A model generated the notes under the pieces. That model was given only the letters and a program-made list of their open reading frames with translations. It made no database searches and had not been told where the DNA came from. A stretch of DNA of 47,087 nt, taken from sequence record SRR22947725_2412; one strand, 5' to 3'. A program made the position numbers and the translations under genes. Positions 1 through 47,087 of the stretch are shown piece after piece (within the stretch, counting starts at the first letter, position 1; every line of letters begins with the position of its first letter).

Positions 1-67
1 CATTAAAAGGCTTTTATATAGTCACAACTATTTTATTAGCAATCTTTAATATCCCGTTCAGGAAGCC

Positions 68-517
68 CTACTTACGATAGTTAATTAAGACTAAGCCCAA
101 GATAACACAGACAGCGCCAAGAACTCGACGAAGATTTATAGGGTTCTTTGGCATACCAAAAGCCCCAAAGTGATCAAGCACCAAGGAAAAAATTATTTGG
201 CCACATAACGCTGCTAAAACAACGCTGGCAACACCAACCTTGGGAACACATAAAATAACTGACGTCACAAAAATAGAGCCCAGTAAACCGCCAATTAATA
301 TTACTTTGGGAGCTGAAAATACTTTTGATAGACCTGGCACACCCGACTTCAAAAACAAAGAAGCGACCAATAAGGCAAGTAAACCAGTACTAAAAGAAAC
401 AATGGCAGCATGTAAGGGGTAATCCAAAAACTTTCCCAATGCTGAATTTACTGACCCTTGTAAAGCAATTAAACTGCCGGCAAGAACCATAAATAAGACT
501 ATGGCAACATGATTCAT
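68..517 (-). CDS. DMT superfamily transporter, YdcZ/DUF606-like
   Basis: 149 aa, about 5 hydrophobic helices; LQGSVNSALG, GGLLG and GQIIFSLVLDHFG motifs typical of the YdcZ family; ATGA overlap with the helicase stop. Confidence 0.85.
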   Translation of the reverse strand: MNHVAIVLFMVLAGSLIALQGSVNSALGKFLDYPLHAAIVSFSTGLLALLVASLFLKSGVPGLSKVFSAPKVILIGGLLGSIFVTSVILCVPKVGVASVVLAALCGQIIFSLVLDHFGAFGMPKNPINLRRVLGAVCVILGLVLINYRK

Positions 518-1878
518 TTATAAGCCCGATGTTCTCTTCTTCTTTCCGATACGTAAAATTCGCTCGTTCCCTGACTAACAAGCTCATACAAAACAGCTTG
601 CCTACCACCAGCTTTCTTACGCAAAATACGACCAAGACGCTGTACATGCTCGCGGATACTGCCACTTCCTGACACAATAATGCCAACGCTAGCTTCCGGC
701 ACATCAACACCTTCATTTAAAACTTTACTCGTCACCAAAACCGGATACTCACCACTGCGAAACATCTCAAGCATTTCCTTTCGCTCCAACATTTTCGTAT
801 GATGCGTCAAAACCGGCAAAAAAAAGGTCCGGCCAATCTCATAAGCAGTGTCGTTATCTGCCGTGAAAATAATAGTTCTCTCATCATTATGATCTCTCAG
901 TAAAGACCAAATCGCCCTTAACTTGGCGCGTCCACTACGGGCGATTCGACGCTGAGTCATGTAAGCTGTAAATGCTTCCTTACCATTGGGCTGACGAGCA
1001 ACAAGTCCCATAAATTTGGCCCAGCCATCGCCACTTGAAAAGTTTATATCATTTTCACGCAAAAACTCTTTATAGATCTCGCGATTTTCTTCATACGCAA
1101 GCTGTTCATCTTCATCCAGTTCTAGTTCCAAACGCTCAACGACATAGGGCGCTAGTATATCTCCCTTCATCTGGTCTATATCCTGACGGTAGCAAAGTGG
1201 CCCTAAAAGGCCATACAAAAGCTGTTCGCCATCGTCATTGCGCTCTGGAGTCGCCGTCAAACCTAAGCGGTAGGGTGCGATAGACATAAGAGCTGACATA
1301 CGATTGCGTTCCCCAGGTAAATGGTGACACTCATCGTAAATTAATAAACCGAATTGATCGCCGATGAACTCCATCATTAACAAGGCCGAGTCGTATGTTG
1401 TGACGGTAATATCACGGACTTCTTTAACGCCGCCGCCTAACATGCCTATTTCACAGCGAAAGACCTCCGTCAATTGCTCACTCCACTGATTCAATAGATC
1501 AATCGTAGGAACAACAATCAAAGTATTTCTCTTAATATGAGCTATGGCCATATGAGCTAAAAAAGATTTACCCGAACCAGTCGGCAAAACAACAACGCCT
1601 CGGTACTTTTCCTGCTTCCAAGCACTAAACGCATCTGCCTGATGTTGTCGAGGGCTTTTATCTGTCGCCATATTTAACTCTAAATGACGATACTTTTGAA
1701 CCTCATCCTGATATTCATACTTGCCATGCAAAGCTCTTAAAATTGGCGCATAGTGATAAGCTTGAGCCCGGTACATCTTGACGCGGTCGTCGTATTTCAC
1801 CCAATGACTTACCGGCTTAACATGCTCTTCTTCACCCTTAACAAGTAAAGTGCCATTATCAAAGCTTAAGTGCAGCAT
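514..1878 (-). CDS. SF2 helicase, XPB/Rad25-like (DEAD/DEAH box family)
   Basis: Walker A LPTGSGKS, DECH box, motif III LTAT, RxD motif (ERNDD), VLNEGVDVP, motif VI QRLGRILR. Confidence 0.9.
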   Translation of the reverse strand: MLHLSFDNGTLLVKGEEEHVKPVSHWVKYDDRVKMYRAQAYHYAPILRALHGKYEYQDEVQKYRHLELNMATDKSPRQHQADAFSAWKQEKYRGVVVLPTGSGKSFLAHMAIAHIKRNTLIVVPTIDLLNQWSEQLTEVFRCEIGMLGGGVKEVRDITVTTYDSALLMMEFIGDQFGLLIYDECHHLPGERNRMSALMSIAPYRLGLTATPERNDDGEQLLYGLLGPLCYRQDIDQMKGDILAPYVVERLELELDEDEQLAYEENREIYKEFLRENDINFSSGDGWAKFMGLVARQPNGKEAFTAYMTQRRIARSGRAKLRAIWSLLRDHNDERTIIFTADNDTAYEIGRTFFLPVLTHHTKMLERKEMLEMFRSGEYPVLVTSKVLNEGVDVPEASVGIIVSGSGSIREHVQRLGRILRKKAGGRQAVLYELVSQGTSEFYVSERRREHRAYK

Positions 1879-2826
1879 CTACAAAAGCTCCTGCATGTCT
1901 TGTGGTAACGGCGCAGTAAAGCTTAATCTCTCACCAGAAACAGGGTGGTTTAAGGACAATTTCTCGGCGTGAAGCGCCTGCCGCTTTAAACGCAAAGCTA
2001 ACTTATCTTCAGCCGTCAAAGTTTTATTAATAAATTTTTCAAAGCAACTATCATCAACGCCATAAATCTTATCCCCGACAATAGGAAACCCCAAAGAATA
2101 AACAGTCGCTCTTATCTGATGCATCTTACCGGTGTGAATCTTTACCTTGAGGGACGAACAACCATTAGCAGTAGATTCGCGAAGCAATTCTGTGTAAACC
2201 CCTAACTTACCATAATCAGAGTAATTTTCGGCCGCAATAAAACATTGCTTTTTGCGAACTGAGCTACTCTCATCTTTAACTAAATAACCCTTCGCCGACA
2301 CAAGGACTTCGGGGAATTCCCCCTCAACAATCAAGCGGTATCCTTTATCGACTTGACGTTGTTCAAATTGCTGAGCTAAATTCTTCGCAGACTTAGAATC
2401 CTTGGCAACAACAACCAAACCACTCGTTTCTCGATCAAGTCGATTGACCAAATGAACTGGTTTACCCTTGATTTTAAGGAACGCCCATAAAGTATGATTA
2501 AAGAATTTACCCGAGGGGTGCATTGGTAAATCACCCGGCTTATTAATGATCATCATAGATTCATCTTCAAATAATACGCTGTAATTCTGATCGACCGCGG
2601 GCTCTTCAGCAGGGGTATAATCGTACTCTACGTTATCTTCAGATTGCAGGACTCTATCGCCTTGGCTAGTCGCACTATTTACGCGAATATCGCCAATTTG
2701 TATAAACTCCTCCCAGACAGCACGGGATTGGTAATTATAACGCTCAGAAAGATAGTCAATTAACGTCGCACCAGCATATGTCGCCGGCACGAGGCTACTG
2801 ACAAGCCTTTTAAGCTTATTCGACAT
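1879..2826 (-). CDS. RluA-family pseudouridine synthase with S4-like N-terminus
   Basis: INKPGDLPMHP, catalytic NRLDRETSG, TGKMHQIR, PIVGDKIYG, QALHA; start placed at ATG 2826 (track extends to 2853 inside yicC). Confidence 0.92.
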   Translation of the reverse strand: MSNKLKRLVSSLVPATYAGATLIDYLSERYNYQSRAVWEEFIQIGDIRVNSATSQGDRVLQSEDNVEYDYTPAEEPAVDQNYSVLFEDESMMIINKPGDLPMHPSGKFFNHTLWAFLKIKGKPVHLVNRLDRETSGLVVVAKDSKSAKNLAQQFEQRQVDKGYRLIVEGEFPEVLVSAKGYLVKDESSSVRKKQCFIAAENYSDYGKLGVYTELLRESTANGCSSLKVKIHTGKMHQIRATVYSLGFPIVGDKIYGVDDSCFEKFINKTLTAEDKLALRLKRQALHAEKLSLNHPVSGERLSFTAPLPQDMQELL

Positions 2827-3688
2827 TCTGCACTTGTTCGCGGCAGCGCTCAATCTCAGCTTTCATCGCTACGACCAAACGAGCAATCTCACTATCTGAA
2901 GACTTCGAAGCACAGGTATTTACTTCGCGATTTATCTCCTGCATAAGAAAATCCATTTCGCGACCAACAGGTTCATTTTTGGCAAGCAAATCGGCAAACA
3001 ATTTCATGTGGCCTTCAAGGCGGACTATCTCCTCAGTAACATCAGATCTATCTGTATAAAGAACGACTTCCTGATATAAGCGGTCATTATCTAAATCCAG
3101 ATCCAAGCCCGCTTCGCGAATACGACCTAAAAGCTTTTCTTTAAACTGCTCAACTGTGCCAGTACTCGCCTTTGATAAATTCTTTAAAAAGTCAACTAGT
3201 AACTGCTGGCGGACATGCAAGTCTTTCAGCAAGTGCTCTCCTTCTGTGGTCCGTGAACTGACCAAATTCTCAAGAGCCATAGCCAACGCCTGACGCGCAA
3301 CTTCTGTCGCTTCATCAATATCAATTGTCGGAGCACTCTCATCAACCGCCCCTGGTAATTGCAGGATCTCACTCAAAGAAATAGGTGTTTCTATAGCAAA
3401 AGACTCTTTTAAATGCTCAATATGCTTGAGGTAAGAAGCAATCGCGGCATCATTAAATTGAACCCCTGAAAAAGACGCCGAAAAATTCAACTTCAACTGC
3501 ACATTTACCGAGCCACGAGCCAAATAATCAGGCACCAAAGAGCGCACTACGGAATCGAGGAATACGGCTTCTTTTGGAGGTGAAAAGCGTATATCCAATT
3601 GTTTCCTATTGACTGTCGATATATCGACACTTACCTGATACTTCTCACCAGCCGCTTCTCCACGGCCAAAACCTGTCATACTCTTCAT
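2816..3688 (-). CDS. yicC: YicC/YloC family endoribonuclease
   Basis: N-terminal MKSMTGFGR; C-terminal DVTEEIVRL, GREMDFLMQEINREVNT, REQVQNVE. Confidence 0.95.
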   Translation of the reverse strand: MKSMTGFGRGEAAGEKYQVSVDISTVNRKQLDIRFSPPKEAVFLDSVVRSLVPDYLARGSVNVQLKLNFSASFSGVQFNDAAIASYLKHIEHLKESFAIETPISLSEILQLPGAVDESAPTIDIDEATEVARQALAMALENLVSSRTTEGEHLLKDLHVRQQLLVDFLKNLSKASTGTVEQFKEKLLGRIREAGLDLDLDNDRLYQEVVLYTDRSDVTEEIVRLEGHMKLFADLLAKNEPVGREMDFLMQEINREVNTCASKSSDSEIARLVVAMKAEIERCREQVQNVE

Positions 3689-4719
3689 TAAAACAATTCT
3701 CCTTGACGGTGGCCGCCTTCTATAGCATCCATCCCTAATAATTTACGGCTTTTTTCAGTCAAAGCACGCCCTTGCGGCGTTCGTATCAGATAGCCTTCTT
3801 GAATAAGATAAGGTTCGTATACATCTTCAATAGTACCAGGCTCTTCACCTACTGAAACAGCTATATTTTTAATTCCAATTGGCTTACCGCCAAAATTGTA
3901 CGCCATCGCCTCGAGGATTCGTTTATCCATTTCATCGAGGCCATTGCTATTTATATTCAACATATTCAAAGCTTTATCGGCAACTTCGTAGGACATCTTA
4001 CCATCGGCTTTTACCTGAGCATAATCACGCACCCAATGCAAAAGGTTATTGGCTATCCTTGGTGTGCCTCGACTTCTACGAGCGACTTCCAAAGCTGCTT
4101 CTTTTTCGATCCCACAATTCAAAATCCCAGATGATCGAGTGACAATTCTCTCCAAATCATCGGCATTGTAATAATCCAGACGGTGAACATGCTGACAACG
4201 CGAGCGCAATGGTGCAGATATAAGACCTAAACGAGTCGTCGCACCGATCAAAGTAAACTTTGGAACATTCAAACGTACACTGCGAGCACCAACACCCTGG
4301 TCAATCATGATATCTATAAAAAAGTCTTCCATAGCGCTATAGAGGTACTCTTCAATGGTAATCGGCAAACGATGAATCTCGTCAATAAAAAGGATGTCAC
4401 CTTCTTGAAGACTCGTTAATAAACCCGCCAAATCACCCGGTTTCTCCAAAACAGGTCCACTTGAAGTTTTTATCTCTTTACCGCGTTCTGCCGCTACAAT
4501 ATAAGCTAAGGTTGTCTTGCCTAAGCCTGGAGGGCCACTTAAAAGGAAATGGCCTAGAGGCTCATCGCGTTTTTTGGCTGCTTCGACAAAGATTTCCAAA
4601 CGCTCTTTAACTGATTCTTGTCCAGGGAAATCATCAAATTTTTGCGGGCGCAGGCCTTGTTCTTCTGTACCCAAATCTTCTTTGAGGGTGGATGTAAAAA
4701 ATCGTTCTGTATCGCTCAT
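3688..4719 (-). CDS. ruvB: Holliday junction branch migration helicase RuvB
   Basis: LRPQKFDDFPGQ, GPPGLGKTTLA, FIDEIHR, GATTR, RGTPRIAN, YEPYLIQ, RTPQGR. Confidence 0.98.
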   Translation of the reverse strand: MSDTERFFTSTLKEDLGTEEQGLRPQKFDDFPGQESVKERLEIFVEAAKKRDEPLGHFLLSGPPGLGKTTLAYIVAAERGKEIKTSSGPVLEKPGDLAGLLTSLQEGDILFIDEIHRLPITIEEYLYSAMEDFFIDIMIDQGVGARSVRLNVPKFTLIGATTRLGLISAPLRSRCQHVHRLDYYNADDLERIVTRSSGILNCGIEKEAALEVARRSRGTPRIANNLLHWVRDYAQVKADGKMSYEVADKALNMLNINSNGLDEMDKRILEAMAYNFGGKPIGIKNIAVSVGEEPGTIEDVYEPYLIQEGYLIRTPQGRALTEKSRKLLGMDAIEGGHRQGELF

Positions 4720-4727
4720 AACCCCTC

Positions 4728-5348
4728 TTAACTATTTAATTCTGCTAAAGCCTGACGAATAATATCTTCAGAGGCAATTTTGCTCTTGTCCATCTTATCG
4801 ACAACCTGCTTAATAACTTTGCGTATCTTATCTGGACGATAGCCAAGTGTCTCGAGAGCCAATAAGGCGTCATTCACTGCTGCAGTACTCTCTTCGCTAT
4901 CAACATCAATATCCACAGTCGTGCCAATAACTTTACCGGCAACCATCGTCGAAACCTTATCGCGCAGCTCAATAACCATGCGTTCGGCAGTCTTCTTACC
5001 GATACCACTGATCTTCGAAATAATTTTAATATCTGCATTAACAACAGCATCACAAAAATTAGCGACGGGCAAAGAACTCAGTACTGCAATTCCCGTTTTG
5101 GCGCCTATGCCTGAAACTGAAATCAATAAACGAAACAACTTTCGCTCTTCTTCGGAAGCAAAACCATAAAGAGACATTTCATCTTCGCGCACATGCATGT
5201 GCGTCCTCAAGGCGACCTCTCCTCCAACTCGCGGCAAACGATCATAAGTACTCATAGGAATATTTACAAAATAACCTAAACCCTGAATATCTACTACTGC
5301 GTGAGTTAGTTCTAACTCTAGTAACTTGCCTTTAATATGATGAATCAT
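4728..5348 (-). CDS. ruvA: Holliday junction binding protein RuvA
   Basis: HVREDEMSLYGF, HhH motifs VSGIGAK and ISGIGKKTAER, C-terminal ALETLGY; directly upstream of ruvB. Confidence 0.97.
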   Translation of the reverse strand: MIHHIKGKLLELELTHAVVDIQGLGYFVNIPMSTYDRLPRVGGEVALRTHMHVREDEMSLYGFASEEERKLFRLLISVSGIGAKTGIAVLSSLPVANFCDAVVNADIKIISKISGIGKKTAERMVIELRDKVSTMVAGKVIGTTVDIDVDSEESTAAVNDALLALETLGYRPDKIRKVIKQVVDKMDKSKIASEDIIRQALAELNS

Positions 5349-5511
5349 GCAAATCCGTCTTTATGAAATTTTATTGCCACTCCCAAATCTGTAACATAAC
5401 GATAAACATGAGGGAGCTCGTCAATCGACCTCAATAATATATTCTCAATTAAGCGTTGCGCAATCTGCAAATGCCTCTTGAAAGTGGAGTAAGAGCTCTT
5501 TAAAATGTGTT

Positions 5512-6198
5512 ATGATTAAACGAATTGAAATACACTTTGACGAAGATCCGGAAGCAAAACCATTGCTTCTCGATTTTGATTTCTCCATTACCAACACCAT
5601 GTACGTCGACGATGTCCCCGATGAACTCCTCAAAGAGGATTGGGTTCAACTCGATAATCACAAGTGTTCACAATGTACGTTAAAGAAAGAGAATCACCCC
5701 AGTTGCCCAGTGGCCCTTAACCTGGGAAAGTACGCCCATGAACTTTTTCACCGCTTATCAACAGATACAGTGAGCATTCAGCTTTGGGAAGAGTCTGGCC
5801 GCCACATGCAATTAGCCAATATACCCTTACAGGATGTAACGGGTGAACTTGTTCGTTTAGCTGTTTTTCAATCAGAATGCCCCATTGGTAGACGGGTAAA
5901 GAAAGCACTCGAATTCGTCCCTCCCTTTCCAACTGACGGTGAAATAACTAGAGCTTTCGCCCTCTTTTTCGCCATGCAGCAGCTTCAACAAAAAGGCCGT
6001 GATGTAACACAAGAACAAATTATTTATCTCGACAGCATGCACGAGCTCTTTGAAAATCTCAGTCGCCGAGTACGAGCCATTACCCGTGGTGATGCCGGTG
6101 TCAATGGCGTTATGATCTACCATTCTTTAATGATGCTCGTCTCTCTTTCGCTACCAGAGAACCTCGAGAAAATCATGAAAGAATACACTCATTGGTAA
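5512..6198 (+). CDS. DUF6901-like hypothetical protein, Cys-rich N-terminal motif
   Basis: WxxLxxHKCSQC-x8-CPVA plus SECP; resembles the DUF6901 family from recall. Confidence 0.65.
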   Translation: MIKRIEIHFDEDPEAKPLLLDFDFSITNTMYVDDVPDELLKEDWVQLDNHKCSQCTLKKENHPSCPVALNLGKYAHELFHRLSTDTVSIQLWEESGRHMQLANIPLQDVTGELVRLAVFQSECPIGRRVKKALEFVPPFPTDGEITRAFALFFAMQQLQQKGRDVTQEQIIYLDSMHELFENLSRRVRAITRGDAGVNGVMIYHSLMMLVSLSLPENLEKIMKEYTHW

Positions 6199-6201
6199 TA
6201 A

Positions 6202-6936
6202 TCAATTCTTCCAAATACCTGCTTCTAGTAATTGCTTCTCAGCTGCTGGGGCAAAACCGCGATTGGCAATAGGGCTGGCTGGACTCGGATGGAGTATGCG
6301 GTAGACGTCTGCTACTCTTTCTGATAAGACTCTTTTAAAACAACTCTCTGCGAAAGCCCCAACCCCGACTAAATATTCTGGATCTAAAAGATTAACTAAG
6401 TCAATCAAAGCTTGATCACAGATTTCATAAAGCGGCTTACTTTCCTCAGCTTTTATCTTGTCTGGAGTTAAATTGCGACAAACTTTACGGCCATTTTTCT
6501 TGCCGATCTCTGAAAAAAGCAATGGACAATAATTCCACACAAAATGATCCTCAAAGAAATTCTGAGCCGTGCCAAAACGATCCTTAAATAGACTCCAAAT
6601 TCTCTGACCACTTACTTCTGCACGATGACATTCAAAACCCGTAATAGGCCGATCAGGATGTTCATTTGATGGCTTATTGATCTTACCTTTTACACCAACC
6701 CATTCCTTAACGGCAGAAACCTCTCCAAAAGGCACACCCGTCTGCGCCATCCCAAAAGGCCCGGGATTCATGCCAAGGAATAAGACTTTCTTTCGTCCTT
6801 GGCCAAACTTAGTTAAGTAGTCGTGAACCGCTTCCCGAGCATAATCAAGAGGATTATAAACATGGGTAACTGGATCCGAAAATGTTAAGCGATCGACTTT
6901 TGATGAAAGTTCATCGTTTAGTTTTACCAATTGCAT
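6202..6936 (-). CDS. smug1: SMUG1-type (family 3) uracil-DNA glycosylase
   Basis: GMNPGPFGMAQTGVPFG, EVSGQR, NYCPL and HPSPASP motifs; ATG 6936 lies 6 nt after GAGGTGA SD (track start TTG 6942). Confidence 0.93.
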   Translation of the reverse strand: MQLVKLNDELSSKVDRLTFSDPVTHVYNPLDYAREAVHDYLTKFGQGRKKVLFLGMNPGPFGMAQTGVPFGEVSAVKEWVGVKGKINKPSNEHPDRPITGFECHRAEVSGQRIWSLFKDRFGTAQNFFEDHFVWNYCPLLFSEIGKKNGRKVCRNLTPDKIKAEESKPLYEICDQALIDLVNLLDPEYLVGVGAFAESCFKRVLSERVADVYRILHPSPASPIANRGFAPAAEKQLLEAGIWKN

Positions 6937-7121
6937 CGCCAATCACCTCAAGCTTTATATCTATTTATATTCACACAATTATTCTACTGCGAACAGTAAG
7001 AGCTTCATGCTCAAAAAAGTATTTTTTTATGAAGAAGTCGTGAAATAGAGCTAAAGTCATTATGATAATTACAGGGCACACCTATCTTCTTGAATAACAA
7101 CGCTAAACAAATGGCGAATAT

Positions 7122-7150
7122 TTGGATATATCACCTTTTTTTAGTACATT
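7122..7150 (+). promoter_or_regulatory. Putative sigma70-type promoter for phasin-ubiB
   Basis: TTGGAT-17 bp-TACATT, ending 26 nt before ATG 7177. Confidence 0.35.
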
Positions 7151-7176
7151 ATGTTAAAGAGGAAAAGGAGCATACT

Positions 7177-7470
7177 ATGTTTGATACGTTTAAAAAAGGC
7201 CTAATGACCGGTTTAGGTGTCGGCCTCATGACTAAAGGTAAAATCGAAGAATTTGCCCGCAAAGTTGCTTTAGAAGCAAAGCTATCGGAAATGGAAGGTC
7301 GTAAGTTTGTCGATGACATGATCGCCGAATCCAAGAAAACACAAGAAAAGCTCGAAGAGCGCATTCAAGGTGCTGTTGCCGATGCTCTTACCAAGGTAAA
7401 TGTCGCTACAAAAGATGATATTGCCGCTTTAGAAGCTCGCATAAGTAAACTCGAAGATCGTGACGCATAA
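7177..7470 (+). CDS. Phasin-like / PHA-granule-associated-family coiled-coil protein
   Basis: KKGLMTGLGVG...EGRKFVDDM...ATKDDIAALEARISKLE; AAGGAG SD at 7165-7170 supports ATG 7177. Confidence 0.75.
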   Translation: MFDTFKKGLMTGLGVGLMTKGKIEEFARKVALEAKLSEMEGRKFVDDMIAESKKTQEKLEERIQGAVADALTKVNVATKDDIAALEARISKLEDRDA

Positions 7471-9172
7471 CTTTAACGTGATTAACAAGATTACCTCGGT
7501 TGGCAGGACGTACCGCCATGCCAACCGATACCTTGAAATCATTGAAATCCTGGCAAAGCACGGCTTTGCCGATTTCATTTCTGCCTCCCATGTCGAAAGT
7601 GCCATAAATCTTGGCCGACGCTTAATCTTCAAAGAACCGATGAAACATGAATCACCGGCTCTTTCCCGCTGGGAACGCATACGCATGGCCCTCGAAGAGT
7701 TAGGCCCCACTTTTATTAAGTTTGGTCAAATCATGAGTAGCCGCTCAGACCTGCTACCAAGTGAATTAATTAGCGAACTTGAGAAACTACAAAGCAATGT
7801 CCCCTCATTCCCATCTGATATAGCCATTCAAACTATAGAGAATGAGCTCCACGAGCCTCTCAGTGAAATTTTCAAAGAGTTCAATGAAACTCCCATTGCA
7901 GCTGCATCAATTGGTCAAGTTCACAAAGCCATTCTCCACAGTGGAGAAACCGTTGCTGTAAAAGTTCAAAGGCCAGGTATCGAGAAAACCATAAAGACAG
8001 ATCTGGAAATCATCAGGCATCTCGCTAAAACTGCCGAAAAACATATCGACGAACTAAAACCTTTTCATATCACTGCCATTATTGAGGAATTCAAAAAAGC
8101 GATCCTCAAAGAACTTTCATACGTCAATGAAGCCTCCAATCTGGAAATGTTTCAACAAAATTTTGCTGATGACAAGACCATCCGCGTTCCTTCTCTATTC
8201 CCCGAATTCTGTAGTGGCAAAATACTCACTCTCGAGTACATGTCAGGACAAAGCTTTTCAGATAAACAGGACCTTATTCAGAAAGGCATGAATCCAGAAA
8301 AGATCGCTGCTCATGGAGCCGACACTGTATTAAAGCAAATTTTTGAGCATGGATTTTTCCATGCCGACCCTCACCCAGGCAATATTTTTATACTAGAAAA
8401 TAATGTTCTCTGCTTTCTCGATTATGGTATGATGGGGACTCTCTCCAGGAAATTAAAAGATCAGCTAGTAGATGTTCTCGTTGGCGTCGTTGAAGAGAAT
8501 CCTCGGCGCGTTACTCGTGCTATCATGCAAATGGTTAGTAGCGACGACTATATAGATACCATTTCACTAGAAGCCCAAGTATCTGACTTTATTGATAATT
8601 ACGGTTCTAAGTCTCTTGAGCAATTAGACATGAATTCTCTTTTTAATGATCTGCTCAATATACTTTACGAGAATAAACTCAAGATCCCGTCTAATATGCA
8701 CCTGCTCTTCAAGGCGCTTATTATCATTCAGGCCAATGGCAAAATGCTCAATCCAGACTTCAATATTGCCGAATTCCTACAACCATATGCCCGTAAAATT
8801 CTCCTTCAGCGCTATAACCCTAAACTTGTAGCCATGGAAGTTTTTGATTCAGCAACGGAACTGGCAAACCTTGTCAAAGATATGCCTTATGAAGTGCGCG
8901 ATATTATTCAGCGTATCAAAAAGGGTAAACTTAAAATGGATATAGAACATAAAGGGCTTAGCCCTATGATGAGCAATCATGAACGCATTGCAAATCACAT
9001 TGTTTTTGCCATTGTTCTAGCTTCTATTATAATTGGATCTTCACTCATCGTTCACTCAAAGCTACCGCCTTTTTGGCATGGTGTGCCCATAATTGGCCTC
9101 GTTGGCTATGTGAGCGCAGGCCTCATTGGTTTCTGGCTATTGATCTCAATTATTCGTAAGAAAGGCCTGTAA
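7460..9172 (+). CDS. ubiB: ABC1/UbiB family atypical kinase
   Basis: LGPTFIKFGQ (KxGQ), AAASIGQVH, VAVKVQRP, FFHADPHPGN, LDYGM; two C-terminal TM helices. Confidence 0.93.
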   Translation: MTHNFNVINKITSVGRTYRHANRYLEIIEILAKHGFADFISASHVESAINLGRRLIFKEPMKHESPALSRWERIRMALEELGPTFIKFGQIMSSRSDLLPSELISELEKLQSNVPSFPSDIAIQTIENELHEPLSEIFKEFNETPIAAASIGQVHKAILHSGETVAVKVQRPGIEKTIKTDLEIIRHLAKTAEKHIDELKPFHITAIIEEFKKAILKELSYVNEASNLEMFQQNFADDKTIRVPSLFPEFCSGKILTLEYMSGQSFSDKQDLIQKGMNPEKIAAHGADTVLKQIFEHGFFHADPHPGNIFILENNVLCFLDYGMMGTLSRKLKDQLVDVLVGVVEENPRRVTRAIMQMVSSDDYIDTISLEAQVSDFIDNYGSKSLEQLDMNSLFNDLLNILYENKLKIPSNMHLLFKALIIIQANGKMLNPDFNIAEFLQPYARKILLQRYNPKLVAMEVFDSATELANLVKDMPYEVRDIIQRIKKGKLKMDIEHKGLSPMMSNHERIANHIVFAIVLASIIIGSSLIVHSKLPPFWHGVPIIGLVGYVSAGLIGFWLLISIIRKKGL

Positions 9173-9330
9173 ATCAAGTCATCACGCGCCTCAGAAATAC
9201 TATTTTTCAAAGTATTGACTCTTACTGACAATTGCCGCCTTCCATCAAATGATGCAATAACTTGCTCATATTTATCTTCTGGAACAATGTCCTTGAGTCT
9301 TGTGGTCAATTCTTCTGGTAATTCTGCTAT
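9173..9330 (-). pseudogene. N-terminal remnant of a NOL1/NOP2/Sun (RsmB/RsmF-type) RNA m5C methyltransferase
   Basis: Frame reads (ATA)AELPEELTTRLKDIVPEDKYEQVIASFDGRRQLSVRVNTLKNSISEARDDL, containing the family RVNTLK motif, then runs into the ubiB 3' end; no in-frame ATG, no catalytic domain. Confidence 0.65.
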
Positions 9331-9397
9331 ATTCGAGGTATCAAGTAATGAAATTTAAATTTATCTGCTGCAACATAGCAAATAACAGGAAATCTTC

Positions 9398-10156
9398 ATG
9401 TCCTTTTACCTGAAAAAATTTATTAGTGGTTTTATACAGCCTTTATCTCTTTGCTTTATTCTTCTCGGAATCGGCCTGTATTTTTTATTTAAGAAAGAAC
9501 CTTCCCTACCTAAAGCCAAAAAGTTCCTAGCTTCTGGAACTCTCCTTCTCTTCTTCTTTAGCTGGAGCCCGCTGAGTAGTCTCTATCTTGCACCATTTGA
9601 AAATCACTACCCCACCCATTTAGAGAAAAGTCAGAGTAACTACAAATATATTGCAATTCTAAGCTCGGGCCACACCGATGACGAACGCCTACCAGTTACC
9701 GAGCAACAAGGAACTCAGAGCTTATACAGGCTTATTGAAGGAGTACGCCTACAAAAGCTCTACCCTGAAGCAAAACTCATTTTCAGTGGCTATAGCTATC
9801 TTGGGCAAAAACAAAACTCTACAGTTTCAAAAGAAGCGGCCATTTTACTCGGAGCTGATCCCGAGCGAATCATCACTCTTTTCAATACCCGTGATACTAT
9901 TGAAGAAGCCATCGCCATCAAAAAAGAAGTTGGAGACACGCCTATTCTTTTAGTAACTTCTGCTTCGCATATGACTCGCAGTATGGGACTATTTACCAAA
10001 CAAGGAATTAGAGCGACAGCGGCGCCATGTGAGTTTAACAATAAAGGTAAAGTTGACCTTTTAGTACGACCAGATGCTGGAGGTCTCTATAAATCTCAAC
10101 GTGCCATCCACGAAACTGCCGGGTGTATTTGGGCCTGGCTAAGAGGTCATCTCTAA
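9398..10156 (+). CDS. elyC: Envelope biogenesis factor ElyC (YdcF/DUF218 family)
   Basis: Two N-terminal TM helices, RLIEGVRL, IFSG, DTIEEA, LVTSASHMTRS, IHETAG. Confidence 0.88.
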   Translation: MSFYLKKFISGFIQPLSLCFILLGIGLYFLFKKEPSLPKAKKFLASGTLLLFFFSWSPLSSLYLAPFENHYPTHLEKSQSNYKYIAILSSGHTDDERLPVTEQQGTQSLYRLIEGVRLQKLYPEAKLIFSGYSYLGQKQNSTVSKEAAILLGADPERIITLFNTRDTIEEAIAIKKEVGDTPILLVTSASHMTRSMGLFTKQGIRATAAPCEFNNKGKVDLLVRPDAGGLYKSQRAIHETAGCIWAWLRGHL

Positions 10157-12258
10157 AACTTATACTCTAGTGTCAAAGAAAAGGCCGCGGCTTCATTGCG
10201 GTAGGTATCCATCAAAAAGAGATGATTCCTCTTATTATAATCATCATCAAGCCAACCGAGAACATTATGAGCATTTGCTTGTATACGCCATTTCTCAGTT
10301 GGCTTATACTCAAGGCCTAAATTAACAAAAACACTGGCCCTAAAAGCCTTATCTGAACCCTCGGTTAAAGTTATGTTATCCCAACCCAATTCTTCACGAT
10401 TATAATCCGCATAATCCTCAGCCCCTGGATAACCCCAATAAAAAACCGCCGAAGCCATCGCCGTCCATTTTGAATTCAAATAATACTCTCCATAGAGCTT
10501 ACTTATATGGTTAGACCAATGCGCAAGGTCGTCTCCATAGCCATAAGGTGAGGCCGAAGTTACAGGCGTTGTCACGTTATCGTTGGCTAAGTCAAAGTCA
10601 TCCATTTTTGTCCAGGCATGAGAAAATAAAATCTTCATCACATCGCTTTGATATTCTGCTTCAAATTCCAAGCCAAATAGATTTAAATCACCAAGAGGGA
10701 TATTTGCCTGAGCTCCGCTATCATAACCAATGACTTCTTGCATTGAGTAAAATGCCGAAAAACTTAATTGTAAATTGTCCGTAGCTTGCCGCATATAACG
10801 GAATTCAAAATTATCAACAGTTTCTGTCTGATCAGATTCACTACGTGTATACAAGTACTCTGTCCTTAAAAAGTAATCTGAAGTACGACGAACTGAACGA
10901 TTGTAAATAAACTTCAAAGTATCTTTTTCAGACGGCGTGTACACAAAAGCTTGCCTAGGGGACCAAGTCAGCTCAGAATAAGAATGTTTATCGGCTCGAA
11001 GACCGGTAAAACTGGTAAGGTCACTATTTAAACGCCACTGCTGCTCTAAAAAGAGTGCCCACGTCCGCGAGTCCCAACTTTTATCATCAGGCACAAACTT
11101 GGCATCTTCATCAGGAAAGCCGTCCGGTTGCCGACCAAATTGATCAAAGGAATACTCACTTCCAACCGCAAACTCATGAGCGGCATTCGGCGTCCAGTTC
11201 AGCTGTAATCTAAATTGAAGTTTCTGTTCTCTGTTATTAACATCAGTTTTTTCTGATTCATAGTTTCTCGTTCTGTAACGATCATAAATATCATAACTAA
11301 CCATAGCCTCTAATTCCCACTCGCGTGACAATTCTCTCCTAAACTGAGTCGCCAAAGTCAATTGTTCATAACCAGCGCCAAAATATTTCAAGGGCTCCGA
11401 CTTATTGACAAACTCGCGAATCCCCGTCTCGCGTTGCCCCCCTTGCGTATAACGAATCCAGAAATCTAGATCTTCGACATTGTACTCCATGTAAAGCTTT
11501 AACCGTGGGCGGTCTCTAAAGGATTCTTTATCGTTTCTAAAGTGAATACCTGTATTGCTATTGGGGGATGCCCCATTAACTGTCGTACCAAACTGCACTG
11601 AAGAATCACTAATATCACTGCCATGATAGCGGTCACCGCCTGCATAAATAAAAAGACCTGTATCATCATTAAACTTATGCCCGAGCTTCATTTCAAATGT
11701 CGAAAAATCTTCTACAAAACCTTGCCGAAAACTTACTTCACTGCCTTCAAAGGTTCGACTATTATAAGTGTAAATACTGATAACACCGGCAATTGCTCCT
11801 GGACCGTAAGTTGCTGAACCTGGACCGCGAACAACGTCTATGTGATGTATATCACCAAGCATTGATAATTTAAATTCGCTGTCAGCACCATACAAGGTAC
11901 GATGATTCATAACCCGCCCATTAACAAGTAATAAAACCTTGTCATTCAAATCACTGAGGGCACCCCGAAAACCCATATTATTACCGGCAAAATGGTGTCT
12001 TAAGTTCTGATAATTAGGTACATATATTTCCAGCAGCTCTTCAAGATTACGAGCTCCTGAGCGCTGAATCATCTTACTGGTAATACGGGTGACTGCAGCT
12101 GGACTACGACGAATATCTGTTTTGGTTAATGTCGCTGCTGTATCAACTTCGATATTGCGCAATTCCTCAATATCCAAGTCCAATAGCTCTTGCCCCTGCA
12201 CATAGAATACAGACAAAAATACGAACATTACAAAATATTTAAACATAGAAACTGCCAC
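10153..12258 (-). CDS. TonB-dependent outer-membrane receptor
   Basis: Signal peptide; plug domain (PAAVTRIT, VLLLVNGR, IDVVRGPGSATYGPGAIAGVI); amphipathic beta-strands; C-terminal LEYKF. Confidence 0.92.
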   Translation of the reverse strand: MAVSMFKYFVMFVFLSVFYVQGQELLDLDIEELRNIEVDTAATLTKTDIRRSPAAVTRITSKMIQRSGARNLEELLEIYVPNYQNLRHHFAGNNMGFRGALSDLNDKVLLLVNGRVMNHRTLYGADSEFKLSMLGDIHHIDVVRGPGSATYGPGAIAGVISIYTYNSRTFEGSEVSFRQGFVEDFSTFEMKLGHKFNDDTGLFIYAGGDRYHGSDISDSSVQFGTTVNGASPNSNTGIHFRNDKESFRDRPRLKLYMEYNVEDLDFWIRYTQGGQRETGIREFVNKSEPLKYFGAGYEQLTLATQFRRELSREWELEAMVSYDIYDRYRTRNYESEKTDVNNREQKLQFRLQLNWTPNAAHEFAVGSEYSFDQFGRQPDGFPDEDAKFVPDDKSWDSRTWALFLEQQWRLNSDLTSFTGLRADKHSYSELTWSPRQAFVYTPSEKDTLKFIYNRSVRRTSDYFLRTEYLYTRSESDQTETVDNFEFRYMRQATDNLQLSFSAFYSMQEVIGYDSGAQANIPLGDLNLFGLEFEAEYQSDVMKILFSHAWTKMDDFDLANDNVTTPVTSASPYGYGDDLAHWSNHISKLYGEYYLNSKWTAMASAVFYWGYPGAEDYADYNREELGWDNITLTEGSDKAFRASVFVNLGLEYKPTEKWRIQANAHNVLGWLDDDYNKRNHLFLMDTYRNEAAAFSLTLEYKF

Positions 12259-12406
12259 ATACCCTTAAAACTTAAATACTATACAAATATAAAGTTTTTT
12301 GGGGGCTTATGCCATGATTTTAAGGGAAATTCAAATATTAAGCTCATATAACTTCAAGTTGATGAATTTAAGACTAAAAAGCTTAATAAAAAAGACAGCA
12401 ATCTAA

Positions 12407-13741
12407 CTATGAATCGAAGTTGTCGAGATCTTCTTCGGTAATTTCCCAACGACCGGCAAAGTGTTTTTCAAAGAGTTCCAGCAAACGCGGCTGCTCTGTC
12501 TCTTCCATCGTATGAGGGTCAAGCAAAACTGTATCTTTCAAACAAAGGCGAATTACATCGTCCATATCGAGATTTTTCTCAGTCTTTTTCACCATATGAA
12601 TCTTGGCATTTGTCGCTGCTTTCTTAGGGGCAAAAGTCGTACAGCTATCTGCTGCTGGAATATTGGAAGTTTCTAGAGTTCCAATTTTTTCTGCCATGGC
12701 AATCGTTTCATTCTTATCCATACTGACAAGGGGCCTTAAAATCAGCATATCTGTCGCGAGGTTGATGCAATTCATATTAGCCAATGTTTGACTGGCAACC
12801 TGAGCAACTGCCTCCCCGGTCAATAAAGCCTTTGACTTCAACATCCGTGCAACGACCGTCGCTATACGCATCATCATACGCCGATAGAGAACTGTTCTCA
12901 TCTTTGGATAACAGCGATCGCGAATCATCTTCTGAGCCTCGACTAAATTACAAGAAAAGAGCTTGCCTGGATGATCCTGATACTCATCACAGATATTCAC
13001 CAATTTACCAATTTTTTCCAAACTGTCTTTAGAGGTATAAGGGTGACTGTGAAAAGTTAGATAATCGACATGACTGCCTCGCTGCATGGCGCGATTACAG
13101 GCGACTGGAGAATCAATACCACCAGACATCAATGATAGAACCTTGTCGCTACTACCAACAGGTAAGCCTTTAGGGCCCGGTAAAGTTTCAAAGAAAATAA
13201 ACGCCGTTTCTTCACGAACTTCTAAACCAATCTCAAGTTCAGGATTACCTAAATCAACCTTTAAATTACTCCAACGTCCAAGAAGTTCTTCTGCCAGCAT
13301 AATTTCCATTTCATTGGAAGTATAAGGGAATTTTTTAAAACTACGGCGAGAGCGAGTTCTGTAAGTAATAAAATCGCCTTCTTTACACTGAGCGTTGTGA
13401 ACCTCGTAGACTCCAGGGATATGCTCCATGATCGTCTCATAAATCTCTTCCCAATCCGTATCAACCTGAAAGCCGGGAGAGTAAGATTCGAGGCCAAAAA
13501 CTTTTGCTAATTCACAGCGAATTAAATCTAATTCTTCTTCGGTAAATGGCGAATCGTCCTGATGAAGTAAGGCAAAGCGACCGCGGTCTTTATAAAAAGA
13601 TAAATTGGGAATGTCTTTCAATTTTGTGCGGATATTATCCAACAACTGACGCTCAAACATCCAGCGGTTACCGCCTTTAATACCAATTTCGTTGTAGCGT
13701 AATAATATGACGTCAAAGGGTGCTTTATACTGATACTTCAT
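12407..13741 (-). CDS. thiI: tRNA 4-thiouridine synthase ThiI, no rhodanese domain
   Basis: RYNEIGIKGGNR, THUMP region, PP-loop SGGIDSPVA, GEAVAQVASQT, LRPL, DSC. Confidence 0.95.
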   Translation of the reverse strand: MKYQYKAPFDVILLRYNEIGIKGGNRWMFERQLLDNIRTKLKDIPNLSFYKDRGRFALLHQDDSPFTEEELDLIRCELAKVFGLESYSPGFQVDTDWEEIYETIMEHIPGVYEVHNAQCKEGDFITYRTRSRRSFKKFPYTSNEMEIMLAEELLGRWSNLKVDLGNPELEIGLEVREETAFIFFETLPGPKGLPVGSSDKVLSLMSGGIDSPVACNRAMQRGSHVDYLTFHSHPYTSKDSLEKIGKLVNICDEYQDHPGKLFSCNLVEAQKMIRDRCYPKMRTVLYRRMMMRIATVVARMLKSKALLTGEAVAQVASQTLANMNCINLATDMLILRPLVSMDKNETIAMAEKIGTLETSNIPAADSCTTFAPKKAATNAKIHMVKKTEKNLDMDDVIRLCLKDTVLLDPHTMEETEQPRLLELFEKHFAGRWEITEEDLDNFDS

Positions 13742-13824
13742 GATTTCTTATGTCTATGTAAATTGATTTATGGAATCACACTTATAAGGCGGATTCTCTA
13801 TTATGGCATATGCCAATGTCTTTA

Positions 13825-14157
13825 TTAAATTGAAAAAGACTCACCGCAACCACAAGTGTTGGTCGCATTAGGATTTTGAAAAACGAAACCTTTACCATCC
13901 AGTCCACCTTGGTGGTCTAGCTGAATGCCTTTCAAGTAGATGGTACTTTTGGGGTCAAGATAAATTTTAAAATCAGTCGCCTCGATGACATTATCTCTTT
14001 CCTTCTCAAAATCAAAAGTCAAAGAATATGAAAAACCTGAACAGCCGCCACCTTTAACGCCAAGACGAAGACCTTTACCTTCCTCTTCCTGACCTAACAA
14101 CTCTTTTACTTTTTCGATTGCAGCGCCAGTCAAACTAATTAGATCTGTTTCACTCAT
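13825..14157 (-). CDS. iscA: A-type Fe-S carrier (IscA/SufA/ErpA, HesB family)
   Basis: GVKGGGCSGFSY and NPNATNTCGCGESF. Confidence 0.93.
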   Translation of the reverse strand: MSETDLISLTGAAIEKVKELLGQEEEGKGLRLGVKGGGCSGFSYSLTFDFEKERDNVIEATDFKIYLDPKSTIYLKGIQLDHQGGLDGKGFVFQNPNATNTCGCGESFSI

Positions 14158-14735
14158 AGCAAAGCCCCTTCTTCTATGGTTTCCACTTCAACTTCAGGAT
14201 CAAACTCATCCTTCAAGAAATTTTTAATCGCCATCAATGTTCCCAAGCTCGAACTTGGACAAGTTGTACATGCACCTTGATACTGTACGTAAACAACCTT
14301 TTTCTCTTCGTCATAACGACGCACGACTATATCGCCACCGTCACCTTGCAAGCCCGGACGGATAGTCCGATCTAAAATCTCTTCTATTTGACGTACTTTT
14401 TCTGGCAATTGTGCACGGCGTTCGTCTTCATCGATGCCTTCTTTGAAATCTGGATTATGGTCAGCAATTAAATCTTGAACCAACTCAATAACATCATCCT
14501 CGATATCATCCCAATCACCATCGCCATTTTGAGAAACGGTAATAACATTTTCAAAAAAGTGCAACTTCGTGACTGTTGGTATGCGAAACAGTTCTTTTGC
14601 CATCGGATTCTTTTCACATTCATCCGGGCCATTATAAGTGACTTTACCTTTAGTTTTGACATCTTTATTAAAGATAAATTTCATCGCCAAAGGGTTTGGC
14701 GTCGGCTGCACAAAGTATTTTAAATCAATCGCCAT
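14154..14735 (-). CDS. Nfu-type Fe-S carrier with Nfu_N domain
   Basis: PTPNPLAMKF (Nfu_N); IRPGLQGDGGD and GACTTCPSS (NifU C-terminal CxxC). Confidence 0.92.
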   Translation of the reverse strand: MAIDLKYFVQPTPNPLAMKFIFNKDVKTKGKVTYNGPDECEKNPMAKELFRIPTVTKLHFFENVITVSQNGDGDWDDIEDDVIELVQDLIADHNPDFKEGIDEDERRAQLPEKVRQIEEILDRTIRPGLQGDGGDIVVRRYDEEKKVVYVQYQGACTTCPSSSLGTLMAIKNFLKDEFDPEVEVETIEEGALL

Positions 14736-14740
14736 AATTA

Positions 14741-15196
14741 TTACTCCGTTGACACAACATCTTTATTATCAAGAGCTGCCTTTGCCGTATGCCATGACAA
14801 AGATGCACATTTAACACGAGCTGGATATTCCCAAATACCTGAAAAAATCGTTAGCTTACCTAATTGGTGCTCGTCTTTATCGGGATTCAATTTACCCGTC
14901 ACTAACTTGTGATATTGCTCAAAGAGTTCTTCTGCATGCTCAAGAGATTTACCCTTCAAAGCTTCTGTCATCATCGACGCAGCTGATTTTGAAATGGCAC
15001 ATCCACTTCCCTGAAAAGAGATATCGGCAATATTATTATCGGCATCAACCGTCAGATAAAGGTTGAGGTTATCACCACAAAGCGGGTTATGTCCTTCGGC
15101 ATAATGACTTGGAGTCTCAATAACGCGAAAGTTTTTCGGGTTCTTATTATGAGACAAAATCATCTGCTGATAGAGTTCACGCATTTCACTATTCAT
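14741..15196 (-). CDS. sufU: SUF-system sulfur acceptor SufU
   Basis: ELYQQMILSH, NPLCGD, GSGCAIS, RVKCA; directly follows sufS. Confidence 0.95.
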   Translation of the reverse strand: MNSEMRELYQQMILSHNKNPKNFRVIETPSHYAEGHNPLCGDNLNLYLTVDADNNIADISFQGSGCAISKSAASMMTEALKGKSLEHAEELFEQYHKLVTGKLNPDKDEHQLGKLTIFSGIWEYPARVKCASLSWHTAKAALDNKDVVSTE

Positions 15197-16425
15197 GAAA
15201 ACATTTCCTTAATCTTAGTAATCGTCTCCGCCAAACGATCAAAATCTTCTTTAGTATTATAGATGGAGAATGAAGCTCGAGCTGTAGCTGGGATTCCAAA
15301 ATGCTTCATCACCGGTTGAGCGCAGTGGTGACCCGTGCGGATAGCAATACCATCCTGATCGACCAAAGTCCCGATATCGTGAGGATGAACGTCATCCATC
15401 CAGAAAGAAATAACTCCGGCTTTATTATCGGCGGATCCAATAATTCTCAAACCATCAATAGCTGACAGCTTTGCCGTACCATACGCCAAGAGCTCATCTT
15501 CAATTTGCTGAATCGCCGGCCAACCTACCTGATTGATGTAGTCTATAGCCGCACCCAGTCCGATCACTCCGGCGATATTCGGAGTTCCTGCCTCTAACCT
15601 AGCTGGCAGTTTATTATAAATTGTCTTTTCAAAAGTCACCGACAAAATCATGTCACCACCGCCTTTCCACGGAGGTAACTTCTCAAGAATATCTTTCTTG
15701 CCGTATAAAACACCTACACCAGTTGGTCCAAACATTTTATGGCCAGAAAAAACCATAAATTCGCAATCCAATTTTTGAACGTCCAATGGGCAGTGCGCCA
15801 CAGTTTGAGCGGCATCGATTAATACCGGAACCTCTAAGGCATGCGCGGCATCAATCATTTTTTTAACGGGGTTAATAGTTCCAAGAGCATTTGAGATATA
15901 AACCACTGATAAAAACTTAGTCTTATCTGTTAATAAGCGCTCAAACTCTTCATAAATCATTTCCCCTTTATCATTGAGGGGTACAACTTTCAAAACTGCG
16001 CCCGTTTGCTCACATAGCATTTGCCAAGGTACAATATTTGAATGATGCTCCATACCAGTTATCAGTATTTCATCACCAGGCTGGAAAGACTTACCATAGG
16101 TATTACTCACTAGGTTTATAGACTCGGTCGTACCACTAGTAAATATAATCTCAGCGGTTTCCTGAGCATTTATAAAAGCACGTACTTTTTCGCGGCTAGC
16201 TTCGTAATCTTTGGTTGCTTCTTCACTTAATTTATGAACGCCTCGATGAATATTCGATGCTTCCATTAAATAGTGTTGAGCTATGCGGTCTGCGACTACT
16301 TGGGGTTTTAATGTGGTGGCGGCATTATCCAGATAAGCAAGGGGCTTACCATGAATTTCCTGCTTCAAAATGGGGAAATCTTCAATGATCTTCTGTTGAT
16401 CCATAAGTAATTCTGCTGTCGGCAT
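15193..16425 (-). CDS. sufS: Cysteine desulfurase SufS (type II)
   Basis: YLDNAATT, MEHHSNIVPW, SGHKMFGPTG (PLP Lys), EAGTP, RTGHHCAQP. Confidence 0.97.
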   Translation of the reverse strand: MPTAELLMDQQKIIEDFPILKQEIHGKPLAYLDNAATTLKPQVVADRIAQHYLMEASNIHRGVHKLSEEATKDYEASREKVRAFINAQETAEIIFTSGTTESINLVSNTYGKSFQPGDEILITGMEHHSNIVPWQMLCEQTGAVLKVVPLNDKGEMIYEEFERLLTDKTKFLSVVYISNALGTINPVKKMIDAAHALEVPVLIDAAQTVAHCPLDVQKLDCEFMVFSGHKMFGPTGVGVLYGKKDILEKLPPWKGGGDMILSVTFEKTIYNKLPARLEAGTPNIAGVIGLGAAIDYINQVGWPAIQQIEDELLAYGTAKLSAIDGLRIIGSADNKAGVISFWMDDVHPHDIGTLVDQDGIAIRTGHHCAQPVMKHFGIPATARASFSIYNTKEDFDRLAETITKIKEMFS

Positions 16426-16522
16426 TTGCAGCCTCTAAAATATCAATATAAATAGTTCATGTTAAACGCGGTTCAGACATATAGTCACCTTCACAACAAA
16501 TGCAAGTTGTGCTCACGGCTTA

Positions 16523-16547
16523 AAATAAGACATTTTTTGACTTATTT
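16523..16547. promoter_or_regulatory. 25-bp inverted repeat, candidate repressor operator between divergent sufS and MGMT
   Basis: AAATAAGACA-TTTTT-TGACTTATTT, 9 of 10 arm positions complementary. Confidence 0.5.
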
Positions 16548-16643
16548 AAATAGAGAAGTTAAAATTCTTTTATTTTTGATCAAAAAGAGGCCTTTCAAAG
16601 TAGGTCAAAGCAATGCATTTTATAAAAAAGGCTAAAGGTTATT

Positions 16644-16958
16644 ATGAAGGCTACTGAGTTGAGTTTTAAAGAAAAATGCTACGAAGTTCTAAAGCAAGTC
16701 CCTCAAGGAAAAGTGACTACTTATCAGGAAATAGCTAAAGCCCTTGGCTCCAAAGCTAACCGAGCTGTCGGCACTGCTATGGCCCAAAATAAAAAGCTCA
16801 TTGTCATTCCCTGTCACCGCGTCGTTTGTAGTGACGGAAGAATTGGCCAATACGTCAATGGCAGTGATGAAAAAATCGCCTTACTCAGAAAGGAAGGAGT
16901 CTTTATTGAAAATGGCAAAGTCAAAGACTTTAGCAAGAGCCTTCATCTGTTTAAATAG
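16644..16958 (+). CDS. ogt: Minimal O6-methylguanine-DNA methyltransferase (MGMT C-terminal domain only)
   Basis: VPQGKVTTY, RAVGTA, active-site IPCHRVV, KIALLRKEG. Confidence 0.88.
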   Translation: MKATELSFKEKCYEVLKQVPQGKVTTYQEIAKALGSKANRAVGTAMAQNKKLIVIPCHRVVCSDGRIGQYVNGSDEKIALLRKEGVFIENGKVKDFSKSLHLFK

Positions 16959-16961
16959 GGC

Positions 16962-17699
16962 TTACTCTTTTTGGGCAATAAAAAGGATACTGTCACACTC
17001 ATCCGATGACCGACCTTTAAATTCGCGATCGTTCCATTCAAGGACTTTAAACCCACAGCGGTAGAGCTCTTCATCGAGTTCATCCTTATACCAAGTTTGT
17101 AAATCCCACTCTTCGACGATCTTCTCCTCATCATTTTGATACCACTTATCCACCATATGATAAATACCAAAATCTCCAGGCGATGCTTTAGAATGACGCT
17201 TCCAGCCGCTAGATTCATCTATGGCTGAAATAAAAAAATCTGGCGGTAAACAGCCAGGCTGCTCTAAAAAAGAACGGCTATCGACATCCCCGATAAACAA
17301 GCCTCCTGCCGGTAAGATCTTATGAAAGTTTTTTGCGGCCTGATGAAATAAATCTTTACTTAAGTGCCCTAGAGCATTATATAAAGTTATGACTGCATCT
17401 GCCTTTACATCACAAGGTATAGTCATATCGCTCTGAAAAAAATCTATATGCAATTCGCAGGCTTTTTGACGCGCCAAATTGAGCATATGCGGGCTTATAT
17501 CTGAAGCCATCATATGAAAACCGGCTTCTGCTAATGGAATAGCTTGCGCCCCAGTCCCACAGGCGGCATCCCAAATATTTTCACAAGTGTGATCCTGTAA
17601 AACTTTAGCTACAGCACTGGTCATTTTTTGATTTAATTCTGATGAGAGCTCGAAAATGTCGTAGATATCGACAATTTTATCGTAATTGAATCTGAGCAT
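16962..17699 (-). CDS. Class I SAM-dependent methyltransferase
   Basis: Motif I DAACGTG, SDISPHML, SDM, NALGHL, LPAGGLF. Confidence 0.9.
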   Translation of the reverse strand: MLRFNYDKIVDIYDIFELSSELNQKMTSAVAKVLQDHTCENIWDAACGTGAQAIPLAEAGFHMMASDISPHMLNLARQKACELHIDFFQSDMTIPCDVKADAVITLYNALGHLSKDLFHQAAKNFHKILPAGGLFIGDVDSRSFLEQPGCLPPDFFISAIDESSGWKRHSKASPGDFGIYHMVDKWYQNDEEKIVEEWDLQTWYKDELDEELYRCGFKVLEWNDREFKGRSSDECDSILFIAQKE

Positions 17700-17761
17700 A
17701 TTCTTATTGATTTCCGCTTTTTTGACGTCACATTGCTAAAAATTTACGCAGGATTTAAACC

Positions 17762-18409
17762 ATGTCTGATTACTTAAGTCAACTAGACGACTTACTCCGC
17801 CAAAGAGTGGATGAACTTTCTGAGCAAATTCGCGGCTCGCATAATCCTCAAGCTCAAGTGCCAGCAATGCCCATGCTTTTGCAGGCAGCACTTAAAAATG
17901 AATGGGAAACGGCTCTTTTGACATCTCATTGGGTCACGACGGAAAAAGATGCTGATTTTCGCATCGAACTCAGTCGACTCGCTGGGGATGAAGCCAAGCA
18001 TTTTCAATTAATTGAAAAAAGACTTAATCAGCTTGGTGGCGAAAAAAACTGTGAAGGCCTCGACCAAAGAACTCCCCTTTTTGATTTTCTTATGAAACAG
18101 ACTACGACCTTCGACCGCGTTGTCAGTGGCCCCTATACCCGCGAGGCACTAGCGGTCACCCGCAATGTCGTCTTTTTGGAACACTGCAAATCTATCGATG
18201 ATTTTGACACCATTAGTCTTTACGATGAAATCCAAAATGACGAAGGTTTTCATCACCGCATTGGCCGCAAGTACTTGGAACGGCTCATTAAATGCGAAGA
18301 AGATTTCAATAAAGCCGTTGCTAAGATGTACGAAACCCTGCAAGTTGTCGATGACATCCAGGAAATGATTGTTATGAACAAAGGACTCTGCCGCATACCC
18401 GGATGCTAG
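17762..18409 (+). CDS. Ferritin-like diiron-carboxylate protein of unknown function
   Basis: Duplicated E...DExxH pattern: NEWE..DEAKH and TREA..DEGFHH; ends CRIPGC. Confidence 0.8.
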   Translation: MSDYLSQLDDLLRQRVDELSEQIRGSHNPQAQVPAMPMLLQAALKNEWETALLTSHWVTTEKDADFRIELSRLAGDEAKHFQLIEKRLNQLGGEKNCEGLDQRTPLFDFLMKQTTTFDRVVSGPYTREALAVTRNVVFLEHCKSIDDFDTISLYDEIQNDEGFHHRIGRKYLERLIKCEEDFNKAVAKMYETLQVVDDIQEMIVMNKGLCRIPGC

Positions 18410-18445
18410 ATTCAATTAAATAAAACACTTAAATGAGATGCTTTA

Positions 18446-18826
18446 ATGGCCAAAAAATTATCAAATAACGAAATACTTAAAAAGATCACCATCGCTCAGA
18501 ATTTGCGTCGAGGCGATGTCCAGCAAATTTTCGAATTAGCCGGTCATATGCTCAGCTTCAATCAGGTTGGCGCTTACTTACTAAGCTCAGACAACCGTAA
18601 ATACATGCCTCTAAGCCACGATTTACTTAGTGATTTTCTCGATAAAAACATCACCTATTCTCGTGGTACCAAAGAACAACCACTAATCCCACCTAAAGCC
18701 ATTCAAAATGTTATCCTCGACTTAGCTGAGCGTGACAATATTGACGGACTAGATAACATCGTCGACTGCGTTCGCTTAGCGAAAGAAGCCGTAATTCAGG
18801 CACGTAAGGATGAAGCTGGGGATTAA
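18446..18826 (+). CDS. DUF1456/YehS-like protein with C-terminal extension
   Basis: SNNEILKKI..A.NL....VQQIFELAG...NRKY...DLLSDFLD resembles one YehS repeat. Confidence 0.65.
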   Translation: MAKKLSNNEILKKITIAQNLRRGDVQQIFELAGHMLSFNQVGAYLLSSDNRKYMPLSHDLLSDFLDKNITYSRGTKEQPLIPPKAIQNVILDLAERDNIDGLDNIVDCVRLAKEAVIQARKDEAGD

Positions 18827-18831
18827 TCCGT

Positions 18832-19521
18832 ATGAAAGCTCTTTTTCTCATCCCGGCCCGAGGTGGCTCTAAAGGTATTCCCGGTAAGAATATTAAAGAA
18901 CTTGCTGGTAAACCGCTGATTCACTACAGCCTTGATTTAGCTAGAAACTTTGCCGATGACAAAGATATCTGCGTTTCTACAGATGATGAGAAAATTGGCC
19001 AGTGCGTCCAAACTACTGGGCTGGAACTGCCATTTTACCGCCCTACTGAATTAGCTACTGATGATGCCAGTAGTTACGACGTCATTATGCACGCCCTAGA
19101 GCATTACAAAAAGCAAGGGCAAATCTATGACACTGTTGTTTTATTACAGCCCACTAGTCCTCTGCGAACTCAAAAGCACCTTAAGGATATGCTTGACCTC
19201 TATACCTCTGATTTGGATATGCTCGTATCTGTCTCTGAAGCTGAGCACAATCCTATTTGTGTTAGTTTTATTGAAAATAACTCAGGTCACTTAGAACGTT
19301 TATTTGGCCAAGAGTCCACTCTACGTCAAGAGGTGCCTGCTGTTTATAACTACAATGGGGCTATATACATCATGAATGTAAAAAGTCTTGAGAACTCCAG
19401 CTACAATGATTTTTCTAAAATCCAAAAGTACGTCATGGATAACGAAAGCTCTCTCGATCTTGATTGCCCCTTTGACTGGGAGCTGATGGAATTTATTTTA
19501 AGTCGAAAAAGCAAAGCTTAA
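18832..19521 (+). CDS. neuA: Acylneuraminate (nonulosonate) cytidylyltransferase
   Basis: IPARGGSKGIPGKNIK, VSTDD, RPTELATD, LLQPTSPLR, RQ, NGAIY, SLDLD. Confidence 0.92.
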   Translation: MKALFLIPARGGSKGIPGKNIKELAGKPLIHYSLDLARNFADDKDICVSTDDEKIGQCVQTTGLELPFYRPTELATDDASSYDVIMHALEHYKKQGQIYDTVVLLQPTSPLRTQKHLKDMLDLYTSDLDMLVSVSEAEHNPICVSFIENNSGHLERLFGQESTLRQEVPAVYNYNGAIYIMNVKSLENSSYNDFSKIQKYVMDNESSLDLDCPFDWELMEFILSRKSKA

Positions 19522-19540
19522 TAGATTGGGAAGTTACTAA

Positions 19541-19738
19541 GACTTTAAACAGAAAATGACTGTCACTTCTGGTGGGTCTATCGCTGAAATTGGCTCCGAA
19601 GAATGGACTATAGAAGTGAATACCCCTGAGTCAGCCCCATCCCAAGGCCGTTATACAAAACATTATTATGAGGTTTATGCTGGCCTTGATTGCTTTGGCA
19701 ATGACCCCGATTCGGGCTGGATAAAACTCAACTTCTAA
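19541..19738 (+). pseudogene. Probable C-terminal fragment of an unidentified beta-rich protein, or a 60-aa small ORF from 19556
   Basis: Protein-like composition (WTIEVNTP...YEVYAGLDCFGNDPDSGW), no SD before ATG 19556, in-frame TAA at 19538-19540, own terminator downstream. Confidence 0.35.
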
Positions 19739-19747
19739 TTCTTTTTT

Positions 19748-19773
19748 AAGGGCAGATCTCTGCCCTTTCTTTT
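19748..19773 (+). terminator. Rho-independent terminator
   Basis: AAGGGCAG-ATCT-CTGCCCTT followed by TCTTTT, between convergent genes. Confidence 0.7.
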
Positions 19774-19775
19774 GC

Positions 19776-21176
19776 CTAAGCAATGATCTCGTCTACCACA
19801 TAACCTTCAACATCGGTTAAGCGGAAATCACGGCCTGAATAACGGTACGTCAATTCCTCGTGATCAAGGCCCATTAGCCTTAAAATGGTCGCATGAAGAT
19901 CGTGGACATGAACTTTATTCTCAACTGCCCCGAAGCCAAATTCATCCGTCGCGCCATAAATTGTACCGCCTTTGACGCCACCACCGGCCATCCACATAGA
20001 AAAGCCATGACTATTGTGATCCCGCCCCGGCCCCGACTGTTTATCTTTACCTGTTTTAGGGACCTCTACTGTCGGTGTTCGACCAAATTCTCCGCCCCAA
20101 ATAATAAGCGTTTCGTCTAGCATACCGCGCTGCTTCAAGTCTGTTAATAAACCCGCTATCCCCTGTGATGATTCAGCCGCATTTTTCTTGATATTTTTAT
20201 CGATATTAAAGTGATGATCCCATGGTTGTCCGGCGCCATGATAGACCTGTACAAAACGGGTACCTCGCTCTATTAATCGGCGAGCAATAAGTAACTGGCG
20301 GCTCTGAACAGTACTTCCATAAAGGTCGTGAATGTACTGTGGCTCTTTGGTTATATCGAAGGCATCAGTTGCTTCCATTTGCATCTTATAAGCCAATTCA
20401 AAAGACTGGACCCGTGAGTTCAATTGCTGATCTCCTTGGCGCGTACTCCCATGAAGCTTATTGAGTTTGCGAAGTAACTCGAGCTGCTTTTTCTGAGCAT
20501 CATAAGTCACGGTTTTATTTCGAACATTTTCTATAAGTTTATTAATGTCAGTATGTTTTGTATCTATATGAGTACCTTGATAAATCCCCGGCAAAAAAGC
20601 CGAACGCCAATTGCTCGAACCCTTAACTGGAAGTCCACCTGGACACATGGCAACAAAACCAGGCAAATTCTCATTCTCAGTCCCCAAACCGTAATTAATC
20701 CACGCTCCCATACTAGGTCGCGGCAAGGTAAGGTCTCCACAGTTCATCATCATCAGCGAAGGTTCATGATTGGGAACATTAGTGTGCATAGAACGAATGA
20801 CGCACATATCATCAGCATGGGGCCCTAACTCCTGAAAAAGCTCACTGATATCTATGCCGCTTTGACCATACTTTTTAAATTTGAAACGAGAGGCATAAGC
20901 TCCTGCAGTTTGTCTTTCGGTTTTTAAATGAATAGGTAGCTTTTTACCTTCATACTTTTCCAGCATGGGCTTAGGGTCGAAAGTGTCCATTTGCGAAGGT
21001 CCGCCATTCGCTAAAATGTGTATCACGTATTTGGCTTTTGGACGAATATGAGAAGGTTTTGCCAGCATAGGGTTATACCTTTTCTTCTCCATGGCTCCTA
21101 ATTGAGCTAGGCCCAACATCCCCATGCCCATTCCGGCACTGTTTAAAAAATCGCGTCTATTTATATTAATCGACAT
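19776..21176 (-). CDS. DUF1501 domain protein (Tat-exported)
   Basis: NRRDFL Tat motif, GGPSQMDTFDPKP, RPSMGAW, WDHH, GEFGRTP, GRDH, HVHDLHAT. Confidence 0.93.
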   Translation of the reverse strand: MSININRRDFLNSAGMGMGMLGLAQLGAMEKKRYNPMLAKPSHIRPKAKYVIHILANGGPSQMDTFDPKPMLEKYEGKKLPIHLKTERQTAGAYASRFKFKKYGQSGIDISELFQELGPHADDMCVIRSMHTNVPNHEPSLMMMNCGDLTLPRPSMGAWINYGLGTENENLPGFVAMCPGGLPVKGSSNWRSAFLPGIYQGTHIDTKHTDINKLIENVRNKTVTYDAQKKQLELLRKLNKLHGSTRQGDQQLNSRVQSFELAYKMQMEATDAFDITKEPQYIHDLYGSTVQSRQLLIARRLIERGTRFVQVYHGAGQPWDHHFNIDKNIKKNAAESSQGIAGLLTDLKQRGMLDETLIIWGGEFGRTPTVEVPKTGKDKQSGPGRDHNSHGFSMWMAGGGVKGGTIYGATDEFGFGAVENKVHVHDLHATILRLMGLDHEELTYRYSGRDFRLTDVEGYVVDEIIA

Positions 21177-24051
21177 ATAAAAACTCGTTACTCATCATTA
21201 ACACCTGCGCTAACCCATCAAAGGCACTATAATTTGGCCGCTTCTGTTGCTTCTTAAAATCTTGACTGATAGGAATTTTTTCATTAGAAGTAGGCATCGT
21301 CATGGCCATTTCTACTGGCCACAAAAAGGCGTCTGAATTGGTCGAGTCCTTAGCGTCAACAATCAAGTCTATATAATCACCCGCCGCAACTTCTATATTT
21401 TCCAATTCTGTCGGAACAGAGCCGGCACGACAGTCCCATTCCCCCAGCTTTTGGCCATTATGCATAATCAACACTCTAACTCCATCTCCCTTTGTACTGG
21501 GGTGCTTGAGAAGACCACTAATAGAAAGCTTACCTGTCTTATGCATTTTGCAGCGACGAACAACGGCAATATTATCTTTACCGGGGTGCCCTCCGCGCTC
21601 TGTCAACATGGCATGGCCGAGCTTTTTATTTGGAAAGCTTTTGCTAATCTGCCAACGAGATTTATTAAAGAAAGTAAACTCAGTAAATTCCTGTAATTTA
21701 TCGTCATCATTAAGAGTCGCGAAGCCAAAGAGCCACTCAGGTAAGACGCGCTCCTTAAAGGATGCCTCTGACTCAATTAAATACTTTTGGCAAAATTCAA
21801 CCTCCTCAGGCAGAGGGGGACGACCATAAACGCGCTTAAATACTGCCTCTATTTTCTGAAGGCGGTCACCTTTAAGTGGACCTGAAATCATCCGCGAAGA
21901 ACGCAACATAAAGGGCGAATTCATTAAAAATAAGCCTTGCTGCGGAACAATTGTATTCGAACGCGATTCACAGGTGATTTCAGCCGCAGGAAAGTCAAAT
22001 GCTTTAGCTGCACCGGATATACCGTCGCGTTTGGTAAAGCCATAAATCGTTCTGTGGGGCTGATACTTACCCAAAAGAAGCGTTACTGAAGGCCCACCCT
22101 TAAAACTCGCCAATTTCCCCGTGGATTGCACTACTGAGTCACGCAACTCTTCCCAGCCGAGGCGACGACGATTCATTTTCCATAAGTAAATATTGGCGCC
22201 ATCTTTTTCGGCCATATCTGGACGAGAATCACTCTTTTGTTGATAAACTGCAGAAGTCATAATCAGCTTATTTAATTTTTTGATAGACCAACCATTTTCA
22301 ATGAACCAACGAGCTAGGTGATCTAATAATTCAGGATGTGAAGGCTGACTCCCAAGAGCACCAAAATTGCTCGGTGTATCAACTAATCCACGGCCAAAGT
22401 GCCAATGCCAAACCCGATTCACCAACACCCTTGCAGTCAAAGGATTTTGTGGATCTGCTATACTTTGAGCTAATTCTAAGCGGCCACTACCCTTAGTAAA
22501 TTTTTCGTGTGATTTTTCATAACTCAGAGCCTGTAAAAAGCGACGCTCAACAGACTCCCCACGACTCGCCTTATTACCGCGGATAAAAATATAAGGTTTA
22601 ACAGGTTTTGCTTTATCTTTGACTACCATAGCCCGACCTGGAGAACCATGGCTCGAAAAATGGGCCTTCAACTTATTATCTATTGCTGTTATTTTATTAT
22701 CCTCGGCATTACTGGCGTAACGCTTCACATCATTTGACTCAATTAATTTTCTAAATGAATCACCAGCAAATGAATGATAAATCTTGGGGTATTTCTCTTT
22801 GTTTGCGATAACTTTTTGAATAAGCTTTTCATATAAAACAAAGAGATCATTTTTAGTTTTTACAGGAACAGAGCGAAGTGCCTCTTTTAGGACCGGAGCA
22901 GTAGACTTAAGCTTCAAAGTCGCCGCTACCAAGTCTGGAAGCTTATTTTCATCTCCATTTAAAAACTTATTCCACAAGCCAAAAAATGGGTCCTTCTTGC
23001 GCTGGCGGAAAAGGAAAAGTTTGACATCTGCCACTAGCGTACGACGCATTTGCCGGCCAGAGCTATCAATCAGCTTCAGGTTTTTTTCTCCTGCTTGAGT
23101 TCGGCCTATATAATTAATGTACTCATGAGCGAATTTTTGCCAATCTGCAAAAAAGCCATCGCGATACTCCTGATAAATATCGTCTTTTTCGGCCTTGAGT
23201 TTGGCAGCTTCTTGCTGATATTTTGCATAGAGCTTCTTGTCAGTTGGATAAGAAATAACCGGTAATTCTTCTGCCTTAGGCTCGAAGGTGCTGGCAAAAA
23301 TACCATAGAGGGAATAATAATCGGCCGTCGGTATAGGGTCAAACTTATGGTCATGACAACGGGCGCAGGCAACGGTCAGGCCAAGAAAACCCTGAGTTGT
23401 CACATCGATTCGATCATTGATAATTTCCTGTTGCCGGTTTAAAAAGCGCTCCGCGGCAGTCTGAAAACCAAGAGCAGCCAGGTCTCTTTTGTCTTGTAGT
23501 TTAATTTGGTCGGCTGCCAATTGTTCAATAATGAAGTCTGTATAAGGCTTGTCCTGATTAAAAGCCCGAATTAGGTAATCTCGATAGGTGTACGAAAAGG
23601 GGTAGTTCTGGTTTCTACCGGCAGGCAAAAAGCCCATAGTATCGGCAAAGCGCGCAACATCCATCCAATGACGGGCCCATTTCTCTCCATACTCAGGTTG
23701 AGCCAATAACTTATCAATCAATTTTTCGTAGGCCCCCTCAGAAGAATCATTCTCAAATTCAGCAACTTGAGCAGCTGTTGGGGGCAAGCCTATGAGATTG
23801 TAATACGCGCGGCGAATTAAAGTTCTCTTATCGGCCTTTGCAGAAGGTGTCAGTGACTTATTCTTTAATGACTGCAAAATATAATGGTCGATGTCTGTTT
23901 GACACCAAGAGTCTTTTTGGGGTATCGGCTTTACCGCTAAAGCTTGCAGCGACCACATCTCTGATTTTTGCTTTTCCAAAATTTCAGGAGAGATCTCGTA
24001 GGCTCCAACCGAGTAGGATATAACACAAACATAGAAAATAAAATTCTTCAT
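21166..24051 (-). CDS. DUF1549 + DUF1553 (PSCyt2/PSD1) protein with CxxCH
   Basis: RTLIRR..GLPPT, YGEKWARHWMDVAR, CARCHDHKFDP, SGRLELA..NPLTARV.VNRVW, PSHPELLD; ATG 24051 follows GAGGAAG (track start 24063). Confidence 0.93.
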   Translation of the reverse strand: MKNFIFYVCVISYSVGAYEISPEILEKQKSEMWSLQALAVKPIPQKDSWCQTDIDHYILQSLKNKSLTPSAKADKRTLIRRAYYNLIGLPPTAAQVAEFENDSSEGAYEKLIDKLLAQPEYGEKWARHWMDVARFADTMGFLPAGRNQNYPFSYTYRDYLIRAFNQDKPYTDFIIEQLAADQIKLQDKRDLAALGFQTAAERFLNRQQEIINDRIDVTTQGFLGLTVACARCHDHKFDPIPTADYYSLYGIFASTFEPKAEELPVISYPTDKKLYAKYQQEAAKLKAEKDDIYQEYRDGFFADWQKFAHEYINYIGRTQAGEKNLKLIDSSGRQMRRTLVADVKLFLFRQRKKDPFFGLWNKFLNGDENKLPDLVAATLKLKSTAPVLKEALRSVPVKTKNDLFVLYEKLIQKVIANKEKYPKIYHSFAGDSFRKLIESNDVKRYASNAEDNKITAIDNKLKAHFSSHGSPGRAMVVKDKAKPVKPYIFIRGNKASRGESVERRFLQALSYEKSHEKFTKGSGRLELAQSIADPQNPLTARVLVNRVWHWHFGRGLVDTPSNFGALGSQPSHPELLDHLARWFIENGWSIKKLNKLIMTSAVYQQKSDSRPDMAEKDGANIYLWKMNRRRLGWEELRDSVVQSTGKLASFKGGPSVTLLLGKYQPHRTIYGFTKRDGISGAAKAFDFPAAEITCESRSNTIVPQQGLFLMNSPFMLRSSRMISGPLKGDRLQKIEAVFKRVYGRPPLPEEVEFCQKYLIESEASFKERVLPEWLFGFATLNDDDKLQEFTEFTFFNKSRWQISKSFPNKKLGHAMLTERGGHPGKDNIAVVRRCKMHKTGKLSISGLLKHPSTKGDGVRVLIMHNGQKLGEWDCRAGSVPTELENIEVAAGDYIDLIVDAKDSTNSDAFLWPVEMAMTMPTSNEKIPISQDFKKQQKRPNYSAFDGLAQVLMMSNEFLYVD

Positions 24052-24242
24052 TCTTCCTCGCACACATAGCTCATTTTACTTATGTACTCATAAGTCTTGA
24101 GTTAATTACACACATCTTAAAATAAGTTCACACAATTCTTATTTTAGGAAAGTATAATGTATCACCAAGCCTAAAGAATATGAAATTTTTGGATTCTTTT
24201 TGTACTTTTCGCCTTAATTTCAACTCTGGTAAAAAAAGCCTA

Positions 24243-26114
24243 TTACCTTAATTTCTTCATCAAAGCATCAATGCGCTCTTTCTCTTTACCATCAGCGATA
24301 GACTTTACCTTTTTCAATAAATCCTTTTTCTTCTCTGAAGAATAATGAGAGTTGACAACTAATGACGAAAGACCTCGACTCATTAAAATTCTACTCGAAC
24401 CTTCGGCCTTATGAGCCATTTCAAGTAAATCTGAAAATTGCCGGATATCGCTCCACTTAGATAAGGTCCTAAGAGCTTCTTTCTGAACTTCTTCCGAACC
24501 ACTTTCCTGTAATTTCTTGAGGCCTTTAAAAGCAGAATCCCCACCTATGCGGCTCAAAACCTGAATAAGAGATAAGTTGGCCTTACTGCTCGAACCAACG
24601 CTAATAGTTTTCAAAACTTCTGCGGCAGCGTCCTCACTTTGACCAAAGGAAGCAGTCACCAAAGCCGCCTGATATGCTCGTAATTGACTCGAAGTAGACG
24701 ACTTAGACATCAAGGTCAAAAGCTGAGGAAGCTGACGGTACTCTGCAATACTTTTCAAGGCTGTGAATGCCGCTTTACTCACTTTGCTATCCGAATCAAG
24801 CGTCGCGTTAAGAGCCAAATCTGCGTTAGCTGAACTGCTCTTAGCTGATAATACTTTTAAAAGAAGAACTTTAGCAGCAGGGGTCGCTGTTTCATAAGCC
24901 GACCTTAGTGCATTAGACGACTTGTCCGAGGGAATGCGCAATAAAGCTGCTGATGCTATTTTTTGATCTGTTTCAGTCCCTTTGAGAACCAATTTGATCA
25001 ATGCAGGAACGACGACAGTAGGCTTTACCTTGGAGCTCAACCTTGCGGCTACTTTACGCAAAGGTTCAGAATCACCTTCAAGACATTGAGATACCAAATG
25101 AGAGGCATCTTTATGCCCCCGTTCCACAATGATCTGCAAGGCGAGCTGCTTGAAAGTTAAATTCTGACTCGGAAAGGCCTTAATTAACTTGTCGTTCACC
25201 GTAGGGTCAGAACTATTCTGTAAAAATTGACCCACACCTTGAGCAATACGGAAATTGTCATCTCCAAGGTGATTATTTATCAAATCATCAGTAAAGTCAG
25301 TTCCTTTGATTTCATAAAGTGAGGCCAAGCCATTTATATAAAAGTGAGGCGCCTCATTTTTTTCGAAAGACGACAGAACACTTAAGACATGATTAATAGC
25401 GTCATCTGCGTCAGACTGAGCTAAATTTCTAGCGTATAAATAATTCCAATGGTAAGCCTTACTTAGATAGTATGACTTTTCTTTTTTTAAGGCCGATAAT
25501 AAAATAGAGGCAGAAGAACTATCGGCGATATTCCCTAAAGAGCGAAGTGCTGCATAGCGCACAGAATGATCTTTAGATAGGGCTAACTCTTCAAGTAAAT
25601 CAACAGCGCTGCCCGAAACTAAACGGATAGAGCCCAATGCCTTAATAATTGCTAATTGATTCTCTCCCTTAGCTGTTTCTAGGGCATCAGCAAAAACGCC
25701 GGCTGCACCACTGGTCCCTAAAAAGGAGTCATCCGCTGCTATTAAGGCAAAGTGAATAGTCTGCAAGGCAATGGCGGCATCCACACCCAGATCTTGATCA
25801 TTCAGTAAATCACCTAAAACTTCCATCGAAGCCGAGCCGCCAACAAGCTTAAGTTCGTGAATATAAAACTGACGGACGCTTTTTTCTGTACTGCGCGACA
25901 AGGCGTAGATTAGATCGGCCTCATGCTTAGCCTGAAGCAGAGGATCCGTTGCGGCCCGATGAGTCGCGTTGTGCAAGGCTAAGCGGGCTTGAGAATTATC
26001 GGTATTCTTTGTCCACGGTTTTACTGCTGAAGTCAAGCTTGTATCGGGGACATACGAATTGCAAGAAAATAGCGCGAGTGCTGTCAGGGCAGATATTGAT
26101 AACTTTTTAATCAT
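24243..26114 (-). CDS. HEAT-repeat lipoprotein
   Basis: Lipobox LFSC at about aa 15-18; repeated helical units (VRYAALRSLG, VSKAAFTAL, VQKEALRTL). Confidence 0.8.
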   Translation of the reverse strand: MIKKLSISALTALALFSCNSYVPDTSLTSAVKPWTKNTDNSQARLALHNATHRAATDPLLQAKHEADLIYALSRSTEKSVRQFYIHELKLVGGSASMEVLGDLLNDQDLGVDAAIALQTIHFALIAADDSFLGTSGAAGVFADALETAKGENQLAIIKALGSIRLVSGSAVDLLEELALSKDHSVRYAALRSLGNIADSSSASILLSALKKEKSYYLSKAYHWNYLYARNLAQSDADDAINHVLSVLSSFEKNEAPHFYINGLASLYEIKGTDFTDDLINNHLGDDNFRIAQGVGQFLQNSSDPTVNDKLIKAFPSQNLTFKQLALQIIVERGHKDASHLVSQCLEGDSEPLRKVAARLSSKVKPTVVVPALIKLVLKGTETDQKIASAALLRIPSDKSSNALRSAYETATPAAKVLLLKVLSAKSSSANADLALNATLDSDSKVSKAAFTALKSIAEYRQLPQLLTLMSKSSTSSQLRAYQAALVTASFGQSEDAAAEVLKTISVGSSSKANLSLIQVLSRIGGDSAFKGLKKLQESGSEEVQKEALRTLSKWSDIRQFSDLLEMAHKAEGSSRILMSRGLSSLVVNSHYSSEKKKDLLKKVKSIADGKEKERIDALMKKLR

Positions 26115-27409
26115 TATTGAACTCCCCCATCGAGATTCCAGTCACCTCTCATTGGTTGATGAATAAATCTATTGGCCTCATCATCATTTATATATTGCTG
26201 GCTGTCAGGATCAAAATGAAGTGTTCTATTTAACTGCAAAGCTGTAATCGCCATGTTGAGTAAAGTCGTCGACCTATGGCCATTGACTTCATTTAAAGCG
26301 AATTTTTGACGTGTCCTAACACACTCGTGGAAATCGCTATTTTGATGCTCTAAATCTGGCATCGACGGGATCATCTCACGCAATCTCGGTATAGTGGAAC
26401 GGAAACCTTTATAAATACTGCCTTTAGAACCCTCAATATAAGGTGCATTCACCATGCTGTTATTGCCATCGAGAATAATCTGAGTTTCATCTGCATAAGT
26501 AAAAGTTACTTTTCGCCACACCTTAACGGCATCGTGATGCTGAGGGTCAGTATCCACTTCAACTTTTACAGGGCAAGTATGGTCCTTGTCTAAATAATAC
26601 TGAACTGGATCTAGATAATGCATACCCATATCGCCAAGACCACCGCCATCATAATCCCAATAACCTCTAAATGATTGATGAACTCTGTGCTTATGGTAAG
26701 GCTTCGCCGGTGCCGGGCCTAACCAAAAATCGTAATCGAGCTCAGAAGGAATCGCTTGGGGCTCAAGATTATAACGACCACTCCACATGTCAATTTTCCA
26801 GTTGAAGCCTTGGTGCTTACCAATGGTAATCTTTAAAGGACCACCAAGTACGCCACTGCGAACAACTTTCTTTATTTCATGAGCGGTTACACCCGAACCA
26901 TAAAAATTACTTCCAAGTCGAAACCAGGTATTGATACGAAAAATAGTCCCATTGCGACGACAGGCATCAATCACCTTTTGCCCTTCTCCAATCGTTCTGG
27001 TCATCGGTTTTTCACACCAAACGTCTTTACCTGCATCAGCCGCTGCTATGGATTGGAGAGCATGCCAATGGGGAGGAGTAACGACACTGACAATATCTAT
27101 ATCATCACGCGCCACCATTTCACGAAAATCGTGATAGGTATCCACTTTAAAGCCTTGTTTAGCACAAGTTCTGACGCCATTCGCTAAATGCTTTTTATCG
27201 ACATCACAAATCGCTAGAATACGCGAGCCTTTATACTTCATATGACTTTGGGCCATACCACCACTACCAATAATCGCCCGAGTCAATTCTTCACTTGGAG
27301 GAGTATAACCAGGACCACCCAAAACTCTTCTTGGCACGATATTAAAAATACTTGCGGCGGCTGTCGCACCCTTGATTAAAGTTCGACGATTTAAATTGTT
27401 CGCGGCCAT
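26114..27409 (-). CDS. Gfo/Idh/MocA family oxidoreductase (Tat-exported)
   Basis: NRRTLIK Tat motif, IIGSGGMA, TPPHWH, CEKPM, WLGPAP, DMGMHYLD. Confidence 0.93.
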   Translation of the reverse strand: MAANNLNRRTLIKGATAAASIFNIVPRRVLGGPGYTPPSEELTRAIIGSGGMAQSHMKYKGSRILAICDVDKKHLANGVRTCAKQGFKVDTYHDFREMVARDDIDIVSVVTPPHWHALQSIAAADAGKDVWCEKPMTRTIGEGQKVIDACRRNGTIFRINTWFRLGSNFYGSGVTAHEIKKVVRSGVLGGPLKITIGKHQGFNWKIDMWSGRYNLEPQAIPSELDYDFWLGPAPAKPYHKHRVHQSFRGYWDYDGGGLGDMGMHYLDPVQYYLDKDHTCPVKVEVDTDPQHHDAVKVWRKVTFTYADETQIILDGNNSMVNAPYIEGSKGSIYKGFRSTIPRLREMIPSMPDLEHQNSDFHECVRTRQKFALNEVNGHRSTTLLNMAITALQLNRTLHFDPDSQQYINDDEANRFIHQPMRGDWNLDGGVQ

Positions 27410-27593
27410 GAATCACTCCTGAAATTTAGCTGTCCTGTCTTGTGTGAAGCTCTCAACACCAACTTCTCACCCCTACTAACTATGTATCTCAATAAAGCCG
27501 AGTAGATCTTCCAAGGCAATGTGATTCACAACTATTTTTTCTACAGATTTTGGGCTAATCAGGGAATTTTAGATGGATACAGCAACATTCGAA

Positions 27594-28175
27594 CTATTTA
27601 CTGTTGAAATGGCTCAATAATAAAGCGACGTCTATCATTTCTTTAGAAGTCAATTTTGGTAAACTTTCTTTACTGTGCAAACGCTGGCCTTTCTGAAATT
27701 TATTTAGTTGATTGATGATGTACCAATCAGGCTGCTTGTTTAAGGCAGGCACTCTTTGAGCTTTGTCGCCCTGCCCCACATCACCATGGCATGTACGGCA
27801 TTGATTATTATAAAGCACGGAAGCCTGTGCTGATGGTTTCAGAATAGACTTAGAACGCTTTGCTAATGGGGGCAAGCTCTGAATATAACGCCCTAAAAAA
27901 GCAATGATGCGATCATCCAATTTCAAGGCAATATTATGCATTAATTGACCGCTCTCATCGGCATGTATGCCACCGCGTTCACCAATGCGAAACTTGCGCA
28001 GTTGTTCACTCACATACCAACGGGATAAACCTGCAATAGATGGGGCTTTCATAGCCTCAATACCGTGACCATTGGGCAAATGACAGGGCGTACAGCTTTG
28101 GGTAAACTCCAATTGTCCCGGGTCTTCTACTGCTGAAAGAGAAGTGACTAAAAGTAAAAAAAGTAAAGTCTTCAT
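27594..28175 (-). CDS. Diheme cytochrome c (c4/c553-like)
   Basis: Signal peptide; CTPCH and CRTCH; PSIAGLSRWY and PALNKQPDWY repeats. Confidence 0.88.
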   Translation of the reverse strand: MKTLLFLLLVTSLSAVEDPGQLEFTQSCTPCHLPNGHGIEAMKAPSIAGLSRWYVSEQLRKFRIGERGGIHADESGQLMHNIALKLDDRIIAFLGRYIQSLPPLAKRSKSILKPSAQASVLYNNQCRTCHGDVGQGDKAQRVPALNKQPDWYIINQLNKFQKGQRLHSKESLPKLTSKEMIDVALLLSHFNSK

Positions 28176-28242
28176 TTTTTAAATAGGCAAATTAAATATA
28201 TCTTTAAAATAGCATCTATCGCTCATTATTACAAGAAAAGGT

Positions 28243-29115
28243 CTAAAGCTTAAAATCCCGCTTCAGATCATCAGCGATTTCCTCAAAGACCTCTTGCCTA
28301 ACAGATGTTTTACGCCAAAACATCGCAATCCTTCTTCCTGGAGAATTACTTTTAAATGGCAGGTACTTAACCCCTTTTATTTCGAGTCGAGAATTTTGAG
28401 GAATTAAGGTAATGCCATTACCCAACTGAATCATATGCAATAAGACCGTCAATGAACTCGCATTAAAATCCGCCTGTGCCTTTAAATGACTTGTATGGCA
28501 AATATCTAAGGCCTGATCTCTTAAGCAGTGGCCATCTTCTAACAGTAATACATTCTCCTTTTCAAGATCTTTTATAGTCACTGCAGTAGTCAAACTGTGA
28601 TCGCTTGGTAAAGCGACATAGAAATCTTCTGAATAAAGCTCCTGACTGATTAGTTGAGGATGCTCCTCTGGTAATGCCATGAAGGCTATATCGAGGTCAC
28701 CATTAACCAGCATATCAATCAAAACAGAGGTCTTTTCTTCGATCAAGTGAAAATATATATTGGGATAAGAGTTTTGTAATTCTGGCACTAAATGAGCAAA
28801 AAGTGAAGGTGCTAGTGTTGGAAACGCTCCTAGGTACATATCACCAGAGTAAGGGTCTGCTTCCAACTGAGCTTGCAGTTTAAGATCATTTACTTTTGTT
28901 AAAATATCCAGAGCTGATGTCAATAACTTTTGCCCCGTATGAGTCAAAACAACCTGCTGCGTTGTCCGTTCAAAAAGGACCGTACCTAATTGCTTTTCCA
29001 ACTTTTTAAGCTGAATACTCAACGCTGGCTGGCTGACTCCACAAATATCGGCTGCTTTTTTAAAGCTTGAATGCTTAGCAACAGCAGCAAAATACTCTAA
29101 TAATCTTGTATTCAT
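28243..29115 (-). CDS. oxyR: H2O2-sensing LysR regulator OxyR
   Basis: LysR HTH (VSQPALSIQLKKLE); LEDGHCLRDQALDIC with both redox cysteines. Confidence 0.92.
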   Translation of the reverse strand: MNTRLLEYFAAVAKHSSFKKAADICGVSQPALSIQLKKLEKQLGTVLFERTTQQVVLTHTGQKLLTSALDILTKVNDLKLQAQLEADPYSGDMYLGAFPTLAPSLFAHLVPELQNSYPNIYFHLIEEKTSVLIDMLVNGDLDIAFMALPEEHPQLISQELYSEDFYVALPSDHSLTTAVTIKDLEKENVLLLEDGHCLRDQALDICHTSHLKAQADFNASSLTVLLHMIQLGNGITLIPQNSRLEIKGVKYLPFKSNSPGRRIAMFWRKTSVRQEVFEEIADDLKRDFKL

Positions 29116-29129
29116 CGTCCCTCAATTAA

Positions 29130-29157
29130 GCCCCCAAAGAAATATTCCTTTGAGGGC
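29130..29157 (-). other. Intercistronic hairpin between Prx-Grx and oxyR
   Basis: Minus strand GCCCTCAAAGGA-ATAT-TTCTTTGGGGGC, 12-bp stem with two G-U pairs and a weak U-tract. Confidence 0.55.
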
Positions 29158-29164
29158 ACATTTA

Positions 29165-29893
29165 TTATTTCAACCATTCTTCTAATTCATCGGCACCGCC
29201 GATATGGCGACCGTCTATATAAACCTGAGGCGTCGTCTGCTGGCCCGTTACAACACGTAGAGAACTCAAACTCAAACCCTGGGTGCCAAGCTTAATCTCT
29301 TCATACTGCATATTCGCTGATGCCAATGCTTTTTTAGCTCTGGTGCAATGAGAACAACCCGGCTTAGTAAATAAAGTCGCCTTACTTGGCAATTTTGCCT
29401 CAGGAGCAATGGCCTTCAGCATGGTGTCTGCATCACTTACCTCAAATGGATCGCCCGGCTTATCGGGTTCAATAAACATTTTTTCAATGATGCCATCTCT
29501 AACCAGCATGGAGTAACGCCAAGAGCGCATGCCAAAGCCAAGATCCTTTTTATCAACCAGCATGCCCATCGCCTCAGTAAACTCACCATTACCATCCGGT
29601 AAAACTTTGACTGATTTTAAGCCCTGCTCCTGAGCCCATGCATTCATAACAAAAGAATCATTAACTGACAAGCAATAAATATCATCAACACCCTCGTCTT
29701 TTAAGATTGGAGATAATTCTTCATATCTCGGCAAATGAGTCGTCGAACATGTTGGTGTGTAAGCTCCTGGCAATGAGAAAACTATAACGGTACGTCCCTT
29801 AAAAAGTTCTTCGCTGTTAAGGTCTATCCACTCATTATTCTGACGCGTTCTAAATGTTACTTGAGGAACTGCCTGTCCTTCTCTGCTTTTCAT
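29165..29893 (-). CDS. pgdX: Hybrid peroxiredoxin-5/glutaredoxin (glutathione-dependent peroxidase)
   Basis: PGAYTPTCS, SVND.FVM.AW, GFGMRSWRYSM; C-terminal Grx domain with CSHC and TPQVYIDG..IGG. Confidence 0.93.
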   Translation of the reverse strand: MKSREGQAVPQVTFRTRQNNEWIDLNSEELFKGRTVIVFSLPGAYTPTCSTTHLPRYEELSPILKDEGVDDIYCLSVNDSFVMNAWAQEQGLKSVKVLPDGNGEFTEAMGMLVDKKDLGFGMRSWRYSMLVRDGIIEKMFIEPDKPGDPFEVSDADTMLKAIAPEAKLPSKATLFTKPGCSHCTRAKKALASANMQYEEIKLGTQGLSLSSLRVVTGQQTTPQVYIDGRHIGGADELEEWLK

Positions 29894-29953
29894 AACTTAC
29901 TCCTTATTATCAGTTGTTAATTCAACTATAATACCGACTCATATTTAAATAAA

Positions 29954-29990
29954 ATTTATTATATTTATAACTTTAATATATAAAATATAT
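29954..29990 (-). promoter_or_regulatory. Putative OxyR binding site
   Basis: Minus strand ATAT-N7-ATAT-N7-ATAA-N7-AAAT versus consensus ATAG-N7-CTAT-N7-ATAG-N7-CTAT; region is extremely AT-rich. Confidence 0.45.
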
Positions 29991-30035
29991 CAACTAAAGG
30001 GTAAAAATAAACCTCTCTTCGCTTACTATCATTGA

Positions 30036-30965
30036 ATGAAAAAAGCCTTCACAGATATTCGTCACAGTCAAAGCTTCCTCGCCATAGGCGCTGTTCTCTG
30101 CAGTCTTCTATGGGGCAGCGCTTTTCCTGCTATTCGCTATGCTCATAACTATTTTGATAAAACACTTTTTGTCAATCACTTATCTTTTGCTGGATGGCGC
30201 TTTTTGCTCGCAGGCTTTCTAGTGCTCATTTTCATAAAGCGTAAAAAAGAAATGTTCAAAAATTGCCCGAAAAAAGGTTTATTGGCAGTCGCCCTTTTTC
30301 AGGTAGTCATCCAGTACAGTCTTTTTTACTGGGGCTTAAACATTGCTCCTGCTGTTCTAGGAGCCATCTTGGTCAGTACGGGTAGCTTTTGGTGGGTTTT
30401 ATTAGCACCATTGGTCGATAAAAGTGAAACCATCAACACTAAACAATTCATCTGCTTAACTCTTGGTTTTGTCGGTGTGTGTCTTTGTATGATGAATAAA
30501 CAAGGTGGTGGCGACAATTACTGGAGCAGCCTCTTCTTTATTCTCTCAAGCTTAAGTGGTACTGTCGCGGTACTCTATGTAAGGCCAATGAATAAAAAAG
30601 TCCCACCCCATTTTCTAGCTGGGTCATCACTCATACTCGGCGGCATGATTCTCCTCTTAGCGACGGCGAATAATAGCTTCACATGGCTTATGCAGATGAG
30701 TGGCCCCTTGCTCTTATTAACTCTATGGTTGGCTTTTGTCTCGGCGGCGGCATTTTCTTTATGGTACTACCTAGTGACTATATTCGATGTCCCCCGTCTA
30801 AGTGGCTATCGCATGCTTATTCCTGTCTGCGGTGTACTCGAGTCAGTTCTTTTTCTAGACGATGAATTTTTATACTGGAATACAGCCTTAGGCGGTCTCA
30901 TTGTTTTGACCGCCATTTTCATGCTCGAAAGATTGAAGAAAAAAAACTACTTTAAAGATGCCTGA
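30036..30965 (+). CDS. EamA/DMT family transporter
   Basis: About 10 TM helices, LLWGSAFPAI, GWRFLLAG, SAAAFSLW, two EamA halves. Confidence 0.9.
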   Translation: MKKAFTDIRHSQSFLAIGAVLCSLLWGSAFPAIRYAHNYFDKTLFVNHLSFAGWRFLLAGFLVLIFIKRKKEMFKNCPKKGLLAVALFQVVIQYSLFYWGLNIAPAVLGAILVSTGSFWWVLLAPLVDKSETINTKQFICLTLGFVGVCLCMMNKQGGGDNYWSSLFFILSSLSGTVAVLYVRPMNKKVPPHFLAGSSLILGGMILLLATANNSFTWLMQMSGPLLLLTLWLAFVSAAAFSLWYYLVTIFDVPRLSGYRMLIPVCGVLESVLFLDDEFLYWNTALGGLIVLTAIFMLERLKKKNYFKDA

Positions 30966-31798
30966 AGAAACTTAAGCATTTTTGCCTTATTCTCAGCACT
31001 AAAAAAAGCTTTACCGCCATGGCCTGCATTTTTAACGACAACAAGCTCTGCAGCTAAAGAAGCTTGTATATAAGCAGCCAAAATAGCTTCGGATTGATCC
31101 ATAAGAACGGTTTTATCTTTATCGCCATGAAAAATTAAAAATGGCGGATCATCCTGAGTAACGTAGTATCTCGCTGAAGCTTTCTTCGCTAACTCAACTT
31201 TCGTATCCGCGCCACCACCCAATAGTTTATAGACTACAGAACCCTCTTTATTAGCTCGATGAGGTTGAGTCTTAGACCGCAAAATAAAATCAGTTGCGCC
31301 ATAGAAATCAATGACTGCCCTGACCTTAGAAGATACAGCAAGATGCCCCCCTACATTGCCTTCCGTGAAAGAATCTCCACCTGAAGTCCCTACTAAAGCA
31401 GCAAGATGTCCACCCGCACTAGAACCGGCTACGGCAAAACGCTCCGAGTCCAAATTATACTTATCTGCATTAGCTCTTAACCAACGAATAGCGCCTTTAC
31501 AATCGTGAATTTGTGCTGGGAACTGGGCCACATCGGTTAATCGATAAGAAATACTTGCTACGGCAAAACCATGACCGGTCATCCATTGGATTGAGCAATT
31601 ATCTTTACTGCCCTTGTGCCAACCCCCACCATGTATCCAAACCACTAAAGGTAATTTTTTGGTCGCCTTTTGAGGTAAATAGAGATCAAGTTTTAAGCTT
31701 TGATCATTAACGACGGCAAATTCTAGATTCTCTATTTTTTTATCTTGAGCGAAAAGCTGAATAGACAAAAATAAACATACACACAGCCATTTTTTCAT
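30947..31798 (-). CDS. Secreted alpha/beta hydrolase (HSL/BD-FAE-like esterase)
   Basis: Signal peptide; HGGGW, GSSAGG, HGDKD, AGHG. Confidence 0.9.
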   Translation of the reverse strand: MKKWLCVCLFLSIQLFAQDKKIENLEFAVVNDQSLKLDLYLPQKATKKLPLVVWIHGGGWHKGSKDNCSIQWMTGHGFAVASISYRLTDVAQFPAQIHDCKGAIRWLRANADKYNLDSERFAVAGSSAGGHLAALVGTSGGDSFTEGNVGGHLAVSSKVRAVIDFYGATDFILRSKTQPHRANKEGSVVYKLLGGGADTKVELAKKASARYYVTQDDPPFLIFHGDKDKTVLMDQSEAILAAYIQASLAAELVVVKNAGHGGKAFFSAENKAKMLKFLQASLK

Positions 31799-32340
31799 TT
31801 AAATAACATCGCTTTTTTCAAAGTCTTCACTTGCTCACCCAAGCCTAATTTTTCACAAATAGCATAAGAAAATTCCAATGATGTCCCTGGGCCGCGGCTG
31901 GTAATAATCTGGCCATCAACTTCAACCCGGTTTTCGGTGTATTGTTCACAGCACTGAAGCTCATCTTCTTTCGAAGGGTGAGAAGTCACTTTCTTATCAT
32001 CAATAATACCGGCTCTTTCCAAGGCAACTGGAGCTGCACAAATAGCACCGATTACTTTCTCTAATGAATGGGCATCTTGGATCATTTGTTGAACTTCATC
32101 ACTATCGCGCAAATGATGCGCTCCTGGGAGACCTCCCGGTAAAATCAACGCATCTAATTCATCGACAAAGAGATCATCCAGTAAACAATCCATCTTTATA
32201 ATGACATCCCTAGCACCTTTGACTTCCATACCAAAAACACCAACGCATACAACATCGACACCAGCACGGCGTAAAACATCGACCGGAGTCACTGCTTCGA
32301 TCTCTTCAAAACCATCGGCAAATAAAACTGCTGCTTTCAT
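31795..32340 (-). CDS. yajL: DJ-1/ThiJ/YajL family protein
   Basis: GFEEIEA, DVLRRAG, LPGGLPGA, AICAAP, TSRGPGT. Confidence 0.92.
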   Translation of the reverse strand: MKAAVLFADGFEEIEAVTPVDVLRRAGVDVVCVGVFGMEVKGARDVIIKMDCLLDDLFVDELDALILPGGLPGAHHLRDSDEVQQMIQDAHSLEKVIGAICAAPVALERAGIIDDKKVTSHPSKEDELQCCEQYTENRVEVDGQIITSRGPGTSLEFSYAICEKLGLGEQVKTLKKAMLFK

Positions 32341-32382
32341 AACAAACTCCCAAAAGCTTTAAAAGGGGGATCCTATTATCTT

Positions 32383-32423
32383 AAAATAAAAAAGGGGGAG
32401 CTGTGAAAATTCACAACTCCCCC
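32383..32423 (-). terminator. Rho-independent terminator of trxA
   Basis: Minus strand GGGGGAGTTGTGA-ATTT-TCACAGCTCCCCC followed by TTTTTTATTTT. Confidence 0.85.
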
Positions 32424-32446
32424 AATAAATTTTGCTGGACTAATTC

Positions 32447-32773
32447 TTAAAGCTGAGCTTTAATTCTAGCAACAAGATCAGCTTCTTTCTGCGCTGCACC
32501 TACAAGAGTTTCAACAGCTACACCATCCTTAAAAACAATCAAAGTGGGTATAGAAGAAACGCTAAATTTTTGAGCAGAAGTACCTGCGTCATCAGTGTTA
32601 CACTTAGCTACTTTTGCATCAGCACCAATTGCATCAGCTACTTTGTCAATGACTGGAGCCAACATGCGGCAAGGACCACACCATGGAGCCCAGAAGTCAA
32701 CCAGTGTTACACCTTCGGCAATTGTACTTTCGAAATTACTGTCATCAATAATCAAAACCTTATCAGAGGCCAT
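32447..32773 (-). CDS. trxA: Thioredoxin
   Basis: VDFWAPWCGPC and SIPTL; AAGGAG SD 6 nt before ATG 32773. Confidence 0.97.
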   Translation of the reverse strand: MASDKVLIIDDSNFESTIAEGVTLVDFWAPWCGPCRMLAPVIDKVADAIGADAKVAKCNTDDAGTSAQKFSVSSIPTLIVFKDGVAVETLVGAAQKEADLVARIKAQL

Positions 32774-32976
32774 CGTCATCTCCTTATTAAAACCATAGGT
32801 ATGAAAATAGTCATGGTTATCACAGATTCTATAGTTCTTTTTGTTAAATAATAGAGTTTTCTATTTATGCTTGTGTTTTCACTTAAGATACTTTTGATTT
32901 ATAGGTATTTATTGTGTAGAATGACTGCTGTCTGTTGCGAAATTTCAGACTTAAGTTACTGGAGTGATTAATAAAC

Positions 32977-33846
32977 ATGAAGCTTGTTTACGAAGTATGG
33001 CTCGATGCCGGTATGAGAACCGACTGTATAGGCGATGAGAACCTGCATTTGAAAAAAAATGACTGGGCCGTTATCGACTTTGAACACCACAAAGATTATG
33101 GCCGCATTCTCTCTTGTCGTGGACAACTTCCTGAAGGCGTTGACCAAAACTCAATGCCCAAAATCAATCACCGGGCGACACTCCACGATCAAAGTAAAGC
33201 TCACGAAAACTACATTCATAATAAACGGACTCAAAAACAGGCCATTGCTATTGTCGATGAACACGGCTTGGGCATCACTGTTGTTGATACCCATATGAGT
33301 TTTGACCGCAAAAAGCTGACTTTAAAATTTACTTCTCCATCGCGTGTTGATTTTCGTAATCTCGTTCGCGAATTAGCGCGCAAACTGCAAGTAAAAGTTG
33401 AACTGCGACAAATCGGCGTTCGCGATGTGGCTAAAATGCGAGGCGGCATCGGGACTTGTGGACGGACACTTTGCTGCACTTCTTGGATTCACGAATTTCA
33501 AAGCGTCAATGTACGCATGGCCAAAGATCAGGGGCTAAGCCTTAATACCAATGGTATCTCTGGACAGTGCGGTCGCTTGAAGTGCTGTCTCAGTTTTGAG
33601 CATGAAGGCTATAAAATGATCACTAAAAATATGCCGTTGGCTGGTAGCCGTTGCTTTGTCAAAGGCGGTGAAGGCCGTGTAATCGACATACAATTACTCA
33701 AAGAGAGTATTACCGTTCGCTTAAAGCAAGACGGCCGGATTGTAAATGTCATGCGCGAAGACCTCAAAACTAAAGCTGACTCAATTGCAGGAGGCGGAGG
33801 TTGCGGTACAGAGGGAGATTGTAATTCTGGTGGTTGTAGTGTCTAA
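32977..33846 (+). CDS. ricT: RicT/YaaT (PSP1 domain) Fe-S protein with Gly/Cys-rich C-terminal tail
   Basis: RVDFRNLVREL, ELRQIGVRD, GTCGRTLCC, AKDQGLSLN, SGQCGRLKCCL; tail GGGGCGTEGDCNSGGCSV. Confidence 0.93.
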   Translation: MKLVYEVWLDAGMRTDCIGDENLHLKKNDWAVIDFEHHKDYGRILSCRGQLPEGVDQNSMPKINHRATLHDQSKAHENYIHNKRTQKQAIAIVDEHGLGITVVDTHMSFDRKKLTLKFTSPSRVDFRNLVRELARKLQVKVELRQIGVRDVAKMRGGIGTCGRTLCCTSWIHEFQSVNVRMAKDQGLSLNTNGISGQCGRLKCCLSFEHEGYKMITKNMPLAGSRCFVKGGEGRVIDIQLLKESITVRLKQDGRIVNVMREDLKTKADSIAGGGGCGTEGDCNSGGCSV

Positions 33847-36037
33847 AGAGGCAGAACAGAATTTAGCTAGTATCCAAGCTGAAGAAGCTTCATCTGCAAA
33901 AATTCTTTTTCTGTACTTATTTGCCACAGTTCTCTTTCTGTTACCGATCAAATTCGGAGCTTCTTGGCTAACCGGCCACTTACCGGCATATCCAGATAGC
34001 TTTTTATTCTCGTCATTCCCCACAAGCTTTTTAGGGCTTTCCTCAGCATTACTCTTGGTGGCGGCTCTCATTATCTTTAAGCCTCAACGAATCAGCTCTC
34101 ACTCTATTAAAATCATCGGTTCATGGCTCTTTATTACCCTCAGCTGTGCTCTTTTCGGGCATTACTCTGAAGATATGCCTTTTTACATGAATTCGATCAA
34201 CCAAATGTTAACGGCCACAACTTTAGTTATCACTGCTGCTATTCTCATCGATAACGAGCCACGCGCCAAAGAATTTATAATAGGAGGACTCTGTGCCGGT
34301 CTTATTTACATCGTCTTTAACGGACTCTACCAATACTTTTGGGGCTTTGCAGATACGCGGGCTTTTTTTGAAGAGCAAGTAGCACAAGGTATCCAATTCC
34401 CCGCAGGCCAAAAAAGCCGAATTATGCAGACACTTGTCTACAGTACCTTCACCATATCAAACAGTTGTGCCGCCCATATTATACTAACCGCTCCCTTACT
34501 CGCTCTAACACTCTTCAAATACTTTAACCCTCAACACCTTCAAGCAGTTAAAGCAAGCGCCTTCACTCTTATCTTTTATGGTTGTTGTAATGCTTACAGT
34601 GGTTCCACGATCACTCTTGGTTTAATCACCATAATTATAGGCCTTATTTTCTTTCTCAAAAGTGAAGAACTCCCACCTGTCGCTTATCACGTCTTTAGCA
34701 TCTTAACTATTCTTTCAACTCTTCTTGTACTCGGTTTCACGCGCAGTCGAGCAGGTATAGTTTGCTTTTTCATCGGCCTCCTTTTAGCCCTCGCCATTAC
34801 TGTCCAAAAGCGCCATATTCGATTCGGAGCTATCGGAGCCCTCATTGTTACCGGTATACTCGGAGCTTTCATTGCTCCAACAGTGGGCTCATTCCAAGTA
34901 CGTTTAGGCTATTATTCAACCCTGTTAAAGTCATTTGCAAATGACATGTGGGGAGCTGGTTTTGGAAGTTTCGTCAGCAACTATAATATTATGAAAGACG
35001 CCGGAATTGAAGAGTCCCAAGTGCCCCACTCTTTCTTTTTTGGTTACCTAGGCCAAGGTGGGCTTATCGCCGGAATCGCTGTTCTAACTTGCTTTGCAAT
35101 TACTCTTTATGCCATCAATAAGAGTCACTGCGATCGCCTTACAAAATTCAGCCTGATTGCAGGATTCGCTGCATGGTTCCTCCATGCCCAATTGGACTTC
35201 AACATTATGATTATTGGCACCTTATGTTGTGCTGCTATTATTGGCCTACTCGCTTCACAAACTAATGACAAACAACATCAAAGTTATAAAAAAGTCATTA
35301 TTCTCTTTTGGCCGGTGGTTGTCATTAGTCTTGCAATAAATATTCCCATGCTCCAGCAACAAAGAAGCTACTTCTACCTTTATCAAACTCTGCAAAATCA
35401 AGAAAAGATAGCGAACCTAGATGTCGTTAAAAATATCACTGCAAAAATTTCTAAAATAAATCAAAAATCCTCTAAACACCTGATTGAAAGTGCCCGCTGG
35501 TCAATGGGCCAAAACATGTTCAACCGCGAGCTTACTCCGATACAAAAGTTTGAGTACTTAAAGTTTGCCGAAGACAATCTTTTAAAAGCAGCCGATATTT
35601 CACCTAAAGAAACAGGGGTCTTTACCAGCCTCTCTCGAGTCTATATACTTCAAAAAAATCTCGACCTTGCTCAACAAATGCTCAACAAAGCTTTTGCCCT
35701 TTATCCCTATTCCTCGACAGCGCTGCAACTAGAATCTGAAATCATCGCTACTTTGAGACATAGATTCCCTAAAAACCCGACCTACCACGAAGCCTATTTT
35801 AGAAGTCAAATAAAAAGTCTAGAAATAAAATTAGGCAAGCTCAGGTTCCTACACCACCTCAAGTTATCTGACGAAGAGTTAAATTCTATCGTGACATCTC
35901 TTGATAAAACCAGCAGCAAACTATACACTGAAATGGACTTTTTTGACAAATCTGATATCTCACTTGCGACAAACGATATAAAACAAAGAATATCAGAAAT
36001 CCTTCAGGAAGCTAAAGAACTTGTAAAACAGCCATAA
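33839..36037 (+). CDS. O-antigen ligase (Wzy_C) family membrane protein with C-terminal TPR
   Basis: Many TM helices; STFTISN, TRSRAG, GAGFGSF, PHSFF..GQGG, LHAQLDF; TPR-like helices near the C-terminus; GTG 33839 chosen as start (track start 33746). Confidence 0.78.
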   Translation: MSKEAEQNLASIQAEEASSAKILFLYLFATVLFLLPIKFGASWLTGHLPAYPDSFLFSSFPTSFLGLSSALLLVAALIIFKPQRISSHSIKIIGSWLFITLSCALFGHYSEDMPFYMNSINQMLTATTLVITAAILIDNEPRAKEFIIGGLCAGLIYIVFNGLYQYFWGFADTRAFFEEQVAQGIQFPAGQKSRIMQTLVYSTFTISNSCAAHIILTAPLLALTLFKYFNPQHLQAVKASAFTLIFYGCCNAYSGSTITLGLITIIIGLIFFLKSEELPPVAYHVFSILTILSTLLVLGFTRSRAGIVCFFIGLLLALAITVQKRHIRFGAIGALIVTGILGAFIAPTVGSFQVRLGYYSTLLKSFANDMWGAGFGSFVSNYNIMKDAGIEESQVPHSFFFGYLGQGGLIAGIAVLTCFAITLYAINKSHCDRLTKFSLIAGFAAWFLHAQLDFNIMIIGTLCCAAIIGLLASQTNDKQHQSYKKVIILFWPVVVISLAINIPMLQQQRSYFYLYQTLQNQEKIANLDVVKNITAKISKINQKSSKHLIESARWSMGQNMFNRELTPIQKFEYLKFAEDNLLKAADISPKETGVFTSLSRVYILQKNLDLAQQMLNKAFALYPYSSTALQLESEIIATLRHRFPKNPTYHEAYFRSQIKSLEIKLGKLRFLHHLKLSDEELNSIVTSLDKTSSKLYTEMDFFDKSDISLATNDIKQRISEILQEAKELVKQP

Positions 36038-36071
36038 TTTTGAGCGTCACTATTTAGGAGCATCTCGAAAC

Positions 36072-38483
36072 TTGATACGTTTAATTATCCTCTCACTCCT
36101 CCTTTTTACATCTACCGTTACTTGGGCTCAAAAAGATCTCGTTCTGACCGGTGGTGTTATCAACTCTGCTAATGACTTTCAAGTAGGCCATGAAAACTGG
36201 GCCCGCGTTAAATTCACACTTCAAAATAGCTCAAAACGCGTTCGTTCTGTAAAGATACAGTTCAAGCACGCTTCGGCTCCAGAAGCCGTTTATGAGTACG
36301 AATTGGATATACCTGCGTTATCTCAGATGAGTCATCAATTCCCAGTCGCCATGGGAAGCGCGGCCCACCTCTCTAAGAAAAACAACAAAGCCCCCAAGGG
36401 CAAGAAGAATAAGAAAAAAATCAATCGCGTTGATAGCACTTATAAACTTACTCTCATGGAAAAGGTTGGTGACCGCTACTTACCTGTTAAAAACAATATT
36501 CCCATAGAGTGCGTTATGGATTTCCGCGATGTTAGCAAAAAACCGGCTATCGCACTTTTTACCGATGAAACAGTAAACATTGGTAACCTCTCTCAAAAGC
36601 TAGGTTATGGCGATGGCCACTTCCGCATGACTTACGTCCACAAAGGCAAATGGGCTGAACACTGGAGCGAATACTCCGCCTTTGACGCCTTGGTTTTTCT
36701 CGACCCTATTTTCGATGATAGCCACCCATTACTGCTCAAAGCAGTTAAAGACTACCTTAAAATGGGTGGAACTGTCATTTTTGCTCACCACAACGCCATT
36801 TTAAATGCCGCCAAGACTCAGTTCGCAGAGATCTTACCTGTCATTCCCTTAAAAACTCGACAAGTCAACAGACTTCCAGCTCTCCAAAAATACTTAAAAA
36901 GTGACGAAATATACTCTGAGTTTGGAATGACATTTGTAGATACCGTCGCCAAAGAAAATTCATACGTCCCTTGTTCTGCTGAAGAAATGCCCGTGATTGT
37001 TTGGAAAAAAATTGGCCTGGGCTTAGTGGGTGTCATCAATATCTCACCAACCCAAGGTGCATTTCACAGCAATAACAGTTTTAGCAAAGCATGGAGAAGC
37101 CTTTTCGCTCCTATCCAAAGACCCGCCGATATCTCAATGTTACCGACTAATGATGCGAAAGAATCAGTCAATATGCTCAATGGTCTGACAATTCCTGGTC
37201 CATCAGTCATCCTTAATTATATGATTGTCTATATCATCCTCATTATTGTCGTTTTTATAATCTTAGCAAAACTCAAGAAAACACTTTTTGCTTGGGGCAT
37301 GGCCTTAGTAATTTCCATTGCGATGACCGGTATTATTTTCAAACATGCCTATTCATCTGGAGAAGGCAGTAAAAGCCGAACTGCAGCCGTTTTCAGTCAA
37401 ATCCCTGTGGTCGACAATGGTCCTGTCGTGCAAATCTATTCAGTTTTTTCAAAAAGTAATGATGAATTGGATTTCAATGCCCAAATAATTGAGGACCGCT
37501 TCCGAAAATTACCGAAAGTTAAAAATCGTCTGCGCAATTTCACATCTGGCCAAAAAGGCAGCTATAAAACAGCCCAAATTCAGGAAGTAATCACCGGTAA
37601 TTACACGGGGGAAACCGCCACTCTAAAAGGTCTTAAAATTCAGGGACTCTCGGCGAGAACTTTTACTAAAATTTCCCGTAGCCATATGAGTGGCGCCGCG
37701 CCTTCTTATATTTCTTTCAATAACAAAGGCCTATCCATCACCTCCGATGAATTTCCTTCTGAGCTCTCCCAAGCCGAGAATATATTTGTCTGTGGCCGAA
37801 ATGGCGTCATTCCTCTCGAATTTGCCAATAATACTCTTACTCCTAAAACTAATCCTGCGATCAAAGGCAAAGCCGACGAATACTTAAGGAAACTTCTTAC
37901 CAGCCTAAAGTTTAGAAGCCCGACACTTTGCTACTCTGTAAAAGGCAGCGCAACCGACAATATTTTAGACGACACTTTCGAAGTCAACGGCATGAATGTC
38001 TACATGGCGCCACTCATAGAGCAGATCAGTGGCGATGTCTTCCTGCCAGGGGAATTCACTCAACTCACGGGTTCTTCTTCGTCTAGCTATCTTTACCGCG
38101 ATGGTATTTGGAGCGATGTCAGACATATGGGCGTAAAGCCTGCCAAGTATAAGTTTAATGTCGCCCTCCCTTTAGGTTATGAAGCCATGAAAACTAATGA
38201 GCTTATCATTGATTTCGCCTATATTAATCAAAGTGGTAATATTCTCGTAGATCTTACTTATGCAGGTCAAAAAGCAGAGAAGTCATCTGATGGCCTCTAT
38301 AAAATAAAAGTAGATCCTAAAAGTATCAAAAAAGGGCTTATAGAGATTTCTCTTCTTGCCAATGTTAAAGTGAAACTCACAGATAATCTAGAAATTCACA
38401 AAGCGAATTCATGGAAAGTTAAACATCTTAAGGTTGGCGTAAAAGGGACCTTTGATAAGCAGCATAAAGAATTGAGGTTTTAA
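36072..38483 (+). CDS. Large exported membrane-anchored protein, ABC-exporter associated
   Basis: Signal peptide; GATase-like alpha/beta segment (YSAFDALVFLD...DYLKMGGTVIF); central TM hairpin; large C-terminal soluble region; TTG start after AGGAG. Confidence 0.6.
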   Translation: MIRLIILSLLLFTSTVTWAQKDLVLTGGVINSANDFQVGHENWARVKFTLQNSSKRVRSVKIQFKHASAPEAVYEYELDIPALSQMSHQFPVAMGSAAHLSKKNNKAPKGKKNKKKINRVDSTYKLTLMEKVGDRYLPVKNNIPIECVMDFRDVSKKPAIALFTDETVNIGNLSQKLGYGDGHFRMTYVHKGKWAEHWSEYSAFDALVFLDPIFDDSHPLLLKAVKDYLKMGGTVIFAHHNAILNAAKTQFAEILPVIPLKTRQVNRLPALQKYLKSDEIYSEFGMTFVDTVAKENSYVPCSAEEMPVIVWKKIGLGLVGVINISPTQGAFHSNNSFSKAWRSLFAPIQRPADISMLPTNDAKESVNMLNGLTIPGPSVILNYMIVYIILIIVVFIILAKLKKTLFAWGMALVISIAMTGIIFKHAYSSGEGSKSRTAAVFSQIPVVDNGPVVQIYSVFSKSNDELDFNAQIIEDRFRKLPKVKNRLRNFTSGQKGSYKTAQIQEVITGNYTGETATLKGLKIQGLSARTFTKISRSHMSGAAPSYISFNNKGLSITSDEFPSELSQAENIFVCGRNGVIPLEFANNTLTPKTNPAIKGKADEYLRKLLTSLKFRSPTLCYSVKGSATDNILDDTFEVNGMNVYMAPLIEQISGDVFLPGEFTQLTGSSSSSYLYRDGIWSDVRHMGVKPAKYKFNVALPLGYEAMKTNELIIDFAYINQSGNILVDLTYAGQKAEKSSDGLYKIKVDPKSIKKGLIEISLLANVKVKLTDNLEIHKANSWKVKHLKVGVKGTFDKQHKELRF

Positions 38484-38485
38484 TA

Positions 38486-39415
38486 ATGATCGAAGTCGAT
38501 AACCTAACTAAAAGTTTCGGTGGCGGCCGTGGAATACACGACTTATCTATGGAAATTCCAAGCCAATCCATTATGGGTTTCATTGGTCCTAATGGAGCAG
38601 GAAAGTCCACGACTATTAAACTCTTATGTGGTCTTCTCAAGCCAGATTCCGGCAGCTCAACGATCAATGGCATAGATGTGACTCCTGCCAACTACGATAA
38701 AATTAAAAAAACTGTTGGTTATATGCCGGACATATTCGGTGTATATGACAAAATGAGTGTTTGGGAATATCTCGATTTCTTTGGCGCGGCTTACAAAATT
38801 CCTTCCAGTGCTCGTAAAAAACGTATCGAGAATGTCCTTGAACTTGTTTATGCAGATCACATGATTGACTATCAGGTCGCATCTCTTTCTCGTGGTATGA
38901 CCCAGAAGATTGGTTTAGCCAAGACCATGCTACACGACCCTCAAGTACTCATTCTTGATGAACCTGCAGGTGGTCTTGACCCTCAAGCGCGTATTGAAAT
39001 GCGTGAAATTATCGTCAATCTTCGTGAAATTGGCAAAACCATCATGCTTTCATCACACATACTCCCAGAGCTCGGTACTATTTGTGATTTGGTGGCGATT
39101 GTATCTAAAGGTCAATTGCGTGCTTTTGGAACAGTTGATGAAGTCAGTGCCGGTCTCAAAGAAAAACTTCGCTATTCTCTTATTGTCGATAGTGATCCCG
39201 AGCATGCTGAAGCGACTGTTTCTTCATTCCACAATGTCTCAGATGTTTCTCGTTCACACTCCGAAGTTTTATTTACTTTCGACGGGGCTCGATCTGAAGT
39301 TGCTGACTTGATCACACACTTAGTCCAAGCAAATACGAGGATCACCAGTATTTCTGAAGAGGAAGTCGACCTAGAGTCTGTCTTCATGAAGGTGACTTCG
39401 GAGGAAGATGAATGA
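38486..39415 (+). CDS. ABC-2 type transporter ATP-binding protein
   Basis: GPNGAGKST, LSRGM signature, ILDEP, SSH. Confidence 0.95.
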   Translation: MIEVDNLTKSFGGGRGIHDLSMEIPSQSIMGFIGPNGAGKSTTIKLLCGLLKPDSGSSTINGIDVTPANYDKIKKTVGYMPDIFGVYDKMSVWEYLDFFGAAYKIPSSARKKRIENVLELVYADHMIDYQVASLSRGMTQKIGLAKTMLHDPQVLILDEPAGGLDPQARIEMREIIVNLREIGKTIMLSSHILPELGTICDLVAIVSKGQLRAFGTVDEVSAGLKEKLRYSLIVDSDPEHAEATVSSFHNVSDVSRSHSEVLFTFDGARSEVADLITHLVQANTRITSISEEEVDLESVFMKVTSEEDE

Positions 39416-41076
39416 ACCCTATTTTCAAAAGAGAACTGCAGCAATTTTTAAAATCAGGTAAAATCATCGCAACGATGATTGCTCTGGTTTGTTTGCTTGC
39501 TGTTTTTCTCTATTTTTTATGGCCGCGAACTGCCGTATTCTCCATGGCCTCAAATGAGAGTAAACAGGTCTTTACTGTTTTCCTTATTTGTAACTTGGCC
39601 TTTGTTCTCGTACTCATTCCAGCTTTTTGCGCCACCAGTTTGACTGTCGAAAAAGAGAATAACACCTTCATCATGCTTTACACAACCATGCTGAAGCCCA
39701 TGAATATACTCAACGGCAAGCTCATGGCGAGCTTAACAATGATTTCGATTATTATTATTTGTACAATGCCGATTTCCGCCCTGTGCTCCCTTAGTGGCGG
39801 TATAAACTTACCTGTCCTCATGAAGGCATACACCATTATTTTCATTGCCTCTCTGACTTTTGGGATCATGTCCCTGGCCTGCTCTGCCATGTGTGAGAGG
39901 AGTTCATCTTCATTGGTTATAAGTTACTTACTCATTGCCTGTCTAGCGGGAGGAACTTGGCTACCCTATGCACTTTTGAATACTAAGCCCGAACTTCTCG
40001 ACACACTTATGGCTATCCGTTCTGTCAGTCCGTTTGATGCCATATACAGCGTACTTTATCCAGAAGTTTATCAGGCATCTGTTAGTGGAGAGGCTTCTGT
40101 ATCCACCTACACAACTTACCTCATTCTAAATGCCATTCTGGCTATAGTCTGTGGTGGCGTTTTCGTCTATGGATTTATGTTTAAATCATCTAAGAAAACA
40201 GCTAAAACTGTCGAGCGTTATACAGACAAGAAACGCGCTATGAAGCGAAAACTCTTTTTCCTATTCGATCCACTTAGACGTAAAAAGCCTATCAGTAACT
40301 TTATCAATCCGGTATTTATCACCGAGCTCCGCAGTAAAATCCTCGGTAACCCTCGTTTCATTATTTGGGCCGTCGCTATCTGTAGTTCACTCAGTATCGT
40401 CCTTATGATTTTAACATCGACATTCGTCGCCCCGGAATCATCTGGAGGTTTTAGCTCCGTCCATAAAGCCTCAATAATTTATCAAATAGGCCTCGTAGCC
40501 CTTCTCGCACCCGTTGTCTGTAGTAGTTCTGTAACTACTGAAGTCAATAGTGGCACCTTACTTCTGGTCCGCATGTCGCGAATAGGATCATTTCGCTTTG
40601 TTATGGGAAAACTATACGCCAGTTTCTTTTACGTTCTGATCATTCTTGCCTGTAGCTTACCAATCATCATCTCACTCACAGTTATGTCTAGCTCTGCCGA
40701 AATCAGCAATGTTTATATCTCTCTAGCTATAGTTATTATGACCACTGTCTGTCTCGTAACTGCCGGTCTCTGTGCGTCGAGCTTCTGCCAGAAAACCGAT
40801 TCTGCTACTGCTTTAAGTTATGCGTTTTCCGTTATGCTTTGTCTTGGAACTATGGCGGTCTTACTCTTTGCTGAAAATTTAACCCCTACGACACTCGGAC
40901 TTTGGCTGACTGCGAATCCAGTCGCAGCTGCGCTCAGTAAAAGTACTGGTTCATTTGGCGCTCTCCTCCCAGAGAATGCCTGGCTTCATAACCTAGTTAT
41001 TTTAAGCGTGCTTTCTGTACTATTCATCACTATTGCTTCATCACGCGTTTATCACCTGATGAGAAAAAGGACTTAA
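39412..41076 (+). CDS. ABC-2 type permease with two tandem permease domains
   Basis: Repeated NPIFKREL / NPVFITEL, E.ENNT / E.NSGT and GKL motifs; about 12 TM helices. Confidence 0.85.
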   Translation: MNPIFKRELQQFLKSGKIIATMIALVCLLAVFLYFLWPRTAVFSMASNESKQVFTVFLICNLAFVLVLIPAFCATSLTVEKENNTFIMLYTTMLKPMNILNGKLMASLTMISIIIICTMPISALCSLSGGINLPVLMKAYTIIFIASLTFGIMSLACSAMCERSSSSLVISYLLIACLAGGTWLPYALLNTKPELLDTLMAIRSVSPFDAIYSVLYPEVYQASVSGEASVSTYTTYLILNAILAIVCGGVFVYGFMFKSSKKTAKTVERYTDKKRAMKRKLFFLFDPLRRKKPISNFINPVFITELRSKILGNPRFIIWAVAICSSLSIVLMILTSTFVAPESSGGFSSVHKASIIYQIGLVALLAPVVCSSSVTTEVNSGTLLLVRMSRIGSFRFVMGKLYASFFYVLIILACSLPIIISLTVMSSSAEISNVYISLAIVIMTTVCLVTAGLCASSFCQKTDSATALSYAFSVMLCLGTMAVLLFAENLTPTTLGLWLTANPVAAALSKSTGSFGALLPENAWLHNLVILSVLSVLFITIASSRVYHLMRKRT

Positions 41077-41080
41077 GACA

Positions 41081-42865
41081 ATGTTAAATTCTTTTGTAAC
41101 TTTCATGACTCTCCTGCCGGCAATCCTTCCGACTTGGCAGGAAAAACCCATGCCGAAACAATTCCTACGCTACGATACCGAGGGATATAAATCAGAATCG
41201 CAGCCTACTAATAAGCAAATTGATGCGCTTAAATTAGGCGATCCGATTTTTAAGCTTCAAGTTCTTTCGAAGTTAGCTAGTTTAAATAATCAAGAGTCGA
41301 CTAAAATCATGTACGACTACTTAAGCAAAGCCAATGACCCCCTCATGAAAACAGCAACATTGCGTTACCTTTATCAATGCAATGTTGCTGAGGCACAGCA
41401 AAAGACCATTGAAAGACTCATTAGTGGTCAAACTGATGAGGGTATAGCCGCAGCAAGACTTTATTGCCGATTTCCCAAAGCCAATCTAGGTAAAGTTATA
41501 AAGCTTCTTAAAAATGTTTCTTTACCGGACAAACTCGTCCTCGCCAATGCCTTAAAAGATTCACAGCGCCTAGGTATTAAACAATGGATGGCCATCTACA
41601 AGGAAGATGACTCTTTAGCGTTTAAAATGATTGCTCTTGAAGAAATCGCTAAAAAGCCTAGTGCTGATGGGGCCATGCCCTTTCTCACCAAAATTGCTAA
41701 AAGCCAAGTAAGTTCTGAAAAAAGTACTCTTGCCGCAAATTTGAAATCAACGGAAGCTAATAGCCAATTACTCTTATTACTCCTCAGCGACAAACATGGT
41801 AGCGTTCGCTCCCATGCAGCACAATCTGCAGCTGGAATTAACGATAAAAAAGTACAGCAAAAATTGATCGCCCTTTGTCGTGATAAAGATGCTTCCGTTC
41901 GCAATGCCACCTTTAAAAGTTTAGCCAATGTCAAAACTATACCGTCAGTTAAAGCCCTCTACGCAGGACTTGGCGACAGTGAACTTCTATGTCAAAAAAC
42001 CGCCGTTGCTTCACTTATGGAAATATCTAAAAATGTTAATATTGAACCAGTGGTAAAAGAGGGCATTCATCACCAAAAAGCATCATCAAGAAGATGGTCG
42101 GCTCACTTATTGGGGCAACTCAATCAAAAACAGCATGGACAAGAAATTCTCAAACAATTACAAAAAGAGACTGACTTCGATGCTAGGACAGAACAGGTAT
42201 TTGCGCTCGGACAATTCAAACACGCCATAGATGATAAGCTCGTAAAAAAGCTTTATGTCGATCACCAAAGAGTGCGCCAAGCATTTATGCACTACATGGG
42301 GAAACTGAATAACAAATCTTATTATCAACTATTACATGATGCCGCCATGAAAGACACCTCAGGGCCAGTTCGATGGGCTGCTCTTGAAGCGATGGGTAAT
42401 AACGGCGATCCGTGGTTTAACAAAACTATTCTTGCTATCATGACTGATCTCGACAAAAACAATATGAGAGACTATCAAGATCGCGCTGTCGCTTGTTGGG
42501 CAGCCGGTAAAATTCGCGGCCTCGACAAAAAGATTATAGATCAAATGATTTTATTTATGAATAGGCCGACAATCCCAGTTATCATGGGCCCCAATACTTA
42601 TGATAACTCTCATGTGTTACTCTCAATTTCATTTGCCTTTGCAGAGCAGTATCACCGAGGTGGGGAAAAGAAGGACTTCTTCTTTAAATACGCTAAAAGC
42701 TTCCATTTCCGTTTTACTAAAGACAGACGTAGTGTGGATTTTCCTCGTAGTTATCAAAACGATAATTATGCCGACCAAGCTTGGGCTTATCTAAATGACC
42801 AAGAAGCCCCAAGAGTGACATTCCCAGCACGAAAAATGAACTGGGACTTCAAGCCTACTAAGTAA
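41081..42865 (+). CDS. HEAT-repeat protein
   Basis: LSDKHGSVRSHAA, CRDKDASVRNAT, SRRWSAHLLG, VRWAALEAMG, RAVACWAAG. Confidence 0.8.
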   Translation: MLNSFVTFMTLLPAILPTWQEKPMPKQFLRYDTEGYKSESQPTNKQIDALKLGDPIFKLQVLSKLASLNNQESTKIMYDYLSKANDPLMKTATLRYLYQCNVAEAQQKTIERLISGQTDEGIAAARLYCRFPKANLGKVIKLLKNVSLPDKLVLANALKDSQRLGIKQWMAIYKEDDSLAFKMIALEEIAKKPSADGAMPFLTKIAKSQVSSEKSTLAANLKSTEANSQLLLLLLSDKHGSVRSHAAQSAAGINDKKVQQKLIALCRDKDASVRNATFKSLANVKTIPSVKALYAGLGDSELLCQKTAVASLMEISKNVNIEPVVKEGIHHQKASSRRWSAHLLGQLNQKQHGQEILKQLQKETDFDARTEQVFALGQFKHAIDDKLVKKLYVDHQRVRQAFMHYMGKLNNKSYYQLLHDAAMKDTSGPVRWAALEAMGNNGDPWFNKTILAIMTDLDKNNMRDYQDRAVACWAAGKIRGLDKKIIDQMILFMNRPTIPVIMGPNTYDNSHVLLSISFAFAEQYHRGGEKKDFFFKYAKSFHFRFTKDRRSVDFPRSYQNDNYADQAWAYLNDQEAPRVTFPARKMNWDFKPTK

Positions 42866-42871
42866 GTCGCC

Positions 42872-43411
42872 TTAAGCCGTTTGTTCTAGATAACGGCTCG
42901 CCACTTCATAATGCTCATTGGCCACAGCAACATCAAGAAAGCTTTGGCCTCTTTTATTTTCTTGCTTTGCATCAATCCCTTCTTGAACTAAGAAGTCAAT
43001 CACTGCTAGGTGCCCATATTGAGCCGCTATATGTAAAATAGTATTCCCCGTATGGTCGATTACCTGAGTGTCAGCGCCGCAATTTATCAGTAACTTTATA
43101 TTGGATAGACAACGAGTCTGGCAAGCGCTGTGAAGTGGAGTTTCGCCTTGATCATTAACAGCGTTAACATCTAAGCCTTCATTTATCAATGGGTGTAAAT
43201 TCTTAGGAATCTGATGAGCCGCCATAAGGTGGAGTACAGTATTACCTTTGGTATCTCTCATAAAGTGAATTAAATTATGCTCATCAAGAAAATGCTTTAA
43301 CATAGGGAAGTTACCACTCGCCAAGATGCGTTCGTAATCTTCTCTTAAGTCGCCTTTCACCATTTTTTCGACATCTCGGAAAAACTTTCCCACTATTTCA
43401 TTAGTTTTCAT
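42872..43411 (-). CDS. Ankyrin repeat protein
   Basis: GNTVLHLMA, GETPLHSAC, GNTILHIAA, GQSFLDVA. Confidence 0.92.
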   Translation of the reverse strand: MKTNEIVGKFFRDVEKMVKGDLREDYERILASGNFPMLKHFLDEHNLIHFMRDTKGNTVLHLMAAHQIPKNLHPLINEGLDVNAVNDQGETPLHSACQTRCLSNIKLLINCGADTQVIDHTGNTILHIAAQYGHLAVIDFLVQEGIDAKQENKRGQSFLDVAVANEHYEVASRYLEQTA

Positions 43412-43471
43412 GCACTTTTTTCCTTCTTTTGCTCATTAATGTACTAAATCATTTCGTTCTGCGTGATAATG

Positions 43472-43487
43472 TGCAAAAGTCGTTCCA
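43472..43487 (-). promoter_or_regulatory. Putative sigma54 (-24/-12) promoter of the ankyrin gene
   Basis: Minus strand TGGAACG-ACTT-TTGCA; GG-N10-GC spacing exact; 60 nt upstream of ATG 43411. Confidence 0.6.
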
Positions 43488-43569
43488 GATCTATTGAATT
43501 AGGACAGGCTGCGATCTTTTCTTTTCTAAAGCATTGGTAATCTAAGAGATAATTTTATGAGATTTTTTT

Positions 43570-44388
43570 ATGAGTTTCATTTCAATTAAACGCTTCCAGA
43601 AAGGGGTTATTCGCCTTCTGGTATTCTGCGCTGTCCTATATATGGCCTTAGCGATCGCTCTTTTTGCTCTTCAAGACAAAATGATTTTCCAGCCCAATAA
43701 TAATAGTCCAAAAATGACTCCGAAAGATATCCGCCTCGATTATCAGTCATTGACGATAAACGCCTCAAACCATGATTTGCATGCCTGGTTTATTCCTTCA
43801 GTTAAAGCCAAAGGCACTGTTCTATTTTGTCATGGGAATGCGGGTCATATGGGCCATCGCCTAGAAACCATAAGGCACTGGCATCAACTCGACTACAATA
43901 TTATGATTTTTGACTATGCCGGCTACGGGAATAGTACTGGAGATACTAATGAAGAGAATTCTTACAAAGGCGTTGAGGCCTGTTTAAAGTGGCTCGATCA
44001 GCATAACTTCTCAAGAAAGGACCTCATAGTCCATGGGCGTTCTTTAGGTGGTGCTATCGCCACCTATATAGTGACAAAAGAGCACCTTCCAAAATTGATC
44101 CTTGAATCAACTTTCACGTCTATACCTGGTATGGCAGCACACCGCTTCCCGTTCTTGCCAACTCGCTTCTTAGCAACAACGCATTTCCCTACATTAGAGC
44201 GCTTGTCTACTTTTAAAGGAGAAACTCTTATCTTACATTCGAGAGATGATGAAATCATCCCTTTCTACATGGGTCAGCGATTAGCTCACGAAGCAAATAC
44301 TGAGCTTATTGAACTCAATGGTGGACATAATGATTCACAAATGAGTAGACTTGTTTATGAAACAGCTATCAAAAGATTCATTAAGTAG
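43570..44388 (+). CDS. Membrane-anchored alpha/beta hydrolase (ABHD13/Bem46-like)
   Basis: N-terminal TM helix; CHGNAG, DYAGYGNS, GRSLGG, HSRDDEII, GGHND. Confidence 0.9.
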   Translation: MSFISIKRFQKGVIRLLVFCAVLYMALAIALFALQDKMIFQPNNNSPKMTPKDIRLDYQSLTINASNHDLHAWFIPSVKAKGTVLFCHGNAGHMGHRLETIRHWHQLDYNIMIFDYAGYGNSTGDTNEENSYKGVEACLKWLDQHNFSRKDLIVHGRSLGGAIATYIVTKEHLPKLILESTFTSIPGMAAHRFPFLPTRFLATTHFPTLERLSTFKGETLILHSRDDEIIPFYMGQRLAHEANTELIELNGGHNDSQMSRLVYETAIKRFIK

Positions 44389-44399
44389 AGGCTTGTTAT

Positions 44400-44810
44400 C
44401 TAAGTTACCGCTTTAAAGTCTTTAAAAATTTGACGCCATTTATTTTGGCGCTTTATTCCAAATTTAACACTCTCTATAATATAGCTAATATCCAAGTTAC
44501 CCTTAGTAAAAAAATCAACTGCTCCCATCTCCACAAACTCTGACAATTCCACCATTGAAGGAGCTCCTGTCAAAATGTATGCCTGAGAAAAATGGTTCCT
44601 CTTCTTTAAAGCTGCTAAAACTTCCCGTCCGTTTAAATCAGGTAAGTTAATATCTATTATTGCACTAGAATATATTTCTTTTTCTATACAATCTAGTGCT
44701 TCAGCACCTGTCTTACATATAACTGAGTCTAGCCCACCGGCCTCCATAACATCAGTCAAGACTTCAAGAATTGTTTCATTATCATCTACTAATAGTACTT
44801 TCTTATTCAT
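44400..44810 (-). CDS. Single-domain response regulator (REC)
   Basis: VLLVDD, phosphoacceptor IIDINLPDLNG, ILTG, GAVDFFTK. Confidence 0.9.
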   Translation of the reverse strand: MNKKVLLVDDNETILEVLTDVMEAGGLDSVICKTGAEALDCIEKEIYSSAIIDINLPDLNGREVLAALKKRNHFSQAYILTGAPSMVELSEFVEMGAVDFFTKGNLDISYIIESVKFGIKRQNKWRQIFKDFKAVT

Positions 44811-44918
44811 GCTTTCACCCTTAATTACTTATATAAACTAAAACACAAAAATCACAGAATCAATTTTTTTTATCAATCAGTATTAAAAGATAATTGAGAA
44901 AGAAGTCTTTATGCTTCC

Positions 44919-44963
44919 CCTGAATAAATGATTTTCCTGAATAAACGACTATATTCAGCAGGG
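44919..44963. repeat. Direct repeat plus inverted copy in the divergent promoter region
   Basis: CCTGAATAAATGA (44919-44931) and CCTGAATAAACGA (44936-44948); inverted TATTCAG at 44952-44958. Confidence 0.7.
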
Positions 44964-45065
44964 CAAAAAAACTCATTACAAAATCTCAATCCAAGAGTAA
45001 ACGTGATCTGTTATTAGCCCGATTATATTAACTCATCAACGTTAATTTCTCAGAGGTCATAAGAA

Positions 45066-45803
45066 ATGTTTACCACAGAAGGCGAAAGTCCCACATTAAA
45101 TCCGAAAACAATCAACGCAATCGAGAACCTCGCCATCAACATTGCAACCCAGAATAACGGTAGACTCTTTATCTGCCAGCTGATGACTTACTTCCCATTT
45201 TCATTAACACAGATTAATGATGTTATTAATCAAATGGTTGATAACAGCTCCATCCTGAAACTCGAAGAAAATGGTATCAATTATTATCAATTTAAAAATC
45301 TGCAGAAGACAGAGTTGCCACCGATGAAAAAATCCGTTTGGACCACTCAGGTCGAAGGTGAACTTCGTCAGATAAAGCTCGAGCACCAAATCGTTCACTC
45401 TGCTTCTCAAATTGAAGGCCGCATTCACCCGGCCGCTATTGCTGCTAATACTGACTTTACACTCCAAGATATAAAACAGAGCTTAGAGCAAATGAACCTA
45501 AATGGCTTCATTAGCGAAAAATTGGACGAAGAAAATGGCAGTATTTACTACATCTTCCCGAAAACTGATTACGTCGATAGAAATTTCAAAATCATCATGA
45601 ATGCTCTTGTGCCAAAAGGTTCACAGGAATCTTTCGACCTCACAATGGGAGTATTTATGAAATACATGTTTACCTGCATCATTCTGATAGTTCTTCTGTT
45701 GGTTGCTAAAGTTAACTACAGGTTTCTCGTCATACTGTTTCTGTTATCTATGCCTTTTTCTGCCATGATGACCTATTTAAAATCAAAACAAATACAAGGA
45801 TAA
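45066..45803 (+). CDS. Hypothetical membrane protein with two tandem winged-helix-like repeats and two C-terminal TM helices
   Basis: aa 19-76 and 105-164 share GR...F.L..I.....QM..N..I...EENG..YY.F; hydrophobic segments at about aa 195-215 and 220-238. Confidence 0.6.
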   Translation: MFTTEGESPTLNPKTINAIENLAINIATQNNGRLFICQLMTYFPFSLTQINDVINQMVDNSSILKLEENGINYYQFKNLQKTELPPMKKSVWTTQVEGELRQIKLEHQIVHSASQIEGRIHPAAIAANTDFTLQDIKQSLEQMNLNGFISEKLDEENGSIYYIFPKTDYVDRNFKIIMNALVPKGSQESFDLTMGVFMKYMFTCIILIVLLLVAKVNYRFLVILFLLSMPFSAMMTYLKSKQIQG

Positions 45804-45806
45804 AAT

Positions 45807-46940
45807 ATGAACCCCATACAACCCGAACCCTTCATAATTAAAGTCTTAAAGAGCCAATTTATCTGGCCTATATTAGCTTTTGTTTTATTGGGTGTTTTTC
45901 TTCTAACTACAGTTCGAGTCCAAAGAATCTCTGGTGAAGAAGTTGGCCTCATCCTCAACAAGTTTACCGGCGATGTTGAGGTCGTAAATATGCAGGGTAC
46001 GCGTATTTATAATGCTATCATGAATGAGTTCTATGTCCTCGAAAAAACTCTTCAGACTATGGAGATGTCTACTGATTCAGACCGCGGTAATCGCAAAAGA
46101 AGAGATGACCTCAAGGTGAAAGATCTCGATGGTAATAATATCTATGTAGAGTTGAAAGTTCAATACCGAATCCTTCCTGAAAAAATTAAAGAAGTCCTCG
46201 AAACTTCAGGTTATATAGATCGCGACGGCGTTGACCTTTACAAGAAAAAATGGGTCCGTGAATACGTGCGTTCTATCTGCCGCGATTATCTCGGAGAACT
46301 TAGGACCGAAGAGTTCTATGAATCGACTAATAGAACAGAAAAAATTAATCTAGCTCGCCAAGAAATTAATAAAAGATTAGCCCCATTTGGAGTCGATGTC
46401 GACAGTATAGTCATGTTCCGTAAGCCAAACTTTCATGCTAGCTACCAAGATATCATTAACCGCAAAGAGAAAGCCGACCAAGACATCAAGACACAGATGG
46501 CTCTCGCCAAAGCTGCAACTGAGAAACGTGAAACTCTCATCACCAAAGAAAGCAATATAAAAATTGTAGAACTTGAACGCCACAATGGTAAACTCGAAGA
46601 AGAAATACTTCAGGCAAAAGCCAAAGCCGATCAGCTCACTAAGTCTGCCGATGCGTACTATGACCGCATCACTATCGGTGCCGAAGCCCGACTCTTTAAA
46701 AATGAAAAAGAAGCTACCGGTATACTCGAGCTCAAAAAAGCAGACGCCGAAGGTATAGAAGCCCTCAAAAAAGCTCTAGAAGGTGAAGGTGGACTCAACA
46801 TGGTCAAAATGGAGTACGCCAAAAAACTCAAAAACATGATCATTCAGGGCCTTCCTTACACAATCAAAAGTGAAACCGAAAGACTCCAACTAAGTGAAGA
46901 TGCTGCTGCCGCCAAAAAACAAAAAGGAGCTAAACAATGA
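45807..46940 (+). CDS. SPFH (band 7/prohibitin/HflKC-like) protein
   Basis: N-terminal TM helix; EVGLIL, KDLDGNNIYVELKVQYRI, RDYLGEL..EEFY; long Ala/Glu/Lys coiled coil. Confidence 0.88.
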   Translation: MNPIQPEPFIIKVLKSQFIWPILAFVLLGVFLLTTVRVQRISGEEVGLILNKFTGDVEVVNMQGTRIYNAIMNEFYVLEKTLQTMEMSTDSDRGNRKRRDDLKVKDLDGNNIYVELKVQYRILPEKIKEVLETSGYIDRDGVDLYKKKWVREYVRSICRDYLGELRTEEFYESTNRTEKINLARQEINKRLAPFGVDVDSIVMFRKPNFHASYQDIINRKEKADQDIKTQMALAKAATEKRETLITKESNIKIVELERHNGKLEEEILQAKAKADQLTKSADAYYDRITIGAEARLFKNEKEATGILELKKADAEGIEALKKALEGEGGLNMVKMEYAKKLKNMIIQGLPYTIKSETERLQLSEDAAAAKKQKGAKQ

Positions 46941-47087
46941 AAGCCATAAAAGCCATATCAATCCTTATAATAATCGGCATAGTCGGCTTCTGGACCTTTA
47001 TCCTGACTTGTACTATAAAAATCCCCATGGGTAAGGCGGGGGTTAGAATTAATGAATATGGAATCTTTGGCGCCAAGGGTATTGATG
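46937..47087 (+). CDS. Second SPFH-family protein (5' part, cut by the window edge)
   Basis: MKAIKAISILIIIGIVGFWTFILTCTIKIPMGKAGVRINEYGIFGAKGID; AAGGAG SD, ATGA overlap, TM helix followed by IP.G..GV. Confidence 0.7.
   Translation, partial: MKAIKAISILIIIGIVGFWTFILTCTIKIPMGKAGVRINEYGIFGAKGID

Follow-up and report, generated by a model that had tools for sequence, protein, structure and literature searches.

The window analysed here, a DNA stretch of 47,087 nucleotides, carries at 32977..33846 on the plus strand an open reading frame of 289 amino acids plus stop, a ricT gene of the yaaT/PSP1 family. The product, from a Lentisphaerales bacterium of the PVC group, is almost certainly a RicT (YaaT) orthologue. 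The NCBIfam family NF041131 (RicT_YaaT_fam) matches residues 30-240 at 227.5 bits (cut-off 70), the PSP1 domain (residues 62-146; 33160..33414, plus strand) is recognised by Pfam PF04468 at an E value of 2.8e-21 and modelled by AF2 with pLDDT above 90, and the N terminus MKLVYEVW is common to the aligned orthologues. No Com_YlbF domain was detected within the protein itself by Pfam scan.

The AF2 model, calculated from a 56-sequence alignment with a mean pLDDT of 78.8, places a small β-domain at each terminus of the protein. The N-terminal β-domain includes the stretch 33025..33117 (plus strand), in which C17 (33025-33027) and C47 (33115-33117) lie. The C-terminal one is a small β-barrel (residues 225-259; 33649..33753, plus strand), assigned from AF2 strands and Tudor/SH3-like matches, with a relic cysteine at C226 (33652-33654) and valine at both 228 and 258. 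A PSP1 domain followed by a small C-terminal β-domain is likewise the arrangement of Bacillus subtilis and Geobacillus RicT (YaaT). A sequence search of the PDB returned no RicT structure at E<=1 and Foldseek against the PDB gave no match at E<=0.001, the β-domains being matched by nothing but small barrels of the Tudor/SH3 type.

RicT has a complete six-Cys Fe-S core, as the preliminary description of this DNA had claimed from its two CGRxxCC motifs. The first CX4CC motif, CGRTLCC (C161, C166 and C167; residues 161-167, 33457..33477), and the second, CGRLKCC (C198, C203 and C204; residues 198-204, 33568..33588), both on the plus strand, are invariant in 56 aligned homologues and separated by 30 residues. 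The resulting CX4CCX30CX4CC spacing, and even the residue numbers, are identical to those of the Firmicute RicT printed in PMC6751060 (supplementary Fig S5). According to that paper, cluster 1 in Bacillus is ligated by RicT alone, through C161, C166, C198 and C203, while cluster 2 is completed by RicT C167, RicF C134/C146 and RicA C141, and C204 ligates neither; the account of the two Bacillus clusters given in the preliminary description agrees with this.

On the other side of the ricT start, a gene with a Pfam Thioredoxin match is transcribed divergently (32447..32779, minus strand), and genes for a DJ-1/PfpI protein and a peroxiredoxin-glutaredoxin fusion also lie close to ricT. Downstream, an open reading frame for a polytopic membrane protein (33746..36037, plus strand; Wzy_C match at E 2.7e-5, below cut-off) overlaps the end of ricT. 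A homologue is found downstream of ricT in all five loci compared, with alignments that begin at residue 45-55 or later, and the true start of this gene is probably near 33878, past the ricT stop.

A conserved Gly/Cys tail in Lentisphaerales RicT

Beyond the β-barrel, RicT continues through a weakly conserved, variable linker (residues 260-271; 33754..33789, plus strand), where pLDDT drops to 65 and below, into a Gly/Cys tail, GGGGCGTEGDCNSGGCSV (residues 272-289; 33790..33843, plus strand), defined by the orthologue alignment and by pLDDT below 50, and followed directly by the stop codon at 33844-33846 on the same strand. The three-Cys terminal tail placed by the preliminary description at 33790-33846 is thus present. 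Its cysteines are C276 (33802-33804), C282 (33820-33822) and C287 (33835-33837), and the tail is flexible; pLDDT falls below 50 over residues 269-289 and also over the Cys loops of the core (157-174 and 195-200). The count of exactly three Cys holds for this tail itself, but the argument built on it is weaker than proposed: C17, C47 and C226, outside both core and tail, are further candidate ligands, and in a sister subclade, Lentisphaera marina among its members, the tail has five Cys.

In an alignment of tail-bearing orthologues at 58-90% identity, each of the three cysteines is kept in 22 of 22 sequences, so that variability of the tail Cys, an outcome that would have spoken against the original proposal, was not found. 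For the non-Cys positions of residues 264-289, the top-residue fraction averages 0.43 across the same 22 orthologues. Because the cysteines are invariant while their neighbours vary, the tail is not chance low complexity. The Cys codons alternate between TGT and TGC among six DNA sequences compared, a pattern of synonymous turnover, and judged from alignment and codons the three cysteines are under strict purifying selection. A neutral, functionless low-complexity extension would fit the AF2 disorder and the variability of RicT C-terminal extensions between lineages, and yet this reading is hardly credible, being already contradicted by three cysteines that persist down to 58% identity amid variable neighbours and synonymous codon change.

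The 22 tailed sequences form a monophyletic clade with a FastTree support of 1.0. The chosen outgroup was itself not monophyletic in this tree, which thus bears on the grouping of the tailed sequences only. The tail marks one clade, the Lentisphaerales, to which it is restricted among the relatives examined apart from one other protein, P0068.

We predict that the tail is, quite probably, a functional metal- or cluster-binding element; the centre it would hold is slightly more probably Fe-S than Zn. It has also to be asked whether the cysteines might work without metal, as a redox-sensing thiol switch that tunes RicT in oxidative stress by reversible disulfides or thiol modification. The redox genes described above would suit such a role, as would the published discussion, which names redox sensing among possible functions of Fe-S clusters and cites a reference whose title speaks of a possible response of RicAFT to redox changes. 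The thioredoxin adjacency, however, is kept only in the two closest relatives (L001 and L002) and is absent from three other tailed Lentisphaerales loci (L003, L054 and L055), and in our judgement three or five Cys with Gly-rich loops between them, placed at the very C terminus, fit known cluster-ligand tails better than known disulfide switches. We regard a thiol switch as very unlikely.

The tail can be compared with the C-terminal tails of the Bacillus partner proteins. RicF C termini of three Bacillales are Gly/Cys-rich with four Cys, the last of them 1-5 residues from the end, and RicA ends in sequences such as ...NNSCSL (PMC6751060, supplementary Fig S5). The RicT tail is of the same kind as those of RicF (YlbF) and RicA (YmcA), being Gly/Ser/Cys-rich, disordered and extreme C-terminal, with its last Cys also 1-5 residues from the end, and the number of its invariant cysteines equals the three ligands that cluster 2 requires from the RicF and RicA tails in the published Bacillus system. 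The resemblance proposed in the preliminary description therefore stands, as one of composition: there is no positional alignment between the tails, the Cys spacing differs (C-x3-C-x5-C-x-C in the printed RicF, C-x5-C-x4-C in RicT), and homology is undemonstrable over 18 low-complexity residues. The bearers differ too, since the RicF and RicA tails sit on Com_YlbF helical-bundle proteins, whereas here the tail is borne by RicT. In the Firmicute RicTs printed in PMC6751060, which rely on RicA and RicF, no Cys follows the core; this RicT, in contrast, adds the three-Cys tail, has C17, C47 and C226 as well, and belongs to a lineage that shows neither RicA nor RicF.

RicA, RicF and RNase Y in the window and its relatives

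The absence of ricA and ricF from the window, as originally described, was borne out in two ways. Pfam found no Com_YlbF in the 45 ORFs of at least 100 aa (five internal or overlapping ORFs of 50 having been excluded), and an HMM derived from 35 Com_YlbF sequences of related genomes, the positive controls of which gave matches, returned nothing at E<=10 in six-frame ORFs of the window of at least 40 aa. The genome-wide check for Com_YlbF and rny suggested at the outset was run on the three genomes closest to the window's organism: Com_YlbF (PF06133) was over cut-off in none of the three, and RNase Y was found in all three at E<=1.6e-128, over cut-off in two. RNase Y is thus present and RicA/RicF absent in the related genomes, a co-occurrence of RicT with RNase Y that these genomes share with Bacillus.

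This absence extends well beyond the tailed clade. In a class sample of 201 genomes, RicT occurs in 188, while Com_YlbF is over cut-off in 4 and a credible small ORF in 2, both without Cys. RicA and RicF are therefore missing class-wide, mostly where RicT is tail-less, and the expected anticorrelation between Cys tails and ricA/ricF did not hold here, as the class generally lacks the two partners whether or not its RicT is tailed. Of 14 control genomes, 6 have RicT over cut-off; it is these same 6 that have RNase Y over cut-off, and only 2 of them have Com_YlbF. A fusion of RicT with Com_YlbF was considered and set aside, no PF06133 being found among 120 listed of 307 longer RicT forms.

Nor is Com_YlbF foreign to the phylum. 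Of 301 genomes belonging to the same GTDB phylum, 41 encode a Cys-tailed Com_YlbF protein (loci L056-L097), so that, contrary to the earlier view of RicA and RicF as largely Firmicutes-restricted, proteins like them are not confined to Firmicutes. RicT was found in none of these 41 genomes; RNase Y was present in 4 of 5 tested. In kind their tails match the RicT tail, several ending ...GGCS against ...GGCSV in RicT, but the host protein belongs to the other Ric family. Since the same kind of tail appears on Com_YlbF elsewhere in the phylum, it behaves as a portable module; since it does so in genomes that lack RicT, such tails do not depend on RicT C167 and can bind something without RicT. The Ric literature that our searches found is confined to Firmicutes, and among the matches listed there was no paper pairing YlbF, YmcA or Com_YlbF with Verrucomicrobia and none on RicT-less Cys-tailed Com_YlbF proteins.

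If neither RicA nor RicF is available, the second cluster might be completed by another protein, be it RNase Y or a second RicT protomer, with the tail contacting, say, RNase Y or the membrane. RicT stably binds RNase Y in Bacillus (PMC10470536), and C167 and C204 are invariant even where extra Cys and RicA/RicF are both lacking, so some other arrangement must use them. Against this, the RNase Y proteins of three Lentisphaerales genomes lack a cluster motif and conserve just three Cys, far apart from one another, which disfavours RNase Y as the ligand donor, and invariance of Cys alone in a variable tail points to ligand chemistry over a protein-contact surface. We consider completion by another protein distinctly unlikely.

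Cysteine triads and the candidate second metal centre

Other PVC-group RicTs that bear Cys triads within the β-domains share the core and the lack of RicA/RicF with the protein described here. Each has three or more additional Cys, which instead of forming a terminal tail are built into the C-terminal domain, at 226/228/258 or else 226/228/231, or into the N-terminal one. In 132 other PVC-type RicTs, taken like all our RicT sets for extra-Cys counts as top hits and so neither a random nor a non-redundant sample, at least three Cys are found in the C-terminal β-domain in 100 (84 D and 16 ND) and in the N-terminal domain only in 15, another Cys tail in 1 (P0068) and no extra Cys cluster in 16. 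RicT is therefore evidently functional without an added triad. Position 226 is Cys in 125/132, 228 in 102/132 and 258 in 75/132. The 22 tailed RicTs have Val or Ile at both 228 and 258, and P0068, an independent tailed lineage, is without C226, C228 and C258. By sequence comparison, most tail-less PVC RicTs bear a Cys triad in the N- or C-terminal β-domain, and the tailed clade appears to have lost the C-terminal one, a pattern of replacement that amounts to about two independent events.

Across the wider family, Cys-rich C-terminal modules occur in 9 of 148 cluster representatives, those of independent RicT lineages mostly with at least four Cys, such as CxxC...CxxxC and CxxCxxCxxC. C-terminal extensions otherwise differ widely by lineage and include basic, acidic and Asn-rich forms. 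At least one of ten tailed or odd RicTs is from a Deltaproteobacteria MAG.

We offer the following as the best explanation overall, tentatively and as a first choice among several: a RicT with a core cluster and a tail that acts in cis on a second metal centre. Given that the lineage lacks both RicA and RicF and the tail is like theirs, RicT may hold the second cluster alone. As in Bacillus, the [4Fe-4S] cluster that RicT ligates alone would be housed in the core. The tail would serve as a portable set of Cys ligands comparable to the C-terminal tails of RicF and RicA: folding back on RicT in cis, it would bind a second metal centre, with a further [4Fe-4S] cluster the likeliest, and the fourth ligand could come from C167, C204 or C47. 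RicT alone might in this way attain two clusters, the state required in Bacillus for RicT to be handed over to RNase Y, and the tail would take the place of the Cys triad typical of the C-terminal β-domain in most other PVC RicTs. A candidate role of the tail, ligation of an Fe-S cluster in cis, is plausible, and the cis-ligation interpretation given in the preliminary description is, as a whole, partly supported. Counted against it are the class-wide absence of RicA/RicF, the low pLDDT of the tail, to which structure prediction gives no position, and a substitution in one orthologue, L002, from a metagenome-assembled genome, in which a single TGC to AGC change gives C167S while all three tail Cys are kept.

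This last observation bears on the fourth ligand. It is rather doubtful that C167 fills that position in the putative tail-bound centre. C17 and C47 are both Cys in 20/20 tail-clade sequences spanning that region; being fixed there, they could supply ligands, so that the site need not involve C167. With C17/C47, the three tail Cys would make a full four-ligand set, and the tail might then be an autonomous metal knuckle (Zn or a small Fe-S) independent of C167 and of any 'cluster 2', serving to anchor the tail on the N-terminal domain or to provide a docking surface. Retention of the tail in L002, the modules of at least four Cys in independent RicT lineages, which would be self-sufficient sites, and the Cys-tailed Com_YlbF of RicT-less genomes are all consistent with such a knuckle. 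However, Cys also occurs at position 17 in 39/132 and at position 47 in 20/132 of the other PVC RicTs, tail-less proteins included, and these residues are therefore not tail-specific partners; moreover, C167 and C204 are invariant in all 302 RicT sequences except L002, and as only C167 of the two has a role in the published Bacillus work, their invariance needs explaining. On this evidence we think an autonomous knuckle, whichever of the two roles it had, unlikely.

At about the same low level of confidence as the knuckle, we can also imagine that the three non-RicT ligands of the second RicT cluster form an evolutionarily mobile set, supplied in four ways. In Firmicutes they might come in trans from the RicF and RicA tails. 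In Lentisphaerales, and in several further lineages, a C-terminal tail resembling that of RicF might provide them in cis; in most other PVC bacteria they might also come in cis, from Cys triads of the N- or C-terminal β-domain. In part of the same phylum, finally, they might not be on RicT at all, a Cys-tailed Com_YlbF, with no RicT, standing alone beside RNase Y. Were such a reading true, the tailed RicT would be a natural single-chain form of the two-cluster Ric module.

For the Ric/Y-complex, the questions at stake are the role of the two Fe-S clusters and why RicT requires RicA and RicF to reach RNase Y; in PMC10470536 the case is made for RicT-RNase Y as the working unit, with RicA and RicF doing no more than delivering RicT. 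The clusters have been studied so far in Bacillales only, where the second lies at a three-protein interface that is awkward to handle. A RicT with RicF-like ligands on its own chain would allow spectroscopy, structural work and RNase Y binding to be pursued on a single polypeptide, from a genus that is culturable and non-pathogenic and in which Lentisphaera marina bears the five-Cys form. Most PVC RicTs have Cys triads, and within one phylum RicT and Cys-tailed Com_YlbF exclude each other; together these patterns suggest that Ric function outside the Firmicutes is organised unlike the textbook complex.

The RicT core and its C-terminal tail

The gene at 32977-33846 (+) is an open reading frame of 289 residues whose product is, on each criterion open to testing, a regular RicT-family protein. 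It scores 227.5 bits against NCBIfam NF041131 (RicT_YaaT_fam, cut-off 70) over residues 30-240, matches Pfam PSP1 at residues 62-146 and carries CGRTLCC at 161-167 and CGRLKCC at 198-204, with a gap of 30 residues. The resulting CX4CCX30CX4CC pattern is that of Firmicute RicT, with identical residue numbers, in the report of Adusei-Danso et al. (mBio 2019, PMC6751060). ORF translation, the family score and this published spacing bear out the earlier claim of a complete core with two CGRxxCC motifs, and none of its six cysteines varies across 56 aligned homologues. No solved structure matching the protein by sequence was found. Its 12 cysteines comprise these six, three in the tail, and C17, C47 and C226.

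The tail occupies residues 272-289 (GGGGCGTEGDCNSGGCSV), and translation of the ORF places it where the preliminary description had located it. Among the best 120 database matches plus the query, all 19 sequences with at least 58% identity carry 3 or 5 Cys within the final 30 residues, as does 1 of the 102 below that level, the protein P0068. The three-Cys tail itself is confirmed: C276, C282 and C287 are each conserved in 22/22 tail-bearing sequences while their neighbours vary (mean top-residue fraction 0.43), and the tail Cys codons switch between TGT and TGC in the six DNA sequences compared. The tailed proteins are monophyletic (FastTree, support 1.0, 22 tips) and form two subclades, that of the window RicT with three tail Cys and that of Lentisphaera marina with five. 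RicT occurs in 5/8 genomes of the L. marina GTDB order, each time with the tail, which among the relatives examined is restricted to this Lentisphaerales clade and P0068. We consider the tail to be real and under selection, a clade-specific and strongly conserved addition, as judged from these alignments, to a protein that otherwise belongs to a known family; no description of such a tail on RicT was found in the literature searched.

The proteins nearest to the window RicT are metagenomic, the closest named sources being a Lentisphaeraceae MAG (89% identity), a Lentisphaerales MAG (84-88%) and L. marina (61%). In the NCBI taxonomy, L. marina belongs to the PVC group (class Lentisphaeria, order Lentisphaerales); its GTDB phylum we take to be Verrucomicrobiota. 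The G+C content of the window is ~41-43%.

Gene neighbourhood

Upstream, ricT is adjoined by a run of genes with redox or stress roles (29165-32779, -) encoding a peroxiredoxin-glutaredoxin fusion, a BD-FAE esterase, a DJ-1/PfpI protein and a thioredoxin, the last divergent from ricT, with an EamA transporter gene lying within the run (30036-30965, +). Among the Lentisphaerales loci compared, the thioredoxin/ricT adjacency is found only in the two closest relatives, and the esterase-to-ricT part of the run is likewise common only to these. Downstream, a polytopic membrane protein of 763 aa with a weak, below-cut-off Wzy_C match has a homologue 3' of ricT in 5/5 Lentisphaerales loci compared; with the following gene, whose 803-aa product has no Pfam match, it spans 33746-38483 (+). 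Since its homology starts past the ricT stop, it only seems to overlap the tail.

Elsewhere, an ISC-type Fe-S assembly cluster (12407-16425, -) encodes a cysteine desulfurase (Aminotran_5), an IscU-like protein (NifU_N), Nfu (Nfu_N and NifU) and an A-type carrier (Fe-S_biosyn), with ThiI next. Adjoining ruvB and ruvA are genes (514-3688, -) for a helicase that is XPB/RAD25-like and has a damage-recognition domain, for a pseudouridine synthase and for an endoribonuclease resembling YicC. A PSCyt2/PSD1 (DUF1549/DUF1553) protein is paired with a DUF1501 protein (19776-24063, -), a pairing characteristic of Planctomycetes and of PVC bacteria more widely.

RicA/RicF, RNase Y and Cys-tailed Com_YlbF proteins

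The account of the Bacillus RicAFT complex that the preliminary description had given agrees with PMC6751060. There, cluster 1 is held by RicT alone, Ser mutants of C161, C166, C198 and C203 losing iron, and cluster 2 has as its ligands RicT C167, RicF C134 and C146, and RicA C141; deleting the C-terminal tail from either RicA or RicF blocks complex formation. In the three Bacillales species of its Fig S5, the RicF tails, rich in Gly and Cys, have four Cys (C-x3-C-x5-C-x-C) and 1-5 residues beyond the last, RicA ends in forms such as ...NNSCSL, and the three full RicT sequences printed have no post-core Cys. As these partner tails are Gly/Cys-rich extreme C termini, the window tail is of the same kind; the proposed resemblance holds for composition, position and disorder but not for Cys spacing, and homology cannot be established from 18 low-complexity residues. 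The Discussion of PMC10470536 argues that RicT-RNase Y is the working entity, that RicA and RicF serve only to deliver RicT, and that RicT is more widely spread than either, even inside Firmicutes.

As claimed, the window holds no ricA or ricF: a Pfam scan of its 45 ORFs of at least 100 aa gave no Com_YlbF, and our own HMM, built from 35 Com_YlbF proteins of related genomes, had no match at E<=10 among six-frame ORFs of at least 40 aa, with positive controls matched. Com_YlbF exceeded the cut-off in 0/3 closest genomes, weak matches sitting within ORFs of 184-590 aa, and RNase Y was found in all three (E<=1.6e-128; two over the curated cut-off, the third at 429.5 against 454.35 bits). RicT and RNase Y exceeded their cut-offs in the same six of 14 control genomes (B. 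subtilis, T. thermophilus, D. radiodurans, B. thetaiotaomicron, T. maritima and L. lactis), and Com_YlbF in two of these plus Haloferax. Across the class, RicT is over cut-off in 188/201 sampled genomes but Com_YlbF in only 4/201, two of these matches being stretches within ORFs of 397 and 899 aa and the other two small ORFs (136 and 139 aa) devoid of Cys; absence of RicA/RicF is thus the rule across the class. The idea of RicT as a RicA/RicF replacement is thus partly supported by the closest genomes and weakened by this breadth, and the expected association of Cys tails with RicA/RicF absence fails, the absence being class-wide and the tail confined, among the relatives examined, to one clade and P0068.

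Com_YlbF is over cut-off in 42 of 301 genomes of the L. marina GTDB phylum and RicT in 125 (131 at E<=1e-10), yet a single genome, G151, has both, and its Com_YlbF has no Cys; some 17 would be expected under independence, a comparison made without a statistical test and with the split probably falling between classes. All 41 Com_YlbF proteins from RicT-less genomes (loci L056-L097), one per genome, carry a C-terminal Cys cluster, with at least three Cys in the last 30 residues in 40 and the cluster ~45 residues from the end in one. These tails are Gly/Cys- or Cys/Asp/His-rich, several ending ...GGCS compared with ...GGCSV in the window RicT, and RNase Y was present in 4/5 such genomes tested. 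A RicF-type Cys tail in 41/301 genomes is therefore not Firmicute-restricted, contrary to the earlier statement that RicA and RicF largely are, and these genomes appear to have a RicF-like protein that works without RicT. Its existence there weakens the model of three tail Cys plus C167, and supports a more general view in which the tail would serve the Ric system as a portable metal-ligand module.

Possible cysteine ligands in cis

The argument that the tail supplies exactly three Cys stands for the three invariant tail residues and falters beyond them, as C17, C47 and C226 are also spare and tails of the L. marina subclade carry five. In the tail clade, all 20 sequences that cover positions 17 and 47 have Cys at both, and the argument is therefore unsafe. 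The RicT of one of the two closest relatives, the L002 MAG (L002:3469-3534), has Ser at 167 through one change, TGC to AGC, and retains the three tail Cys; this may be true variation or a fault in the assembly. In the AF2 prediction for the window RicT, pLDDT is <50 in the tail and likewise in the Cys loops.

We classed RicTs by the position of at least three non-core Cys in the regions aligned to residues 1-62 (N) or 205-262 (D), or of at least three Cys in any 25-residue window past residue 262 (T). The tailed clade (n=22) gave T 20 and N+T 2; other PVC-type RicTs (n=132; 102 database matches, P0020-P0121, and 30 class-genome loci, L013-L042, being top matches, non-random, with redundancy kept) gave D 84, N+D 16, N 15, T 1 and none 16; and family-wide representatives of 50%-identity clusters (n=148) gave none 112, D 15, N 12, T 8 and N+T 1, several T representatives having four-Cys modules of varied spacing. 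PVC RicTs, which come from a group without RicA/RicF, thus stand out for their many additional Cys in clusters, frequently of exactly three. In the 132, Cys occurs at 226 in 125, at 228 in 102 and at 258 in 75, and most tail-less PVC RicTs have a conserved triad within the C-terminal beta-domain, the commonest being 226/228/258 or 226/228/231 (window numbering). One PVC lineage has its triad instead in the N-terminal domain (~17/36/47), and only 16/132 have neither. RicT C-terminal extensions (P0020-P0121, P0276-P0395) also vary sharply by lineage, including Lys/Arg-rich, Asn-rich and acidic ones (e.g., ...LKKLED), and longer forms include fusions with DNA polymerase III delta-prime (PF13177) or carboxyltransferase domains.

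At positions 228 and 258 the tailed proteins (n=22) carry Val or Ile, with C226 kept in 14, and P0068, the only other Cys-tailed PVC protein, is without all three domain Cys. In the tailed clade it looks as if the Cys set was relocated out of the beta-domain to the end of the chain. The pattern rests on about two independent events; it fits the supply of cluster ligands in cis, and would fit a structural Zn site just as well. The most likely function of the tail is to ligate a metal or cluster in cis. That it ligates a second Fe-S cluster, as first proposed, has roughly even odds, and a role standing in for RicA/RicF at C167 is possible, with some evidence against it. The chief value of the tailed RicT is as a tractable system made of one chain and as a starting point for a wider pattern in which Cys ligands are mobile among Ric proteins.
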